Assembly (NCBI GenBank): GCA_018712785.1
Contig: DVGK01000112.1
Location: 399-64,398 of the forward strand
DNA length: 64,000 bases
From: Candidatus Choladousia intestinavium
GTDB taxonomy: Bacteria; Bacillota; Clostridia; Lachnospirales; Lachnospiraceae
Direction of reading: 5' to 3'
The position numbers and the translations under genes are program-made. This document shows positions 1 to 64,000 of the stretch, piece after piece; position 1 is the stretch's first letter, and each line of letters begins with the position of its first letter. Below the pieces are notes generated by a model that was not told where the DNA came from, did no database searches, and worked only from the letters and a program-made list of their open reading frames with translations.

Positions 1-93
1 AGCATTGGAGATACAGTTAGAGTGATGGAGACAAGACCCCTTTCCAAAGACAAGAGATGGAGACTTGTTGAGATCGTAGAGAAAGTGAAATAA
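1..93 (+). CDS. rpsQ: 30S ribosomal protein S17, C-terminal fragment (5' end lies outside window)
   Basis: Frame 1 reads [30 protein letters not shown]-stop, an S17-type C-terminus. It sits directly upstream of rplN, as in S10-spc clusters. Confidence 0.8.
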
Positions 94-111
94 TATAGGA
101 GGTATATCAGC

Positions 112-480
112 ATGGTACAGCAGGAAACCAGACTGAGAGTTGCTGATAACACCGGTGCAAAAGAGCTTCTTTGCATTCGCGTTATGGGCGGTTCCACTAG
201 AAGATATGCAGGGATTGGCGATATTATCATTGCTTCTGTTAAAGATGCAACACCAGGCGGTGTTGTTAAAAAGGGTGATGTTGTAAAGGCAGTTGTAGTA
301 CGTACCGCAAAAGGCGTTCGCCGTAAAGACGGCTCCTACATTCGTTTTGATGAGAACGCCGCAGTCATCATCCGTGACGATTTGAATCCGAGAGGAACAC
401 GTATTTTTGGACCAGTAGCCAGAGAGCTTCGTGAGAAACACTTTATGAAGATCGTTTCTTTAGCTCCGGAAGTATTATAA
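112..480 (+). CDS. rplN: 50S ribosomal protein L14
   Basis: [18 protein letters not shown]... is the canonical L14 N-terminus. AGGAGG SD upstream; operon position fits. Confidence 0.97.
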
Positions 481-494
481 GGAGGGCCAAAAGA

Positions 495-794
495 ATGAAC
501 AAAATTAAGAAAGGCGATACTGTAAAGGTAATTGCCGGTAAAGATAAAGACAAAGAAGGCAAGGTTCTGGCAGTAAAGGACGGCAAGGTTCTGGTAGAAG
601 GAATCAGCATGGTGACAAAGCACACCAAACCGTCTGCGGCCAACCAGCAGGGCGGCATCGTAAACAAAGAGTCTTATATCGACGTTTCCAATGTTATGTA
701 TCTGCATAAAGGAAAACCCACCCGTGTGGGATTCAAGATGGACGGCGATAAGAAGGTCCGCGTAGCCAAGGCTACCGGCGAAGTAATCGACTAA
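495..794 (+). CDS. rplX: 50S ribosomal protein L24
   Basis: [18 protein letters not shown]-like KOW motif; position between L14 and L5. Confidence 0.95.
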
Positions 795-816
795 TTGAGA
801 GAGGAGGCCGCACAAG

Positions 817-1356
817 TTGAGTAGATTGAAAGAAATTTATAAGAATGAGATCGTAGACGCTATGATCAAAAAATTCGGATATAAGAATATCATGGAAGTT
901 CCGAAGCTTGACAAGGTCGTAATCAATATGGGCGTTGGCGAAGCGAAGGACAATGCAAAAGTTCTGGAATCTGCTGTAAAGGATATGGAAACCATTACAG
1001 GACAGAAGGCAGTTCTTACGAGAGCAAAGAATTCCGTGGCTAACTTTAAGATCAGAGAGGGTATGGCCATCGGCTGTAAGACCACTCTGCGGGGCGAGAA
1101 AATGTACGATTTCGTAGACCGTCTCATCAATCTGGCGCTTCCCCGTGTACGTGATTTCCGGGGAGTAAATCCCAACGCCTTCGACGGAAGAGGAAACTAC
1201 GCTCTTGGTATCAAAGAGCAGCTGATCTTCCCGGAGATCGAATATGATAAGATTGACAAGGTCAGAGGTATGGACGTAATTTTCGTAACTACTGCAAAGA
1301 CAGATGAAGAGGCACGGGAATTGCTGAGACTGTTCAACATGCCGTTTACGAGATAG
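817..1356 (+). CDS. rplE: 50S ribosomal protein L5 (TTG start)
   Basis: [12 protein letters not shown]...[15 protein letters not shown] is typical L5. GAGGAGG SD lies before the TTG. Confidence 0.95.
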
Positions 1357-1373
1357 TATAGGAGGGAAATTTC

Positions 1374-1559
1374 ATGGCTAAAACAGCAATGAAAATTAAG
1401 CAGCAGCGCAAACAGAAATTTTCAACGAGAGAATACTCCCGCTGCAGAATCTGCGGCCGCCCGCATGCTTATCTGAGAAAATACGGTATCTGCCGTATCT
1501 GCTTCAGGGAACTGGCTTACAAGGGACAGATTCCCGGCGTGAAGAAAGCTTCCTGGTAA
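1374..1559 (+). CDS. rpsZ: 30S ribosomal protein S14 type Z (zinc-ribbon form, 61 aa)
   Basis: [23 protein letters not shown] carries CxxC...CxxC; the short 61-aa form sits between L5 and S8. Confidence 0.95.
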
Positions 1560-1620
1560 TCCGGGAATCACCAGCAAGAAATTTAACATGTAAAGTCTGA
1601 AGAATGAGGAGGAAACTTAC

Positions 1621-2022
1621 ATGACAATGAGCGATCCGATTGCAGATATGCTTACAAGAATCCGTAACGCGAATACTGCAAAGCATGATACAGTTGATGT
1701 ACCCGCATCCAAGATGAAAATTGCTATTGCAAACATTCTGGTGGATGAGGGATATATTAAGAAATATGATCTGGTTGACGACGGCGCATTCAAAACTATT
1801 CATATTACTCTGAAGTACGGCGTGGATAAGAATGAGAAAGTCATCACAGGATTAAAGAGAATTTCCAAGCCGGGCCTTCGTGTATACGCAGGCAAGGATA
1901 ATCTTCCCAAGGTTCTGGGAGGACTGGGCGTGGCAATCCTTTCCACAAACCAGGGCGTAATCACCGACAAGGAAGCAAGAAAGCTTCAGGTAGGCGGCGA
2001 AGTACTCGCCTTCGTATGGTGA
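1621..2022 (+). CDS. rpsH: 30S ribosomal protein S8
   Basis: [16 protein letters not shown]-terminus and [10 protein letters not shown]-terminus. Confidence 0.96.
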
Positions 2023-2028
2023 CCGGAA

Positions 2029-2177
2029 GCACTTAGCGAATTCAAGCCGAAGGCGCAGAATGAGGTTAGTGCGAGGTCGTTGGCGAACCTTAACGAGCGC
2101 AAGCCGCAGGCGCAGCGGGAGTTTAGTTGAGCGAACATACCCGTATGGCACTTAGCGAATTCAAGCCGAAGGCGCAG
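2029..2177 (+). repeat. Perfect 30-nt direct repeat with a degenerate internal copy, inside the rpsH-rplF spacer
   Basis: GCACTTAGCGAATTCAAGCCGAAGGCGCAG occurs at 2029-2058 and 2148-2177. A degenerate internal copy is AAGCCGCAGGCGCAG at 2101-2115. CGTATGG precedes copy 2 (2142-2148) and also forms the last rpsH codons (2013-2019). Confidence 0.9.
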
Positions 2178-2243
2178 CAAATATACTGAAAACAGAGAAG
2201 GCGCCAGACCTTCTCCGAAAATTTAAGTAAGGAGGAAACAGGC

Positions 2244-2783
2244 ATGTCACGTATTGGTAGAATGCCCGTGGCAATCCCGGCAGGAGTAACTGTTGAGGTT
2301 GCGGAAGGTAACAAGGTTACCGTAAAAGGATCCAAGGGAACTCTTGAGAGAGTGCTTCCCAAAGAAATGGAAATTAAGGTAGAAGACGGTCATGTGGTTG
2401 TATCAAGACCGAATGACCTGAAGAAGATGAAATCTCTCCATGGACTTACCAGAACGCTGATTCAGAACATGGTAGTAGGAGTAAGCGAGGGTTATACAAA
2501 GACTCTGGAAGTAAACGGCGTAGGTTACAGAGCGGCTAAGGCTGGCAAGAAGCTGACCCTGTCTCTGGGATACTCACACCCGGTTGAGATGAATGATCCG
2601 GACGGAATCGAGACAAAGGTAGACGGAAATAAGATTCTGGTTTCTGGTATTGACAAAGAAAAGGTTGGTCAGTACGCGGCTGAGATCAGAGAGAAGAGAA
2701 AACCGGAACCGTATAAGGGCAAGGGTATCAAGTATGCGGATGAAGTGATCAGACGTAAGGTTGGTAAGACCGGTAAGAAATAA
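2244..2783 (+). CDS. rplF: 50S ribosomal protein L6
   Basis: [17 protein letters not shown]... is the canonical L6 start. AAGGAGG SD upstream. Confidence 0.96.
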
Positions 2784-2800
2784 ATAAGGAGAGTGTGAAA

Positions 2801-3169
2801 ATGGTTAGTAAAGAATCAAGAACTAAAGTTCGTTTGAATAAGCACAGAAGAATCCGCAATCGTTTCAGCGGCACTGCCGAGAGACCGCGTCTGGCTGTGT
2901 TTAGAAGCAATAACCACATGTATGCTCAGATTATTGACGATACCGTTGGACATACTCTTGTTTCTGCCAGCACTCTTCAGAAGGATGTAAAGGCAGAGCT
3001 GGAGAAGACCAACAATGTGGATGCGGCAGCATATCTGGGAACTGTCATTGCCAAAAGAGCTCTGGAAAAAGGAATCAAGAGCGTGGTATTCGACAGAGGC
3101 GGCTTTATCTATCAGGGCAAAATCAAAGCGCTGGCTGACGCAGCCAGAGAAGCTGGACTGGAATTCTAA
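2801..3169 (+). CDS. rplR: 50S ribosomal protein L18
   Basis: [36 protein letters not shown] is typical L18. ATG 2801 is preferred over GTG 2795 because of AAGGAG spacing. Confidence 0.93.
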
Positions 3170-3187
3170 AAAGGGAGGAAAAGACAC

Positions 3188-3697
3188 ATGAGACATGAAA
3201 TTATTGACCCAACTCAGTTTGAATTAACTGAAAAAGTAGTGTCAATTAAGCGTGTAACCAAGGTTGTTAAGGGTGGTCGTAACTTCCGTTTTTCAGCTTT
3301 GGTAGTAGTAGGTGATGGAAATGGCCATGTAGGAGCCGGTCTTGGAAAGGCAGCCGAAATTCCGGAAGCGATCCGCAAGGGAAAAGAAGATGCCATGAAG
3401 AAGCTGATTCATGTGGCTATGACAGAAACAGCAAGCGTACCGTATGACTTCATCGGAAAATTCGGAGGCGCATCTGTTCTTCTGAAATGGGCTCCTGAAG
3501 GTACAGGTATCATCGCCGGCGGTCCGGTGCGTAACGTGCTGGAACTGGCAGGCATCAAGAATATCCGTACAAAGTCCCTGGGCTCCAACAATAAGCAGAA
3601 CGTGGTTCTGGCTACGCTGGAAGCGCTGAGACAGATGAAAACACCGGAAGAGGTTGCAAGACTCCGCGGCAAATCTGTAGAAGAGATTCTGGGTTAG
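3188..3697 (+). CDS. rpsE: 30S ribosomal protein S5
   Basis: [33 protein letters not shown] motif. Confidence 0.96.
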
Positions 3698-3709
3698 GAG
3701 GTTTGAAAC

Positions 3710-3892
3710 ATGGCAGACAAATTAAAAATTACATTGGTGAAGTCACCCATCGGTGCGATTCCCAAGCATCGGGCAACTGTAAAGGCCCTTGGCCTTACAA
3801 AGATGCACAAAACAGTTGAGATGCCCAACAATGACGCTGTAAAAGGCATGATTGCTCAGGTTTCTCATATGGTAAAGGTAGAGGAAGTTTAA
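3710..3892 (+). CDS. rpmD: 50S ribosomal protein L30
   Basis: 60-aa protein with KITLVKSPIG...HRATVKALGL; sits between S5 and L15. Confidence 0.93.
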   Translation: MADKLKITLVKSPIGAIPKHRATVKALGLTKMHKTVEMPNNDAVKGMIAQVSHMVKVEEV

Positions 3893-3919
3893 GAAAGACT
3901 GAGATAAGGAGGTGTCATA

Positions 3920-4360
3920 ATGGATTTATCAAACTTAAAGCCTGCTGCTGGTTCTGTTCACAGCGATAATTTCAGAAGAGGCCGGGGCCATGCTTCAGGA
4001 AACGGAAAGACTGCAGGCAAGGGTCATAAGGGACAGAAAGCCCGTTCCGGAGCTCCCAGAATCGGTTTTGAAGGCGGACAGATGCCTTTATACAGACGTA
4101 TCCCCAAGAGAGGGTTTACCAACAGAAATTCCCTTGATATTGAAGCTATCAATGTCAGCGCGTTGGAAGTATTTGACAACGATGCGGAAGTGACCATTGA
4201 AGCTCTTCTTGAGAAGGGAATTATCAAGAGCCCCAAGGACGGTGTGAAAGTTCTGGGCAATGGGACTCTTACAAAGAAACTGAATGTGAAAGTAAATGCT
4301 TACAGTGAAGGTGCGAAGGCGAAAATCGAAGAGCTCGGTGGAAAAGCAGAGGTGATCTAA
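3920..4360 (+). CDS. rplO: 50S ribosomal protein L15
   Basis: L15-type G/R/K-rich N-terminus ([26 protein letters not shown]) followed by YRRIPKRGF. Confidence 0.95.
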
Positions 4361-4361
4361 A

Positions 4362-5678
4362 ATGTTAGAGACACTGAAGAATGCGTTTCGAATTAAAGAA
4401 ATCCGCAAGAAATTGTTCTTCACCTTTTGTATGATAATCGTAATACGTTTCGGATCTCAGCTCCCGGTAGTAGGAGTGAACAGGGATTACTTCTCTCAGT
4501 GGTTTTCCCAGCAGTCGAATGACGCGTTCAGCTTCTTCTCAGCATTTACGGGAGGGTCTTTTGAGCGGATGTCTATTTTTGCTCTGAGCATTACGCCGTA
4601 TATTACTTCGTCTATTATTATCCAGCTTCTGACCATTGCCATTCCGGCTCTGGAGGAGATGCATAAGGACGGGGAAGAGGGAAGAAAGAAAATCAATAAA
4701 ATTACCCGTTACGTTACTGTGGCCCTTGCGCTGATCGAGAGTCTTGCCATGACCATCGGTTTTGGAAATTCAGGCCTGATTCCGGACATGAATTTCCTGA
4801 AGGGCTTTACCGTAGTGGTGGCCCTGACCGCAGGATCCACTCTTCTGATGTGGATTGGAGAGCGGATCACGGAAAACGGTGTGGGAAATGGTATATCCAT
4901 TGTCCTGATGGTAAACATTCTTTCCAGTATTCCTTCTGATATGGCAAATCTCTATGAGATGTTTATCAGCGGAAAGACCATCGCCTACGGTGTCCTGGCA
5001 GGGGTGATCATTATCGCGGTAATCCTTGCCACCGTAATTCTGGTTATTCTGCTGAACGGAGCTCAGCGGAAAATTCCGGTTCAGTACGCGAAGAAAATGC
5101 AGGGACGGAAAATGGTGGGCGGCCAGTCAACCTTCATTCCTCTGAAGGTCAATACGGCAGGCGTTATCCCTGTTATCTTTGCTTCCTCCCTGATGTCCAT
5201 TCCTCAGATTATTATCTCGTTCGGACAGATTGACGTGGGAGACGGAATCGGAGGCACCATTGTGGGAATGCTGAGCCAGAACAATTGGTTCAACTACAGA
5301 ACGCCCATTTATTCTGTGGGTTTGATTCTGTACATCGTCCTGATTATCTTTTTCGCATATTTCTACACTTCCATTACCTTTAATCCGATTGAAGTGGCGG
5401 ATAATATGAAAAAACAGGGCGGATTTATTCCTGGTATCCGTCCGGGCAAGCCTACTACAGATTATTTAAATAAGATCCTGAACTATATTATCTTCATTGG
5501 TGCGGCAGGATTGATTATTGTGGTTCTGGTGCCGATCTTCTTTAACGGTATGTTCGGCGCTTCCGTTTCATTCGGAGGAACTTCCATCATCATCGTGGTA
5601 GGTGTCATTCTTGAGACATTAAAACAAATTGAATCTCAGATGCTGGTACGTAACTACAAGGGATTCTTGACAGATTAA
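4362..5678 (+). CDS. secY: Preprotein translocase subunit SecY
   Basis: 438-aa polytopic protein with FALSITPYITSSIIIQLL and GERITENGVGNGISI motifs; operon position after rplO. Confidence 0.96.
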   Translation: MLETLKNAFRIKEIRKKLFFTFCMIIVIRFGSQLPVVGVNRDYFSQWFSQQSNDAFSFFSAFTGGSFERMSIFALSITPYITSSIIIQLLTIAIPALEEMHKDGEEGRKKINKITRYVTVALALIESLAMTIGFGNSGLIPDMNFLKGFTVVVALTAGSTLLMWIGERITENGVGNGISIVLMVNILSSIPSDMANLYEMFISGKTIAYGVLAGVIIIAVILATVILVILLNGAQRKIPVQYAKKMQGRKMVGGQSTFIPLKVNTAGVIPVIFASSLMSIPQIIISFGQIDVGDGIGGTIVGMLSQNNWFNYRTPIYSVGLILYIVLIIFFAYFYTSITFNPIEVADNMKKQGGFIPGIRPGKPTTDYLNKILNYIIFIGAAGLIIVVLVPIFFNGMFGASVSFGGTSIIIVVGVILETLKQIESQMLVRNYKGFLTD

Positions 5679-5834
5679 AGAGTGTACCTTACGGCGCTGC
5701 CTGCGGGCAGTGCCTGGGGTACACTAAAATGCTATCTTGGGGATGCCAAATGTATTGCCGGGACTGTTTTACATGCCGCTGGGATGGGAACAGCGGTTTT
5801 GTGGTTCTATATGAAAGAAAGGCGGTAATATAAT

Positions 5835-6491
5835 ATGAAGATAGTGATGCTTGGAGCACCTGGAGCAGGAAAGGGAACGCAGGCGAAGAGAATCGCCGCT
5901 CAGTATGGAATTCCCCATATCTCCACAGGAGATATTTTCCGTGCCAACATTAAAAACGGCACAGAGCTGGGAAAGAAAGCAAAGTCATTCATGGATCAGG
6001 GACTTCTGGTACCGGATGAGCTGACAGTGGATCTGGTCATCGACCGTCTGGGACAGGATGACTGCGAAAAAGGATATATTCTGGATGGCTTTCCTCGAAC
6101 CATTCCTCAGGCGGAGGCGCTGGATCAGGCTCTGGCAGAAAAAGGCGATAAAATGGATTACGCCGTGGATGTAGATGTGCCGGATGAAAATATTATCAGC
6201 AGAATGAGCGGTCGGAGAGCCTGTACGGGATGCGGGGCCACCTACCACATTGTCTATAATCCCTCCCAGAAGGGAGAGCTCTGTCAGGTCTGCGGAGAGA
6301 AGCTGATCCTCAGAGAGGATGACAAGCCGGAGACCGTTCAGAAACGGCTTTCCGTATACCATGAACAGACTCAGCCGCTGATCGAGTATTATAAAGGAAA
6401 AGGAATTTTAAAAACAGTGGACGGCACAAAGGACATGGACCGGGTATTTGAGGAGATCCTGGAAGTCCTGAAGCCAAAAACCCAGCAGTAA
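5835..6491 (+). CDS. adk: Adenylate kinase (zinc-lid type)
   Basis: MLGAPGAGKGTQA P-loop; CTGCG...CQVCG lid cysteines. Confidence 0.96.
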   Translation: MKIVMLGAPGAGKGTQAKRIAAQYGIPHISTGDIFRANIKNGTELGKKAKSFMDQGLLVPDELTVDLVIDRLGQDDCEKGYILDGFPRTIPQAEALDQALAEKGDKMDYAVDVDVPDENIISRMSGRRACTGCGATYHIVYNPSQKGELCQVCGEKLILREDDKPETVQKRLSVYHEQTQPLIEYYKGKGILKTVDGTKDMDRVFEEILEVLKPKTQQ

Positions 6492-6600
6492 GCTACGGGG
6501 GCATCAAATTTGCAGTTTATTCATTGGAAGGTTCTTTGATTTTTGATGGATGAACTGACGCAGAAGGTGAATAGATACAGAAAGGAAGTCTTGAATTCAG

Positions 6601-7356
6601 ATGTCAGTTACAATAAAGTCAGCGAGGGAAATTGATTTAATGCGTGAGGCAGGGAGACTGCTGGAGATTGTTCATAACCGTCTTGCCGAGGCGATTCGTC
6701 CCGGAATATCTACTTATGAACTGGATCAGCTGGGGGAGAAAACCATCCGTGATCTGGGATGTGTTCCGAACTTTTTACATTATAATGGATATCCGGCTTC
6801 CTTCTGTATATCTGTCAATGACGAGGTGGTTCACAGTATTCCTTCAAAAGAGAAGATTTTAAAAGAGGGAGACATTGTCAGTATAGACGCGGGGCTGATC
6901 TACCAGGGGATGCATTCAGATGCTGCCAGGACCTACGGAGTGGGACAGATTTCGGATGAGGCGAAAAAGCTGATGGAAGTAACCAGGGAGTCCTTCTTCA
7001 GAGGAATTCAGTTCGCGAAGCCCGGCCACAGACTTCATGAGATATCAGCGGCCATCGGAGACTACGCGGAATCCTTCGGCTACGGAGTGGTACGGGATCT
7101 GGTAGGCCACGGAATTGGAAAAGCCCTTCACGAGGATCCGCAGATTCCGAATTTCCGTCAGAAGAGCCGCGGAATCCGTCTGGTGCCCGGTATGACCCTG
7201 GCCATAGAGCCTATGATCAACGCGGGAAGAGCCGATGTGGAATGGCTGGACGATGACTGGACGGTAGTGACGGAGGATGGAAGTCTTTCGGCCCACTATG
7301 AGAATACGGTTCTGATTACAGAAGGAGAACCGGAGATCCTTACTTTGAGTAAGTAG
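6601..7356 (+). CDS. map: Type I methionine aminopeptidase
   Basis: IKSAREIDLMREAGRL, VHSIPS and HGIG motifs; follows adk as usual. Confidence 0.94.
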   Translation: MSVTIKSAREIDLMREAGRLLEIVHNRLAEAIRPGISTYELDQLGEKTIRDLGCVPNFLHYNGYPASFCISVNDEVVHSIPSKEKILKEGDIVSIDAGLIYQGMHSDAARTYGVGQISDEAKKLMEVTRESFFRGIQFAKPGHRLHEISAAIGDYAESFGYGVVRDLVGHGIGKALHEDPQIPNFRQKSRGIRLVPGMTLAIEPMINAGRADVEWLDDDWTVVTEDGSLSAHYENTVLITEGEPEILTLSK

Positions 7357-7368
7357 AAAGCTTCAGAT

Positions 7369-7653
7369 ATGGAGGCAGGAATGAGAACCTGGAGCAGCGA
7401 ATTGCTGGCTGTTTCAAAAGCCGGCCACGACAAGGGAAAGATATATCTGGCTTTGCCGGGGGAAGAAGGCTATTGCCTTCTGTGTGACGGAAAGACCAGA
7501 ACCCTGGAAAATCCGAAAAAGAAAAAGGAAAAACACGTGCAGGTTATCCGGCATCTTCCGGAAGGTCTTCTGGAACAGATGCGTTCGGTCTGCAGTGATG
7601 CCGATATAAGAAGAATTCTGAAAGAATATAAACAGTTACACAGCGAAGAGTGA
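7369..7653 (+). CDS. Small KOW-domain protein (conserved map-infA spacer gene of Clostridia), function unknown
   Basis: AGHDKGKIYLAL...CDGKTRTLENPKKKKEKH resembles L14e/KOW-like small proteins. The start could be 7381. Confidence 0.6.
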   Translation: MEAGMRTWSSELLAVSKAGHDKGKIYLALPGEEGYCLLCDGKTRTLENPKKKKEKHVQVIRHLPEGLLEQMRSVCSDADIRRILKEYKQLHSEE

Positions 7654-7671
7654 AAGTGTCAGGAGGTCTAT

Positions 7672-7890
7672 ATGTCAAAAGCAGATGTCATTGAAGTAGA
7701 GGGTACCGTTTTAGAAAAGCTTCCTAATGCCATGTTCCGGGTGGAGCTGGTAAACAAGCATGTGGTACTGGCTCATATCAGCGGAAAGCTCAGGATGAAT
7801 TTTATCCGTATTCTTCCCGGTGACAAAGTGACCATTGAGCTGTCGCCCTATGATCTGTCCAAGGGCAGAATTATTTGGCGTGATAAATAA
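7672..7890 (+). CDS. infA: Translation initiation factor IF-1
   Basis: [26 protein letters not shown]...GRIIWRDK is canonical IF-1. Confidence 0.97.
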
Positions 7891-7897
7891 AAATTGC

Positions 7898-7926
7898 TTG
7901 CAATTAACCTTTCCAGGTGGTATACT
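7898..7926 (+). promoter_or_regulatory. Candidate sigma-A promoter upstream of rpmJ
   Basis: TTGCAA (7898-7903), 17-nt spacer, TATACT (7921-7926). Sequence match only. Confidence 0.4.
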
Positions 7927-8010
7927 TGTAGGTGACTTTTTGTGGAGACACTATCTCTGTGTCTTTTTATGCCCAAAAAGCATATTTCAGAGAGGAAAGG
8001 AGGATTAACC

Positions 8011-8124
8011 ATGAAGGTTAGATCATCAGTAAAACCGATCTGTGAGAAGTGCAAAGTTATCAAGAGAAAAGGGAGCATTCGTATTATCTGCGAGAATCCC
8101 AAGCACAAACAGAGACAAGGTTAA
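8011..8124 (+). CDS. rpmJ: 50S ribosomal protein L36
   Basis: [37 protein letters not shown], 37 aa. GGAGG SD upstream; the listed ORF start at 7942 is an upstream extension. Confidence 0.95.
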
Positions 8125-8465
8125 ACAAAAAAACGGCGGGAAGACAGGCGTATGCCTGTTATGACAATATAACGATGGAATAAATAAGACTTAACTCTTT
8201 TTATATAGATAATTCTGGATTTATTTCGTTGCGATATTGCTTTTAATACCATCACAGGATTTCAGGCAGTCCACGGTTCCGCGCGTAAAATACCGCTGTG
8301 CGCAGAAGCTGTATGCCGTGCAAGAGCGATCCTGGCTCATGGCTTAATGTGGTGGAAAGGCTGTATGAAAATGCGGCTGGGCAGCCATGCCTGCCCCAAT
8401 TAGAAACAATAAAAGCAGTCCTCATTTTGTGAGGCTGCAGTAAAAGAAAATGGAGGAACAAATAC

Positions 8466-8834
8466 ATGGCTCGTATTGCTGGTGTTGACTTACCAAGAGA
8501 AAAACGTGCAGAAATCGGCTTGACCTATATCTATGGTATAGGAAGAACAAGCGCAAATAAGATTCTTGCAGCAGCGAATGTAAATCCTGATACGCGCGTC
8601 AGAGATCTGACAGATGAGGAAGTTGCCAGAATCCGTGATATCATTGATGAGCATTACATGGTAGAGGGTGATCTCAGAAGAGATACTGCCTTAAATATCA
8701 AGAGACTTCAGGAAATCGGATGCTACAGAGGAATCCGTCATAGAAAAGGACTTCCGGTTCGCGGACAGAAGACCAAGACAAACGCCAGAACCAGAAAAGG
8801 CCCCAAGAGAACCGTAGCAAACAAGAAGAAATAA
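8466..8834 (+). CDS. rpsM: 30S ribosomal protein S13
   Basis: [14 protein letters not shown]...YIYGIG N-terminus. Confidence 0.97.
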
Positions 8835-8888
8835 CAGACTGTAAACTGGAAAATTATTTAGGAAGAAAGAAAGTAGGTTAGTTTAGAT

Positions 8889-9284
8889 ATGGCTAAGAAA
8901 GTTACAAAGAAAGTGACCAAAAAGCGCGTTAAGAAAAACGTTGAACGCGGACAGGCACATATCCAGTCATCCTTCAACAACACCATTGTGACTCTGACGG
9001 ATGCACAGGGAAACGCTCTGTCCTGGGCAAGTGCCGGCGGCCTTGGCTTCAGAGGTTCAAGGAAATCTACTCCGTATGCAGCACAGATGGCTGCTGAGAC
9101 TGCTACGAAGGCAGCTCTGGTTCATGGTCTGAAGACCGTAGACGTATTTGTAAAGGGACCGGGTTCAGGAAGAGAGGCAGCGATCCGTGCGCTCTCCGCT
9201 AACGGTCTTGAAGTAACCAGCATCCGGGACGTAACACCGGTGCCCCACAACGGATGTCGTCCGCCAAAACGCAGAAGAGTTTAA
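8889..9284 (+). CDS. rpsK: 30S ribosomal protein S11
   Basis: [15 protein letters not shown]...[18 protein letters not shown]. Confidence 0.97.
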
Positions 9285-9302
9285 TCAGGGAGGTCTATAG
9301 AG

Positions 9303-9896
9303 ATGGCAGTAAACAGAGTTCCTGTTCTTAAAAGATGCAGATCACTGGGACTTGATCCCATTTATTTAGGAATTGATAAAAAATCCAACCGTCAGCTGAA
9401 GCGCTCCAACCGCAAGGTAAGCGAGTACGGACTGCAGCTGAGAGAGAAGCAGAAAGCAAAATTCATCTACGGCGTTCTGGAGAAGCCTTTCAGAAATTAT
9501 TACAAGAAGGCTGACCGTATGCCGGGTATGACAGGTACAAACCTGATGGTAATGCTTGAAACAAGACTGGACAACGTAATCTTCCGTCTTGGTTTCGCGA
9601 GAACAAGAAAAGAAGCAAGACAGATCGTGGATCACAAGCACGTTCTGGTAAACGGCAAGCAGGTAAATATTCCCTCTTATCTGGTTAAGGCCGGGGATAC
9701 CATTGAGATCAAGGAGAAGTGCAAAGGTTCTCAGAGATATAAAGATATCCTGGAAGTAACCGGCGGACGTCTGGTTCCTGAATGGCTTGAGGCAGATCAG
9801 GAAGCATTAAGAGGAACAGTGAAGGAGCTTCCCGCCCGTGAGGCGATTGATGTTCCGGTTAACGAAGTGCTTATCGTCGAGCTGTATTCAAAATAG
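9303..9896 (+). CDS. rpsD: 30S ribosomal protein S4
   Basis: Has the [12 protein letters not shown] and [12 protein letters not shown] motifs and the S4 domain. Confidence 0.96.
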
Positions 9897-9952
9897 GCTT
9901 AATTTGTAATAATTAACCCTCAACAACAATAACCCAAAGGAGGGGCTAAATA

Positions 9953-10912
9953 GTGTTCGATTTCAACAAACCTAAAATAGAGATAGCTGAGATGTCAGAG
10001 GATAAGACGTTTGGAAGATTTGTAGTTGAACCGCTGGAGAGGGGCTATGGCACAACCCTTGGAAACTCACTGAGAAGGATTATGCTTTCTTCTCTTCCGG
10101 GGGCAGCTGTGAGCCAGGTGAAAATCGAAGGCGTATTACATGAATTCAGCTCTATCCCTGGTGTGAAAGAGGACGTCACTGAGATTATTATGAATATCAA
10201 ATCACTGGCTATCAAGAATACCAGTGAGACGAATGAAGCCAAAGTAGCGTATATCGAGTATGAAGGCGAGGGAGTTGTGACCGGCGCGGATATTCAGGTA
10301 GACCAGGATATCGAGATCATGAATCCCGACCAGGTAATCGCCACCTTAAACGGGGGCCCGGACTGCAAGCTGTATATGGAGCTTACTATCACCAAGGGCC
10401 GCGGTTATGTCAGCGCTGAGAAGGGCAAGACAGAGGACATGCCCATCGGTGTGATTGCGGTGGACGCGATTTACACTCCTGTTGAGAGGGTGAACCTTAC
10501 CGTAGAAAATACGCGTGTAGGCCAGATTACAGATTATGATAAGCTGACCCTTGATGTATATACAAACGCGACTCTTGAGCCGGACGAGGCTGTAAGCCTG
10601 GCGGCGAAGGTACTGAGCGCCCATCTGGGACTTTTCATTGACCTGTCTGAGAACGCGAAATCAGCAGAGGTCATGATTGAGAAAGAGGATAACGAAAAGG
10701 AGAAGGTTCTGGAGATGAATATCGACGAACTGGAGCTTTCCGTGCGTTCCTTTAACTGTCTGAAACGGGCGGGCATCAATACCGTAGAGGAGCTGTGCAA
10801 CAGAACTCCTGAGGATATGATGAAAGTTCGGAATCTGGGAAGAAAATCCCTGGAGGAGGTTCTTGCCAAGTTAAAAGAACTGGGACTGTCTCTGCATCCC
10901 AGTGAAGAGTGA
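9953..10912 (+). CDS. rpoA: DNA-directed RNA polymerase alpha subunit (GTG start)
   Basis: [27 protein letters not shown]; C-terminal [17 protein letters not shown]. Confidence 0.96.
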
Positions 10913-10999
10913 TAGCTTAAATAATTGAATGGATAAGAAAGCATACAGCCAGTAAGCCCGAAGCGCATGGCTGTGTGTGCCGGAATGGAGGAAAAACAG

Positions 11000-11536
11000 A
11001 TGTCAGGTTATAGAAAGCTCAGCAGAACCTCGGATCAGAGGAAGGCTCTGCTTAGAAACCAGGTGACTGCCCTGCTGTACAGAGGAAAGATCATTACCAC
11101 AGAGGCTAAAGCCAAGGAAGTACGCAAGGTGGCGGAAGGTCTGATTGCCCTTGCTGTAAAAGAGAAAGATAATTATGAGACGGTTACAGTGACTGCCAAG
11201 GTTCCGCGGAAGGACAAGGACGGCAAGAGAGTAAAAGAGGTTGTTGACGGCAAGAAGGTAACCGTATACGATGAAGTACAGAAGGAGATTAAGAAAGATA
11301 ATCCCAGCAGACTTCACGCGAGACGCCAGATGCTTAAGGTTCTCTATCCTGTAAAGGAAGTTCCCAAGGAAGCAGCCGGCAGAAAGAAAAATACAAAGGA
11401 GATCGACCTTGCTGCAAAGCTGTTTGATGAGATCGCTCCCAAGTACGCAAACCGCAACGGCGGATATACCAGAATCGTAAAGATCGGACAGCGCCGTGGT
11501 GACGGTGCAATGGAAGTTGTGCTTGAACTGGTTTAA
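11000..11536 (+). CDS. rplQ: 50S ribosomal protein L17 (178 aa, carries internal insertions)
   Basis: [21 protein letters not shown]-terminus and [18 protein letters not shown]-terminus. GGAGG lies 8 nt before ATG 11000. Confidence 0.93.
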
Positions 11537-11549
11537 TACAGAAGTTTCA

Positions 11550-11592
11550 GAAAACCATTGGTCTGTTCCTGCAGGCTGATGGTTTTTCTTTT
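11550..11592 (+). terminator. Rho-independent terminator closing the ribosomal superoperon
   Basis: GAAAACCAT ... ATGGTTTTTC stem followed by a T-rich tail. Confidence 0.6.
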
Positions 11593-11692
11593 GAAAAGCG
11601 AGATAAATACTCAGGGTGAAACATAGAATCATAGAAAGCGGCCCGGTATGGGACTGGGCGAAAGGTATCAAAATCAGATAGGAGAATACAGA

Positions 11693-12544
11693 ATGAATCA
11701 GAAAACAAGCAGCAAACCCTCTGTTTTAAGATTAGTTTTGCAGATTTTTCAGGGAGCGCTGATCGGTCTGGGAGCCGTGCTGCCTGGAATCTCCGGCGGC
11801 GTGCTCTGCGTTGTATTCGGCATATATAAGACGATCATGGAGCTGCTCTCGAATCCCTTCCGGAATTTCAAAACCCATGTGCCGAAGCTGATTCCCGTTA
11901 TTATAGGAGCAGCCATCGGATTTCTGGGAATCGCCAATCTTCTGTCCTATTTCCTGGAGAGATATCCGGACACCTCCGTGTGCCTTTTTGTGGGATTGAT
12001 TACAGGAATGCTTCCCTCTCTGTTCCGTGAGGCGGGCGAGCAGGGAAGAACCCCCGGCTCCTTCTTCTCCATGGGAATTGCCATGGCGGTGATCTTTGCC
12101 CTTCTTGGCTGGCTGAACGCGGCGTCTATTGTGATTACGCCGAATTTCGGATGGTATCTTTTCTGCGGCTTCTGCCTTGCCCTCAGCGTGATCGCTCCCG
12201 GTATGAGCTTCTCCACACTGCTTATGCCCCTGGGACTGTATACGCCTTTTGTGGACGGAATCGGCCATCTCGATTTTTCGGTTCTGATTCCAGGGGGAAT
12301 CGGAGCGCTGGTTACAGTGATCTGCCTTGCCAAGGCTGTCAACGCCCTGTTTGATCACTTTTATAATCTGGCGTTTCATGCCATTATCGGAATTGTGATT
12401 GCCGCTACGGTCATGATCATTCCCTTTGACAGCTTTACTGTTTCTGCCGGTCAGACCATGACAAATCTTTTCTATCTGGTGATCGGAATTATAGCGGCTC
12501 TGGTTCTGGATTACTTCAATCAGAAGGTGCCTGTGGAGCAGTGA
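11693..12544 (+). CDS. DUF368-family polytopic membrane protein (family implicated in undecaprenyl-phosphate recycling)
   Basis: GLGAVLPGISGGV motif, repeated as APGMSFST in the second half. About 8 TM segments. Start chosen at the ATG after AGGAGA. Confidence 0.7.
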   Translation: MNQKTSSKPSVLRLVLQIFQGALIGLGAVLPGISGGVLCVVFGIYKTIMELLSNPFRNFKTHVPKLIPVIIGAAIGFLGIANLLSYFLERYPDTSVCLFVGLITGMLPSLFREAGEQGRTPGSFFSMGIAMAVIFALLGWLNAASIVITPNFGWYLFCGFCLALSVIAPGMSFSTLLMPLGLYTPFVDGIGHLDFSVLIPGGIGALVTVICLAKAVNALFDHFYNLAFHAIIGIVIAATVMIIPFDSFTVSAGQTMTNLFYLVIGIIAALVLDYFNQKVPVEQ

Positions 12545-12547
12545 GAT

Positions 12548-13012
12548 TCAGGATTCCTCCTCCTGAAAGGGAGGAAGAATGGAATAGATATTTTTTTCAG
12601 TTCTTAAGACATAATGGGTGCGGGTCATACCGACACCCTTTTGTTCTTTTATGCTGCGGTGAATTTCCTCCAGATCTTTGGAGGAGCGGCAGCAGATTTT
12701 CAGCATATAGTCGAATTCTCCTGTGAGATAATAGCAGGATACGATGTTGGGATGTTTTTGAATATAATGTACAAAGCTGTCAGAATACCTGGGATGCTCC
12801 AGACTGATTTCCATAAGAGCGGTCAGATCGTTTCCGAGACGCACTTCATCCGTAATCACTGTATAAGAACGGATGATTCCGGAGGCCTCCAGCTTATGGA
12901 TCCGGTCAATGACAGAAGATACAGAGAGATGAATCTCTCTGGCCAGATCGGAGGCTTTTATCCGTGCATTCTTCTTCAGGGCAGCTACTATTCGATAATC
13001 CAGAGCATCCAT
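12548..13012 (-). CDS. Lrp/AsnC-family transcriptional regulator
   Basis: MDALDYRIVAALKKNARIKASDLAREIHLSVSSVIDRIHKLEASGII is an HTH_AsnC N-terminus, followed by an AsnC_trans_reg-like C-terminus. Confidence 0.9.
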   Translation of the reverse strand: MDALDYRIVAALKKNARIKASDLAREIHLSVSSVIDRIHKLEASGIIRSYTVITDEVRLGNDLTALMEISLEHPRYSDSFVHYIQKHPNIVSCYYLTGEFDYMLKICCRSSKDLEEIHRSIKEQKGVGMTRTHYVLRTEKNIYSILPPFQEEES

Positions 13013-13028
13013 AAAAATTCCCCTTTCT

Positions 13029-13916
13029 TCAGGCTGAGATGGGACTGGGCGAAGAGGCCAGACGTTTTTCGGACAATTTCATCAGATCTGTGAGGATTTC
13101 CTTTTCCACCTGAAAAGAGAATCCGTCTACGCTTACCTGAGGCTTCTGGACCACTCCGTCCACACACCCTTTTTGTACAATTTTTTTCAGATACGCTTCC
13201 AGCTTTGAGATGCCGGGAAGAAGCTTCTCTCCCTCCAGCATTTCCATCCAGGCCGCGAGGCCGTAGGCCCCCCAGTTTGAGGTGGTGGCGATGATCAGTT
13301 CATCCACCTGAACCGCGCAGGGGGTAAACTGCAGCTTTCTGGCGATTACGTCCTTCAGATTTCCCATGCCGATTTCATTTCCGCCGTCGCCGATTCCCAC
13401 TGTGAGAATCCCTCTGGAGCGGGCCAGATCAAACATGGTGTCGATGGGAGCAGTTTTGCTGGCAATGCTGATACCGCGCATATTAATGTAGTCCTTCTCC
13501 GCCGTTTTTCCGCAGCGCTCCACGGAGATCAGGCAGACCGGCTGGTAGCGGGTCAGAAGCTCCCGGTAGATCCTGGAATCGGAGTTCACGGGAACGTATT
13601 CTACAGGAATTTTTTCCGACTCAAAAAGATTGCGGCAGTAATCGTCTGTGATCATAATGGGTGAGAAGCCCAGCTTCTGCAGGGCCTTTGCCAGAATAAA
13701 AGCGCCGGGAGGACCGTCTGTCTCCGCGTGTCCGTTTACATAGAAGCCGGTAGTGAGAAGCACAGTACCTCTCTCCAGGGCCAGAATCCGGTCAGCAGCT
13801 TCTTTGCAGAAATCTTTTTTCATATATTCCCGGAGGACAGTCATGCCTCTGGCGGAATAGCGGAGCATAATATCCTCGATGGACGACTGTTTTGGGACGG
13901 TTTTTGTCTCACTCAT
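13029..13916 (-). CDS. DUF4392 (D-glutamate cyclase-like) domain protein
   Basis: ETDGPPGA and GIGDGGNEIGMG motifs, as I remember them for DUF4392. Overlaps pxpA by 8 nt. Confidence 0.7.
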   Translation of the reverse strand: MSETKTVPKQSSIEDIMLRYSARGMTVLREYMKKDFCKEAADRILALERGTVLLTTGFYVNGHAETDGPPGAFILAKALQKLGFSPIMITDDYCRNLFESEKIPVEYVPVNSDSRIYRELLTRYQPVCLISVERCGKTAEKDYINMRGISIASKTAPIDTMFDLARSRGILTVGIGDGGNEIGMGNLKDVIARKLQFTPCAVQVDELIIATTSNWGAYGLAAWMEMLEGEKLLPGISKLEAYLKKIVQKGCVDGVVQKPQVSVDGFSFQVEKEILTDLMKLSEKRLASSPSPISA

Positions 13917-14697
13917 GATCCTTTCCTCCCTTGGCTAACTCATATAACGGAACAATCTGGATCCCATTCTCTTTCAGGGCCCGGCGAATCTGCCGGACGA
14001 AGGAAAGAGCAGAGGGACTATCCCCGTGAACGCAGATGGAATCTGCCTCCACTTCAATCTCTTTTCCGGTAATGGCCTCTACAGTACCTTTCTCAACCAT
14101 CTGAATGACCCGGCGGATGGCTTCATTCTCATCTGTAATCATAGAACCGGGTTTGCTTCTGGGCACCAGGGAGCCGTCCTCCTCATAAGCCCGGTCCGCG
14201 AAGACCTCCCGGGCCGCCCTCAAGCCGCATTTCCTGGCGGAGCGGATTAGTTCACTGTGGGCCGGGGCCAAAAGAATCAGCTGGTCGTCCACGGCTGCGA
14301 TTCCCCGGCAGATGGCGTCAGCGATCAGGGCATCCTTCGCAGCCATATTGTATAAAGCCCCGTGGGGCTTTACATGACACAGCGGTACGTCCTTGGCCCG
14401 GCAGAAGGCTAAAAGAGCGCCGATCTGGTATTCCACCAGGGCGGTGATTTCCGGCGCTGGAATGCTCATATTCCTTCTGCCGAAACCCACCAGATCCGGA
14501 AAGCCGGGATGAGCGCCTACGCTTACGTGGCTGTTCCTGGCGGATTCCACGGTCTTTTCCATGGTCAGCGGGTCAGAAGCGTGAAATCCGCAGGCTACGT
14601 TGGCTGAGGTGATCAGAGGAAGAATCTGGTCGTCCATGCCGCAGACATAGTTTCCAAAGCTTTCTCCCAAATCACAGTTTAAATCAACCGTATACAT
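13909..14697 (-). CDS. pxpA: 5-oxoprolinase subunit A (LamB/YcsF family)
   Basis: DLNCDLGESFG...ANVACGFHASDP...HVKPHGALYN is the LamB/YcsF signature. Confidence 0.9.
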   Translation of the reverse strand: MYTVDLNCDLGESFGNYVCGMDDQILPLITSANVACGFHASDPLTMEKTVESARNSHVSVGAHPGFPDLVGFGRRNMSIPAPEITALVEYQIGALLAFCRAKDVPLCHVKPHGALYNMAAKDALIADAICRGIAAVDDQLILLAPAHSELIRSARKCGLRAAREVFADRAYEEDGSLVPRSKPGSMITDENEAIRRVIQMVEKGTVEAITGKEIEVEADSICVHGDSPSALSFVRQIRRALKENGIQIVPLYELAKGGKDHE

Positions 14698-14728
14698 AAA
14701 GATGCTCCTTTCTGCTGATGTAAAAACT

Positions 14729-15514
14729 TTAATACTTGAGATTGATATTTTTAATATCGGTAATGAACATATGTCCCGGCGCGTGGGTGATGGCGAAAGG
14801 CGGTTTCGAGGCCATCACCGCGTTCTGAGGCGTAACGCCGCAGGGCCAGAAAACGGGAACCTCACCGGGCTGAATGGTTACAGGGTCGCCGAAGTCCGGC
14901 TTCGCCAGATCCCGAATTCCGATTACGGAAGGGTCGCCGATGTGTACGGGAGCGCCGTGAACCTTCGGCATTTCCCCTGTAATCTGGACGGCCTTTGGAA
15001 TCAGGCTGCAGGGAAGAGGGCGCATGCTGACGACCATGTTTCCGTGAAAAGCCCCGGCGGGCACACAGGGGAGATTCGTGCGGTACATGGGAACATTTTT
15101 TCCCTCTTCAATATGGCGGACAGGAACTCCGGCCTCCAGAAGATCCGCTTCAAAAGAAAAGCTGCAGCCGATCAGAAAGCTTACAAGGTCGTCCCGCCAG
15201 AAATCCGCCACCTCCCGGTATTCACCCTCCAGGACGCCGTCCCGGTAGACGCGGTACAGAGGCAGATCTAACGCGATATCAGAGCCTGGCGCGGTCCGGG
15301 AAAAGCAGCGGCTTCCTATATCGCTGACCTCCAGAAGGGGACAGGACTTTGGATTCCTCTGAGTAAACAAAAGAAAATCATAAGCCAGATCCTTAGGCAG
15401 CACCACCAGGTTTCCCTGGGCGTAACCACTGCACATGCCGGGAGTGGGACCTGTGATTTCACCTTTTCGAATCATAAGCCTGACTTGTTCAGGCTTCATG
15501 GCGGATGTATTCAT
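14729..15514 (-). CDS. DUF1445 / UPF0317 putative hydro-lyase (YcsI-like, D-glutamate cyclase catalytic-type domain)
   Basis: [53 protein letters not shown] matches the UPF0317 N-terminal signature. Confidence 0.8.
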
Positions 15515-16424
15515 AAATGTCTCCTTTCTGAGCTGACAGTTCCTGGGCCTCTTCTACAGAAATTCGGGAAAATCTTACCGTATCGCCGGGGCGGCACTGC
15601 ACCAGCCCGGGCAGGTCCAGGGAAAAAACAGTTGCGATTTTGGCATAGCCTCCTGTAGTCTGCCGGTCTGCCAGAAGGATAATCGGCTTTCCGGAGGAGG
15701 GAACCTGTATGGAGCCAAAGACAATGGCGTCAGAGATAATATCGGTTCCCCGGAGACTTTCAATTTCCGGCCCATCCATCCGGTATCCCATCCGGTCACT
15801 GTCAGGAGTAATGGTGTAGGAGGAAGAATAGAAGGTTTCAAGGCCATTCTCTGTAAAGGCTTCCTCCTGAGGACCCGGGATGACGCGGACAGTCACCTGA
15901 CTCTCATAGACGGCAGGGGGCAGGCTTCTGTTTAAAAGTTCAGCTTCCGGTACGGAAGAAGCCCCCACTGGGATCCGGTCCCCGGCCTTTAAAGCCCGGC
16001 CTTCCAATCCACCCAGAGAACATTTGATGCTGGTGGACCGGCTGCCCAGAACCACAGGAACATCAATGCCTCCTGCCAGAGCCAGGCAGGTCCGGCAGCC
16101 GTTTTCCGCCATCCCAAGGGAGAGAACCTGCCCGGCCTTTACCGAAAAGGGACGGTACATGGGGACGGGCCGGCCGTCCAGAGCGGGCTTCATATCGGCG
16201 CCTGTGAGAACGGCTGTCTCATCTGACTCAAAGAGATAGCTGCCGCCGTATATGGTGTGTTCCAAAACGGCCTCTCCGGCTGTGTTCCCTGCCAAGGCGT
16301 TGGCCGCGGCATAAGCATCCCGGTCCATAACGCCTCCGCAGGGAATGCCGGACTGCTGGTATCCCATCCGGCCCAGATCCTGAACCGTGGTCAGGGCGCC
16401 GGGAATCAAAACCTTCAGGCTCAT
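15489..16424 (-). CDS. pxpC: 5-oxoprolinase subunit C (KipA / allophanate hydrolase subunit 2 family)
   Basis: [32 protein letters not shown] and the [12 protein letters not shown]...[11 protein letters not shown] motifs. Confidence 0.9.
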
Positions 16425-17155
16425 GCCTGACTCCCCCTTTCCGTGATGTCTATCTTGTACGTTCCCCGGAGGATCATCTGCCGGATATCGTAGTAGTCCA
16501 AAATCGTTACAGGAACAAAGCGAATGTAATCCCCGGGGCGGCAGAGAACCGGTTCACTCCGGCCCGGATCATAGAAATCCACGGGTGTGCCGCCGATGAG
16601 CCGCCATCCTCCCGGCGAATCCAGAGGATAGACACCGGTCTGGCTGCCGCCGATTCCCACAGCTCCTTTTGGGATCTTCAGTCTGGGAACCGACAGCCGG
16701 GGGATATGAAGCCTCGGGTCAAGCCCACCAAGATAAACGAATCCCGGAAGAAATCCCAGCATATAGACCTTATAATCTGTGGAACTGTGAATGGCAATAA
16801 TTTCATCCCGGTCCAGTCCGGTGTGCTTTTCCATATCCGCGAGATCCGGACCGAAACGCGCCCCGTAGCAGCAGGGAATCTTCAGAAGACGTCCGGATTT
16901 TTCTTCCGCCGTCTCCGCCTGGGCGGCCAGACGGCGGATTTCCATGGCCAGACTGCCATATTTTATAGTCAAAGGATCATAGTACACAGTAAGAGAGCAG
17001 AAAGTCGGAACCAGTTCCAGTACTCCGGGAATTTCTTTGTGTGTGATTGCTTCCGCCAGAGCCCGCACCTGATCGTTGATAACGGGATCCACAGCGTTTC
17101 CGAACTGCAGTGTCAGAGCCTGATCGCCTGACGGGTACACTTTCGGCTCTCTCAT
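16421..17155 (-). CDS. pxpB: 5-oxoprolinase subunit B (KipI / allophanate hydrolase subunit 1 family)
   Basis: YPSGDQALTLQFGN...ELVPTFCSLTVYYDP...GGSQTGVYPLDSPGGWRLIG; 4-nt overlap with pxpC. Confidence 0.9.
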   Translation of the reverse strand: MREPKVYPSGDQALTLQFGNAVDPVINDQVRALAEAITHKEIPGVLELVPTFCSLTVYYDPLTIKYGSLAMEIRRLAAQAETAEEKSGRLLKIPCCYGARFGPDLADMEKHTGLDRDEIIAIHSSTDYKVYMLGFLPGFVYLGGLDPRLHIPRLSVPRLKIPKGAVGIGGSQTGVYPLDSPGGWRLIGGTPVDFYDPGRSEPVLCRPGDYIRFVPVTILDYYDIRQMILRGTYKIDITERGSQA

Positions 17156-17156
17156 A

Positions 17157-18014
17157 CTATGACACCTGCTTTCTTGTCACTTCGTAAAATTCCTCCAGAA
17201 GAGAGGAGCGGATTTTTTCCATCAGCTCCGGAGCCTTTCCTCCCACCGGCTTTCCGTCGATCTGGCAGGCTCTCAGACAAAGATTGCTGGAGCTGGTCAC
17301 AATGACCTCATCCGCGTCAAAAAGCTCCTTCAGCGTATAAGGCGTCTCGCTTACCGGTACGCCCAGACTCTTGCACATACGGATCAGATGGGCCCTGGCA
17401 ATGCCGGGAAGAATCAGATGATCTGTGGGGGCTGTGTAAAGCACTCCGTCCTTTAAAATATGAACGTTGCTGTGAGCGCATTCTGTGACGCGCCCCCCCG
17501 GACGGTAGAATACACTCTCCTGACAGCCGGCCTCTTTGGCCTTTTGAGCAGCCATGACAGAGGGAATCAGGTTCAGGGTTTTAATGTTGCAGTGGAAAAA
17601 ACGGGTATCCTCTGTGGTAATCAGTTTAATGGGGGTGAGTCCGTCTGAGATTTCCGCCGGCTTAAGCATAACCCAGAGATTTCCCGGCCCCTCTGTGAAA
17701 TCATGGTTCCGGATGCCGGTTCCTCTGGTTACCTGATAATAGACAAAGAGGTTGCCTGTATCCATTTTTAAAACAAGATCATACAGAAGATCCCGCAGCT
17801 CCTGTTTGGTGACAGGCATCTGGATTTTCAGCAGGCCCGCGCTGTTGAAGAACCGGTCGATATGTTCCTCAAGAGCAAAGATTTTATAGTTTCTGGCAGG
17901 TCCTGCATCGTAAACGCCGTCGCCGAACCAGCAGACCCGGTCATTCATGGGAACGGACATCTCAGACAGCTCCCCGTATTTTCCGTTGTAATATCCAAGT
18001 GTTTTCATATTCAT
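17157..18014 (-). CDS. dat: Class IV aminotransferase, D-amino-acid transaminase-like
   Basis: YYQVTRGTGIRNHDF, CNIKTLNLIPSVMAAQKAKEAGCQE and VTECAHSNVHILKDGVLYT align by eye with Bacillus Dat motifs (YFQVTRGT, CDIKSLNLLG, VTEGSSSNVF). Confidence 0.75.
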   Translation of the reverse strand: MNMKTLGYYNGKYGELSEMSVPMNDRVCWFGDGVYDAGPARNYKIFALEEHIDRFFNSAGLLKIQMPVTKQELRDLLYDLVLKMDTGNLFVYYQVTRGTGIRNHDFTEGPGNLWVMLKPAEISDGLTPIKLITTEDTRFFHCNIKTLNLIPSVMAAQKAKEAGCQESVFYRPGGRVTECAHSNVHILKDGVLYTAPTDHLILPGIARAHLIRMCKSLGVPVSETPYTLKELFDADEVIVTSSSNLCLRACQIDGKPVGGKAPELMEKIRSSLLEEFYEVTRKQVS

Positions 18015-18073
18015 CTGCCTCCCTTTACTTTACGGAAAGATCCCCGGCAGCGGCCGGGCCTTTATAAAAGAAA

Positions 18074-18119
18074 ACAGACGGCAGGGGAATCTTTTCTTTA
18101 CGACTCCCTTGCCGTCCGT
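18074..18119 (-). terminator. Promoter-proximal terminator-like hairpin in the leader of the dat-pxp operon
   Basis: 17-bp imperfect stem (ACGGACGGCAAGGGAGT / ATTCCCCTGCCGTCTGT on the minus strand) followed by TTTTCTTTTAT. Candidate TTGACA-17-TAAAAT promoter at 18127-18155 (minus strand). Confidence 0.5.
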
Positions 18120-18362
18120 TTTCTTGATTTTATACAGGTAAGAAAAAAATGTCAAGAATCACTTAAATTTCCTTAAAAATTAGCGCAAATATGGAGATAA
18201 GACAAAAAATATTTTGCAGAACAGGTATTACACGGAAAAATTTCAGGAACAAGCCTTCCAGACCGTTCCTTTACAGGAAAAGACCGGGCGTGATATCATA
18301 TATGAAATGAGAAAATGTTCAGGGAAGACTTCCGGATAAACCGGAAAAAGAGGAGGGAGTCC

Positions 18363-19502
18363 ATGGAACTTTATAAGCTTTGGAAAGAAGTGGAGAAGAA
18401 GTACCAGATGCGTCTGGAGGCGGGAGAAAAGGGCCTGTCAAGGGAGACGGACTGGGTACATATTATTGAATCCCTGCAGGTGGCGGAATTCCTAAGGGGA
18501 GGGGAGCTGGTGCTGACCACCGGAATGAAGGGAGAGGAGCAGTGGCTGCTGGAACTGGGAAAAAAGCTTTGGGAAAAGGAGGCCTGCGGCCTGGTGGTGA
18601 ACCTGGGGCCCTATATTAAGGAAGTTCCCCTGGCGCTTCTGGACTTTGCGGAGGAGAAGGATTTCCCTGTCTTTGTCATGCCCTGGGAGGTGCATCTGGT
18701 GGATGTGACCAGAACCATCTGCGGTCTTCTGAACGAATACGATATGACGGAACAGAAGCTGACGGAAGCGGTGGAGAACGCTCTGTACCACAGCCAGGTT
18801 CCGGAGATGTACCTTCCTTATATGAAGCGGTTTGGCTATCTGGCCGATTATAATTATCAGATCGCGGTTATGGACGTGAAGCTGGCAAGCCAGGATTACA
18901 GCGAGAGAGGAAGAATCTTAAGAGCCGTAAGGGGGCTGTGCCAGGAACTGCCGGTGCGGCCGGTGCTGTTCTGGCAGGAGGAGCGGCTGGTGCTGCTGCT
19001 GGCGGAGGACAGCGTCCCTATGTGCAGAGAGATCGTGGAAAAAGCCGTTTCCCTGGGGGAGAGCCGGAACTACGGACTGAGAGCCGGCATCGGACCGGTG
19101 GTCACTACTCTGGGATGTCTCCCGAGAACGTATGAGCACGCCATGGGAACCCTGGAGCTGGCCAGAAGGAAGCAGGAGAAGCTTTTGGATTATGAAGAGC
19201 TGGGGGCTTATAAGATTATCATGGACGTCCAGGACAGAAAGATGCTGAACCGCTACTGCAACGGCCTGCTGGGACCTGTGATGGAACAGGATGCCAAAAA
19301 ACAGACGGATTATATGGAGATGCTCCGGGAATATATTGAGACCGGCGGCAGCGTCCAGGAGATGGCGGAGCGCCATTTCTGCCACAGGAATACCATTACC
19401 TACAAAATCCAGAAGATAAAAGCTCTCCTGAATGTAGACCTGGACGATATGACCAGGAGGCTGGAAATTCTCCTGGCCTTCCAGATTCTGGACTGTCTGT
19501 AG
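18363..19502 (+). CDS. PucR-family transcriptional regulator
   Basis: C-terminal LREYIETGGSVQEMAERHFCHRNTITYKIQKIKALL is a PucR-type HTH. The N-terminal purine-catabolism-regulator-like region has GELVLTTG. ATG follows GAGGAGGGA. Confidence 0.85.
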   Translation: MELYKLWKEVEKKYQMRLEAGEKGLSRETDWVHIIESLQVAEFLRGGELVLTTGMKGEEQWLLELGKKLWEKEACGLVVNLGPYIKEVPLALLDFAEEKDFPVFVMPWEVHLVDVTRTICGLLNEYDMTEQKLTEAVENALYHSQVPEMYLPYMKRFGYLADYNYQIAVMDVKLASQDYSERGRILRAVRGLCQELPVRPVLFWQEERLVLLLAEDSVPMCREIVEKAVSLGESRNYGLRAGIGPVVTTLGCLPRTYEHAMGTLELARRKQEKLLDYEELGAYKIIMDVQDRKMLNRYCNGLLGPVMEQDAKKQTDYMEMLREYIETGGSVQEMAERHFCHRNTITYKIQKIKALLNVDLDDMTRRLEILLAFQILDCL

Positions 19503-19630
19503 GGAAAAGAACCGGGAAAACGCCTCTTAAGAACCGGATTTCCTGTGCTGGGGCACAAAAAGAAGAAAAAATTTTTGTGCGCGGAGGGTCTGGCCGGAGA
19601 AAAACCCAGGTGATATAATGTTACCATTCA

Positions 19631-19675
19631 AAGAGCAAGGGAGCCATGAATCAGAGGCCCCTGCTCTTTTTTTAT
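19631..19675 (+). terminator. Terminator-like hairpin between pucR-like gene and aminotransferase
   Basis: AAGAGCAAGGG ... CCCCTGCTCTT stem plus a T7 run. It is preceded by TGATATAAT (19610-19618), an extended -10-like element. Confidence 0.5.
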
Positions 19676-19766
19676 GACAATAGGATGTTCGCGGAAGCGA
19701 ACCTACCATTGTTGAAAGCAGAGAGTCCGCCCGGCGTTCTTTCTGCTATAAGGAGGAGTGAATATT

Positions 19767-21092
19767 ATGACAAGAGAAGAGGTAGTAAGAAAGCATAAAA
19801 CGTACAATCTGCAGTCCTGGTCCGCCCAGGGAAGCCTGAACCCCAAGGCCATTAAGAGGGCGGAAGGCATTTACCTTTACGATTATGACGGAACAAGATA
19901 CAGTGATATGTCCGCGCAACTTGTGAACATGAATCTGGGACATGGCAACCGGGAGATCGTGGAGGCCATCAAGGAGCAGGCAGATAAATTCTGTTATATG
20001 GCTCCAAGCTACGCGGTAGAGAGCAGAGGCGTCCTGGCAGAGATGATCGTAGACCTGATGCCGGACAATATAGGAAAGGTTTTCTTCACCAACGCCGGAG
20101 CGGACGCCAATGAGAACGCGGTGAAGATCGCCAGAATGTACACGGGAAGGCAGAAAATCTTCAGCCGCTACAGAAGCTATCACGGTTCCAGCTACGGTGC
20201 GGCGAATCTGACGGGGGAGCCCAGAAGATTTCCCAGCGAACCGGGAATCCCGGGATTCGTTCATTTCTTTGATCCCTATGTGTATCAGGAAAAGATCCGG
20301 TTTGCCAGTGAGGAAGAGGCGGCGGACTTTTACGTGGCAAAGTTAAGAGAGCAGATTCTCTATGAGGGAGCGGAAAACGTAGCGGCCATTGTACTGGAAA
20401 CCATTACCGGATCCAATGGAGTGATCATTCCGCCGAAGGGATATCTGCCGGGGGTACGGAAAATCTGCGATGAATTCGGAATTCTGCTGATCTGCGATGA
20501 AGTAATGGCAGGCTGGGGCAGAACAGGAAAGATGTTCGCCTTTGAAAATTTCGGCATCAAGCCGGATCTCGTAACCTTCGCTAAAGGCGTTACCTGCGGA
20601 TATGTTCAGCTGGGCGGCGTGGCAGTCAGCAAGAAGATCGCGGAATATTTCGACGACCATAAGCTCATGTGCGGCCTTACCTACAGCGGCCATCCTCTGG
20701 CCTGCGCGGCAGGCGTCGCCTGCGTCAGCTACTACACAGAGCATCATATTCTGGAACACGTATGCCAGGTGGGAAAGGTTCTGGGAGAGGAGCTGGAGGC
20801 CTGCAGAAAGGATTATGCCTGCGTGGGCGACGTGCGGTACATAGGACTGTTTTCCGCCATAGAGCTGGTGAAAGACCGGGAGACCAGAGAACCGCTGGTT
20901 CCCTACGGGCAGGATCCGGAGAACCGGATGGGCAAGATTATCGGAATGCTGGCCGCCAGAGGTTTTATGACTTATTCCCATGAGAATATGATAATCATCG
21001 CGCCCCCGCTGATTATCACAGAGGAGCAGATCCGGGAAGAGATGGCCAAGGTAAAAGAGGTTCTGGCGATTGTGGATAAGGAATTTTTATAA
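19767..21092 (+). CDS. Class III (omega-type) pyridoxal-phosphate aminotransferase
   Basis: DEVMAGWGRTGKMFAFENFGIKPDLVTFAKGVTCGY is the class-III signature with the FAKG lysine. ATG 19767 has better SD spacing than GTG 19758. Confidence 0.88.
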   Translation: MTREEVVRKHKTYNLQSWSAQGSLNPKAIKRAEGIYLYDYDGTRYSDMSAQLVNMNLGHGNREIVEAIKEQADKFCYMAPSYAVESRGVLAEMIVDLMPDNIGKVFFTNAGADANENAVKIARMYTGRQKIFSRYRSYHGSSYGAANLTGEPRRFPSEPGIPGFVHFFDPYVYQEKIRFASEEEAADFYVAKLREQILYEGAENVAAIVLETITGSNGVIIPPKGYLPGVRKICDEFGILLICDEVMAGWGRTGKMFAFENFGIKPDLVTFAKGVTCGYVQLGGVAVSKKIAEYFDDHKLMCGLTYSGHPLACAAGVACVSYYTEHHILEHVCQVGKVLGEELEACRKDYACVGDVRYIGLFSAIELVKDRETREPLVPYGQDPENRMGKIIGMLAARGFMTYSHENMIIIAPPLIITEEQIREEMAKVKEVLAIVDKEFL

Positions 21093-21161
21093 AAAAATAA
21101 GAGATGCCGGGGTTAAAGGCGGAGAGAAAACCGCGGTGTCATGAAGGAGGGGACGGAGCCC

Positions 21162-21803
21162 ATGGAAAGATTTGTAATAGCCATTACCAGAACCTGCGGA
21201 AGCGGAGCCACTTCCATCAGTGAGATTCTTGCGGACGATTACGGCATTGATATGTATGACCGGAAGCTGCTCTCACTGGCTTCAGAGGAGAGCGGTATCA
21301 GCGAGGCCCTTTTCGCCAGTGTGGATGAGCATGTGCGCAACAGTCTTCTGTACCGGGTTTCCAAAAAGGTATACACCGGGGAACTGATCCCGCCGGAAAG
21401 CGGTAATTTCACCTCGGATGAGAATCTGTTTAATTATCAGGCAAAGGTGTTAAAGGAGCTGGCAAACCGGGAATCCTATATCTGCATCGGCCGGGCCTGC
21501 GACTACATTCTGAAGGATTTTCCCCATGTGCTGAAGGTGTTCATTTACGCTTCCAGAGAATGCTGTGTGAAGAAAGAGGCTTTGAGACAGGGGATTACGG
21601 AAAAAGAGGCGGAGAAGTACATCTACAAGACGGATAAATACCGCCGGGCCTACTATAAATATCATACAGGAAGAGAGTGGGAGGATCCGTATAATTACGA
21701 TCTGTGCCTGAACACAGAGGGGCTTACGTATACACAGTGTGCCCGGCTCATCGAAGCGCAGCTTAAGGAAAGATTCGGAGTGGAAATTCCCCAGGGAGCA
21801 TGA
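21162..21803 (+). CDS. Cytidylate kinase-like family protein (P-loop degenerate)
   Basis: ITRTCGSGATSISEILADDYGIDMYDRKLL resembles the Cytidylate_kin2-type family common in Clostridia. Confidence 0.65.
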   Translation: MERFVIAITRTCGSGATSISEILADDYGIDMYDRKLLSLASEESGISEALFASVDEHVRNSLLYRVSKKVYTGELIPPESGNFTSDENLFNYQAKVLKELANRESYICIGRACDYILKDFPHVLKVFIYASRECCVKKEALRQGITEKEAEKYIYKTDKYRRAYYKYHTGREWEDPYNYDLCLNTEGLTYTQCARLIEAQLKERFGVEIPQGA

Positions 21804-21928
21804 TTTTATATAGAAAAGAGAGAAACGAGGACGTTTCGGACAGGAAGCCGGAACGCCCTCGTTTGACGTATCAGGAAGGAAAATGGGAAATCCCATTTTG
21901 CGATATAAATTTATGAGGAGGAATGATT

Positions 21929-23074
21929 ATGAAAAAGAAGATCATGAGTATTGTTTTATCTGCGTCTATGCTGGCGTCTCTGGGTATGAGCCAGGGAGTT
22001 ATGGCTGAGGAGGACGACGGCGTCATAAAAATCGGCGTAGTAGCTCCCATGACCGGCGGTCTGGCTGTGCTGGGAGAAGGCTCACAGCATTCGGTGGATA
22101 TGGCAGTGGAGGAGATCAATGAACAGGGCGGATACCAGATCGAGATCCTGAACAGCGGAAACCTGGCGGACGACGCTTCCGATCCCACTCAGGCCATTAA
22201 CGCCTACAACTCCCTGCTGGCGGAGGATCCGGATGTAATTGTGGGAACGTATAATTCTTCCTGCTCCATCCCCATGGCTGAACTGGCTCAGGAGGGAAGC
22301 ATGGTAATGCTTTCTCCGGGTTCCACGAACGTGGAGGTGACAGAGGTGGGCGATTACATTTTCCGTACCTGCTTCATCGACCCGTATCAGGGTGAAATGG
22401 CGGCCCAGTTTGCCCAGTCGGAAGGATATACCACGGCGGCTGTGATTTACGCCAATGACGATGATTACTCAAACGGGCTGTATCAGGCCTTTGAGGAAGC
22501 CGCGGCAGACAGCGGCATTGAGATCCTCTATGTAGGAGAATGTACCACCAAGGATACAGACTTTACCGCGCAGGTTTCCCAGGCAGTGGCTTCCGGAGCT
22601 GAGATGCTTTTCTATCCCTGCTTCCTGGACACCGTACCCCTTCTTGTGCAGCAGGCCAGAGACGCCGGATTCACAGGCGCCATTGTAGGCGGGGACGCAT
22701 GGGACGGTTGCGATACTGCAGGACTTGAGACAGCTTTTGAAAATACATTCTACACGAACCACTTCTCCTATGAGGATACCTCAGAGGCAGTGCAGAACTA
22801 CGTGACGAAGTTTACAGAGAATTACGGAAGCGATACCCTTACCGCATGCGCGGCTCTGTACTATGATTCGATTTACATGGTGGCGGCAGCGGCGGAAGCA
22901 GGCGGCGGAACCGATACGGAATCCATCAAGACAGGTATGACGAACCTGGAATTCTCAGGCGTTACAGGAAGCTTTACCCTGAATGACACGGGAGATCCCA
23001 TCAAGCCAGTGGTAGTAAATACCCTCGTAGACGGCGCCTGCACCTGGTATACGACTCTGGAACCGGCAGAATAA
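21929..23074 (+). CDS. Branched-chain/amino-acid ABC transporter substrate-binding protein (LivJ/Peripla_BP_6-like)
   Basis: IKIGVVAPMTGGLAVLGEGSQHSVDMAVEEINEQGG. The signal peptide has no lipobox cysteine (…GVMA/EEDD). Confidence 0.85.
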   Translation: MKKKIMSIVLSASMLASLGMSQGVMAEEDDGVIKIGVVAPMTGGLAVLGEGSQHSVDMAVEEINEQGGYQIEILNSGNLADDASDPTQAINAYNSLLAEDPDVIVGTYNSSCSIPMAELAQEGSMVMLSPGSTNVEVTEVGDYIFRTCFIDPYQGEMAAQFAQSEGYTTAAVIYANDDDYSNGLYQAFEEAAADSGIEILYVGECTTKDTDFTAQVSQAVASGAEMLFYPCFLDTVPLLVQQARDAGFTGAIVGGDAWDGCDTAGLETAFENTFYTNHFSYEDTSEAVQNYVTKFTENYGSDTLTACAALYYDSIYMVAAAAEAGGGTDTESIKTGMTNLEFSGVTGSFTLNDTGDPIKPVVVNTLVDGACTWYTTLEPAE

Positions 23075-23200
23075 CCGGTCAGCAAACCCTCTGCCCCGGC
23101 AGATATCGGCCGGGGCAGTATAATCATTCTGCCGCGGAACGGACGGCCCGTGACGGAGAGGCAGACGGGAAACGATATCAGCGACAAGGAGGATGAGAGC

Positions 23201-24094
23201 GTGGCATTATCATTATTTTTACAGAGTCTGGTAAATGGACTGAATCAGGGAGCCATCTATGCCCTGATCGCTCTGGGGTATACAATGGTTTACGGTATCA
23301 TCCGTATGATCAATTTCGCTCACGGTGATTTCATTATGGTGGGCAGCTATACACTGTTTTACACGGTTCCCCTGATGGTATCGGCGGGAATGCCGGCCTG
23401 GATGGCTGTGTTTATTGCCATCGCTGTCTGTGTGGCGGTAGGCGTCATTGTGGAAACCGTGGCCTATAAGCCGGTGCGGAATGCGGGAAGCATGTCGGCT
23501 CTGATTACGGCTCTGGCTATGAGCGTATTCCTGGAAAACCTTGCCATGGTGCTTTTCGGCGCAAGCCCCAAATCTGTATCGGCCATTTTTACCCTTCCCA
23601 CTTTTCAGTTTCTGGGGGCCACCCTTCAGATCAAATATCTGCTGACCCTGGGAATCGGCCTTGCCATGATGGCGGGACTTCAGCTTTTCGTGAGAAAAAC
23701 CAGGCTTGGGAAGGCCATGAGAGCTGTGCCTCAGGATAAAGAGGCCTCTGTACTGGTAGGAATTAACGTAAACCGCATCATCACCATCACCTTTGCCATC
23801 GGTTCGGGTCTGGCTGCGGTGGCCGCTCTTATGTACTGCTCCACATATCCCAGATGTACCATGGATATGGGCTCCATGATGGGCTTGAAAGCGTTTATTG
23901 CCGCCGTCCTGGGAGGAATCGGCATTATTCCGGGAGCAATGCTGGGAGGACTTCTGGTGGGTCTGATCGAAATATTTGTAAAGGTATATATCGCTCCCGG
24001 CTGGTATGAGGCCATTACCTACGGAATCCTGATTGTAGTGCTTCTGGTGAAGCCGGCAGGAATCCTGGGTAAGAATGTAGGGGAGAAAGTATAA
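23201..24094 (+). CDS. livH: Branched-chain amino acid ABC transporter permease (LivH-type), GTG start
   Basis: FLQSLVNGLNQGAIYALIALGYTMVYGIIRMINFAHGD. AAGGAGG lies 8 nt before the GTG. Confidence 0.88.
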   Translation: MALSLFLQSLVNGLNQGAIYALIALGYTMVYGIIRMINFAHGDFIMVGSYTLFYTVPLMVSAGMPAWMAVFIAIAVCVAVGVIVETVAYKPVRNAGSMSALITALAMSVFLENLAMVLFGASPKSVSAIFTLPTFQFLGATLQIKYLLTLGIGLAMMAGLQLFVRKTRLGKAMRAVPQDKEASVLVGINVNRIITITFAIGSGLAAVAALMYCSTYPRCTMDMGSMMGLKAFIAAVLGGIGIIPGAMLGGLLVGLIEIFVKVYIAPGWYEAITYGILIVVLLVKPAGILGKNVGEKV

Positions 24095-24106
24095 GGAGGG
24101 ACAGCG

Positions 24107-25120
24107 ATGCCACAGGAAAGAAAGAAGTCTTACGTAATCAATTTTATAGGTGTGCTGATTGTGTTTCTTCTGTTGCTGGCTCTGTTTGAGTCGAATCTTT
24201 TAGGCAGCAGAACGAACTATATTAAAGGAATCTGCACCACAGCCTGCTACACGATTATTATGGTGGCCTCCCTGAACCTTCTCACAGGCTTTATGGGGGA
24301 ATTCTCACTGGGGCATGCGGGGTTTATGTCCGTAGGAGCGTATGCCTCCGCCATCGCCACAGGCTTTTTGGACGATTCCGGGCTGCCTGTCTTTGTACTG
24401 TTTCTGCTGGCGCTGGCAGTGGGAGGAATTGCCGCGGCCGTGGCAGGTGTGGCGGTGGGTATTCCGGCTCTCAGGCTTCGGGGAGATTATCTTTGTATTG
24501 TGACGGTGGCTTTTGCGGAGATTATCCGGGTGGCTTTCTGTAATTTTGAAATTACAGGAGGCGGACGCACCTTAAGCGGGATTACCTCCCTGTCTAATTT
24601 TTACTGGGTATTCTGGGCTATGGTCATCTGTGTGGGACTGATGTATATGTTCGTCCGTTCCAGATTCGGCCGTGTGGTGACGGCTATCCGTGAGGATTAC
24701 ATAGCGGCCTCCGCCAGCGGGATCAACGTAACCTTTTACAAGGTTCTTACCTTTACGGTTTCGGCCTTTTTCGCGGGAATCGCAGGGGCTATCTACGCTC
24801 ACTATATGACGGCCCTGATTCCCACAAATTTTGATTTCATGTATTCTGCCGAATTCCTGACAGAGGTAATTATCGGAGGAACCGGCTCTCTTACCGGGTC
24901 TATCATCGGAGCGGCCTTCCTTTCCGCCCTGCCGGAGGTAATGCGCCAGTTCGCCACCTACCGGATGCTGATGTATTCCATCGTGCTGGTGCTGGTTATG
25001 ATCTTTAAGCCCGGCGGGATCTTCGGAACCTGGGAGTTTTCCCTTACCAGGCTCCTTGGCAGGCTGACCGGAAGGAAGCGGGAAAATAAAACGGTGTCAG
25101 GAGGTGCGGTGCATGAGTAG
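24107..25120 (+). CDS. livM: Branched-chain amino acid ABC transporter permease (LivM-type)
   Basis: NLLTGFMGEFSLGHAGFMSVGAYASA motif. Confidence 0.88.
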   Translation: MPQERKKSYVINFIGVLIVFLLLLALFESNLLGSRTNYIKGICTTACYTIIMVASLNLLTGFMGEFSLGHAGFMSVGAYASAIATGFLDDSGLPVFVLFLLALAVGGIAAAVAGVAVGIPALRLRGDYLCIVTVAFAEIIRVAFCNFEITGGGRTLSGITSLSNFYWVFWAMVICVGLMYMFVRSRFGRVVTAIREDYIAASASGINVTFYKVLTFTVSAFFAGIAGAIYAHYMTALIPTNFDFMYSAEFLTEVIIGGTGSLTGSIIGAAFLSALPEVMRQFATYRMLMYSIVLVLVMIFKPGGIFGTWEFSLTRLLGRLTGRKRENKTVSGGAVHE

Positions 25121-25916
25121 TGAAAAGAAAAAAGAAGTTCCTGTACTGCAGGCCAAGAGCCTGGGCATACAGTTCGGAGGTCTTCGGGCTGTGCAGGATT
25201 TTAATATGGAGATCGCCCAGAGCGAACTGGTGGGGCTCATCGGACCAAACGGCGCCGGAAAGACCACAGTGTTCAACATGCTTACGGGAGTCTATCAGCC
25301 TACGGAGGGGAGCTTTTACTTAAACGGCGTAAAAATGAACGGAAAGAAAACCCACCAGGTAGTGGAAGCGGGGATCGCCAGAACCTTTCAGAATATCCGC
25401 CTCTTTAAGAAGCTGTCTGTGGAAGAGAACGTAAAGGCAGCCATGAACATGCATATGACCTACAGTCTGGCCTCCGCTCTGTTCCGGGGAAAACAGTACT
25501 GGAAGCAGGAAGAAGAAGTCCACGAAAAAGCTCTGGAGCTTCTGAAGGTGGTGCGTCTTGAGGATAAAGCGGACGTAACGGCCCAGAACCTGCCCTACGG
25601 GCAGCAGAGGCGGCTGGAGATTGCCAGAGCCCTGGCCACCGGGATGAAGCTGCTTCTCCTGGATGAGCCGGCGGCCGGCATGAATCCCACAGAGACGGCG
25701 GAGCTTCTGGAGATCATCAACCTGATCCGGGATAAATTTAAGATACCGGTTCTCTTAATCGAGCATGACATGAGCCTGGTTATGAAGATCTGCCAGAGAA
25801 TCCAGGTCATTGACTATGGTATTACCATCGCTTCCGGAACGCCGGAGGAGATCGCCAACAATCCCAGGGTAATCGAAGCGTATCTTGGAAAAGACGAGGA
25901 GGAAGCCGTATGCTGA
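25113..25916 (+). CDS. livG: ABC transporter ATP-binding protein (LivG-type)
   Basis: GLIGPNGAGKTT Walker A, YGQQRRLEIARAL signature, LLLDEPAAG Walker B. 8-nt overlap with livM. Confidence 0.9.
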   Translation: MSSEKKKEVPVLQAKSLGIQFGGLRAVQDFNMEIAQSELVGLIGPNGAGKTTVFNMLTGVYQPTEGSFYLNGVKMNGKKTHQVVEAGIARTFQNIRLFKKLSVEENVKAAMNMHMTYSLASALFRGKQYWKQEEEVHEKALELLKVVRLEDKADVTAQNLPYGQQRRLEIARALATGMKLLLLDEPAAGMNPTETAELLEIINLIRDKFKIPVLLIEHDMSLVMKICQRIQVIDYGITIASGTPEEIANNPRVIEAYLGKDEEEAVC

Positions 25917-26614
25917 AAATTTCAAACTTAAATGTGTCCTACGGCGCCATCCATGCCATCCATGATGTAAGCATGGAAGTGGGGGACGGGGAGATCGTCT
26001 CCCTGATCGGCGCCAACGGAGCGGGAAAAACCACGATCCTTCACAGCATTACAGGTTTAAAGAAAGCAGACTCCGGAACCATTGAATACAACGGCCAGGA
26101 TCTGATCAAAACAGAGCCAAGCAAAATCGTCACCCTGGGCATGGCCCATGTGCCGGAAGGGAGGCACGTATTTCCCACTATGACGGTGGAGGAAAACCTG
26201 GAGATGGGGGCGTATATAACCTCTGACAAAGAGAAGATCAAAAAGACGGCGGAGAGCGTATTTGAACGGTTCCCCAGACTGAAGGAGAGAAGGAAGCAGC
26301 TGGCGGGAACCCTTTCCGGAGGGGAGCAGCAGATGCTGGCAGTGGGAAGAGCCCTTATGAGCAATCCTTCTATCCTGCTGATGGATGAACCCTCCATGGG
26401 ACTTTCCCCCCTTCTGATCCGGGAGATTTTCAGCATCATAAAGGCCGTCCATGAGCAGGGGATCACCGTCCTCCTGGTAGAGCAGAACGCGAAGATGGCT
26501 TTATCTATCGCGGACAGGGCTTATGTGCTGGAGACCGGGAGGATCAGCATGACCGGAACCGGACAGGAACTGCTGAACAATGAGAATGTGAAGAAAGCGT
26601 ATCTGGGAGCTTAG
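25910..26614 (+). CDS. livF: ABC transporter ATP-binding protein (LivF-type)
   Basis: GANGAGKTT, LSGGEQQMLAVGRAL, LLMDEPSMGLSP. Confidence 0.9.
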   Translation: MLKISNLNVSYGAIHAIHDVSMEVGDGEIVSLIGANGAGKTTILHSITGLKKADSGTIEYNGQDLIKTEPSKIVTLGMAHVPEGRHVFPTMTVEENLEMGAYITSDKEKIKKTAESVFERFPRLKERRKQLAGTLSGGEQQMLAVGRALMSNPSILLMDEPSMGLSPLLIREIFSIIKAVHEQGITVLLVEQNAKMALSIADRAYVLETGRISMTGTGQELLNNENVKKAYLGA

Positions 26615-26636
26615 CCTGAGGGCTGAGCTCTTTTTT
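26607..26636 (+). terminator. Rho-independent terminator after livF
   Basis: GAGCTTAGCC-TGAG-GGCTGAGCTC stem followed by TTTTTT. Confidence 0.65.
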
Positions 26637-26766
26637 ATATTTTATGCAGGATGCAGGAATCTGTTGCTCTTAAAACAGGAATAGAGTATAATAATACCGT
26701 CTGTTGGCAAAGAGGACAGAATTTAATTTCTGCTCTGAAATAATAAAGAAAAACGGAGGGTTTTAT

Positions 26767-27450
26767 ATGAAACGTTCAGAAATCAACGCATGTATCAAAT
26801 ACATGGAAAATCTGATCCAATCCCACGGCTTCAAGCTGCCGCCTTTCTGCAGCTGGACGCCCCAGGAGTGGGAGACGAAGGGACACGAGTACGATGAGAT
26901 CCGCGACAATATGCTGGGCTGGGACATTACAGACTATGGGAAAGGGGACTGGGAGAAGCTGGGCTTTGCCCTGGTGACCATCCGAAACGGCAACCAGCAC
27001 AACCCCAAGTATAAAAAGGTATACGCGGAGAAGCTGCTGATGCTGAAGGAAGGCCAGCATTCCCCCATGCACTTCCACTGGATGAAGAGCGAGGATATCA
27101 TTAACCGGGGCGGCGGCGTTCTGGTGATTCATGTATACAACGATGACGGACAGGGCGGTCTGGGTGATACAGATGTGCTGGTAAATTCAGACGGACGGTC
27201 CTACTATGTGCCGGCCGGCACAGGAGTGGAATTAAAGCCCGGAGAGAGTATTACCATCTGGCCCCACCAGTACCATGATTTTGATGTAAAAGAGGGGACG
27301 GGAGACGTGCTGATCGGAGAAGTGTCCATGTGCAATGATGATAACACGGACAACCGTTTCTATGAAGAGATGGGACGGTTCCCGGCCGTGGAGGAGGACG
27401 AGCCTCCCTACCGCCTTCTGTGCAACGAGTATCCGCCGGCAAAAGACTGA
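26767..27450 (+). CDS. D-lyxose/D-mannose family sugar isomerase (cupin)
   Basis: MKRSEINACIKYMENLI...LPPFCSWTPQEW...GWDITDYG...HSPMHFHW resembles the YdaE/D-lyxose isomerase family. Confidence 0.75.
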   Translation: MKRSEINACIKYMENLIQSHGFKLPPFCSWTPQEWETKGHEYDEIRDNMLGWDITDYGKGDWEKLGFALVTIRNGNQHNPKYKKVYAEKLLMLKEGQHSPMHFHWMKSEDIINRGGGVLVIHVYNDDGQGGLGDTDVLVNSDGRSYYVPAGTGVELKPGESITIWPHQYHDFDVKEGTGDVLIGEVSMCNDDNTDNRFYEEMGRFPAVEEDEPPYRLLCNEYPPAKD

Positions 27451-27509
27451 GGAAGAACGGCAAAGGTTTCTGCGGCAGCTGCGGGCAGGAACCGGAAGGG
27501 AGAAGGACT

Positions 27510-28385
27510 ATGGAATATACCATCAAAAACCAGCAGCTTTCCGTCACTGTCAGCGACTTTGGTGGAGAACTGAGATCTGTACGCGGAGGAGACGGGACAG
27601 AATATCTGTGGCAGGGAGATCCACGGTTCTGGAAGGACCGGGCGCCCAATATTTTTCCTTATGTGGCCCGCCTGACCGGAGAAAAATATACTCTGAAAGG
27701 CCGGGAATACCAGATGAAGATCCATGGTTTCGTAAAATATACGACCCTGGAGCTGGAAACACAGAGCGAGGATTCCCTGACCTTTGTACTGAAGCCGGAT
27801 GAGGAGATCAAGAAGCAGTACCCCTTTGATTTTATTTACAGGATTACATACCGGCTGCAGCAAGCGGCGCTGCTCATCGAACACCAGGTGGAGAATCTGG
27901 GGGAAGAGAGGATGTATTTCGGGATCGGAGGCCATCCGGGCTTTCAGGTTCCTCTGGAACAAGGACTGGCTTTTGAAGATTATCAGCTGAAATTTTCTGC
28001 TCCCTGCAGGCCCTGGCGGGTGGGCTTTACTCCGGACTGCTTTCTGAACGGTCAGGATCAGGAGTATCCCTTAAAGGGAGGACAGGCCATTCCCCTGCGG
28101 CACAGTCTGTTTGATCAGGATGCGGTGGTGCTTAAGCATGCGGACCGGGAGGTTACCCTGTGCTCTGAAAAGGGGAGCCGGGGAGTCACTGTGACCTATC
28201 CCGATTTTCCGTATATCGGTTTTTGGCACAAGCCGGAAACGCAGGCTCCCTACGTATGCATCGAGCCCTGGAGTTCCCTTCCCTCACGGAAAGGGATTCA
28301 GGAGGATCTATCCCAGCAGTCGGATCTGATCTGTCTGGAGGGACATAAGACTTGGGAATCCTGCTGGAAAATTCAGATTTTCTGA
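27510..28385 (+). CDS. Aldose 1-epimerase family protein
   Basis: FGGELRSV...EYLWQGDPRFWKDRAPNIFPYVARL...IGGHPGF...EPWSS motifs. Confidence 0.8.
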   Translation: MEYTIKNQQLSVTVSDFGGELRSVRGGDGTEYLWQGDPRFWKDRAPNIFPYVARLTGEKYTLKGREYQMKIHGFVKYTTLELETQSEDSLTFVLKPDEEIKKQYPFDFIYRITYRLQQAALLIEHQVENLGEERMYFGIGGHPGFQVPLEQGLAFEDYQLKFSAPCRPWRVGFTPDCFLNGQDQEYPLKGGQAIPLRHSLFDQDAVVLKHADREVTLCSEKGSRGVTVTYPDFPYIGFWHKPETQAPYVCIEPWSSLPSRKGIQEDLSQQSDLICLEGHKTWESCWKIQIF

Positions 28386-28428
28386 ACCGGCAGGCAGTTT
28401 CCCAAAGCGGCCTTTATGCTTGGGGACG

Positions 28429-29415
28429 TTACTTCACATTTTCATTGAGAATAATTGAAAGTGCCTCCAATAGTTTAGTGGCGTCCCCTTGCCTGTAGGC
28501 TATTAAGCCAGGATAGAGGTAGATAAAACCATTGTATCGTGAAGCTGATCTTGCACGTTCTTTGAAGTCAGAATAATTTAATCCATACCCTGATTTCTGC
28601 AGTTCGTTATAGTATAAATAAAGGCTTTTTTCATTAAACCACCCTGCAAGGTCAATATAGAACGGAGCATATCGGCAAAAACCAAAATCAATAATACGCG
28701 GCTCTCCGCTGCAATCGTATATGTGACTTCCGCTTGGAGTTTGCAAATCCCCGTGTGTCAAAGTCATACAGCTGCTTTCACGGCAAAGCTCTGTCATTTC
28801 ATAGACAAATACTTTTGCTTTAACATACAACTTTGGCATGTATTTTTCAAAACGAATTGAAAAATCGCTGTTATCAGCTATTTCTTTTTCCATATGAGAA
28901 AGAGAAAGCGTTGTTGCGACTGTATTCCAATAGTCTTTATCTGCGGCAGGAAGCCATTCCATATCATAGCCTTTCCCCATATTTTCTATGTGGATTTTTG
29001 AAAGGGAGTGAGCTACTTTTGAAAGCCACCTTGTATCGTTTGGTTCATGGATTTTCTGGCGTCCCAAATCCTCCATGGCAAGCCATTCCTGTGTATCAGA
29101 AAACATGTTATTGGAAAAAGAAATAGGCGAACATTGCTTTTGCTTTGTAAGCCGAACCATCGCACAGCGCTCTTTCAAACTTGCGCGTTTGAAAATAATT
29201 GTACGCACCATATCATTTTTTAATATAAGTCTTTTGCGGAGTATTTTCGCCCCTGAATAACCTTGTTCTCCATCCGACATTTTAACAGTTTCGATAGATT
29301 TTATTTCTCCAAGCCCCATCAAGTCGGCCAGACCCTGCGCGATTTCGTATTCTCTCATAATAAGCAAATTCTCCATCTGATTTATTTTCGCGAGCAACGA
29401 GCTAAGCAGCCACAT
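28429..29415 (-). CDS. Kinase-fold phosphotransferase (APH/choline-kinase-like), low-GC gene; start uncertain
   Basis: LTHGDLQTPSGSHIY is HGD-catalytic-loop-like. IIDFGFCRYAPFYIDLAGW is DFG/DxD-like. Visibly AT-rich relative to its neighbours. Confidence 0.6.
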   Translation of the reverse strand: MWLLSSLLAKINQMENLLIMREYEIAQGLADLMGLGEIKSIETVKMSDGEQGYSGAKILRKRLILKNDMVRTIIFKRASLKERCAMVRLTKQKQCSPISFSNNMFSDTQEWLAMEDLGRQKIHEPNDTRWLSKVAHSLSKIHIENMGKGYDMEWLPAADKDYWNTVATTLSLSHMEKEIADNSDFSIRFEKYMPKLYVKAKVFVYEMTELCRESSCMTLTHGDLQTPSGSHIYDCSGEPRIIDFGFCRYAPFYIDLAGWFNEKSLYLYYNELQKSGYGLNYSDFKERARSASRYNGFIYLYPGLIAYRQGDATKLLEALSIILNENVK

Positions 29416-29589
29416 CCCGCCTTGTGCCTGTATGGATATTTGACTCTTTTCAGTAAGTATAGCATCCTCTCAGGTAAATTTCTATCAGGAATAAAAACTG
29501 CATTAAGAAGGATTGCTTTTTAAAATTGAGGCTTGATATTCTCGGAGATAAGGTGTATATTGCTGAATGTCCGAAAACATACTGTCCGA

Positions 29590-30576
29590 TTTTTTATAAT
29601 TTGAAAAGAACTGCAGCTGCTGCAGGGAGGTGGAGCCAACGAAGAGTAAAAGTGAGAACCAGATGCTGAAAGACTTTCGTGAAACCACGAGAGAACTGGA
29701 TAACCTGTCCGTAAATACGCGGATGCCCTGGGGGAGACCCTTCAGGAGATGAAAGGATAAAAAGAATAAAAACAAAAATGACAATCATCGGAGGATACGC
29801 AGCCGCAACTGCGGGATCGGAGAAGATGTCGAGTGCGCTCGGTTGCTTATATAGGACCGGGCCTTTTTTGGGCTTTTTTCAGATGCCGGATCAAAAGCTT
29901 ATGCCTGCGCTATGCTTAAGGGGCAGATGACTGTCGGCGTTGTACAGGCGTTTTTCCAGTATATTAATCAGACAGCGGAGCCCCTTACAGAAGCCTCTTA
30001 TATGATTAACTCTCTTCAGGCAGCTTTTGCCTCGGCAGAGCGTATCTTTCAGCTGCTGGACGAAGAAGAGGAAATTCCGAACCCGGTATCTCCTGTTTCC
30101 ATCGAGAGGGCTAAAGGAGAAATCCGTTTCGATCATGTAAGCTTCGGCTACAGTCCGGAAAAAATCCTCATGAAGAATATCAGCTTTATGGCGGTTCCCG
30201 GCCAGAAAATCGCCGTGGTGGGAAGCACCGGCGCGGGAAAGACAACCCTTGTAAATCTGCTGACGCGCTTCTATGAGATTAACAGCGGAAAGATTACCGT
30301 TGAGCCCGTATCTTCTTGTGCGACCCTCCGATTCTGATTCTGGACGAGGCTACTTCCAGCGTGGATACCCGTACGGAGGTGGAGATCGGAAAGGCCATGA
30401 AGAAGCTTATGTACGGCCGGACCAGCTTCGTGATCGCCCATAGGTTTTCCACGATCCGGGACGCGGACATGATCCTGTTTATGGAGCGCGGAAATATTAT
30501 CGAACAGGGAAATCATAAGGAGCTGCTGAAAAAGAACGGGGCCTATGCGAAACTTTATTACAGCCAGTTTGAATAA
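29590..30576 (+). pseudogene. Decayed MsbA/type-1 ABC exporter (TMD remnant plus NBD with internal deletion)
   Basis: Fragments in shifting frames: ENQMLKDFRETTRELDNLS (ICL-like), GQMTVGVVQAFFQYINQTAEPL...AERIFQLLDEEEEIP, Walker A GSTGAGKTT. The sequence then jumps directly to [12 protein letters not shown] (Walker B). The Q-loop and LSGGQ signature are missing, as is the N-terminal TMD half. Confidence 0.8.
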
Positions 30577-30601
30577 AAGTGACGGTTCAGCCAAAAATCT
30601 C

Positions 30602-30632
30602 TTGACTTGGAGCTGGCTTCAGGGATTACAAT
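30602..30632 (+). promoter_or_regulatory. MerR-type promoter (19-nt spacer) with imperfect dyad
   Basis: TTGACT (30602-30607), 19-nt spacer, TACAAT (30627-30632). The spacer contains CTTGGAGC-TG-GCTTCAGG, an imperfect inverted repeat. Confidence 0.45.
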
Positions 30633-30760
30633 CTTACTGTAGCAGACGGTGTTCGGGCTCTGCCTTTGCAAAGCCTGGGCATTGAAGTCAGGTCAGCGCG
30701 GCCAGTGTACATGCGGGAGGCGGTTCAGCAGAATCATAACTCTGCCGGCAGCAGTGACAG

Positions 30761-31156
30761 ATGAGAAAGAAAGGATGGCAAAAAGTGACCATTAAAGAAG
30801 TCAGTGAGAAATATAATATTTCTCAGAATACACTCCGCTATTATGAGCGGGTGGGCATGATTCCCACCGTTCACCGCACGCCCGGAGGGATCCGGGATTA
30901 TCAGAAAGAGGATCTGGGGTGGGTGGAGCTTGCGCTGTGCATGCGGAGCGCCGGTCTTCCTGTGGAAGTTATGAGCCAATACGTGAAGCTGGTGCAGCAG
31001 GGAGATTCTACCATACCTGCCCGGCTGAAGCTTCTGCTGGAGCAGAAGGAGAAGCTTCTGGCCCAGCAGAAGCAGATTGAGGTAACCTTGGAACGGCTGA
31101 AAAGAAAAATCGCGAAATACGAAGAAGAAAACGGAATACATGGGGCAAACGGCTGA
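30761..31156 (+). CDS. MerR-family transcriptional regulator (start may be GTG 30785)
   Basis: VTIKEVSEKYNISQNTLRYYERVGMIP...GGIRDY HTH, then a coiled-coil dimerisation helix. Confidence 0.88.
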   Translation: MRKKGWQKVTIKEVSEKYNISQNTLRYYERVGMIPTVHRTPGGIRDYQKEDLGWVELALCMRSAGLPVEVMSQYVKLVQQGDSTIPARLKLLLEQKEKLLAQQKQIEVTLERLKRKIAKYEEENGIHGANG

Positions 31157-31367
31157 GAAAATTTACACTTTCTCACACTTTCTTCAAAATTTTACCACAG
31201 AACCTTCACAGAACTAAGATATCTTAGTAAGTGTCAAAGGACAACACCCTTGTATTTATAACTTTTTCTTTTTCATGTAAGGGGACAGTGCAAAACCCGG
31301 ACGGGAACGGCTCATTCGGCATTTTGCATTATCCCCGCCTCTTTTTTTAAAAAAGGATATTTTCTAT

Positions 31368-31396
31368 TTGACAACTACCGTATTGTGTGATAGAAT
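31368..31396 (+). promoter_or_regulatory. Candidate sigma-A promoter for tRNA-Thr
   Basis: TTGACA (31368-31373), 17-nt spacer, TAGAAT (31391-31396). Confidence 0.55.
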
Positions 31397-31427
31397 CAAA
31401 AACCGTAGCGATGATTTATGTTGCTAT

Positions 31428-31500
31428 GCTGTTGTGGCACAGTCGGTAGCGCACCTCATTGGTAGTGAGGAGGTCACGGGTTCGATTCCCGTCAACAGCT
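31428..31500 (+). tRNA. tRNA-Thr (anticodon GGU)
   Basis: Manual cloverleaf: acceptor GCTGTTG/CAACAGC, anticodon arm CCTCA-TTGGTAG-TGAGG, T arm ACGGG-TTCGATT-CCCGT. One mismatch in the D stem. Confidence 0.85.
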
Positions 31501-31506
31501 TTCTAA

Positions 31507-31533
31507 AAGTACTGGATTTCCGGTACTTTTTTT
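31507..31533 (+). terminator. Terminator after tRNA-Thr
   Basis: AAGTACTGG-ATTT-CCGGTACTT stem followed by a T run. Confidence 0.65.
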
Positions 31534-32032
31534 GTTTCGTGTTGCAATTCGTGTTGCATAGCTTCTCAAAGTAGCTGTTTGCTTTATCATTCATTTCTTT
31601 CTGGCGATCGTCCAATGCGTGCCTGTAAATTTCTTTCAGCACTCCATCATTCCCCCATCCGCCACGCTGCATAATATATACGTCCGGTATTCCAATAGCA
31701 TGCTGCACGCTTGCGGAATAATGGCGGAGATCGTGGAACCTGAAGTGATGAATTCCAGACGATTTCAGCAACCGGTTAAAACGCATTGTAATTACATCGG
31801 GCCTCAAGCTTACGATTTGTCCAGAAGTTTTTCCGGCCCATTTTTTCGCTACATAATCTGGATATTCAATGTAGCGGTCTCCGGGCCTGTATAGTGATCT
31901 ATGTAAGGCCGTTCGGTGTTGGCGCACCGGGCGGTTTTAACAGTTTGACAATTTTGCATGTATGACTTATAATATACTTATCAAGACAGCCGGAAGGTGA
32001 CTGCATCTCACCCGCCCCGGCGAAAGATAACT

Positions 32033-32078
32033 AAAAAAATAGTCGTCGGCTTTGCTAGGGCAGGACGGCTATTTTTTA
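32033..32078 (-). terminator. Rho-independent terminator for the small peptide gene (bidirectional shape)
   Basis: AAATAGTCGTC ... GACGGCTATTT stem flanked by an A7 run and a T6 run. The minus-strand RNA ends in a U run. Confidence 0.6.
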
Positions 32079-32152
32079 TGCGTAAAATTAAGGATGGCAA
32101 CAATCAAACTTGCGATTGACAGTATAACCATAAATTCCTCATATGTACTCAT
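32069..32152 (-). CDS. 27-aa hydrophobic peptide, holin-like-toxin / type I toxin-like (not in ORF track)
   Basis: MSTYEEFMVILSIASLIVAILNFTHKK. Strong SD GGAAGGGGGTGG ends about 5 nt before the ATG. Own terminator; TATAAT at 32221-32226 (minus strand) lies upstream. Confidence 0.55.
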   Translation of the reverse strand: MSTYEEFMVILSIASLIVAILNFTHKK

Positions 32153-32281
32153 AATTACCACCCCCTTCCGCAAGACTCGGAACGGGTGGAAGCGCGTCCT
32201 CCGGCTGGCCGGGGAAGCATATTATATAGTTGTCAGGGATGCTCCTGTTGGTGCATCGGGCTGTTTTACGTTTTACTGATG

Positions 32282-32536
32282 ACACGGATCCTGTCATCTG
32301 TATTTTATATCAACAGCATGAGAAGTAAAAGTGGAGAATTTAATGATGAAACGGTAATCGAAAATATTGGGGTGTTATGCGGAGAAGAACTAAGGGAGCT
32401 GCCTTATTGGGAAACGATCAACCATTATCTGAAACCGTTTTTAGAGAACGATCAGCCAGATATAATGAGTAAAAAGCCAAAAAGACACCCTTTATATAAA
32501 CAAAATATATTTTGCTCGTCAGAGCTGGAAAGCTGA
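32282..32536 (+). pseudogene. Possible N-terminal scrap of an IS4-like DDE transposase
   Basis: FYINSMRSKSGEFNDETVIENIGVLCGEELRELPYWETINHYLK resembles the SMR..FN.E.C...L......PHYDT.N.YL motif I recall from clostridial IS4-like transposases. No DDE domain follows. Confidence 0.3.
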
Positions 32537-32827
32537 TTTATCAATTTGACAGATAGGGAAATCTATGATATTTTATTAAGAAATACGGAAAGGAAGTGAT
32601 TTCACACATGGACGATGGCTGTCAAGGCGATTGTACAAAGATGAATATTTTATTAGCTGCGCCATGTTGCTTTATGGATAGATAGAGGTATGGTCTGCCG
32701 GGGAATGCACTTAAGTTCCGCGGCAGGCTGTACCTTTTTGCGGTTTTGAGCAGAGAAATCCGCCGGGGGAGACGGCGGCTGCTCTTAGCGGTCCGAGAGT
32801 TTACGTTTCAACAGATGGAGGAGTAAC

Positions 32828-34156
32828 ATGATAGGAGCTATATTATTACAGATTTTATTGATTTTTCTAAATGCAACTTTTGCCAGCGCCGAGATAGCGG
32901 TGCTGTCGATGAATGAGACGAAGCTGAAAAAAATGGCGGAGGACGGAGACAAGAGAGCCAGGAAGCTGAAGGCATTGACGGAACAGCCGGCCAGGTTTCT
33001 GTCCACGATTCAGATAGCCATTACTCTGTCCGGATTTCTGGGCAGTGCGTTTGCGGCAGACAACTTTGCGGGATATCTGGTAGATCTTCTGGTAGCCCTG
33101 AATGTACCGGCGCCCCGGTCGGTGCTGAATTCAGCTTCCGTATTTTTGATTACCGTGATTCTTTCTTATTTCAGCCTTGTTTTCGGTGAGCTGGTTCCCA
33201 AGCGGGTCGCTATGAAAAAGTCAGAGTCCTTATCCCTGGGTATGTCCGGTATGCTGTATGGAATATCTAAGGTTTTTTCGCCGATTGTATTTCTGCTGAC
33301 CATTTCTACGAATCTGGTGCTCAAGCTTATGGGAATCGATCCGGAAGAGGAGGATGAGCAGGTTTCTGAGGAAGAGATCCGCATGATGCTGGCGGCGGGA
33401 AATGAGCAGGGAACCATTGACGCGGAAGAAAATGAAATGATCCAAAACGTTTTTGAGTTCGATGACATTACGGCCGGACAGATTTGTACCCACCGCATCG
33501 ATGTGATTTCTCTGGATGTCACGGATACGGCGGAGGACTGGAAGAAGATCATCTACGAACAGAGACATACTCTGTACCCGGTCTGCGACGGCAGTGTGGA
33601 TGACGTGATCGGGATTCTGGATACAAAGGATTACTTCCGGTCAGCGGATCAGTCTAAGGAATATCTGCTGGAGCATGCGGTGGATCAGCCGTACTTTGTG
33701 CCGGAGAGCATGAAGGCCAATGTCCTGTTCCGGAATATGAAGCAGAACAGAACCTACTTTGCCGTGGTAATAGACGAATACGGCGGATTATCGGGAATTG
33801 TCACGCTGCATGATCTGATGGAGACTCTGGTGGGGGACCTTTATGAGATCGAGGAGCCGGCTATGCCTGAAGAGATCGAACAGATCGGGGAGAACCGCTG
33901 GTGCATCTACGGCTCCGCGGAGCTGGATGACGTGGCGGAGGCTCTGGGTATTGAGCTTCCGGTGGATGAATATGACACATACAGCGGATTTATCTGCGGT
34001 GAGATCGGCAGAGTACCCAAGGATGGAGAGAGCTTTGAAGCAGAGTTCCGCGGGCTGAAGGTTCATGTCCACTCTGTGGAGAATCATGTGGTAGGGAGGA
34101 CTACCGTAGAGGTGCTTCCTCAGGAGAAGGAGGAAGAAGAACCGGAGCGGGCATAA
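32828..34156 (+). CDS. CNNM/hemolysin-family protein (DUF21-CBS pair-CorC_HlyC), putative Mg/divalent-cation transporter
   Basis: N-terminal DUF21 TM region with SAEIAVLS, then FGELVPKRVA, then CBS pair and C-terminal transporter-associated domain. Confidence 0.88.
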   Translation: MIGAILLQILLIFLNATFASAEIAVLSMNETKLKKMAEDGDKRARKLKALTEQPARFLSTIQIAITLSGFLGSAFAADNFAGYLVDLLVALNVPAPRSVLNSASVFLITVILSYFSLVFGELVPKRVAMKKSESLSLGMSGMLYGISKVFSPIVFLLTISTNLVLKLMGIDPEEEDEQVSEEEIRMMLAAGNEQGTIDAEENEMIQNVFEFDDITAGQICTHRIDVISLDVTDTAEDWKKIIYEQRHTLYPVCDGSVDDVIGILDTKDYFRSADQSKEYLLEHAVDQPYFVPESMKANVLFRNMKQNRTYFAVVIDEYGGLSGIVTLHDLMETLVGDLYEIEEPAMPEEIEQIGENRWCIYGSAELDDVAEALGIELPVDEYDTYSGFICGEIGRVPKDGESFEAEFRGLKVHVHSVENHVVGRTTVEVLPQEKEEEEPERA

Positions 34157-34198
34157 GTGAGCAAAAGAATAAAGATTCATATAAAATGATTCACAAAA

Positions 34199-34241
34199 AG
34201 GCAGGCATTCACAGAAAAAGTGATATGCCTGCCTGATTTTT
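34199..34241. terminator. Bidirectional terminator between convergent CNNM gene and spoVT
   Basis: AGGCAGGCAT ... ATGCCTGCCT perfect 10-bp stem with an A run before it and a T run after it. Confidence 0.7.
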
Positions 34242-34788
34242 ACTGTTCCATCTGCCGCCCCATGAACCCTGCGGCGCATTTTGCCAGCACCTGTTCCGTC
34301 TCACCCATTTTACGGCTGCCGTCCTTGCTGCGGAGGATGACGGAGCCGATGACATCTCCCTCGCAGAGGATGGGACTGATCACCATGGGGAGGCTGGTAT
34401 CAGGATCTTCGCTGGTGATTTTAACAGGGGGAGTGTGCTGCTGATCCAGGAGAACATTTTCTCTTTCGTTCATCACTTCCTCCAGCTGTCCCGTCACAGG
34501 TGTGCCGATGGTATCTTTCTTTATCCCGCCGGCAGCAGCGATGACCTGATCCCGGTCTGTGATGCAGACACTGTGACCGGAAGCGGAGGCCAGGGCTTCC
34601 GCGTACTCCTTGGCAAAATTTCCCAGATCTCCGATAGGGGAATATTTTTTTAATATAATTTCTCCTTCCCGGTCGGTAAAGATTTCCAGCGGATCTGCCT
34701 CCCGGATGCGGAGGGTACGGCGAATTTCTTTAGGTATAACGACGCGGCCAAGATCGTCGATTCTTCTTACAATTCCTGTAGCTTTCAT
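34240..34788 (-). CDS. spoVT: Stage V sporulation protein T (AbrB-family regulator)
   Basis: MKATGIVRRIDDLGRVVIPKEIRRTLRIREADPLEIF SpoVT/AbrB swapped-hairpin N-terminus plus a GAF-like C-terminus. Confidence 0.93.
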   Translation of the reverse strand: MKATGIVRRIDDLGRVVIPKEIRRTLRIREADPLEIFTDREGEIILKKYSPIGDLGNFAKEYAEALASASGHSVCITDRDQVIAAAGGIKKDTIGTPVTGQLEEVMNERENVLLDQQHTPPVKITSEDPDTSLPMVISPILCEGDVIGSVILRSKDGSRKMGETEQVLAKCAAGFMGRQMEQ

Positions 34789-34857
34789 TTGTCAGTTCTG
34801 CCTCCATTTCTGATTTCTGTCGTAGGGTCTGTTTTTTCAAACATAAGTCTGTAAACC

Positions 34858-34887
34858 TAGTATCTGTAAGAAATGGAGATTTATTCA
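34858..34887 (-). promoter_or_regulatory. Candidate forespore (sigma-G/F type) promoter for spoVT
   Basis: On the minus strand: TGAATA, 17 nt, GATACTA. This approximates the GHATR-N17/18-CATNNTA consensus, with one mismatch in the -10. Confidence 0.35.
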
Positions 34888-34925
34888 TGGCTTTTTAAGG
34901 GCAGAACTGCCTTTTGTCCGCAGGC

Positions 34926-36392
34926 TTAAAAGCTCAGAGACTGACGGCCCATCTGCTCCAGAAGATCACTTTTGATCTTAAAAAGTTTGTCGGAGAGATC
35001 CACGTACACCTTGTGGGGGTTGGCGAAACGCTTCGTCTCATCCCAGAGGGTGTTCTTTTCCCGAGTGCAGTAATCCCGGATTTCCATGACAGAAGGGGAG
35101 GTGTATACGCATTCGCCCTTCAGAAATACGGGAACCAGCATTTCCCGGAGGGAATACGTGTCGGCTTTGATCTTCGTCTTTTTCCAGGTCTCGATGGGGT
35201 CGAAGATGATCAGATCCCGGGACTCGTCGAAGGCCTCCTCCGCCAGACAGATCAGATCCGCCCGGATCTTTCCGGTCTGACGGTCATAGATCCGCAGAAT
35301 TTTTTTATTTCCGGGGTTTGTGATCTTTTCCGTGTTTTCGGACAGCTTGATCTTCGGAATAAATTCTCCTGTCTTTTCATCCAGAACAGCGGCAAGCTTA
35401 TATACGCCGCCGAAGGCGGGGCAGTCCTTGGAGGTAATCATGTTGGTGCCCACTCCCCAGGAAGTGATGGCGGCGCCCTGGGTCTTCAGGCTGTCGATGA
35501 GATACTCGTCCAGATCGCTGGAAGCGGAGATGACCGCATCCGGAAATCCGGCTTCGTCCAGCATCTTTCTGGCCTTTTTGGACATGTAGGCCAGGTCGCC
35601 GCTGTCCAGCCGGATCCCGTAATTCTTAAGCTCTATGCCGGATTCCCGCATCTCCCTGAAGATCCGGATAGCATTGGGGACGCCGGAGCGCAGCGTGTCA
35701 TACGTATCTACCAGCAGAAGGCAGGCGTCTGGATAGAGCTCGGAGTACTTTTTAAAGGCAGTGTATTCATCCGGAAAGCTCATAATCCAGCTGTGAGCGT
35801 GGGTTCCCTTTACCGGCACATCGAAAAGCTTGCCGGCCAGAACATTGGAGGTGCCGATGCATCCGGCGATCATGGCGGCTCTTGCGCCGTAGATGCCTGC
35901 GTCCGGCCCCTGGGCCCGCCGCAGCCCGAACTCCATAATGCCGTCTCCCCGGGCAGCCTGCACCACTCTGGCTGATTTGGTGGCAATGAGACTCTGGTGG
36001 TTTACAATGGTCAGGATAGCCGTCTCCACCAGCTGAGCCTGCATAATGGGCGCAATGACTTTTAACAGAGGCTCGTGGGGAAAGACCACGGAACCTTCCG
36101 GGATAGCATAGATGTCTCCTTCAAAGCGGAAGCCTTTTAAATAATCTAAAAAAGGCTCGTGAAAAATACCCAGGCTCCTTAAATAGTCAATATCCTCCGG
36201 TGAGAAGCGAAGATTTTTAATATAGTCTATGACCTGCTCCAGCCCCGCGGTAATGGCATAGCCGTTCCCGCAGGGGTTGTTCCGGTAGAAGACGTCAAAG
36301 ATTACCGTTTCGGAAGAATGGCTCTCAAAATAGCCCTGCATCATAGTCAGTTCATACAGATCTGTTAATAAAGTCAGATTCATTTTACTCAT
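34926..36392 (-). CDS. pncB: Nicotinate phosphoribosyltransferase
   Basis: MSKMNLTLLTDLYELTMMQGYF N-terminus, with GGAG SD before ATG 36392. The ORF-track extension to 36590 overlaps tRNA-Gln and its promoter. Confidence 0.92.
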   Translation of the reverse strand: MSKMNLTLLTDLYELTMMQGYFESHSSETVIFDVFYRNNPCGNGYAITAGLEQVIDYIKNLRFSPEDIDYLRSLGIFHEPFLDYLKGFRFEGDIYAIPEGSVVFPHEPLLKVIAPIMQAQLVETAILTIVNHQSLIATKSARVVQAARGDGIMEFGLRRAQGPDAGIYGARAAMIAGCIGTSNVLAGKLFDVPVKGTHAHSWIMSFPDEYTAFKKYSELYPDACLLLVDTYDTLRSGVPNAIRIFREMRESGIELKNYGIRLDSGDLAYMSKKARKMLDEAGFPDAVISASSDLDEYLIDSLKTQGAAITSWGVGTNMITSKDCPAFGGVYKLAAVLDEKTGEFIPKIKLSENTEKITNPGNKKILRIYDRQTGKIRADLICLAEEAFDESRDLIIFDPIETWKKTKIKADTYSLREMLVPVFLKGECVYTSPSVMEIRDYCTREKNTLWDETKRFANPHKVYVDLSDKLFKIKSDLLEQMGRQSLSF

Positions 36393-36497
36393 GGGAGTTC
36401 TCCTTTGCAGTGGTTGCGTAACGTTTCTTTTAGTTATCAAGTATACCACAAAATCCGGCGGTTGGAAGGGAATAATAAAATTTTTTAAAAAAAGTAC

Positions 36498-36526
36498 TTG
36501 CAATCTGTCCGAAGTTGCGATATAAT
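36498..36526 (+). promoter_or_regulatory. Candidate sigma-A promoter for tRNA-Gln
   Basis: TTGCAA (36498-36503), 17-nt spacer, TATAAT (36521-36526), about 20 nt before the tRNA. Confidence 0.55.
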
Positions 36527-36545
36527 CCTTCTTGCATGTGAACGA

Positions 36546-36617
36546 AGGGCTATCGCCAAACGGTAAGGCAACGGACTCTGACTCCGTCATTTCAAGGTTC
36601 GAATCCTTGTAGCCCTG
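36546..36617 (+). tRNA. tRNA-Gln (anticodon CUG)
   Basis: Manual cloverleaf: acceptor AGGGCTA/TAGCCCT, U8, D arm GCCA-AACGGTA-AGGC, anticodon arm ACGGA-CTCTGAC-TCCGT, T arm CAAGG-TTCGAAT-CCTTG. Confidence 0.88.
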
Positions 36618-36625
36618 TGAAAATG
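36570..36625 (+). repeat. Direct repeat copy 1 (3' two-thirds of tRNA-Gln plus 8 nt), att-like
   Basis: AACGGACTCTGACTCCGTCATTTCAAGGTTCGAATCCTTGTAGCCCTGTGAAAATG. It recurs at 37593-37647 with a single 1-nt deletion. Confidence 0.9.
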
Positions 36626-36655
36626 GATATCCTGAAGTGGATATCCATTTTTTTA
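36620..36655 (+). terminator. Terminator immediately after tRNA-Gln (island-borne)
   Basis: AAAATGGATATCC-TGAAGT-GGATATCCATTTT perfect stem plus a T run. Confidence 0.75.
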
Positions 36656-36830
36656 TTCATGACAATAGAAAGTTCGCGGAACATGCTTTCTATTGTTTGT
36701 TCTAAGAGTTTTTTAGAATAAATTTTTAAGATAAAACAGCTTGTTTTATTAAATGTGAGATTATATAATGATCTTAATTAAAAAATTGAAGCTCTCGGAT
36801 ATTAATATGGTTATTTACCCAGTATAAAGG

Positions 36831-37343
36831 GTGCGAGAAAAATCTTATCAAGAAGGGATGGTAATAGAAGTATTGAGAGTTTATTTGGATAACTGTTGTT
36901 ATAATCGTCCCTTTGATGATCGTTCAAATATTAAGAATTATCTTGAGAGGGAAGCTGTATTAATTGTAATGCAAATGGCTTTTGACGGAGAATTTGAAAT
37001 TATTGGATCAGAAGTTCTTAAAAAAGAAATGTTAATGATATCAGATATTGACAAAAGAAATAATGTTGAAAATCTTTACAAAGAACTGAGATCGAAAGAA
37101 GTTGAGCTGGAACGGTCAATTGTCCGCAGAGCAGAAGAAATTGTCAGGAATTCTTCGATTAAAGCTTTTGACAGTTTACATCTTGCTTGTGCAGAACATG
37201 GAGCGGATGTACTATTGACAACAGATATGAAATTTTTAAAAGCCGCAAACAAATTGAATGTCAAGGTGAAGATACAGAATCCTGTTGAGTTTGTTTTGGA
37301 GGTGAATAGTAGTGAACATGACGATGAAGTTGATGAAAAATAG
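36831..37343 (+). CDS. PIN-domain protein (VapC-like nuclease fold); start uncertain (36831 GTG / 36858 ATG)
   Basis: VYLDNCCYNRPFDD, LEREAVL, AFDSLHLACAE and VLLTTDMKF supply the four PIN acidic positions (D, E, D, D). Confidence 0.75.
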   Translation: MREKSYQEGMVIEVLRVYLDNCCYNRPFDDRSNIKNYLEREAVLIVMQMAFDGEFEIIGSEVLKKEMLMISDIDKRNNVENLYKELRSKEVELERSIVRRAEEIVRNSSIKAFDSLHLACAEHGADVLLTTDMKFLKAANKLNVKVKIQNPVEFVLEVNSSEHDDEVDEK

Positions 37344-37503
37344 CGAAATCAAACGTATTGGAACGGAGGCATTGATGAAAGCGTTAGGGCCTATTGGAAT
37401 GGCGAGATATCTGGAAGAATATGATAATGGTGGAAACGGAGATTATACGAAAGAAAAATACCAACAACCAGATTATTCTGTTGAGGAAATTTTAAATATG
37501 TAA
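37312..37503 (+). CDS. 63-aa partner protein of the PIN gene (putative antitoxin), GTG start
   Basis: GGAGG lies 9 nt before GTG 37312. Overlaps the PIN gene's 3' end by 32 nt. The EIKRIGTEALMKALGPIGMARYLEEY segment looks helical. Confidence 0.55.
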   Translation: MNMTMKLMKNSEIKRIGTEALMKALGPIGMARYLEEYDNGGNGDYTKEKYQQPDYSVEEILNM

Positions 37504-37592
37504 GAAATAAAGTGATAGGTCGATCCATAGGTCAATTTATCAAGCCTGTTCTTTAAAAAGGCAGGATTTACGGGCAAAAATCCCTTGGAGCG

Positions 37593-37647
37593 AACGGACT
37601 CGACTCCGTCATTTCAAGGTTCGAATCCTTGTAGCCCTGTGAAAATG
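37593..37647 (+). repeat. Direct repeat copy 2 (orphan 3' part of tRNA-Gln, anticodon loop lacks one T)
   Basis: AACGGACTCGACTCCGTCATTTCAAGGTTCGAATCCTTGTAGCCCTGTGAAAATG. No matching 5' tRNA half lies upstream of it. Confidence 0.9.
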
Positions 37648-37652
37648 ATTGG

Positions 37653-37708
37653 CCGTTGCAAAGTCGTGAAATCAGGTTTTCCGGTGTGAGACTTTGCAGC
37701 GGTTTTTT
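37653..37708 (+). terminator. Probable ancestral tRNA-Gln terminator, now displaced by the insertion
   Basis: CCGTTGCAAAGTC ... GACTTTGCAGCGG stem followed by TTTTTT. Confidence 0.7.
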
Positions 37709-37785
37709 GCGATATAAAGAATCCCCTGGAAGACAGCAGTTCTCAAAAAAGGAGCTTTGGACTGCCTCGGGGAAGGAGAGAGAGT

Positions 37786-38517
37786 ATGGCATACGAATTT
37801 GAAAGCAGAGTCCGGTACAGTGAAACGGACATGGACAGGAAACTGACGATGGTTTCTCTGGTAAATTATTTCCAGGACTGCTCCACCTTTCAGTCGGAAG
37901 GGTGCGGCCATGGCCTGGTCGATTTAGCAAAACAGAACAGGGTGTGGATGGTGCTGTCCTGGCAGATTGACATCCTCCGGCTTCCTTCCCTGGGAGAAAA
38001 GATCCGGGTACAGACCTGGCCGTATATGTTTAAGGATTTTTACGGCATGAGAAATTTTGCATTGGCCCAGGAGGACGGCCAGTATCTTGCCAAGGCCAAC
38101 AGCGTCTGGGTGTTTATGAATCGGGAGACAGGGCGGCCCTGCAAGATCCTTCCGGAAAATATCGCCGGATATGAGATGGAGCCTAAGCTGGATATGGAAA
38201 ACGGCTCCAGAAAGATCCGGATGCCAGGGGAAGGAACGCCCCGGGAGCCCTTTCCTGTGGCCCGGCACCATCTGGACACCAATCACCATGTGAACAACTG
38301 CCAGTATATCAGCATGGCACAGGAATACCTCCCGGAAGCCTTCCAAACCTCCAGGCTCAGGGTTGAGTACCGGAAGCAGGCCCGCCTTCATGACAGGATT
38401 TTCCCCGTGGTATATCAGGAAGGCGGGAAGGTGACGGTTTCGCTGGGAGACGGGGAAGGACAGGCGTACGCGGTAGTGGAATTTATTCAGAAGGGAGAAG
38501 AGGGATGCTTCGCTTAG
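37786..38517 (+). CDS. Acyl-ACP thioesterase
   Basis: FESRVRYSETDMDRKLTMVSLVNYFQD...VWMVLSWQI...HLDTNHHVNN matches FatA/B-like bacterial acyl-ACP thioesterase motifs. Confidence 0.85.
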   Translation: MAYEFESRVRYSETDMDRKLTMVSLVNYFQDCSTFQSEGCGHGLVDLAKQNRVWMVLSWQIDILRLPSLGEKIRVQTWPYMFKDFYGMRNFALAQEDGQYLAKANSVWVFMNRETGRPCKILPENIAGYEMEPKLDMENGSRKIRMPGEGTPREPFPVARHHLDTNHHVNNCQYISMAQEYLPEAFQTSRLRVEYRKQARLHDRIFPVVYQEGGKVTVSLGDGEGQAYAVVEFIQKGEEGCFA

Positions 38518-39350
38518 GAGAAAAACAGACCCTTACGGCAGTAAAGAAAGTGGATTTCGGAATCTATCTGGCAGAGGAGGGACGGCCGGAGGAACGGGTT
38601 CTCCTTCCGAAGAAGGAGGTTCCGGCAGGGCTGGAAACAGGAGGGCAGGTTTCTGTATTTTTGTACAAGGATTCCAGGGACAGGCTGATCGCCACAGTGC
38701 GGGAGCCGGTCCTGACTCTTGGGAAAACGGCGGTGCTGAAGGTAAAAGAGGTGGGGAAGATCGGCGCCTTCTTGGACTGGGGCCTTGAGAAAGACCTGCT
38801 GCTTCCCTTCAGGGAGCAGACCGGAAAGCTTTATCCGGGGGAAGAGTGCCTTGTGGCCCTGTATATTGATAAAAGCTCACGGCTGTGCGCCACCATGCGG
38901 GTATATCCTTACCTGCTGAAAAATTCCCCGTATCAGGCCGGGGACGAGGTGGAAGGCAGAGTCTATGAGACAGGAGGAAATTTCGGCGTTTTTGTGGCGG
39001 TGGACGACTGCTACTCAGGAATGATTCCTAAACGGGAGGTACCGGAGGGGCTGCGGGCCGGAAATATCATCCGGGCCAGAGTGTCCGGGGTGAAGGAAGA
39101 CGGAAAGCTGGATCTGAGCATTCGGGATAAAGCATATATTCAGATCAAAGAAGACGCCCGGTATGTGCTGGAGGTTCTGGAGGAATATGAGGGAGTTCTT
39201 CCTTTTGACGACCGGGTCTCACCGGAGATCATCCGGCGTGAGTTCGGATTAAGCAAAAGCGCTTTCAAACGCGCGGTAGGAAGACTGCTGAAGCAGGATG
39301 AAATAGAAATATCAGGCGGAAAAATCCGCAGAAAAGGAGGACAAAAATGA
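38505..39350 (+). CDS. cvfB: S1-domain RNA-binding protein, CvfB/YitL family
   Basis: LGEKQTLTAVKKVDFGIYL, repeated S1-like modules, and a C-terminal winged-helix region (SKSAFKRAVGRLLK). Confidence 0.85.
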   Translation: MLRLGEKQTLTAVKKVDFGIYLAEEGRPEERVLLPKKEVPAGLETGGQVSVFLYKDSRDRLIATVREPVLTLGKTAVLKVKEVGKIGAFLDWGLEKDLLLPFREQTGKLYPGEECLVALYIDKSSRLCATMRVYPYLLKNSPYQAGDEVEGRVYETGGNFGVFVAVDDCYSGMIPKREVPEGLRAGNIIRARVSGVKEDGKLDLSIRDKAYIQIKEDARYVLEVLEEYEGVLPFDDRVSPEIIRREFGLSKSAFKRAVGRLLKQDEIEISGGKIRRKGGQK

Positions 39351-39721
39351 AAAGCATTATTAAGACAGACAAAGCCCCGGCGGCAATCGGACCGTATTCT
39401 CAGGCAGTGGAAGTAAATAAAATGGTGTATACGTCCGGCGTGATCCCTGTAAATCCCGGGACCGGGGAGATTCCAAAAGGAGTGAAGGAGCAGGCGTCGC
39501 AGGCCTTTTCTAATCTGAAGAATCTTCTGGAGGCAGCCGGATCCGGAATGGAGCAGGTGGTTAAGACAACGGTATTTATTAAGGAAATGAACGACTTCGG
39601 CGTAATCAATGAAATCTACGCGGAGTATTTTCCCGAGCCCTATCCGGCCCGTTCCTGTGTGGAAGTAGCAAGGCTTCCCAAGGATGTGCTTCTGGAAATT
39701 GAGGCAATAGCGACAAAATAA
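39347..39721 (+). CDS. ridA: RidA family (YjgF/L-PSP) enamine/imine deaminase
   Basis: KTDKAPAAIGPYSQAV...ARSCVEVARLPKDVLLEIEAIA. Confidence 0.92.
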   Translation: MKSIIKTDKAPAAIGPYSQAVEVNKMVYTSGVIPVNPGTGEIPKGVKEQASQAFSNLKNLLEAAGSGMEQVVKTTVFIKEMNDFGVINEIYAEYFPEPYPARSCVEVARLPKDVLLEIEAIATK

Positions 39722-39853
39722 AAAACAGGAGATTTCAGTAAAAGGGAAATAGTGCTGAATTTGCAAAAATTACTTGATTTTGCCTGGTTCGCGGGTTATA
39801 TTGTATGTGTACACAGAAATGAGTTTTGGAAAGATTGAAAGGGGATATTGAGT

Positions 39854-40087
39854 ATGAAAGTACAGAATATTAAGAATATCGAAAAGTTTTTTGAGGTTGT
39901 AGACGAGTGCAAAGGAAGAGTAGAGCTGGTAACCGGTGAGGGAGACAGACTGAACCTGAAGTCTAAGCTGAGCCAGTATGTATCTATGGCAAACATTTTC
40001 TCCAACGGTGAGATTCCGGAGCTGGAGATCATCGCGTATGAGAAGGAAGATATCGACCGTCTGATCAACTACATGATGAATGAGTAA
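39854..40087 (+). CDS. 77-aa conserved small protein, possibly a His15-less HPr/Crh-like fold
   Basis: RLNLKSKLSQYVSM and GEIPELEIIAYEKEDIDRLINYM align by eye with HPr VNLKSIMGVMSLG and GAEITISASGADENDAL. No His-Ala-Arg-Pro motif. The functional call is weak. Confidence 0.5.
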   Translation: MKVQNIKNIEKFFEVVDECKGRVELVTGEGDRLNLKSKLSQYVSMANIFSNGEIPELEIIAYEKEDIDRLINYMMNE

Positions 40088-40131
40088 ATAATATAGATTT
40101 TCGGCCGCGCACGCGGCGGCAGACCTGTATG

Positions 40132-40178
40132 AAAGCCCTTGGCTGTGGAAAAGCAATACCCCGGCCGAGGGCTTTTTG
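40132..40178 (+). terminator. Terminator upstream of dnaE
   Basis: AAAGCCCTTGGC ... GCCGAGGGCTTT stem followed by TTT. Confidence 0.55.
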
Positions 40179-40255
40179 GCATTGTAAATGAGAGGGAAAC
40201 ATGGTAAAGTGAAAATTACAGCAAAACAGCAACCAGAATTTCAGAGAGGAAAAAT

Positions 40256-43200
40256 ATGGCTCATTTTACACATTTACACGTCCATACAGAATACAGCCTT
40301 CTGGATGGAGCGAATAAAATAAAAGAATACGTGGCCAGGGTAAAGGAGCTTGGAATGGACAGCGCCGCTATTACGGACCATGGGGTGATGTACGGAGTGA
40401 TTGACTTCTATAAAGAGGCAAAAGCTGCCGGAATTAACCCTATCCTGGGATGTGAAGTGTATGTGGCGCCGGGCTCCAGATTTGACCGGGAGATCGGAGG
40501 AGGAGACGACCGGTATTACCATCTGGTTCTTCTGGCTGAGAACAACAAAGGGTACGCCAATCTGATGAAGCTGGTCTCCAAGGGCTTTGTGGAAGGCTTT
40601 TATTACAAGCCCAGGGTGGACATGGAGATTCTGAAGCAGTACAGCGAAGGGATTATCGCTCTGAGCGCCTGCCTGGCCGGGGAGGTCCAGAGGTATCTGG
40701 TAAGAGGGCTTTACCAGGAGGCCAAAGAGGCGGCTCTTAAGTATGAGAAAATTTTTGGAAAAGGAAACTATTTCCTGGAGCTCCAGGATCATGGCCTTCC
40801 GGAGCAGAAGCAGGTGAACCAACAGCTTCTGCGCCTGAGCCAGGAGCTGGGCATTGAGCTGGTGGCCACCAACGACGTCCACTACACCTACGCCCAGGAC
40901 GTGGAGCCCCACGATATCCTTCTTTGTATTCAGACGGGGAAAAAGCTGGCAGATGAGGACAGGATGCGGTATGAGGGAGGGCAGTATTACGTCAAATCCC
41001 CAAAGGAGATGGAGCAGCTCTTTGCCTATGCGCCCCAGGCGCTGGAAAATACCTGGAAGATTGCCGACCGGTGCCATGTGGAGATTGAATTCGGGGTGAC
41101 GAAGCTTCCCAAGTTTGACGTTCCGGCTCCCTACACCTCCTGGGAGTATCTGAATAAGCTGTGTTTTGAAGGGCTTAAGAGAGTCTATATCCAGGTGACC
41201 GATGAGCTGAAGAGCCGCCTGGAATATGAGCTTTCCGTCATCAAACAGATGGGGTATGTGGACTATTTCCTGATTGTATGGGATTTTATCCGCTACGCCA
41301 GAGAACACGACATTATGGTGGGGCCGGGAAGAGGCTCCGCAGCCGGGAGCCTGGTTTCCTATACCCTGGGCATCACCCAGCTGGATCCCATCCGGTACAA
41401 TCTGCTTTTTGAACGATTCCTGAATCCGGAGCGTGTGTCCATGCCGGATATTGATATTGACTTCTGTTTTGAGAGACGGCAGGAGGTTATCGACTATGTG
41501 GTGAGAAAGTACGGAAAAGACCGGGTGGTTCAGATTGTGACCTTTGGTACCATGGCGGCCAGAGGCGTCATCCGGGATGTGGGAAGGGTGATGGATCTCC
41601 CCTACGCCCTCTGCGACACCATCGCCAAGATGGTGCCCTCTGAGCTGAATATTACCATAGACCGGGCCCTGGAGATGAGCCGGGAGCTTCGGACCATGTA
41701 TGAGAATGACGAGCAGGTACACAAGCTCATCGAGATGTCCAAGCGCCTGGAGGGTCTGCCCCGGCATACGTCCATGCACGCGGCGGGCGTGGTGATCAGC
41801 CAGAAGGCTGTGGATGAGTACGTGCCCCTCTCCCGGGCGGCGGACGGAACCATCACCACCCAGTTCACCATGACCACCCTGGAGGAGCTGGGACTTCTGA
41901 AAATGGATTTCCTGGGACTGAGGACCCTGACTGTGATTCAGAACGCGGTGCGTCTCGCGGAAAAGAGCCATGGAATCAAAATTTCCATCTCAAAGATTGA
42001 CTACAATGACAAGAGGGTGCTGGACTCCATCGGAACGGGGAAGACAGAAGGGGTGTTCCAGCTGGAAAGCGCCGGGATGAAGAGCTTCATGAAGGAGCTG
42101 AAGCCCCAGAGCCTGGAGGATATTATCGCGGGAATATCTCTGTACCGCCCCGGCCCCATGGATTTCATTCCCCAGTATATCCGGGGAAAAAATCATCCGG
42201 AAACCATTACGTATGACTGTCCTCAGCTGGAGGAGATTCTGGAGCCTACCTACGGCTGCATTGTCTATCAGGAACAGGTAATGCAGATCGTCCGCTCTCT
42301 GGGAGGCTATACCCTTGGACGCAGCGACCTGGTACGCCGGGCCATGTCCAAGAAGAAGGCTTCTGTCATGGAGAAGGAGCGGCAGAACTTCGTATACGGG
42401 AACCAGGCGGAGGGAGTGCCCGGCTGTATCGCCAACGGTATCAGCGAAGAGGTGGCAAATAAAATCTATGACGAGATGATCGACTTCGCCAAGTACGCCT
42501 TTAATAAGTCCCACGCGGCCGCCTATGCGGTGGTCTCTTACCAGACGGCTTATCTGAAATATTATTATCCGGTGGAATTCATGGCGGCGCTTATGACCTC
42601 CGTAATTGAAAATCCTTCTAAGGTGGCGGAATATATTCTGAACTGCCGGCAGATGGGAATCCGGATCCTGCCTCCGGATATCAATGAAGGAGAAGGGGAT
42701 TTTTCTGTTAAGGGAAATGAGATCCGCTACGGCCTCTCTGCCATTAAGAGCATCGGCAAGCCGGTGATAGAGGCGATTCTTACGGAGCGCCGGGAGAGAG
42801 GCCCCTTCCGGAGCCTGAAGGACTTTATAGAGCGGCTTTCCGGAAAGGAAGTCAATAAAAGGACCATCGAAAGCTTTATTAAATCGGGAGCTATGGACAG
42901 CCTGGGCGGCACCAGAAAGCAGCTGATGCAGGTATACGCCGCCATCATCGAACAGGTGGCAAGAGAGAAAAAGAGCGGAGTGACGGGCCAGATGTCCCTT
43001 TTCGACCTGCTGGGGGAGGAGGATAAGAAGGAGTATGAGATCCAGCTTCCGCCGGTAGGAGAGTACGAGAAGGAACAGCTTCTGGCTTTTGAAAAAGAGG
43101 TTCTGGGAATCTATGTAAGCGGACATCCGCTGGAGAAGTACGAGGCGCTATGGAAGCGGGTGATCTCCAATGTCACTACAGACTTTCAGCTGGATGAGGA

Positions 43201-43708
43201 GACGGGACAGGCCAGGGTGCCGGATCAGGCAAGGGTAACTGTGGGAGGCATGATTGCCGGGAAAACAGTGAAATATACGAAGACCAATAAGACCATGGCT
43301 TTCCTGACCCTGGAGGATCTGGTGGGAAATGTGGAAATTGTGGTTTTTCCAAAGGATTATGAGACGTACGGCCCTTATCTGAAGGAGGAAAATAAGGTCT
43401 TTATCCGGGGCAGGGCAAGCAGCGAGGACGACAAGGCCAGCAAGGTGATCTGTGAAAAAATCTGGGGCTTTGATGAGGTTTCCAGAGAACTGTGGGTGCA
43501 GTTTCCTACTATGGAGGCATACCGGGACAAGGAGGACCAGCTGTTCGCCCTCCTTCGCCAGTCAGACGGGAAAGACCATGTAGCTATCTATGTCCGCAGT
43601 CCCAGAGCGGTGCGAAAGCTGGGGGATAACTGGACTGTGCAGGCGGATGAGGAAATGCTTTCCCGATTGGAGGCGCTGTTTGGTAAGGAGAATGTAAAGG
43701 TAAAGTAA
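40256..43708 (+). CDS. dnaE: DNA polymerase III alpha subunit (DnaE type)
   Basis: FTHLHVHTEYSLLDGA PHP N-terminus, MPDIDIDF catalytic motif, 1150 aa. Confidence 0.97.
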   Translation: MAHFTHLHVHTEYSLLDGANKIKEYVARVKELGMDSAAITDHGVMYGVIDFYKEAKAAGINPILGCEVYVAPGSRFDREIGGGDDRYYHLVLLAENNKGYANLMKLVSKGFVEGFYYKPRVDMEILKQYSEGIIALSACLAGEVQRYLVRGLYQEAKEAALKYEKIFGKGNYFLELQDHGLPEQKQVNQQLLRLSQELGIELVATNDVHYTYAQDVEPHDILLCIQTGKKLADEDRMRYEGGQYYVKSPKEMEQLFAYAPQALENTWKIADRCHVEIEFGVTKLPKFDVPAPYTSWEYLNKLCFEGLKRVYIQVTDELKSRLEYELSVIKQMGYVDYFLIVWDFIRYAREHDIMVGPGRGSAAGSLVSYTLGITQLDPIRYNLLFERFLNPERVSMPDIDIDFCFERRQEVIDYVVRKYGKDRVVQIVTFGTMAARGVIRDVGRVMDLPYALCDTIAKMVPSELNITIDRALEMSRELRTMYENDEQVHKLIEMSKRLEGLPRHTSMHAAGVVISQKAVDEYVPLSRAADGTITTQFTMTTLEELGLLKMDFLGLRTLTVIQNAVRLAEKSHGIKISISKIDYNDKRVLDSIGTGKTEGVFQLESAGMKSFMKELKPQSLEDIIAGISLYRPGPMDFIPQYIRGKNHPETITYDCPQLEEILEPTYGCIVYQEQVMQIVRSLGGYTLGRSDLVRRAMSKKKASVMEKERQNFVYGNQAEGVPGCIANGISEEVANKIYDEMIDFAKYAFNKSHAAAYAVVSYQTAYLKYYYPVEFMAALMTSVIENPSKVAEYILNCRQMGIRILPPDINEGEGDFSVKGNEIRYGLSAIKSIGKPVIEAILTERRERGPFRSLKDFIERLSGKEVNKRTIESFIKSGAMDSLGGTRKQLMQVYAAIIEQVAREKKSGVTGQMSLFDLLGEEDKKEYEIQLPPVGEYEKEQLLAFEKEVLGIYVSGHPLEKYEALWKRVISNVTTDFQLDEETGQARVPDQARVTVGGMIAGKTVKYTKTNKTMAFLTLEDLVGNVEIVVFPKDYETYGPYLKEENKVFIRGRASSEDDKASKVICEKIWGFDEVSRELWVQFPTMEAYRDKEDQLFALLRQSDGKDHVAIYVRSPRAVRKLGDNWTVQADEEMLSRLEALFGKENVKVK

Positions 43709-43768
43709 AGAGATTCCATATCCCCTGGGAAACCTTTACAAACCCCTTAAAATAGATTAAAATGATAA

Positions 43769-44776
<1,008 letters not shown>

Positions 44777-44793
44777 CGGGGAGAGTATACAGA

Positions 44794-45585
44794 ATGTCAG
44801 AGATAATCACAAGCATGTCCAATAGCCAGGTGAAAAACCTTGCTTCGCTCCAGGCCAGAGGCAGGGCCCGGAGCCAGCAGGGGCTTTTCGTGGCGGAGGG
44901 AATTAAAATGTACCGGGAAGCCCCGAAGGAGAGGCTTGCCGGTGTTTATGTGTCAGAGCGTTTTCTGGAAAAGTATGGCTCCGGGATCTTTGAGGAAAAA
45001 GGAATCGAGCCGGTGATCCTTTCAGACCGAGTTTTTTCCTCTGTCTCAGATACCAAGACGCCTCAGGGAATTCTCTGCCTGATCCGGCAGTTTTCCTATA
45101 CGCTGCCGCAGCTTCTTTCGGAGAATCCATTGATTCTGATTCTGGAAAATCTCCAGGATCCCGGCAACCTGGGGACTATCCTCCGCACAGGGGAGGGGGC
45201 CGGAGTGACCGGCATTCTTCTTTCGGAAGGATGCGTGGATATTTACAATCCAAAAGTAATCCGTTCCACCATGGGTTCCATTTACAGGATGCCTTTCTGC
45301 TATACAGAAAACCTTCCGGACAGCCTGGACTGGCTGAAAAAGCGGGGCGTGACCCTGTGCGCGGCCCATCTTGGCGGCGACCGGGCCTATGATCTGCAGG
45401 ATTACACCGGAAGCTGCGCCTTTCTGATCGGCAACGAGAGCAAAGGCCTGTCCGACCGGACAGCCGCCCTTGCGGATGTTTTGGTGAACATTCCCATGTA
45501 CGGCCAGGTGGAGTCCCTGAATGCTTCTGTAGCAGCGGCCGTGCTTATGTATGAGGCTTCCAGACAGCGCCGGAGGAAGGCTTAA
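44794..45585 (+). CDS. TrmH/SpoU-family RNA 2'-O-methyltransferase (RlmB-like)
   Basis: LENLQDPGNLGTILRTGEGAGV, IGNESKGLS and IPMYGQVESLNASVAAAVLMYE are SPOUT motifs. Confidence 0.88.
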   Translation: MSEIITSMSNSQVKNLASLQARGRARSQQGLFVAEGIKMYREAPKERLAGVYVSERFLEKYGSGIFEEKGIEPVILSDRVFSSVSDTKTPQGILCLIRQFSYTLPQLLSENPLILILENLQDPGNLGTILRTGEGAGVTGILLSEGCVDIYNPKVIRSTMGSIYRMPFCYTENLPDSLDWLKKRGVTLCAAHLGGDRAYDLQDYTGSCAFLIGNESKGLSDRTAALADVLVNIPMYGQVESLNASVAAAVLMYEASRQRRRKA

Positions 45586-45616
45586 CCCTTTTTCCGGTGC
45601 CATGAATATAAAAAAT

Positions 45617-45650
45617 GAATCCCCTGCTACGGAAGGGGATTCGTTTTTTT
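45617..45650. terminator. Bidirectional terminator between convergent methyltransferase and GT2 genes
   Basis: GAATCCCCT-GCTACGGA-AGGGGATTC stem with A-run and T-run flanks. It overlaps the GT2 stop codon. Confidence 0.7.
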
Positions 45651-46559
45651 AAACTGGTTCAAGGTCAGCTCAAACTGCTGACGGCTCTGCGCCTTTAATA
45701 CATTGAGAATCAGGCCGCTGCAGAGAAACAGCAGGGAGGCCATGGCGCCGAAGCCGCTGACGATCAGGGTGGGGAACTTCAGCACCAGTCCGGTCCTGCT
45801 GTATTCCGAAAGTACCGGTATAAACAGTCCCAGAGCCGCCAGAAACAGCACCAGGGAAATGCTGCCGAAGAACAGCAGCGGCCGGTAGTTCTTCAGCATA
45901 ATCAGGATTGTCTTCAGCACCCTGATTCCGTCCCGGAAGGTATTCAGCTTTGAGGTGGAGCCCTGGGGACGGTCCCGGTAATTGACTACAACGTTGTCGA
46001 TCAGCATGTTTTTATCGAGTGCGTGTATGGTCATCTCGGTTTCAATCTCAAAGCCATTGGAGAGAATCGGGCAGGTCTTCACAAAAAGATAGCTGAAAGC
46101 CCGGTATCCCGTCATAATATCCTGGATTTTATGCTCGAAAAAAATATGGATCATTCCCCTGACCATCCGGTTTCCCAGATTGTGGAAGGGCCGCTTGTTC
46201 TCGGAAAAATAGGTTGAGGATAGACGGTCTCCCACCACCATATCCGCGCCGCCCTCCAGAACGGCCCTGGCCATCTCCCTGGCATTTTCCGCCGGGTACG
46301 TATCATCTCCATCTACCATAAGATAACACCTGGCGTCGATTTCCCGGAACATGGTGCGCACAACGGCGCCTTTCCCCTGACGGCGCTCATACCGAACCAC
46401 AGCGCCGGCTTCCCTGGCTATGCGGTCGGTACCGTCGGTAGAATTATTATCGTACACGTAGATCACTGCCTCCGGCAGAGCTTTTTTGAAATCAGTGACA
46501 ACTTTTTCGATGGTTCCTGCCTCATTATAGCAGGGGATTAAAACTGCGATCTCGTCCAT
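45627..46559 (-). CDS. GtrB/CsbB/DPM1-like family-2 glycosyltransferase with two C-terminal TM helices (polyprenyl-phosphate sugar synthase type)
   Basis: AVLIPCYNEAGTI, YVYDNNSTDGT and LMVDGDDTY (DxD) motifs, with two C-terminal hydrophobic helices. ATG 46559 follows a GGAGGAAAAT-type SD; the longer ORF-track form overlaps the upstream gene. Confidence 0.85.
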   Translation of the reverse strand: MDEIAVLIPCYNEAGTIEKVVTDFKKALPEAVIYVYDNNSTDGTDRIAREAGAVVRYERRQGKGAVVRTMFREIDARCYLMVDGDDTYPAENAREMARAVLEGGADMVVGDRLSSTYFSENKRPFHNLGNRMVRGMIHIFFEHKIQDIMTGYRAFSYLFVKTCPILSNGFEIETEMTIHALDKNMLIDNVVVNYRDRPQGSTSKLNTFRDGIRVLKTILIMLKNYRPLLFFGSISLVLFLAALGLFIPVLSEYSRTGLVLKFPTLIVSGFGAMASLLFLCSGLILNVLKAQSRQQFELTLNQFKKTNPLP

Positions 46560-46570
46560 ATTTTCCTCCC

Positions 46571-48544
46571 TTAATTGTAGAAACGATTTAAAATCCATAA
46601 GAAATACATTCCGGCAGAAAAGGCGGAGACGGAAAAAAGTCCTCTGTGATAAAGAGCCAGCCAGACAGGGCTTTTTTTGGCCTTCTGGTACAGAGACAAA
46701 GCTGTGAGAACGGCAGGCAGAACCAGAAAGAAGCCGAAATCTGTGTAGTAGCGATGGAGAATGCCGGCCATTTCTATATCCGCGCATACCACCACAAGCC
46801 CCAGAGCCAGGGAGGCCAGGGCGAAAGCCCCAAGCCCCAGAGTCTTCAGCTGATTCTTTGCCCGTCTGAAGCCGCAAAGAATCAGAAGAAGCGGATGAAA
46901 CCAGAGAAAGCCTCCGAACATAGACTCCAGAATCGTAACGCCCTGATATGTGTTTGAAGTGCTCACACGCTGCATAAAGGGATATACAGAGTTTATAGAG
47001 GGCGGCTGCAGCAGGTAGGTAAATAGTCCAAAGGGCAGCCGGTCCAGGTGGAAGCCTCTGGCTGTCATATCGTTGGTGGTCAGGTTATAGTTTGCCCCAA
47101 AATCAAAAGGAGATCCGAAGCGGGCGTAATTATAATACATAAGAAAGGCCGCTGTAATCACATAGGGCAGGACGGCCGGCAGCAGGCTTTTGAGGATCGC
47201 CTTTTTCAGAACGGAATTTCTGCCGAAAAGGGCCCGTATAGAAGGCCAGAACAAAGGAACGGCCAGCAGGCTTCCGACCAGCATCTGGGGCCGGCAGGCG
47301 GCTACCAGGGCCATGCACAGAGCTCCCGCCGCAAGAGGACGGGCCTTCAGGGCGCCGGACTCTTCCCGGGCATTCAGCCAGAAATAAAATCCCCAGATGG
47401 TAAGCGCGGCGCCCAGGGAAATCGGCATGTTGTAAAAGGTAGGATTCTCCACTACCAGGAAAAACCCGCTTCCTGCCAGCAGGCAGAAATCCAGAAGCAG
47501 GAAGGCGCCCAGGGAAAGTTTTTTAAAGTATCTGGTTACAAGAGCATCCAGCAGAAAAAAGATGCCGATCGACATGAAACAAGCGTTAATCAGCACTCCC
47601 AGATACGTGGGGAAAGCGGTTCCCGTCACCAGATACCAGGGAAGGTAATAAAGGAATACCGGAAGAATGCCGAAATAACAGTAATACCTTCCGTTATAAT
47701 AAGCGGTATCCCAGATAGAGGAGACGGAATCGGCCTTCCGCTGCCGGTAATCATACGGATTCTCCATGGCCTGCAGCTCCTGTGACGGCTCGTCGTCCAG
47801 GTAGAAATGCCCTTCTGTAAGTGCGACAGCCAGCTTGTGATACTGCTGATGATGGGTCCAGGGCGGATCCACATAGTCCGGATTGAAGGTACCGATTCCC
47901 ACGGCCAGAAGGACCTGGGAGAGAAGCAGAAACAAAATCCAGCCGGTCTGCAGCCGTCCCCTTAAAGAATATGCGGCCGTATACAGGACAGAACCGGGAC
48001 GGAGAAAAAACAGAAGCAGCAGAAGCCCGTACACCGCGAAAAAGCGCAGCGGGGAGAAAAAAAGGGGGCGCCCGGTATTCAGCTTTATGGTTCCTATATG
48101 GTAAGAACTGTATAGGCTTGAGTTAATGGTGATTTTCAGGCTTTTCGCGTCGCCGGATAGATTCAGCCGGATATATTTTGTACTTTCATCATTGGGATCA
48201 ATGGTCAGGGAGGGGAGGTCGTAGTACTGGTTATTCCCCTGATCTCTGGCCGATATGGTGACGGAAAGCGTGCTGACCGGGTCTTCCGTGGCGCGCAGAT
48301 CCAGGTACAGATTCTGGACGGAGGTATTGAGATCATCCAGAAGAATGTATGGCTCCGAGCTGGAGGACAGGTCGAAGAGAACGCTGCCGTCTTCCTGCAC
48401 AGTGCTTCCGGCGCTGTACGCGGTGACGGGGGAGAGCTCCTCCGGAAAGAAAAAAGATTCAAAAGTACGAAAATTAAAAACAAATAATTCAATCACGAGA
48501 GCGGCAAATGCCAGCAGGGTGTAAATGCTTTTCAAGTACTTCAT
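46571..48544 (-). CDS. 657-aa polytopic membrane protein, GT-C-fold-like putative glycosyltransferase with N-terminal extracytoplasmic domain
   Basis: One TM, then about 170 aa of Ser/Thr/Asn-rich soluble segment, then more than 10 TM segments. The loop HQQYHKLAVALTEGHFYLDDEP...NPYDYRQR...WDTAYYNGRYYCYFGILP is typical of lipid-linked-sugar transferases. 11-nt gap to the GT2 gene. Confidence 0.6.
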   Translation of the reverse strand: MKYLKSIYTLLAFAALVIELFVFNFRTFESFFFPEELSPVTAYSAGSTVQEDGSVLFDLSSSSEPYILLDDLNTSVQNLYLDLRATEDPVSTLSVTISARDQGNNQYYDLPSLTIDPNDESTKYIRLNLSGDAKSLKITINSSLYSSYHIGTIKLNTGRPLFFSPLRFFAVYGLLLLLFFLRPGSVLYTAAYSLRGRLQTGWILFLLLSQVLLAVGIGTFNPDYVDPPWTHHQQYHKLAVALTEGHFYLDDEPSQELQAMENPYDYRQRKADSVSSIWDTAYYNGRYYCYFGILPVFLYYLPWYLVTGTAFPTYLGVLINACFMSIGIFFLLDALVTRYFKKLSLGAFLLLDFCLLAGSGFFLVVENPTFYNMPISLGAALTIWGFYFWLNAREESGALKARPLAAGALCMALVAACRPQMLVGSLLAVPLFWPSIRALFGRNSVLKKAILKSLLPAVLPYVITAAFLMYYNYARFGSPFDFGANYNLTTNDMTARGFHLDRLPFGLFTYLLQPPSINSVYPFMQRVSTSNTYQGVTILESMFGGFLWFHPLLLILCGFRRAKNQLKTLGLGAFALASLALGLVVVCADIEMAGILHRYYTDFGFFLVLPAVLTALSLYQKAKKSPVWLALYHRGLFSVSAFSAGMYFLWILNRFYN

Positions 48545-48562
48545 AGTCTGTCTCCATGATCG

Positions 48563-48599
48563 GCCATCTGTCTGCCAAAGCGCCGGCGAGACAGATGGC
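48563..48599 (-). promoter_or_regulatory. Perfect 11-bp inverted repeat in the 5' UTR of the 657-aa membrane protein gene
   Basis: GCCATCTGTCT (48563-48573) / AGACAGATGGC (48589-48599), 15-nt loop. One arm shares AGACAGA with the SD region GGAGACAGAC (48546-48555, minus strand). Confidence 0.4.
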
Positions 48600-48843
48600 G
48601 GGGGTTTGATTCTTCTGGCAAGTATACCATCTTGCACCTGGTCTTACAATCTGAAAATCGGCCCTGAATGTAAAATTCACTAAAAATTCGATAATCTTAA
48701 GAAAATCTGAAGTTTTAAAAAGGGGACTTGAAAATATTTTCCAAATGAAATAGCATCCAGAGTCAGAAACAGGAGGGTACCGGGAGTGAACGCGGAAGAG
48801 CCGCGCCGGCTTCGGGAGGAAGACCATAAAAGGAGAAAGATTT

Positions 48844-51642
48844 ATGGACATTCAGTTTTTGACAGAAAAAAGACGAAAAAATATTTCCCCTTATGTAATT
48901 TATACACTTTGTTTCACAGCTGTTTCGGCAGCCGTCTTCTCCTGGTTTTTCCTGAACGGGAAGACCTTTATCTGGAAGGAGACGGACGGGATGACTCAGC
49001 ATTTTAACGCCCTTGTCTATTACCGGTCCTGGCTGAGAGAGCTTCTGGAAAATCTGTTTGTGAAGCGTCAGGCGGAGATTCCCATGTGGAACTGGAATGT
49101 GGGATACGGGGCGGATGTCATTACAACCTTTCATTATTATGTACTGGGTGATCCCTTAAATCTGTTCAGCGTACTGGTGCCCTTAAACGCCATGGAAGCT
49201 TTTTACGGCGGACTGATCCTGCTGAGGATCTGGCTGGCAGGGATGGCGTTCCTGGCATGGTGTGGCAGCGTGGGAGAGAAAAGCGCCTGGGCGGCCGGGG
49301 GAGCGCTGATCTATTCCTTTAATTTCTGGACGATTATGGCGGGAGTGCGTCATCCTTTTTTTATGAACCCGCTGATCTACTTTCCCCTGATCTTAATGGG
49401 AATTGACCGGATTTTTAAGAAGGGAAAACCGTATCTGTTTATAGGGATGACGGCTCTGTGCGCGGTAAGCAATTTCTATTTCTTCTATATGATCTGCGTT
49501 CTCATGTTCTTTTATGCGGTTGGGAGGTATCTGTCCTGGTTCAGGCCTGTACGTCTCAGGGAGCTTCTGGGATGGTTTCTGAAATTCGTCCTGTACTTTC
49601 TGGTGGGAACAGCCATCTCAGCGGTGATTCTGCTTCCTGTGGCTCTGGTCATGGTTCATTCCGGAAGGGCAGAGGCCGGAGCTGTGGTCAGGGCTTTTTA
49701 TCCGGCTCTTTATTACTGGAAATTCCCGGCGGCATTTCTCACGGGGCAGGCAGGATATTGGAACAAGATGGGATATACGGCCTTCGGAGTGCTGGCAGTT
49801 CTCCAGCTGTTTTTGAAGAAAAAAAGAGGAGGGAACCTGAAGAAGGCGTTCCTTTTCATGACCCTTCTTCTGCTGATCCCCTGGTGCGGCCATATTCTCA
49901 ACGGCTTTTCCTATGTGACAAACCGGTTTGTCTGGGCGTACGGAATGCTGAACGGTTATATTTTTGTAAAAATCTTTCCGGAGCTTCTGACCCTTAGCAG
50001 AAAGGAAAAGATACGGCTGACCGCAGGAACGGGAATCTACTGCGGCGTATGCTTCATCAACCGGGAGACAAGGACGGAATTCGTACTGGCCGCCATGGTT
50101 CCCCTGTGCTTTCTGCTGATCTTTCTGCTTCTGGCGGAAAAGGACTGGGTGCAGGCTTACAGGCGCAGACTCAAAGGGGTACTGCTGTCTGCTCTCTGTC
50201 TTTGTCTGGTTCTCCAGGGAAGCTATAAATATTCTCCGGCGGAGCAGGACTACATTTCGGAATTCGAAAATCAGGGAGATGCTCTGAAGGACCTGACAGA
50301 GAATACTCCGGGCAGCCTTATAAAAGAAGTGAAGGATGAAGGGGTGTGGAGGTATGACTCCGGCAGTACGGGAGAGATCTATAATAACGGCCTGCAGCAG
50401 GAGGCCATGCGGGTGAATTTCTACTGGAGCCTGGCGGACGGCACGGTAAACCGGTTTCAGAGAGAAATGTATCTGAACACCCAGCAGGATCACAAGTATG
50501 ACGGACTGGACGGAAGGATGGCCCTGGAGGCTCTGGCGGGAGTCCGGTATTATGTGATTCCGGCGGGCGAAAAGGGGTACCTTCCCTATGGCTATGACAG
50601 ACTGGTCCTCCAAGGCGAGGCGGGAAACGGAAAGACGTATTCTGTGTATGAAAATCCGGACAGCCTTCCCTTCGCCTATACCTGCTCTTCCTATATTCCA
50701 AGGAAGGATTACGAGAAGATGACGGTACTGCAGAAGCAGCAGGCTCTTCTTCAGGGAGCTGTGACAGAAAAGGCTCCCCGGTCAAAAGAGATCGGGAAAG
50801 CCTCTCCCATCTTTACAGAGAGCCTTCCTGAATACACGGTAAAAGAAGGGGAGGGACTTACCTGGAAGGAGGGAAAGGTGACGGTGGAGCAGGAAGGAGC
50901 TGTTCTGACTCTGAACTTTCAGGGGATGCCGGACTGTGAGACGTATCTGATTCTGGAGGGGCTGGATTATCAGGATATAAATCCTGTGCGGCTATATTCA
51001 GAAGAGGAGCTGGACTCCATGGATGCTTATTCCAGAAACAAATTATACTCGGACAGCCGGGACTGGGAGGGAGCCCAGTCAGCCGTCCTGAAAATAAAGG
51101 GAGGCGAGACGGAGAAAAGACTGAAATATCTTACGCGGGAGAATTCGTTTTCCTCCGGAGTGGAGGATTATCTGATCAATGTGGGCTGCAGCCGGGAAGG
51201 TATTCACGAAATCACAGTGACGTTTCAGAATAAAGGAGTCTATACTTTTGACCGTTTGTATGTGGCCTGCCAGCCGGTACGGGCGATGAAAGAATGGACG
51301 AAGGAGCTGGGGGCGGAGACTCCGGAGATTCTGGAGCTTGAGGGAAATCGGGTGTATGCAGAAATGACCCTCTCGGAACCGAAGCTTCTGTGCTTTTCCA
51401 TTCCATATAATAAAGGATGGACGGCGTATGTGGACGGAGAAAAGGCAGAGATTCTTCCGACGAATACCATGAATCTGGCGGTAGAGCTGGGAGAAGGAGA
51501 GCATACCGTGGAACTGAGATACCAGACGCCGGGGCTTTCGGCAGGCGCGGCAGTTTCGGCGGGAGGCCTGATTTCTCTGGGAATTCTGGGAATTTGCCGG
51601 GGCAGGAGGAGGAAAACGAAAGAAAATCTTAAATTTGCTTGA
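48844..51642 (+). CDS. YfhO-family membrane protein (GT-C type glycosyltransferase), 932 aa
   Basis: TDGMTQHFNALVYYRSWL...WNWNVGYGADVITTFHYYVLGDPLNLFSVLVP matches YfhO N-terminal motifs. Many TMs, a large C-terminal extracytoplasmic domain and a final TM. Confidence 0.8.
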   Translation: MDIQFLTEKRRKNISPYVIYTLCFTAVSAAVFSWFFLNGKTFIWKETDGMTQHFNALVYYRSWLRELLENLFVKRQAEIPMWNWNVGYGADVITTFHYYVLGDPLNLFSVLVPLNAMEAFYGGLILLRIWLAGMAFLAWCGSVGEKSAWAAGGALIYSFNFWTIMAGVRHPFFMNPLIYFPLILMGIDRIFKKGKPYLFIGMTALCAVSNFYFFYMICVLMFFYAVGRYLSWFRPVRLRELLGWFLKFVLYFLVGTAISAVILLPVALVMVHSGRAEAGAVVRAFYPALYYWKFPAAFLTGQAGYWNKMGYTAFGVLAVLQLFLKKKRGGNLKKAFLFMTLLLLIPWCGHILNGFSYVTNRFVWAYGMLNGYIFVKIFPELLTLSRKEKIRLTAGTGIYCGVCFINRETRTEFVLAAMVPLCFLLIFLLLAEKDWVQAYRRRLKGVLLSALCLCLVLQGSYKYSPAEQDYISEFENQGDALKDLTENTPGSLIKEVKDEGVWRYDSGSTGEIYNNGLQQEAMRVNFYWSLADGTVNRFQREMYLNTQQDHKYDGLDGRMALEALAGVRYYVIPAGEKGYLPYGYDRLVLQGEAGNGKTYSVYENPDSLPFAYTCSSYIPRKDYEKMTVLQKQQALLQGAVTEKAPRSKEIGKASPIFTESLPEYTVKEGEGLTWKEGKVTVEQEGAVLTLNFQGMPDCETYLILEGLDYQDINPVRLYSEEELDSMDAYSRNKLYSDSRDWEGAQSAVLKIKGGETEKRLKYLTRENSFSSGVEDYLINVGCSREGIHEITVTFQNKGVYTFDRLYVACQPVRAMKEWTKELGAETPEILELEGNRVYAEMTLSEPKLLCFSIPYNKGWTAYVDGEKAEILPTNTMNLAVELGEGEHTVELRYQTPGLSAGAAVSAGGLISLGILGICRGRRRKTKENLKFA

Positions 51643-51747
51643 CAAAAGCAGGGAATCATATTACAATTACCTCGTAATCGAGTTGTAACAAAACTGTAAC
51701 AAATTTAACAGAAACGTAGCAGATGTTTCTGGAAGAGGAGGAAATTA

Positions 51748-53250
51748 ATGAGGAAGAATACTGGACGCACCATAATGTGCGCATTTTCAGCGCTTGCTGT
51801 ATCAGCGCTTGCGGGCATGACGGGGATGGCGCAGGAAGAATCCGATGTAATAGCGATTCCTTATGAACAGTCTGACGCATGGCAGGAGGTTGCCATGGTT
51901 AATGATGATACAGTGAGTACAGGGATAAATATCCGGGCGGCAGCCAGCGAGGACAGTGAAGTGATCGGCTATCTTTACAATGGTGGAGCGGCCTGGGTAA
52001 TTAATAAAGGTGATACCTGGACGGAGATCTATTCCGGAGGACTGACCGGCTTCGTGAAGAACGAGTACCTGATGTACGCGGACGAGGTGAAAGGTCTGGC
52101 CGATTATTACGGCCGGGAAGGCGTGACCACCACCTGGGATAATGTTCAGCTCTTCGCGGGAGCGGATGGAAGCTCTCAGGTACTGGAATATCTTGAGACA
52201 GGGGATTCCTTCATCCTGGCTGAAGACGGCGGCCATTGGCTGGGCGTTCAGTACGGGGCGGATGATCTTGCCTATGTGTCCTCTGAGGACGTAACGAGAG
52301 TGCTTCTGCTTGATACGGCAGTGTCTAAGGATGAGAGCTATACAGACAGCGGAGAGACGTATGCAGAGCCTGCCTATACGGAAGAGACATATACAGAAGA
52401 GACGTATACAGAAGATACTTCTTATACAGATACAGAAGGCACGGCGGATACCACTTACCAAGAGACAGAGCCTTCCTACACGGAGGACTATACAGATACC
52501 ACCGTTCAGACAGAGTATACGGAAGCGACAGAGACGCCGGTCTACACAGAGGAGACTTCAGCGGACACTTCCTATACAGAGGATACCTCTTCTGATGGAA
52601 CAGAGGATGTGATCGAGGATGACGGTTCCTACTACGACGCGGACTCTGATACATATTATGATGAGAACGGCAATGTGGTTTCAGAAACCTACAGCGCCGA
52701 TACTTATGTAGACGCTTCGGACTACGCGGATGCCGAAGCGGCGGCACAGGCGGCAGCAGAGTCTTATGCCCAGACAGAAACGTATGTGGAGACAGAAGCA
52801 TACGTGGCACAGACGGAAGCGTATACGGCACAGACGGAAGCACCCCAGACGGAAGCTCCTCAGACAGAGGCGCCCCAGACGGAGGCACCCCAGACAGAAG
52901 CCGTTTCCAGCAGCGCCGGCACAGACGATGTCAGCCTTCTGGCGGCCCTGATCTACTGCGAGGCAGGGAACCAGAGCTATGAAGGAATGGTGGCTGTAGG
53001 AGCCGTGGTTATGAACCGGGTGAACAGTCCGTCCTTCCCCAATACCATCAGTGAAGTTATCTATCAGAGCGGCCAGTTTACGCCCGCTTCCAGCGGAGCC
53101 CTGGCCAGTGCCCTGGCGAGCGGCGTCCCCAGCGCCTGCTATGAAGCAGCCAGCGCAGCCATTGCAGGAGAGAACCCGGTAGGAGGAGCCCTTTACTTCA
53201 ACACCGGTTCCGGACAAGGCATGAAGATCGGAGACCACCAGTTCTATTAA
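51748..53250 (+). CDS. Secreted cell-wall hydrolase: SH3-like repeats + acidic T/E/Y-rich linker + SleB/CwlJ-type (Hydrolase_2) domain
   Basis: Has a signal peptide. The C-terminal LLAALIYCEAGNQSYEGMVAVGAVVMNRVNSPSFPNTISEVIYQSGQFTP is the SleB-family signature. Confidence 0.85.
   Translation: MRKNTGRTIMCAFSALAVSALAGMTGMAQEESDVIAIPYEQSDAWQEVAMVNDDTVSTGINIRAAASEDSEVIGYLYNGGAAWVINKGDTWTEIYSGGLTGFVKNEYLMYADEVKGLADYYGREGVTTTWDNVQLFAGADGSSQVLEYLETGDSFILAEDGGHWLGVQYGADDLAYVSSEDVTRVLLLDTAVSKDESYTDSGETYAEPAYTEETYTEETYTEDTSYTDTEGTADTTYQETEPSYTEDYTDTTVQTEYTEATETPVYTEETSADTSYTEDTSSDGTEDVIEDDGSYYDADSDTYYDENGNVVSETYSADTYVDASDYADAEAAAQAAAESYAQTETYVETEAYVAQTEAYTAQTEAPQTEAPQTEAPQTEAPQTEAVSSSAGTDDVSLLAALIYCEAGNQSYEGMVAVGAVVMNRVNSPSFPNTISEVIYQSGQFTPASSGALASALASGVPSACYEAASAAIAGENPVGGALYFNTGSGQGMKIGDHQFY
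52831..52902 (+). repeat. In-frame 15-nt tandem repeat (QTEAP x about 4.6) inside the hydrolase linker
   Basis: The CAGACGGAAGCACCC unit is repeated with synonymous and near-synonymous changes. A second 15-nt repeat (YTEET) lies at about 52375-52420. Confidence 0.9.
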
Positions 53251-53291
53251 ACTCCATCGGTGGATGATGTAAACCAAATACCAGAACAGAG

Positions 53292-53334
53292 ATAAGGCTG
53301 CCCCGTCTGAAGACGGAAGGCAGCCTTATTTTTG
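53292..53334. terminator. Bidirectional terminator between convergent hydrolase and DUF4364 genes
   Basis: ATAAGGCTGCC ... GGCAGCCTTAT stem with an inner CCGTCT/AGACGG stem, followed by TTTTT. Confidence 0.75.
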
Positions 53335-53372
53335 CGGAAGAGGGGATTGTCTCTTTTTTACCAGCAAGGGCT

Positions 53373-53885
53373 TTACAGAAGTTCTTTCATTACAAACTCA
53401 TAGATGGCCTGGCATTTTGTGCGCCAGTTGGCGCAGACGGCTTTGGCCTGGGATTCATCCGGCACCGTAATGGTCAGGTCAATGGGATTGGAATGCTTTT
53501 CCTTTACCAGGCAGCGGACAGAATATTCGTTGGCTGTGTTTTTGTAGTAGTCAGCCAGAACAGATACCTCATCCCGAAGCTGCATTTTATTTTCTTTCAT
53601 GTACTCGTCGATCTCACTCCGGATGGCCGAGGAGATTCGCTTGTGAAAGTAAAGAAGCGTTTCTTCTCCGGATTCTGTCAGAGAAAAATACGAACTGTTC
53701 CGTATGGTTTCCTGGCGGATCAGCTTGGATTCTGTCAGCTCGGCCAGAACGGACTGGAGGGTAAAGTAGGTGGTATAGCCCTTATCCAGAATAAAAGAAG
53801 AGATCTGGGAGTTGGTCAGGGGAAAATCCACTTTATCCAGCATATAGAGAACGATGAGTTTGTATAATGTCAGAGGTTCAGACAT
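53373..53885 (-). CDS. DUF4364-family protein (putative winged-helix regulator)
   Basis: LTLYKLIVLYMLDKVDFPLTNSQISSFILDKGYTTYFTLQSVLAEL matches my recollection of DUF4364. Confidence 0.7.
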   Translation of the reverse strand: MSEPLTLYKLIVLYMLDKVDFPLTNSQISSFILDKGYTTYFTLQSVLAELTESKLIRQETIRNSSYFSLTESGEETLLYFHKRISSAIRSEIDEYMKENKMQLRDEVSVLADYYKNTANEYSVRCLVKEKHSNPIDLTITVPDESQAKAVCANWRTKCQAIYEFVMKELL

Positions 53886-54828
53886 TTAGAATTCCTCCTT
53901 TGTCAGTAAATGGGAAATATTTTCCCTGCCACGTGTTTTTTAGGCGAAAGGCAGAGTGGATGGCGTTGAGGACGCTGCGCTTCTGCAGGGTCCACCGGGG
54001 AGCCAGCAAAAGCTTCGCCGGACCGTCGCCGGTGAGCCTGTGAATGACGATGTCCGGATCCAGGCGCTCTGCGCATTTTATTACCATCTCAATATATTCT
54101 TCCTGGCTGGGAATAAAAAAGGGATTTTCCCGGTAAAGCTCAGCCAGATCGGTTCCCTCCAGAACGTGGAGAAGCTGCAGCTTAATGCCCTGGATCCCGG
54201 CATCATTGAGGTAATCAATCGTCTGCAGCATCTTGGCCTCTGTCTCTCCGGGAAGGTAAAGGATCACATGCGCGATCACCTCGATTCCCATACCCCTGAG
54301 ATTTTTTACCGCTTTTTCAAAACATTCCAGGAGATACCCCCTGCGGATCAGCAGCGCGGTTTCCTCGTGAATGGTCTGCAGTCCCAGTTCAACCCACACA
54401 GGTTTAATACGGTTCAGTCTATCCAGAAGTCCCAGAACATCGGGAGGCAGACAGTCCGGCCGGGTGGCGATGGAGAGAGCGGCGATCTCAGGATCCTGGA
54501 TAGCCTCTGTGAAGATTTTTTCCAGATATTCAACAGGAGCGTATGTATTTGTATAGGCCTGAAAATAGGCGATAAAAAGACGAACGGGACGCTTCTGCCG
54601 TATCATTGCTTTCTGGGCCTGAATCTGCTCGGAAACGGAGAGGACGGGAGAGGCGGCAAAATCACCGGAGCCTCCCGCGCTGCAGAAAATGCAGCCCCGC
54701 TGTCCCAGCGTTCCATCCCGGTTGGGACAGGTCATGCCTCCGTTCAGCGTAAGCCGGTAGACCTTTTCGCCGTAACGGCGGCGCATTTCATAATTCAGTG
54801 AATGGTAGGGCTTCTCATCCCATTTCAT
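53878..54828 (-). CDS. Radical SAM protein, TIGR01212 (YhcC-like) family
   Basis: LNGGMTCPNRDGTLGQRGCIFCS carries the CxxxxxxxxxxxCxxC cluster typical of TIGR01212. 8-nt overlap with the DUF4364 gene. Confidence 0.85.
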   Translation of the reverse strand: MKWDEKPYHSLNYEMRRRYGEKVYRLTLNGGMTCPNRDGTLGQRGCIFCSAGGSGDFAASPVLSVSEQIQAQKAMIRQKRPVRLFIAYFQAYTNTYAPVEYLEKIFTEAIQDPEIAALSIATRPDCLPPDVLGLLDRLNRIKPVWVELGLQTIHEETALLIRRGYLLECFEKAVKNLRGMGIEVIAHVILYLPGETEAKMLQTIDYLNDAGIQGIKLQLLHVLEGTDLAELYRENPFFIPSQEEYIEMVIKCAERLDPDIVIHRLTGDGPAKLLLAPRWTLQKRSVLNAIHSAFRLKNTWQGKYFPFTDKGGILNV

Positions 54829-55111
54829 GGAGGCAGGATCCTTTCTGGTTCGTATTTAAAAGCATTAAACCAAGTTTAACATAGTGAAGGAAATTTAGCA
54901 ATTTTTTTATCCTCTGCCAAAGACGGAAAAATTAAGAAAAGCCTAAATACCTGTAAATTGACAAATGTGTTGCAATCAACTATATTCTATATAAAAAGGA
55001 GCAGGCTTTGGAGTTGTCAGTCAAAGATCAGAGCTGCTTCAGGATAAAACAAAAAGAAAAAGTAAAAGCAGGAATTCAGAGTACGTTTAAGCATAGAAGG
55101 GAAGTATAGAA

Positions 55112-55732
55112 ATGGACGAAAGAAAAAGGAGGCCTGCGCCTACAATTTATCAGGGATACCAGGATGAAGAAAGCACCCGGAGGCCTTCGGCGGAGCGGCC
55201 GGGAAGTATGCGTGAATTCAGGCCTTCGGCGGAAGGGGCAGGGCGCTCCCGGGAAACCAGGGCTGCAGCGGAGCGGCCAGAAAGCAGCCGAAGAACCGGA
55301 AGTACGGCGGCAAGGCCAGAAAGTAATCGGGGAACCGGAAGTACAGCGGCAAGACCGGAAAGCGGCCGGGAAACCAGGGCTGCAGCGGAGCGGTCAGAAA
55401 GCAGCCGGGGAACCAGAGCTTCGGCGGAGCGGACAGGAGCTCCGCGAAGGTCAGGAACGGCGGCACAGCAGCGGGCAGCGCGGAGCGAAGCTGAGAGAGG
55501 GAGCCGCCGGGAAGCTCCTGTCAGAAAAAGAAAGCGTTCCTATGAGGATCAGGCAGCTATGCGGGGACTTTCCATCGCTTTGGTGATCCTGGTGATTCTT
55601 TTAGTGGCAGCGATTATCTATGAAGTGGTATTGGGGAACGGCACCAAGGCTACGGGATCCCAGCGGATGGAATCAGAGAGTCAGGTGACGCTTTTGGAGG
55701 AAGAAGAGCCGGAGGTATACGGCGAAGCATGA
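55112..55732 (+). CDS. Single-pass membrane protein with Arg/Glu/Ser-rich tandem-repeat cytoplasmic N-terminus
   Basis: Repeats of the type AAERPESSR(R/G)TGST, then one TM (LSIALVILVILLVAAIIYEVVL), then a short acidic tail. Confidence 0.6.
   Translation: MDERKRRPAPTIYQGYQDEESTRRPSAERPGSMREFRPSAEGAGRSRETRAAAERPESSRRTGSTAARPESNRGTGSTAARPESGRETRAAAERSESSRGTRASAERTGAPRRSGTAAQQRAARSEAERGSRREAPVRKRKRSYEDQAAMRGLSIALVILVILLVAAIIYEVVLGNGTKATGSQRMESESQVTLLEEEEPEVYGEA
55251..55440 (+). repeat. Nested in-frame tandem repeats (about 117-nt period with 39-42-nt sub-repeats)
   Basis: GGGAAACCAGGGCTGCAGCGGAGCGG(C/T)CAGAAAGCAGCCG occurs at 55251-55290 and 55368-55407. CCAGAAAG.A..CG.GGAACCGGAAGTAC.GCGGCAAG sub-units lie in between. 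Confidence 0.85.
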
Positions 55733-55771
55733 GGCCTCTCTGACACAGGAGGGGAGAAGGAGTAGGTTTCT

Positions 55772-57259
55772 ATGGATGACAGAGATTTGAAAATGCAGCA
55801 GAGAAGGGCAAGAAGACGGAAAAATGAGCTTATCATGAAATGCCTGATCTCTCTTTTTATTTTAATTGTGGTATTTTTGCTGGCGGTGCTGACCAGGGAG
55901 GCTATCGTTCCGGGAGTCAGGGGACTGATGGAGGCCAGAAACCAGGAGAGCCGGGGAGATTCGCAGGGAAGCGGTTCCCAGGGTGATGAAAACACCGGCA
56001 CTCTGGAACAGGAGTCTGAGGCGGCAGAAGAGGAACAGGGGACTTCCGATAATGTAGAGGAGCTGATTGCTCAGGCGGATCTTATGGCGGCACAGTATGA
56101 TTACGATGGAGCTATCTCCCTGCTTCAGTCCAGCAGCGCCTACACAGGCAGCCAGGAGATGCAGGACGCGGTAGCGGGCTATCAGGCCACCAAGGCCACC
56201 TGCGTGGCTTATCCGGTAGATCAGATCACCCATGTGTTTTTCCATACCATGATCGTGGATCCCTCAAAGGCATTTGACGGAGATTCCAAGGAAGCGGGCT
56301 ACAATCAGGTCATGACCACCATGAGTGAGTTCGCTGCCATAATGGAGTCCATGTATGAAAAGGGATATGTTATGGTAAGTCTTCATGATATGTGTACGGT
56401 AAACGAGGACGGCACCGTGTCTCAGGGAGAGATTTTGCTTCCTCCCGGAAAGATCCCCTTCGTCCTCTCCCAGGACGATGTCAGCTATTATCACTATATG
56501 GACGGAGACGGTTTTGCCCAGAAGCTGATCCTGGATGAGAACGGAGAGGTGAAGAACATGTACGTGGAGGATGACGGCAGTGTTTCCGTGGGAGACTACG
56601 ATATGGTTCCCTGGATTGACAGTTTTGTGGAGGAGCATCCGGATTTTTCCTATCACGGACATAAAGGAATCATTGCCCTCACCGGCTATGAGGGAGTTCT
56701 GGGCTACAGAACCGATGAGGTGTACCGGACTAAGGACCCGGAGAGAGTTACCGAGTACCAGCAGAAATTTTTTGACGAGAATCCGGATTTTGATGAAGCC
56801 GCATGGCAGAATGAGGTAGACCAGGCTACGGCTGTAGCCAATGCCATGAAGGAGAATGGCTGGGAATTCGCCAGCCATACCTGGGGCCATATCTCTCCGA
56901 AGGACCGGGGGCTTGAGGTGACTCAGACAGATACCCAGCGGTGGAAGGAGAATGTAGCCACTATTGTAGGAGAGACGGATGTGATTATCTTCGCCTTCGG
57001 GGCGGATATCGGCGATTGGGAGCCTTATACCTCGGATAACGAGCTTTTTGCCTATTACAAAGAGCAGGGCTTTAATATCTACTGCAATGTAGACGCTTCC
57101 TCTGCCTACTGGGTGCAGTTTGGCTCCAACTACATGCGCCAGGCCCGGAGAAATCTGGATGGCTACCGGATGTACTATAATCCGGAGCTGATTTCCGATC
57201 TTTTCGATGTGGATGCCGTGTGGGACAGCAGCCGGCCTACGCCGGTGCCGGAAATGTGA
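55772..57259 (+). CDS. Membrane-anchored polysaccharide deacetylase-family (NodB/CE4-like) protein
   Basis: N-terminal TM, then FVLSQDDVSYYH (DD motif), ALTGYEGVLGYR and FASHTWGH motifs. Confidence 0.75.
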   Translation: MDDRDLKMQQRRARRRKNELIMKCLISLFILIVVFLLAVLTREAIVPGVRGLMEARNQESRGDSQGSGSQGDENTGTLEQESEAAEEEQGTSDNVEELIAQADLMAAQYDYDGAISLLQSSSAYTGSQEMQDAVAGYQATKATCVAYPVDQITHVFFHTMIVDPSKAFDGDSKEAGYNQVMTTMSEFAAIMESMYEKGYVMVSLHDMCTVNEDGTVSQGEILLPPGKIPFVLSQDDVSYYHYMDGDGFAQKLILDENGEVKNMYVEDDGSVSVGDYDMVPWIDSFVEEHPDFSYHGHKGIIALTGYEGVLGYRTDEVYRTKDPERVTEYQQKFFDENPDFDEAAWQNEVDQATAVANAMKENGWEFASHTWGHISPKDRGLEVTQTDTQRWKENVATIVGETDVIIFAFGADIGDWEPYTSDNELFAYYKEQGFNIYCNVDASSAYWVQFGSNYMRQARRNLDGYRMYYNPELISDLFDVDAVWDSSRPTPVPEM

Positions 57260-57512
57260 CAAAAATATGAATTTTTGTTAATTTTTCTGAAGACAGAAAT
57301 ACGTATTTTACTTGATTTCAAAGGGGAACTATAGTAAAATAAGTCTGTTATTTTGTAACATATCGTTAATAGCATGCTCTGGAAGATAGTTGCAGATTGA
57401 CGAAAGAGTCGTTTAACGCTATGATTGAACGGAAAAACGGACGGGATCTTTCTTGAAAGCGGAAAAACAGAAAGAGAAAACCGTATGAGAAAAAGAATAA
57501 AGGATTGATAAA

Positions 57513-58829
57513 ATGGAAATAGCAGTAGCGGGTACAGGATATGTAGGGCTGGTGACCGGCGTATGCCTCGCCAGTAAGGGACATCATGTGACGTGTGTGG
57601 ATGTGGATGAGCAGAAGCTGGCAATGCTGAATGAAGGCAGGACACCTATCTATGAGCCGGGACTTCAGGAGCTGATGGAGGAGAACCGGGAGAGGCTGAC
57701 CTTTACCGCTGATTACGGGAAGGCGTATCAGAAAGCGGAAGTGATTTTCATTGGCGTGGGGACGCCTGAGAAAAAGGACGGTTCCGCGAATCTGACCTAT
57801 GTATATAAGGTGGCGAAGCAGATCGCGGAATCTGTATGCCGAGACTGCGTGGTAGTGATCAAATCTACGGTTCCCATCGGAACCAACGATAAGATTGAAG
57901 CCTATATTAAGAACCATCTGAAGAATGATATAAAGATCTGGGTGGCATCGAATCCCGAGTTTCTTTCCCAGGGAACGGCAGTCCGGGATACGCTTCACGC
58001 CTCCAGAATTGTTATCGGTGTGGAGAATCCGGAGGCAGCCCGGATTCTGGAGGAGGTATACAAAGATTTCGAAGCGTACAAGCTGGTGACGAACCGGCGC
58101 AGCGCTGAGATGATCAAGTATGCTTCCAACGATTTTCTGGCGCTGAAGATTTCTTACGTAAACGAGATTGCCAATCTCTGTGAGATCGTAGGGGCAGACA
58201 TCCAGGATGTGACCAGAGGCATGGGGTTTGACGCCAGAATCGGAGACCGGTTCCTAAACGCGGGGATCGGCTACGGAGGTTCCTGTTTTCCTAAGGATAC
58301 TAAGGCTTTAAGCTGGCTGGCCAGCTTTAATGACAATGAACTCAAGACCATCAAGGCTGCCATAGAGGTGAACGAGAGCCAGAAGGTGAAATTATACAAA
58401 AAGGCACGTAAGTATTACGAAGATTTCTCAGATCTGACGGTGGCTGTCCTGGGTCTGACCTTCAAGCCGGGAACAGATGATTTAAGGGAAGCGCCTTCTC
58501 TTGTAAATATACCGCTGTTTCTGGAGGACGGAGCCAGGGTGAAGGCATGGGATCCTGTGGGAGTGCCCAACTACCGGAAGCTTTATCCGGACGAGATTCT
58601 GTACTGCGCTACCATTGAAGAGACTCTGCAGGACGCGGATCTCTGCCTGATCTTCACAGAGTGGGAAGAAGTGAAGAATCTGGATGTCTCTGTGTTTGAA
58701 AAGTATATGAAACGGCCCATCGTGCTGGATGGGCGGAACTGCTATGATCTGGATGCCTTCCGTGACACCCACATTTTATATGAGTCTATTGGAAGACCGG
58801 TGATCGATTACTTATATCTGGAAAAATAA
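57513..58829 (+). CDS. ugd: UDP-glucose 6-dehydrogenase
   Basis: IAVAGTGYVGLVTG Rossmann N-terminus, GGSCFPKD catalytic Cys motif, GLTFKPGTDDLREAPS. Confidence 0.94.
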   Translation: MEIAVAGTGYVGLVTGVCLASKGHHVTCVDVDEQKLAMLNEGRTPIYEPGLQELMEENRERLTFTADYGKAYQKAEVIFIGVGTPEKKDGSANLTYVYKVAKQIAESVCRDCVVVIKSTVPIGTNDKIEAYIKNHLKNDIKIWVASNPEFLSQGTAVRDTLHASRIVIGVENPEAARILEEVYKDFEAYKLVTNRRSAEMIKYASNDFLALKISYVNEIANLCEIVGADIQDVTRGMGFDARIGDRFLNAGIGYGGSCFPKDTKALSWLASFNDNELKTIKAAIEVNESQKVKLYKKARKYYEDFSDLTVAVLGLTFKPGTDDLREAPSLVNIPLFLEDGARVKAWDPVGVPNYRKLYPDEILYCATIEETLQDADLCLIFTEWEEVKNLDVSVFEKYMKRPIVLDGRNCYDLDAFRDTHILYESIGRPVIDYLYLEK

Positions 58830-58862
58830 GAAAGAATACGAAGAAGCCTTTGGAGGAACAGG

Positions 58863-59828
58863 ATGAAGCTGATTATACAGATACCGTGCTACAATGAGGC
58901 GGAGACCCTTGAGATTGCTCTCAATGACCTGCCTAAGCATATAGATGGAATCGATGAGATCGAATACCTGATTATCAATGACGGAAGCCGGGACAACACC
59001 GTAGAGGTGGCGAAGAACTGGGGCGTCAATTATGTGGTGAATTTTAAGCAGAATAAGGGACTGGCCAAGGGCTTTATGGCGGGGCTGGATGCCTGCCTGC
59101 GGAACGGTGCCGACATTATCGTAAATACAGACGCGGATAATCAGTATGTGGGGGAGGATATCGAGAAGCTGGTCCGGCCGATCCTGGAAGGGAAAGCGGA
59201 TATGGTTATCGGTGAACGCCCCATTGACCAGACAGAGCACTTCTCGCCTTTGAAGAAGAAGCTGCAGCATTTTGGAAGCTGGGTGGTGAGAAAAGCCTCC
59301 AAAACCGATATTCCTGACGCGCCCAGCGGTTTTCGGGCATACAGCAGGGAGGCAGCCATGCGGATGAACGTGGTAAATGAGTATACGTATACTCTGGAGA
59401 CCATTGTGCAGGCAGGGCGGAATAAGATCCCTCTTATGTCGGTGCCTATCCGCACCAACGGAGAGCTTCGCCCCTCCAGACTGTTCAGCAGCATGTTCGG
59501 CTATGTGAAGAAGTCCATGCTGACTATTATCCGGGCTTTTCTTATGTATAAGCCCCTGATGTTTTTTACCTCTCTGGGAAGCATTATGAGCCTTATCGGG
59601 GTAATCCTGGGCGTGCGTTTTCTGTTTTACTATTTTGGCGGCACGGGAGCCGGCCATATCCAGTCTCTGATTCTTGCCAGCATGATGATTATCCTTGGAG
59701 TGATGACGGTTATCGTGGGCCTTCAGGGCGATATTATCGCGGCGAACCGAAAGCTTTTGGAAGATATTCAGTACCATGTGCGGAGGCTTGATTATGACAA
59801 TCAGGAGAAGAAGGATGAAGCAGAGTAA
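58863..59828 (+). CDS. GtrB/ArnC/DPM1-like family-2 glycosyltransferase with two C-terminal TM helices
   Basis: IIQIPCYNEAETL, IINDGSRDNT and VNTDADNQY (DxD) motifs, with two C-terminal TM helices. Confidence 0.85.
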   Translation: MKLIIQIPCYNEAETLEIALNDLPKHIDGIDEIEYLIINDGSRDNTVEVAKNWGVNYVVNFKQNKGLAKGFMAGLDACLRNGADIIVNTDADNQYVGEDIEKLVRPILEGKADMVIGERPIDQTEHFSPLKKKLQHFGSWVVRKASKTDIPDAPSGFRAYSREAAMRMNVVNEYTYTLETIVQAGRNKIPLMSVPIRTNGELRPSRLFSSMFGYVKKSMLTIIRAFLMYKPLMFFTSLGSIMSLIGVILGVRFLFYYFGGTGAGHIQSLILASMMIILGVMTVIVGLQGDIIAANRKLLEDIQYHVRRLDYDNQEKKDEAE

Positions 59829-62800
59829 ATATACTGCCGGGATCATTCAGCTTTTGGCTGTGGCGGTTCTGGCAGGTTTGTCAGTTTATACAGCGTTGAA
59901 TACAGGAATCCTGTCCAATCTGGGACAGGAGGAGATTTATTGGGAACGGGCCAGATTTCTGCTGGGACAGGGCGGCGCTTCGAACTATAACGGAAGCTCT
60001 CTCTGCTCCCTGGGGTACAGTCTGGTGCTGGTTCCCATTTGTGCGATTTTAAAAAGTCCATATGCGGCATATAAGGCAGCGATTTTGTTAAACGGCGGTT
60101 TCCTTTGTCTTGGCTACCTTCTGTCTGTGAAGACAGCCAGGAAGCTGTTTGCGGAGGAAAAGACGGTCTTTCTTTCGGCTGCCTGCTTTTTTGCGTCTCT
60201 CTGTCCGGCTCTGGCAGCTTCCAGAAGCTTTACGGGACCGGAGATGCTGCTGGCGCTGCTGGTATGGCTTTCCCTTTACCTGCTGCTTTCCATTAAGGAG
60301 AACTGCACCAGCGGGAAGCTGGCGGGGCTGGCCGCCTGCATGATCCTGGGAGGCTTTCTGCAGATCGCTTTCCTTGGCGTGATTTTGGCGGCGGTGATCC
60401 TTCTGGGGATTTATGTAAAGAAAAAAAGGGTGGCAGAAACCTCCTTTCTGTATTTCTGCCTTGCCGTCCTTTTGGGACTGGCCCTGGGAAATATAGCGGA
60501 ACGTGTTTTTCTGTACAGCTTCGCGAAGGATATGGACATTACGGTGACTTCCTCTCTGGAGCTGTTTTTGGACAGCCTGATGACCGGCTGGGAGAATAAT
60601 TATCTTCTGGGAGTCTTCAGAGGCTTATGCGGCAAGCTGTACGCTCTGCTGGCAGGGAGCTTTCTTCTGCTGGCTCCGGGACTGTGGCACTGTATCAAAG
60701 GCCTGTTTCCGGGACGGGATACAAAGGCAGCTAGAAAAAGACAGATTTTCTGCCCGGAGGTGTTTCTGTTCTTTGCCCTTGAGCTGCTGGTGATCGTTCT
60801 CTATGACAATTCCAGGAGCACGGCGGTGGCTCTGATTTCTGTGAATTATGTGGAGGTGGCGCTGCCTCCCATGCTTCTTCTGGGGGCAGTTCAGATCAGA
60901 AGGACGGCCTGCTGGGTAAAAGAGCTGACCGGGTACCTTCTGACCCTGTGCGTCTGCGCGCTTGTCACGGCAAATCTTTATCAGACCCAGGGAATCACCA
61001 GTATTTCTTCCACCAACAATGGAATTCTCATGCTGTTCCAGGACTGGGGTATGACGCCTGTGGCGGTGATTTACGGATCTGCCTGTCTGGTGATCCTTGC
61101 GGCCATCCTGGTGTGCTTCTGCGTTAAGAGCAGCCTGAAACGGAAGTGGATGAATCGTGCGTTCAGGGCTGTGGGGTTCCTGGGAAGCGCCGGATGCTTC
61201 CTGGTATTCGGTCTTCTGGTGTGCAGGCATACGGCAGTGCATGCGAATGAAAGCAATACCAGGAATATCGCGCCCATCGCTTCTGTGATCTCTGAGACAA
61301 AGACCCAGGGGGATTACCATTATCTTATGGGAACAGGAAGCGACCAGAATCTGTCGATTCTTCAGTCTCTTGCGCCGGAACAATGGATTCAGATGGAAAA
61401 GAATAATGGCAAAGAGCGGGCGGAATTTTACGAAGAGGTACGGAGCGGGGAAAAATCCGCGGACGTGATTATCACGGGAACCGGCGAAAGCCTCATTGAA
61501 GAAACCATGCCGGATGAACTTCCGGATTATCGGCTGATTTATATGACCACAAGCTACGCCATCTGGGCAAGGCGGGGCAGCGAGAAGGAGCAGAGTCTGG
61601 AAGAAACGGTTTCCGGACGCCTTCAGTATCTGGAGCTCCGCAGCGTGTCAGAACTGCAGGCGGAGCTGCCCTCTGACGAAGAGGTGGAGCAGGAGAATCA
61701 GGACGCGGAAGCAGCGACAGAGGCAGCCGCGGAAGACCAGGAAGAAGAGCTGCCCGGAAATGATTCTCAGAATCAGGTAGATGGAGCGATTGGAGATGAA
61801 CTCTCAGCGGAGGAGGAAACGGAAGCAGATGCAGAGGAAGGAGCAGAAGCGGACGGCCTCGCAGGAGAGGACGCGGAAGAAGCAGAAGCGGACGGCATCA
61901 TAGGAGAGGACGCGGAAGAAGCAGAAGCGGACGGAATCCTGGGAGAGAATGCGGAAGCGGATGCGGAGGAAGCTGCGGAAGAAGAGACTGAAGAGGCAGC
62001 CGAGACAGAAAACCAGTCAGAGGAGAATGGATCGGCGCTTTCAAGTCAGAGAAAAACGTACGGAGGCAGAACGTATCTGGCTCCGGGAACTTACCGGATA
62101 GAGATTTATTTCAGAAGACTGGACTCTGAAGAAGGTCTTACCGGCCAGATCCGTCTGTCTGACTCTAATGGAACCATTATTACAGAAAAGACGGATGATG
62201 GTATTTTCGACGCAGGAGATACGGGAGCCGTAGTCGTGGAATTTACGAATCGGGATGTCATGCGGAATTTCCGGGTAGTGATCAGCGGGACTCTGGCAGG
62301 ACATACCGAGGTTACAGACATTTATTACTGGAAGACGTCTTCTGCCTACACAGTAGGTCTGAACGGGAACAACGGAACCGACGCCCCCTGTGAGGCGATT
62401 CAGGAGGTAGAGGCGCTCTGCGAAAATCAGGGAACAGTAGCTTATGTGGGCGATGTGATGACGGACAGCAGCGACCTCTCGACGAGATGCTTCGAAGCGG
62501 GGCTGCCGGGATATACTGTGGAGGTAATCTCCAAAGAAGAGTCGGAGAGCACAGAGGCCACGTATCTGATCGGGCCTACAGCGTCCCACTCCTACTATTA
62601 CGCTATGGAGGACTATTCTGTCATTGACAAGACCAGGTTCTACACCGTGCTGGTTCGCAATGACTCTGAACAGTATGAGAAGTTCACAGAAAACGGCGGT
62701 ACGATTCTTTCGGAAGGAAGAGAACTGCTGGCAGCGGCCTTCACAGATGAGGAAACAGCCTCCGGCCCCATTGCCCTGGACGCGGGAAGCTATATCTTCC

Positions 62801-63795
62801 GAGGAGAAATCCAGGATCAGGCAGGAACTGGCGCAGTGGTGCAGGTGAAGAACGGAGAAGAGATCCTGGCAGAGCAGGAGCTGAGTGGAAGAACTGTGGA
62901 GATTCCCTTTGCCCTTCCGGAAAGATGCATTCAGCTTTCCTGTACAGTCCGCACAGAGGACGGCGAGACTCTGGACGTGACAGACTGGAGCATAGAGCTG
63001 ACCTCAGAAAAGTATCAGTTCGGACAGGAAGAGGAAGAACTGGACAGCCTCCTTGATATCATCAACGACCTGGGGCAGGGAGTAACAGTAGCTGCGGTTC
63101 AGGAACTGGACAAGATCAAAGAAGAGGATACGCAGTACGACTATCTTCAGGAGCAGCTTCCGGATGCCGAAGTAGAAGTGAGAAGCTTTACTGAAGCGAA
63201 TAATGCGGCAGATGATCCTCTGCTGCTGACCTGCGGGCTTTCAGAAAACTATTTACGTCTGCTGGGCAAGTACTGCATTCTGGGACATGCGGGACAGTAT
63301 ACCCTCTGGGCCAGATGTGAAGGAGAAAATGTGCAGAAGGCCATGGAAAACGGTGTGGAGATCTTAAGCAGCGCAAAGAAAATCTCACCGGCAAGCCTTA
63401 TGGCAGTAACAGGAACGGAGAATGAGACAGAAGCGATTGCGGAACTGCCGGAGGCAGTATATAATGTATACCTAGAGGTAGATGTATCGGACCTTGAGAA
63501 GGATGACACCATAGAATTCATGCTTCTGTGTGATAAGACAGAGGAAGAGATCGAAGATGAAATCCAGGAATTGGAAGATACAGGATATACCAGGAGAGAA
63601 GCCGAGGAAGAAGTAGAAGAGCAGGTAGTCTGCGGAAGCGCTACGTATGAGGCTTATGGACTGGACGGAGAGAATGAAATGGTGTATGCGATTCGGACGA
63701 ATCAGAGCAGGCAGCTGCTGAATCTGACGGTGGACGCGTATACCTGGACGGCAAATGCAGTGGAGAGTGAGATTATATGGGTGGAGATAGTATAA
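59815..63795 (+). CDS. 1326-aa fusion: N-terminal GT-C (ArnT/PMT_2-like) polytopic domain + about 800-aa extracytoplasmic region of unknown fold
   Basis: ATG 59815 (after AGGAGAAGAAGG) overlaps the GT2 stop by 14 nt. There are about 13 TM segments up to roughly residue 510, with an EEIYWERARFLL first-loop acidic motif. An acidic repeat linker and long non-repetitive soluble domains follow. Confidence 0.7.
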   Translation: MKQSKYTAGIIQLLAVAVLAGLSVYTALNTGILSNLGQEEIYWERARFLLGQGGASNYNGSSLCSLGYSLVLVPICAILKSPYAAYKAAILLNGGFLCLGYLLSVKTARKLFAEEKTVFLSAACFFASLCPALAASRSFTGPEMLLALLVWLSLYLLLSIKENCTSGKLAGLAACMILGGFLQIAFLGVILAAVILLGIYVKKKRVAETSFLYFCLAVLLGLALGNIAERVFLYSFAKDMDITVTSSLELFLDSLMTGWENNYLLGVFRGLCGKLYALLAGSFLLLAPGLWHCIKGLFPGRDTKAARKRQIFCPEVFLFFALELLVIVLYDNSRSTAVALISVNYVEVALPPMLLLGAVQIRRTACWVKELTGYLLTLCVCALVTANLYQTQGITSISSTNNGILMLFQDWGMTPVAVIYGSACLVILAAILVCFCVKSSLKRKWMNRAFRAVGFLGSAGCFLVFGLLVCRHTAVHANESNTRNIAPIASVISETKTQGDYHYLMGTGSDQNLSILQSLAPEQWIQMEKNNGKERAEFYEEVRSGEKSADVIITGTGESLIEETMPDELPDYRLIYMTTSYAIWARRGSEKEQSLEETVSGRLQYLELRSVSELQAELPSDEEVEQENQDAEAATEAAAEDQEEELPGNDSQNQVDGAIGDELSAEEETEADAEEGAEADGLAGEDAEEAEADGIIGEDAEEAEADGILGENAEADAEEAAEEETEEAAETENQSEENGSALSSQRKTYGGRTYLAPGTYRIEIYFRRLDSEEGLTGQIRLSDSNGTIITEKTDDGIFDAGDTGAVVVEFTNRDVMRNFRVVISGTLAGHTEVTDIYYWKTSSAYTVGLNGNNGTDAPCEAIQEVEALCENQGTVAYVGDVMTDSSDLSTRCFEAGLPGYTVEVISKEESESTEATYLIGPTASHSYYYAMEDYSVIDKTRFYTVLVRNDSEQYEKFTENGGTILSEGRELLAAAFTDEETASGPIALDAGSYIFRGEIQDQAGTGAVVQVKNGEEILAEQELSGRTVEIPFALPERCIQLSCTVRTEDGETLDVTDWSIELTSEKYQFGQEEEELDSLLDIINDLGQGVTVAAVQELDKIKEEDTQYDYLQEQLPDAEVEVRSFTEANNAADDPLLLTCGLSENYLRLLGKYCILGHAGQYTLWARCEGENVQKAMENGVEILSSAKKISPASLMAVTGTENETEAIAELPEAVYNVYLEVDVSDLEKDDTIEFMLLCDKTEEEIEDEIQELEDTGYTRREAEEEVEEQVVCGSATYEAYGLDGENEMVYAIRTNQSRQLLNLTVDAYTWTANAVESEIIWVEIV
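61843..61959 (+). repeat. In-frame 39-nt tandem repeat (AEADG.xGEDAEE x about 2.8) in the giant protein linker
   Basis: The GCAGAAGCGGACGGC..C...GGAGAGGACGCGGAAGAA unit starts at 61843, 61882 and 61921. Confidence 0.9.
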
Positions 63796-64000
63796 AAAAG
63801 AAAAAGCTGTTAGTAACAGGCTCTACCTTCCCACGCTGGGAAGGAGATACAGAACCAAGATTTGTTCTGGATCTGTCGGAAGCCCTGACGGAATATTTCG
63901 ATGTAACAGCTTTGGTGCCGGCTGCGCCGGGGGCAAAAACAAAAGAAGTTATGAATGGCGTAAAGATAATTCGCTATCACTATTTTCCCATTCATAAATG
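63777..64000 (+). CDS. Family-4 (GT-B) glycosyltransferase, N-terminal part (runs off window)
   Basis: Open frame MGGDSIKKKKLLVTGSTFPRWEGDTEPRFVLDLSEAL...VKIIRYHYFP is typical of a GT4 N-terminal domain. It overlaps the preceding stop by 19 nt and is absent from the ORF track because it has no stop in the window. Confidence 0.6.
   Translation, partial: MGGDSIKKKKLLVTGSTFPRWEGDTEPRFVLDLSEALTEYFDVTALVPAAPGAKTKEVMNGVKIIRYHYFPIHK

Follow-up and report, generated by a model that had tools for sequence, protein, structure and literature searches.

A conserved Lachnospiraceae operon joins a D-amino-acid transaminase, PxpABC and both parts of a putative split D-glutamate cyclase, a candidate salvage route for D-glutamate and 5-oxoproline

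The window, that is the whole 64,000-nt stretch of Candidatus Choladousia intestinavium DNA that was analysed, carries between positions 12548 and 18014 seven tightly packed, co-directional ORFs on the minus strand (Table 1). The ORF listing of the window returned exactly the genes and coordinates of the original prediction, together with the same junctions (dat to pxpB, 1-nt gap; pxpB to pxpC, 4-nt overlap; pxpC to DUF1445, 26-nt overlap; DUF1445 to pxpA, 31-nt gap; pxpA to DUF4392, 8-nt overlap; DUF4392 to the AsnC-type regulator gene, 16-nt gap), and the Pfam search upheld the family proposed for each of the seven genes. Chance is ruled out for this arrangement, since the identical operon was found on two independent metagenome contigs and its gene set and order recur in many species-level genomes. 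Translation of dat probably starts at the ATG at 18008, whose distance from the GGAGG ribosome-binding site is more favourable than that of the ATG at 18014; the resulting 283-aa product is also the one chosen by the gene callers on Logan contigs.

Table 1. Features of the operon, its leader and the divergent neighbouring genes (window coordinates).
Feature	Position	Strand	Evidence or remark
AsnC/Lrp-type transcriptional regulator, last operon gene	12548..13012	-	Pfam HTH_AsnC-type + AsnC_trans_reg
DUF4392 protein	13029..13916	-	Pfam PF14336 GLUCM-like_C 1.5e-77
PxpA (LamB/YcsF family), 5-oxoprolinase subunit	13909..14697	-	Pfam LamB_YcsF 2e-104
DUF1445 / UPF0317 protein	14729..15514	-	Pfam PF07286 D-Glu_cyclase 2e-72
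PxpC (KipA family), 5-oxoprolinase subunit	15489..16424	-	Pfam CT_A_B 2e-95
PxpB (KipI family), 5-oxoprolinase subunit	16421..17155	-	Pfam CT_C_D 5e-77
D-amino-acid transaminase (Dat, fold type IV)	17157..18014	-	Pfam Aminotran_4 1e-46
Leader hairpin and U-tract	18058..18125	-	arms 18125-18102 and 18091-18068
Conserved 12-nt motif GGCAAGGGAGUC	18102..18113	-	consensus G-R-C-A/G-R-N-G-N-N-G-Y-C
Sigma-70-type promoter-like site, TTGACA-N17-TAAAAT	18127..18155	-	11/12 consensus matches
PucR-family regulator, divergent, possibly operon-associated	18315..19502	+	Pfam PucR, GGDEF_2, HTH_30
Class III aminotransferase, possibly operon-associated	19758..21092	+	Pfam Aminotran_3; PDB 6JIX 4e-161
Cytidylate-kinase-like family protein (PF13189), possibly operon-associated	21141..21803	+	
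LIV-type (HAAT) amino-acid ABC importer	21923..26614	+	Pfam
LIV-type substrate-binding protein	21923-23074	+	best PDB matches are LIV-type binding proteins
LIV-type permeases	23150-24094, 24107-25120	+	
LIV-type ATPases	25104-25916, 25910-26614	+	

The promoter-like site has counterparts in related loci, where -35 and -10 boxes reading TTGACA(T) and TAnAAT occupy the equivalent position. The end coordinate given in the original prediction, 18155, is the edge of this site. Between promoter and first gene lies a 24-nt inverted repeat of 88% complementarity, forming a hairpin that resembles an intrinsic terminator or attenuator; the 126-nt leader RNA folds at -55.1 kcal/mol (z = -6.2, with none of 200 shuffles equally stable), and an Rfam search of the leader matched no family. 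The succession of promoter, hairpin and cluster recurs in about 20 related loci/lineages. The 12-nt motif in the hairpin can be folded as a 3-bp stem and a hexaloop whose first base is A and whose fourth is G. Four of its bases are invariant across 14 aligned leaders picked solely by position, and in a set selected partly by regular expression 98% of the stem cells are paired, the middle pair showing AU/GC exchange. The same motif heads LIV-type and Opp-type importer operons, i.e., amino-acid and peptide importers, and is probably a protein-dependent antitermination site.

The first gene had been called a Dat-type class IV transaminase. In NCBIfam the IlvE and PabC models score far below those for D-amino-acid transaminases, the top match being TIGR01121 (D_amino_aminoT) with 212.7 bits, under its cut-off of 277, and the closest PDB match is the Bacillus DAAT (1DAA/3LQS, 2e-49). 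Compared with that enzyme the product retains Y31, R98, H100, K145, E177 and L201, among them the catalytic Lys and Glu (K145, E177) and the Y31/R98/H100 trap for the alpha-carboxylate. Because these catalytic and trap residues are all kept, and given the NCBIfam ranking, an IlvE or PabC/ADC-lyase type is excluded; the enzyme is, as judged from its residues, a canonical D-amino-acid transaminase. Identity is at least 81% throughout its best 120 homologues, and where these bear a source name it is aminotransferase class IV, D-amino acid aminotransferase or D-alanine transaminase.

The PxpB product passes the PxpB equivalog TIGR00370 (209 bits, cut-off 145) and PxpA passes the PxpA subfamily model NF003814 (374 bits), while PxpC scores 321 bits with TIGR00724 and 258 with the PxpC equivalog, so that the cut-off of 500 is not reached. 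Identity to the E. coli counterparts is 49% for PxpA, 43% for PxpB and 38% for PxpC, and there is therefore no sequence hint of a D-specific PxpABC. PxpABC is a validated L-5-oxoprolinase in E. coli and likewise in B. subtilis, C. difficile and C. glutamicum, and the closeness to the E. coli enzyme favours a kept L-5-oxoproline activity. In P. putida, PxpABC-type paralogues differ in lactam specificity, butyrolactam being among the substrates.

The animal D-glutamate cyclase (DGLUCY) is a DUF1445-DUF4392 fusion that converts D-glutamate to 5-oxo-D-proline (PMC5339696; PMC5132392), and the two genes of the window had been read as a split version of it. This reading is borne out insofar as the operon has both domain families, in the order of the animal fusion and with the metal ligands kept. 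The DUF1445 protein passes NF003969 ("putative hydro-lyase", 418 bits) and matches 3DB9 and 2PIF in the PDB (1e-100). The DUF4392 protein matches TON_0340 (7e-31), and its AF2 model (pLDDT 87.5) has TON_0340 as its only structural match (TM 0.76-0.84). Its acidic residues E65, D67, E133, D177, E181 and D264 correspond to the six metal ligands of TON_0340 and are invariant in 24 homologues; by these ligands, the protein carries a dinuclear Mn/Mg site. TON_0340, the only DUF4392 protein assayed, was reported to have weak Mn-dependent phosphatase activity and not cyclase activity (PMC5132392), and the literature searched contained no biochemical or genetic data on bacterial DUF1445 or DUF4392 proteins. 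DUF1445 and DUF4392 are each also found singly with partner genes, and one joint enzyme is therefore not required.

In order to describe the linkage of these genes, 80 species-representative genomes/loci carrying DUF4392 were sampled with a distance limit of 10 kb. DUF1445 lies within this distance in 50 of the 80, Dat in 21, PxpA, PxpB and PxpC in 19-20, and the complete set of six enzyme genes in 13; Dorea, Claveliimonas bilis and [Clostridium] hylemonae also have the set. The operon is kept in common human-gut Lachnospiraceae and the range of the cluster extends beyond Firmicutes; partner genes within 10 kb are absent from 22 of the 80 loci, and in about ten of these that were sampled the neighbours are unrelated. 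AsnC homologues border the cluster in the related loci L004, L006, L012, L013, L032, L085/L086 and L089. Gene order differs in some lineages (DUF4392 first, or Dat last) with membership retained, which argues for selection on co-expression. The neighbourhood is kept across many lineages, arguing that the genes work together, as the original prediction had proposed. Independent links to D-glutamate are given by Dat-DUF4392 pairs without other cluster genes, in Eggerthellaceae and an archaeon of a wall-less-type methanogen lineage, and, in five phyla, by MurL-like and MurD-like genes that adjoin DUF4392. The range beyond Firmicutes, the leader element, the co-regulated importer operons and the association of DUF4392 with MurL/MurD2-type genes had all escaped the original prediction.

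Divergently from the operon lie a regulator gene and further genes whose homologues recur beside the cluster elsewhere: the PucR-family regulator in two related loci, a 72%-identical copy of the class III aminotransferase in one of these, and the PF13189 protein in both and in two more. Orthologues of the LIV-type importer (60-82% identity) directly adjoin the cluster in three loci, in two of which the transporter operon carries a leader motif of its own, and more distant relatives stand beside it in three others. This importer is likely the uptake system for the operon substrate, but the class III aminotransferase is very near taurine:2-oxoglutarate aminotransferase, so that the neighbouring ABC module may belong to another pathway. 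In Sulfurospirillum a TRAP DctP gene precedes DUF1445-DUF4392-PxpABC, and its closest PDB matches are 2PFZ and 2PFY, which we take to be the Bordetella pyroglutamate-binding DctP subfamily. That subfamily is described in PMC12344293. Together with the motif shared with importers, this pyroglutamate-type DctP would point to the direction of uptake and utilisation.

Our observations are of which genes are present, of conservation in catalytic and metal residues, and of a conserved linkage and leader; the substrates, all stereochemistry, the flux direction and how the operon is regulated are inferred. We see about an even chance that the operon is a salvage and utilisation route for a pool of D-glutamate and 5-oxoproline (pyroglutamate), whose most plausible origins are cell-wall turnover and gut or dietary sources. 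Co-located importers, co-regulated with the operon in some species (LIV-type ABC here; Opp-type ABC, alanine symporter or pyroglutamate-type TRAP in relatives), would bring in the substrate. PxpABC would spend ATP to hydrolyse 5-oxo-L-proline to L-glutamate, DUF1445 and DUF4392, as a split cyclase with an Mn/Mg centre, would interconvert 5-oxo-D-proline and D-glutamate, and Dat would turn D-glutamate and pyruvate into 2-oxoglutarate and D-alanine, pulling D-lactam opening, which is thermodynamically uphill. The terminator hairpin with its hexaloop motif, probably together with the AsnC-type regulator, would gate expression. Because cyclisation of glutamate is favoured over ring opening, the ATP-free opening of the ring by a cyclase-type enzyme would be inefficient, which counts against this route; moreover, if PxpABC also took the D form, cyclase and ATP-driven prolinase would run a futile cycle on the same enantiomer, a difficulty that the original prediction had not raised. 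The phosphatase result for TON_0340, the separate occurrences of DUF1445 and DUF4392, the 22 loci lacking partner genes, the taurine-type neighbour and the Dat score below the equivalog cut-off also count against it.

There would be no such cycle if PxpABC, DUF1445 and DUF4392 formed one ATP-driven complex, D-specific or enantiomer-blind, handing D-glutamate directly to Dat, because PxpBC would provide the ATP-dependent pull and the cyclase-type proteins the D-specific lactam chemistry. The overlaps of pxpC with DUF1445 and of pxpA with DUF4392, which in several lineages of relatives are kept or replaced by abutting ends, suggest translational coupling and fixed stoichiometry; DUF1445 stands in pxp operons lacking DUF4392 in B. 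subtilis (ycsI/pxpI; PMC10448178) and Ca. Bariatricus; and the varying lactam specificity of PxpABC paralogues and the scores of window PxpA and PxpC, below the NCBI equivalog cut-offs, also favour this reading. We nevertheless regard a single complex as unlikely, since about 30 genomes pair DUF1445 with DUF4392 without PxpABC within 10 kb, the animal fusion is active without PxpABC, and the similarity of the window PxpABC to the E. coli enzyme is that of ordinary orthologues.

Also unlikely, and ranked after the single complex, is a grouping of the genes only as housekeeping of the glutamate pool, in which PxpABC, in its validated role, would recycle 5-oxo-L-proline with DUF1445 and DUF4392 as accessories and Dat would use D-alanine and 2-oxoglutarate to make D-glutamate for peptidoglycan. 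Dat-type enzymes do supply D-glutamate in some Firmicutes (PMC8788868), and the Dorea cluster has asnB, purF and glnA, genes of nitrogen metabolism, downstream of it. However, this leaves unexplained the Dat-DUF4392 pairs of Eggerthellaceae and the methanogen lineage, the leader motif shared with importers and the pyroglutamate-type TRAP gene, and in C. bilis the MurL/MurD-like genes near the cluster would remove the need for free D-glutamate in wall synthesis.

It is improbable that DUF1445 and DUF4392 instead remove surplus or imported D-glutamate as exported 5-oxo-D-proline, with PxpABC handling the L-lactam only and Dat balancing D-alanine against D-glutamate. The animal enzyme has been shown to act in this direction and role, and removal would suit the MurL/MurD-like neighbourhoods of DUF4392, as free D-glutamate is not used for the wall in MurD2/MurL organisms (PMC8788868), but the cluster is not accompanied by any conserved exporter, its conserved and co-regulated transporters being importers, and Dat by itself already disposes of D-glutamate usefully. 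Least probable is another lactam or cyclic amide opened to a non-glutamate D-amino acid; examples would be an omega-lactam, a compound of the hydantoin-propionate type, or a peptide fragment of the gamma-D-glutamyl or pyroglutamyl kind. The butyrolactam-using paralogues, an Opp-type peptide importer that shares the leader and stands downstream of the cluster in two loci, the past annotation of DUF4392 as a hydantoin racemase-like protein (PMC5339696) and the phosphatase-only result for TON_0340 speak for it, whereas every specific link, from DGLUCY homology and the type of Dat to the MurL/MurD neighbourhoods and the DctP of pyroglutamate type, indicates glutamate-derived compounds, and no result favours any particular candidate.

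Returning to the salvage reading, the original prediction had stated that no such bacterial pathway has been worked out, and our literature searches agree, as no bacterial 5-oxo-D-proline route or D-glutamate/pyroglutamate pathway of this kind was found. Dat, a three-part 5-oxoprolinase and both cyclase halves point to an uncharacterised recycling route, which the presence of the cluster in cultured strains makes open to testing. Among known systems, the DUF1445 protein is a homologue of the N-terminal domain of the animal D-glutamate cyclase and of B. subtilis YcsI/PxpI, and the DUF4392 protein of its C-terminal domain and of TON_0340; in 33 of the 80 genomes DUF1445 lies immediately upstream of DUF4392, the same order as in the DGLUCY fusion. 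The promoter-proximal terminator hairpin with a conserved ANTAR-like hexaloop motif is new here, the motif resembling the ANTAR P2 site, AGCAANGRRGCUY (PMC3369931).

The seven co-directional ORFs of the minus strand were all present in the ORF list of the window at the coordinates of the original prediction, and the junctions that it had described (1-nt gap, 4-nt overlap, 26-nt overlap, 31-nt gap, 8-nt overlap and 16-nt gap) proved to be exact. An HMM search in Pfam, with which NCBIfam agreed, upheld all of its family calls, with E-values between 1e-19 and 1e-104 across the operon. In gene order, the families are Aminotran_4, CT_C_D (PxpB/KipI), CT_A_B (PxpC/KipA), PF07286 (D-Glu_cyclase, formerly DUF1445), LamB_YcsF (PxpA), PF14336 (GLUCM-like_C, formerly DUF4392) and an AsnC helix-turn-helix with a ligand domain, so that each operon protein is a member of a known family. 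The last gene encodes an AsnC/Lrp regulator with an N-terminal AsnC-type HTH (PF13404) and a C-terminal RAM ligand-binding domain (PF01037). An identical operon was found on two independent metagenome contigs.

Features of the operon and of its flanks (positions along the window)
Feature	Position	Strand
DUF368/PopT-like polyprenyl-phosphate transporter gene	11648-12544	+
Operon, Dat to AsnC-type regulator	12548-18014	-
DUF4392 (PF14336) gene	13029-13916	-
DUF1445 (PF07286) gene	14729-15514	-
D-amino-acid transaminase (Dat) gene	17157-18014	-
Leader (promoter to first gene)	18058-18155	-
Promoter-like site TTGACA-N17-TAAAAT	18155-18127	-
PucR-type regulator	18315-19502	+ (divergent from operon)
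Class III aminotransferase	19758-21092	+
Cytidylate-kinase-like protein	21141-21803	+
Five-gene LIV-type ABC importer	21923-26614	+
D-lyxose isomerase-family and aldose 1-epimerase genes	26704-28385	+

The promoter-like site accounts for the end coordinate of the original prediction, 18155. Within 18008-18026, the spacing of a GGAGG ribosome-binding site is 3 nt to the first ATG of Dat (18014) and 9 nt to the second; the latter (18008) is probably the start, giving a protein of 283 aa, as called on Logan contigs. At the other end of the operon, the DUF368/PopT-like gene, located just past the rpoA-rplQ ribosomal cluster, runs towards the AsnC gene, and the stop codons of the two are separated by 3 nt only, which leaves terminators no room there.

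The first gene encodes a transaminase of the Dat type, as originally predicted, rather than a branched-chain (IlvE) or ADC-lyase type enzyme, as judged by best models, solved structures and active-site residues. The top NCBIfam models were D-amino-acid transaminases (212.7 and 209.9 bits), compared with 145 for the best branched-chain model and 96 for the best ADC-lyase model; the protein is under the equivalog cut-off of TIGR01121 (212.7 vs 277.45 bits), yet no other model scores higher and the best BCAT model trails it by about 67 bits. The closest solved structures were the Bacillus D-amino-acid transaminases 1DAA and 3LQS (2e-49). By alignment mapping, Bacillus Lys145, Glu177, Leu201 and the Tyr31/Arg98/His100 trap are all kept, as K145, E178, L202 and Y35/R102/H104, respectively. 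This alpha-carboxylate trap is the signature of canonical D-amino-acid transaminases and separates them from BCAT and ADC lyase.

PxpABC is composed of three co-encoded subunits of the LamB_YcsF, CT_C_D and CT_A_B families in Pfam, whose genes are adjacent or overlapping in the operon. PxpB is over the NCBI equivalog cut-off (209 vs 145), PxpA passes subfamily models only, and PxpC scores 258 vs 500 on the equivalog model and passes the TIGR00724 domain model. Since PxpA, PxpB and PxpC are 49, 43 and 38% identical to the subunits of the validated E. coli enzyme, respectively, we take the complex to have presumably kept ATP-dependent 5-oxo-L-prolinase activity.

The two remaining enzymes of the operon are homologous to the two halves of the animal D-glutamate cyclase (DGLUCY), a fusion of an N-terminal DUF1445 and a C-terminal DUF4392 domain that converts D-Glu into 5-oxo-D-proline (PMC5339696, PMC5132392). 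The DUF1445 protein is near the structural-genomics proteins Atu3911 and PSPTO_5379 (PDB 3DB9 and 2PIF; 1e-100); a single-sequence AlphaFold2 run on it gave no usable model (pLDDT 28.7). The DUF4392 protein matched TON_0340 in the PDB (7e-31), whose two-Mn2+/Mg2+ site is made of Glu59, Asp61, Glu115, Asp157, Glu161 and Asp246 (PMC5132392). The equivalent residues E65, D67, E133, D177, E181 and D264 of the window protein are invariant across 24 homologues. Its AlphaFold2 model (pLDDT 87.5) matched TON_0340 alone, with TM 0.76-0.84; beyond it, the fold search returned DHH/RecJ-like and Rossmann-type proteins at TM <0.4 and nothing on mechanism. Close homologues were all single-domain, with 274-357 aa. 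A 2025 survey lists six split gut-bacterial DGLUCY homologues in a table, with neither context nor function (PMC12547972), and the searchable literature contained no assay of any bacterial DGLUCY-type member.

In order to document the conservation of the cluster, 80 species-representative genome loci carrying DUF4392 (numbered L004 and so on), found by an alignment-based scan of genome contigs, were compared with the window. Neighbourhood counts rest on tblastn of the window proteins because our own greedy ORF caller gave antisense artefacts (families F7, F9 and F15). DUF1445 was found at most 10 kb from DUF4392 in 50 of the 80 loci and directly upstream of it, as in the animal fusion, in 33; a Dat orthologue of at least 45% identity was present in 21, and PxpA, PxpB and PxpC each in 19-20. 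All five partners accompanied DUF4392 in 13 of the 80 loci, belonging to Lachnospiraceae and other Clostridia, a Peptococcaceae MAG and Negativicutes (Schwartzia). The usual order was Dat-PxpB-PxpC-DUF1445-PxpA-DUF4392; DUF4392 comes first in Schwartzia and Dat last in two loci, thus membership survives rearrangement. The cluster is found in cultured or very common gut species, namely Claveliimonas bilis and [Clostridium] hylemonae (complete genome AP025566.1) and a lineage of Dorea; in the assembly collection, more than 2,500 indexed blocks contain the Dat of this lineage.

Smaller combinations were also observed. Dat and DUF4392 occur together, apart from the other cluster genes, in Eggerthellaceae and a Methanomethylophilaceae archaeon; DUF1445 and DUF4392 do so in about 30 Dehalococcoidia/Chloroflexota, Latescibacterota and Campylobacterota; Sulfurospirillum carries DUF1445-DUF4392-PxpA-PxpB-PxpC and no Dat. 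Among the partnerless DUF4392 loci (22/80), the neighbours sampled in some were unrelated genes (ThyX, MatE, cyclophilin, flavodoxin and others) that offered no clue. The opposite variant was observed in Ca. Bariatricus faecipullorum (L089, 7234-12156), where AsnC-Dat-PxpB-PxpC-DUF1445-PxpA has no DUF4392 adjacent, a natural variant that could show what DUF4392 contributes. Dat was the most conserved cluster member, with a median identity of 77% in full clusters vs 52% for DUF4392. In Eggerthellaceae and the archaeon (L033, L034, L040 and L041), Dat is 62-76% identical to that of the window and the adjacent DUF4392 43-48%. This level of Dat conservation suggests either a strong constraint or horizontal transfer among gut organisms.

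A further association of DUF4392 was with wall synthesis. In six loci from five phyla (L017, L019, L029, L044, L047 and L066) the gene adjoins one for a MurD-like ligase, and in five of these six a gene for a MurL-like epimerase (NF041275) adjoins as well; the hosts are Lachnospiraceae, Omnitrophota, Rokubacteria, Methylomirabilia and Saprospiraceae. In C. bilis a MurL/MurD pair lies 2 kb from the cluster (L083/L084, 12805-15592). No MurL/MurD2 genes were found in the 64-kb window. In Xanthomonas, MurD2/MurL form the D-Glu of peptidoglycan from L-Glu on the nucleotide precursor, and their hosts lack synthesis of free D-Glu (PMC8788868). Free D-Glu that wall turnover releases is not directly reusable in such organisms. 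The reported distribution of MurD2/MurL (PMC8788868) does not include the five groups in which we observed the DUF4392-linked loci, and the association thus widens the known range of this alternative wall-synthesis pathway.

Transport genes accompany the cluster in several lineages. In Sulfurospirillum (L042, 404-9725, and L043), DUF1445-DUF4392-PxpABC has genes for a dCache sensor kinase, an OmpR-type regulator and a DctPQM TRAP transporter immediately upstream. The closest solved relatives of the DctP were 2PFZ (5e-46) and 2PFY (1e-34), which we take to be the receptors of Bordetella pertussis by which the pyroglutamate-binding DctP subfamily was defined. That subfamily is cited in PMC12344293. 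The presence of a pyroglutamate-type TRAP transporter ahead of these genes favours uptake and use of 5-oxoproline over its production. In Dorea (L087/L088, 6568-14630), a sodium:alanine symporter gene is the first after the leader, ahead of Dat, and genes for asparagine synthase, amidophosphoribosyltransferase and a type III glutamine synthetase are found just downstream.

In the window, a regulator, an aminotransferase, a cytidylate-kinase-like protein and an ABC importer are encoded divergently from the operon. Orthologues of the LIV-type importer (60-82% identity) are immediate neighbours of the cluster in L004, L007 and L009, and more distant copies adjoin it in L023, L036 and L030; the PucR and kinase-like genes also occur at L023 and L036, and the aminotransferase, 72% identical, at L023. 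The whole module is possibly associated with the operon. It may partly serve another amine, because the class III aminotransferase very closely resembles the Bifidobacterium taurine:2-oxoglutarate aminotransferase (6JIX, 4e-161). We also considered the LIV-type binding protein as a pyroglutamate binder and rejected this, since it is unrelated to the SAR11 L-pyroglutamate-binding protein 8WCH and its best matches were ordinary LIV-type proteins. In L008 (43-6083), a cytidylate-kinase-like gene and an Opp-type ABC transporter come after DUF4392 and share its strand, so that the kinase-like protein goes along with the importer of the cluster, whatever its type. The D-lyxose isomerase-family and aldose 1-epimerase genes behind the importer of the window apparently belong to unrelated sugar metabolism.

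Between the promoter and the start codon of the operon lies a hairpin of 23 bp followed by a U-tract; the leader fold has -55 kcal/mol and z = -6.2. The same layout, a sigma-70 promoter, 15-25 nt and a hairpin with a U-run, was found before the first cluster gene in about 20 species-level loci (besides the window, L004-L007, L009, L010, L012, L013, L016, L021-L023, L032, L036, L083, L085, L087 and L089). The gene behind it is mostly Dat, with PxpB in L016, L023 and L036, DUF4392 in L021 and the alanine symporter in Dorea. The 5' half of the hairpin holds a 12-nt motif, G-R-C-A/G-R-N-G-N-N-G-Y-C, four bases of which are invariant in 14 aligned leaders that were chosen by position only. The motif can fold into a 3-bp stem with a hexaloop, with A at loop position 1 in 17/21 and G at position 4 in 21/21 and with A-U (11), G-C (6) or G-U (3) as the middle pair of the stem, counts that are supportive only, as this set was partly picked by a pairing-favouring pattern.

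The motif, with its own promoter and U-tract, also fronts LIV-type importer operons in L007 (~5177, minus strand) and L009 (~5023, minus strand) and an OppBCDFA-type peptide importer operon in L005 (~16110, minus strand); when the window and about 1.4 Mb of loci were scanned, few further matches appeared, none with a promoter. As importer operons carry the same leader element, importers are tied to the enzymes, which suggests a small regulon of both. The element recalls AGCAANGRRGCUY, the sequence that ANTAR domains recognise; ANTAR sites overlap a terminator on its 5' side, follow the A1/G4 hexaloop rule and need two hairpins (PMC3369931). A tandem hexaloop pair was found in L009 only (GACAGAGAGGUC GGCAAGGUUGCC), and no P1 hairpin was detected in the leader of the window or in most others. 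No ANTAR-domain gene came up in a crude motif scan that covered the window and about 1.4 Mb of loci, and Rfam gave no family match to the leader hairpin, apart from chance hits of microRNA models. Attenuation by a leader peptide was rejected, no consistent start codon following a Shine-Dalgarno-like motif across the leaders, and a DNA operator is less likely, given that the motif is always on the sense strand and within the terminator hairpin. We consider the leader a candidate antitermination element for a putative trans factor and its motif, common to cluster and importer operons, a candidate new regulatory RNA.

The sequences directly show the gene content, the retention of the residues for catalysis and metal binding, a linkage of the genes that is conserved and a leader that cluster and importer operons share. 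In the most likely route, D-Glu, 5-oxoproline or peptides containing them would be imported and the lactam ring would then be opened, by ATP-dependent PxpABC in the case of 5-oxo-L-proline, with DUF1445/DUF4392 taken to handle the D-enantiomer. Dat would then convert D-Glu and pyruvate into 2-oxoglutarate and D-alanine, and so pull the unfavourable opening of the D-lactam. Cyclisation is the thermodynamically favoured direction for glutamate. The weak point of such a two-branch model is its thermodynamics, and a futile cycle would arise if PxpABC also took the D-lactam. This cycle is avoided by the main rival explanation, in which the five proteins PxpABC, DUF1445 and DUF4392 form one D-specific ATP-driven enzyme. 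The pxpC/DUF1445 and pxpA/DUF4392 overlaps fit it, as do the occurrence of DUF1445 in pxp operons that have no DUF4392 (B. subtilis ycsI/pxpI) and the existence in P. putida of PxpABC paralogues with other lactam specificities. Ordinary repair of L-5-oxoproline next to a biosynthetic Dat, disposal of D-Glu through cyclisation and a different lactam substrate all fit less well with the importer links, the Dat and DUF4392 pairs and the pyroglutamate-type TRAP transporter.

Taking all of its parts jointly, we would advance only tentatively, and as rather unlikely to hold in full, the reading that the operon is the enzymatic core of a hitherto unrecognised regulon by which abundant gut Lachnospiraceae salvage D-glutamate derived from peptidoglycan. 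The two split DGLUCY halves, which may be docked to PxpABC, would render 5-oxo-D-proline metabolically accessible, Dat would turn D-glutamate into 2-oxoglutarate and D-alanine, and a new single-hexaloop antitermination RNA sensing the pool would switch both the enzymes and the amino-acid/peptide importers. If true, such a regulon would assign functions to DUF1445 (PxpI in B. subtilis) and DUF4392 and explain the association of DUF4392 with MurL/MurD2.

D-glutamate is among the most abundant D-amino acids of the gut because it is part of every bacterial cell wall, and mammals excrete it as 5-oxo-D-proline. To our knowledge, DUF1445 is unexplained in the well-studied B. subtilis pxp operon, and we know of no physiological substrate for DUF4392, for which structures have been solved. 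The operon gives a defined context and a testable role to these two long-standing domains of unknown function, and would show what each half of the animal cyclase does. Since abundant human-gut species that have been cultured (Dorea, C. hylemonae and C. bilis) carry the cluster, its function is directly testable. No bacterial D-glutamate cyclase or 5-oxo-D-proline pathway was found in the searchable literature, beyond which the 2017 PxpABC paper might mention DUF1445 clustering; searchable papers likewise contained no description of the gene combination, the split animal cyclase, the D-transaminase at the head or the leader.

Compared with the Dat of Bacillus sp. YM-1 and B. subtilis (EC 2.6.1.21), the window enzyme is alike in fold type IV, catalytic Lys and Glu and carboxylate trap, and the loop SSS180-182 of the Bacillus enzyme reads A-H-S in it; it is one of a highly conserved set of proteins (62-85% identity across phyla) that are linked to the cluster instead of standing alone. 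The known PxpABC operons, E. coli ybgJKL, B. subtilis pxpA-ycsG-ycsI-kipI-kipA, C. difficile kipOTIA and C. glutamicum pxpTABC, share with the window the same three subunit families encoded together, and the window operon includes a DUF1445 gene, as does that of B. subtilis (ycsI/pxpI). The window operon differs from them in having Dat at its head, in the addition of DUF4392 and in being without an NRAMP or PxpT transporter. With the ANTAR target RNAs (eut, nasF and amiE leaders), the window leader has in common an A1/G4 hexaloop hairpin that overlaps the 5' arm of an intrinsic terminator, the position upstream of nitrogen-related genes and a motif close to the P2 site AGCAANGRRGCUY; ANTAR sites, however, are tandem P1 and P2 hairpins, whereas most leaders here show one, which begins about 15-25 nt from the -10 box, unlike in ANTAR leaders.

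TON_0340 of Thermococcus onnurineus (PDB 4DWZ, 4FC5, 5GKX and 5GL2-4) is about 30% identical to the DUF4392 protein in the fold comparison and has the same fold and all six metal ligands. It has been described as a weak Mn-dependent phosphatase, whereas the genomic contexts of DUF4392 argue for a D-glutamate-related substrate instead. The mitochondrial DGLUCY (C14orf159, EC 4.2.1.48) combines these two domain families, DUF1445 before DUF4392 as in the window, and the metal-binding acidic residues of its DUF4392 half are kept in the window protein. DGLUCY is, however, a single polypeptide, whereas in the window its halves are two separate ORFs with pxpA in between, in the company of an ATP-dependent lactamase and a transaminase. 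In animals, the enzyme serves to dispose of D-Glu in the form of 5-oxo-D-proline, while the bacterial context, with its importers and Dat, suggests utilisation.
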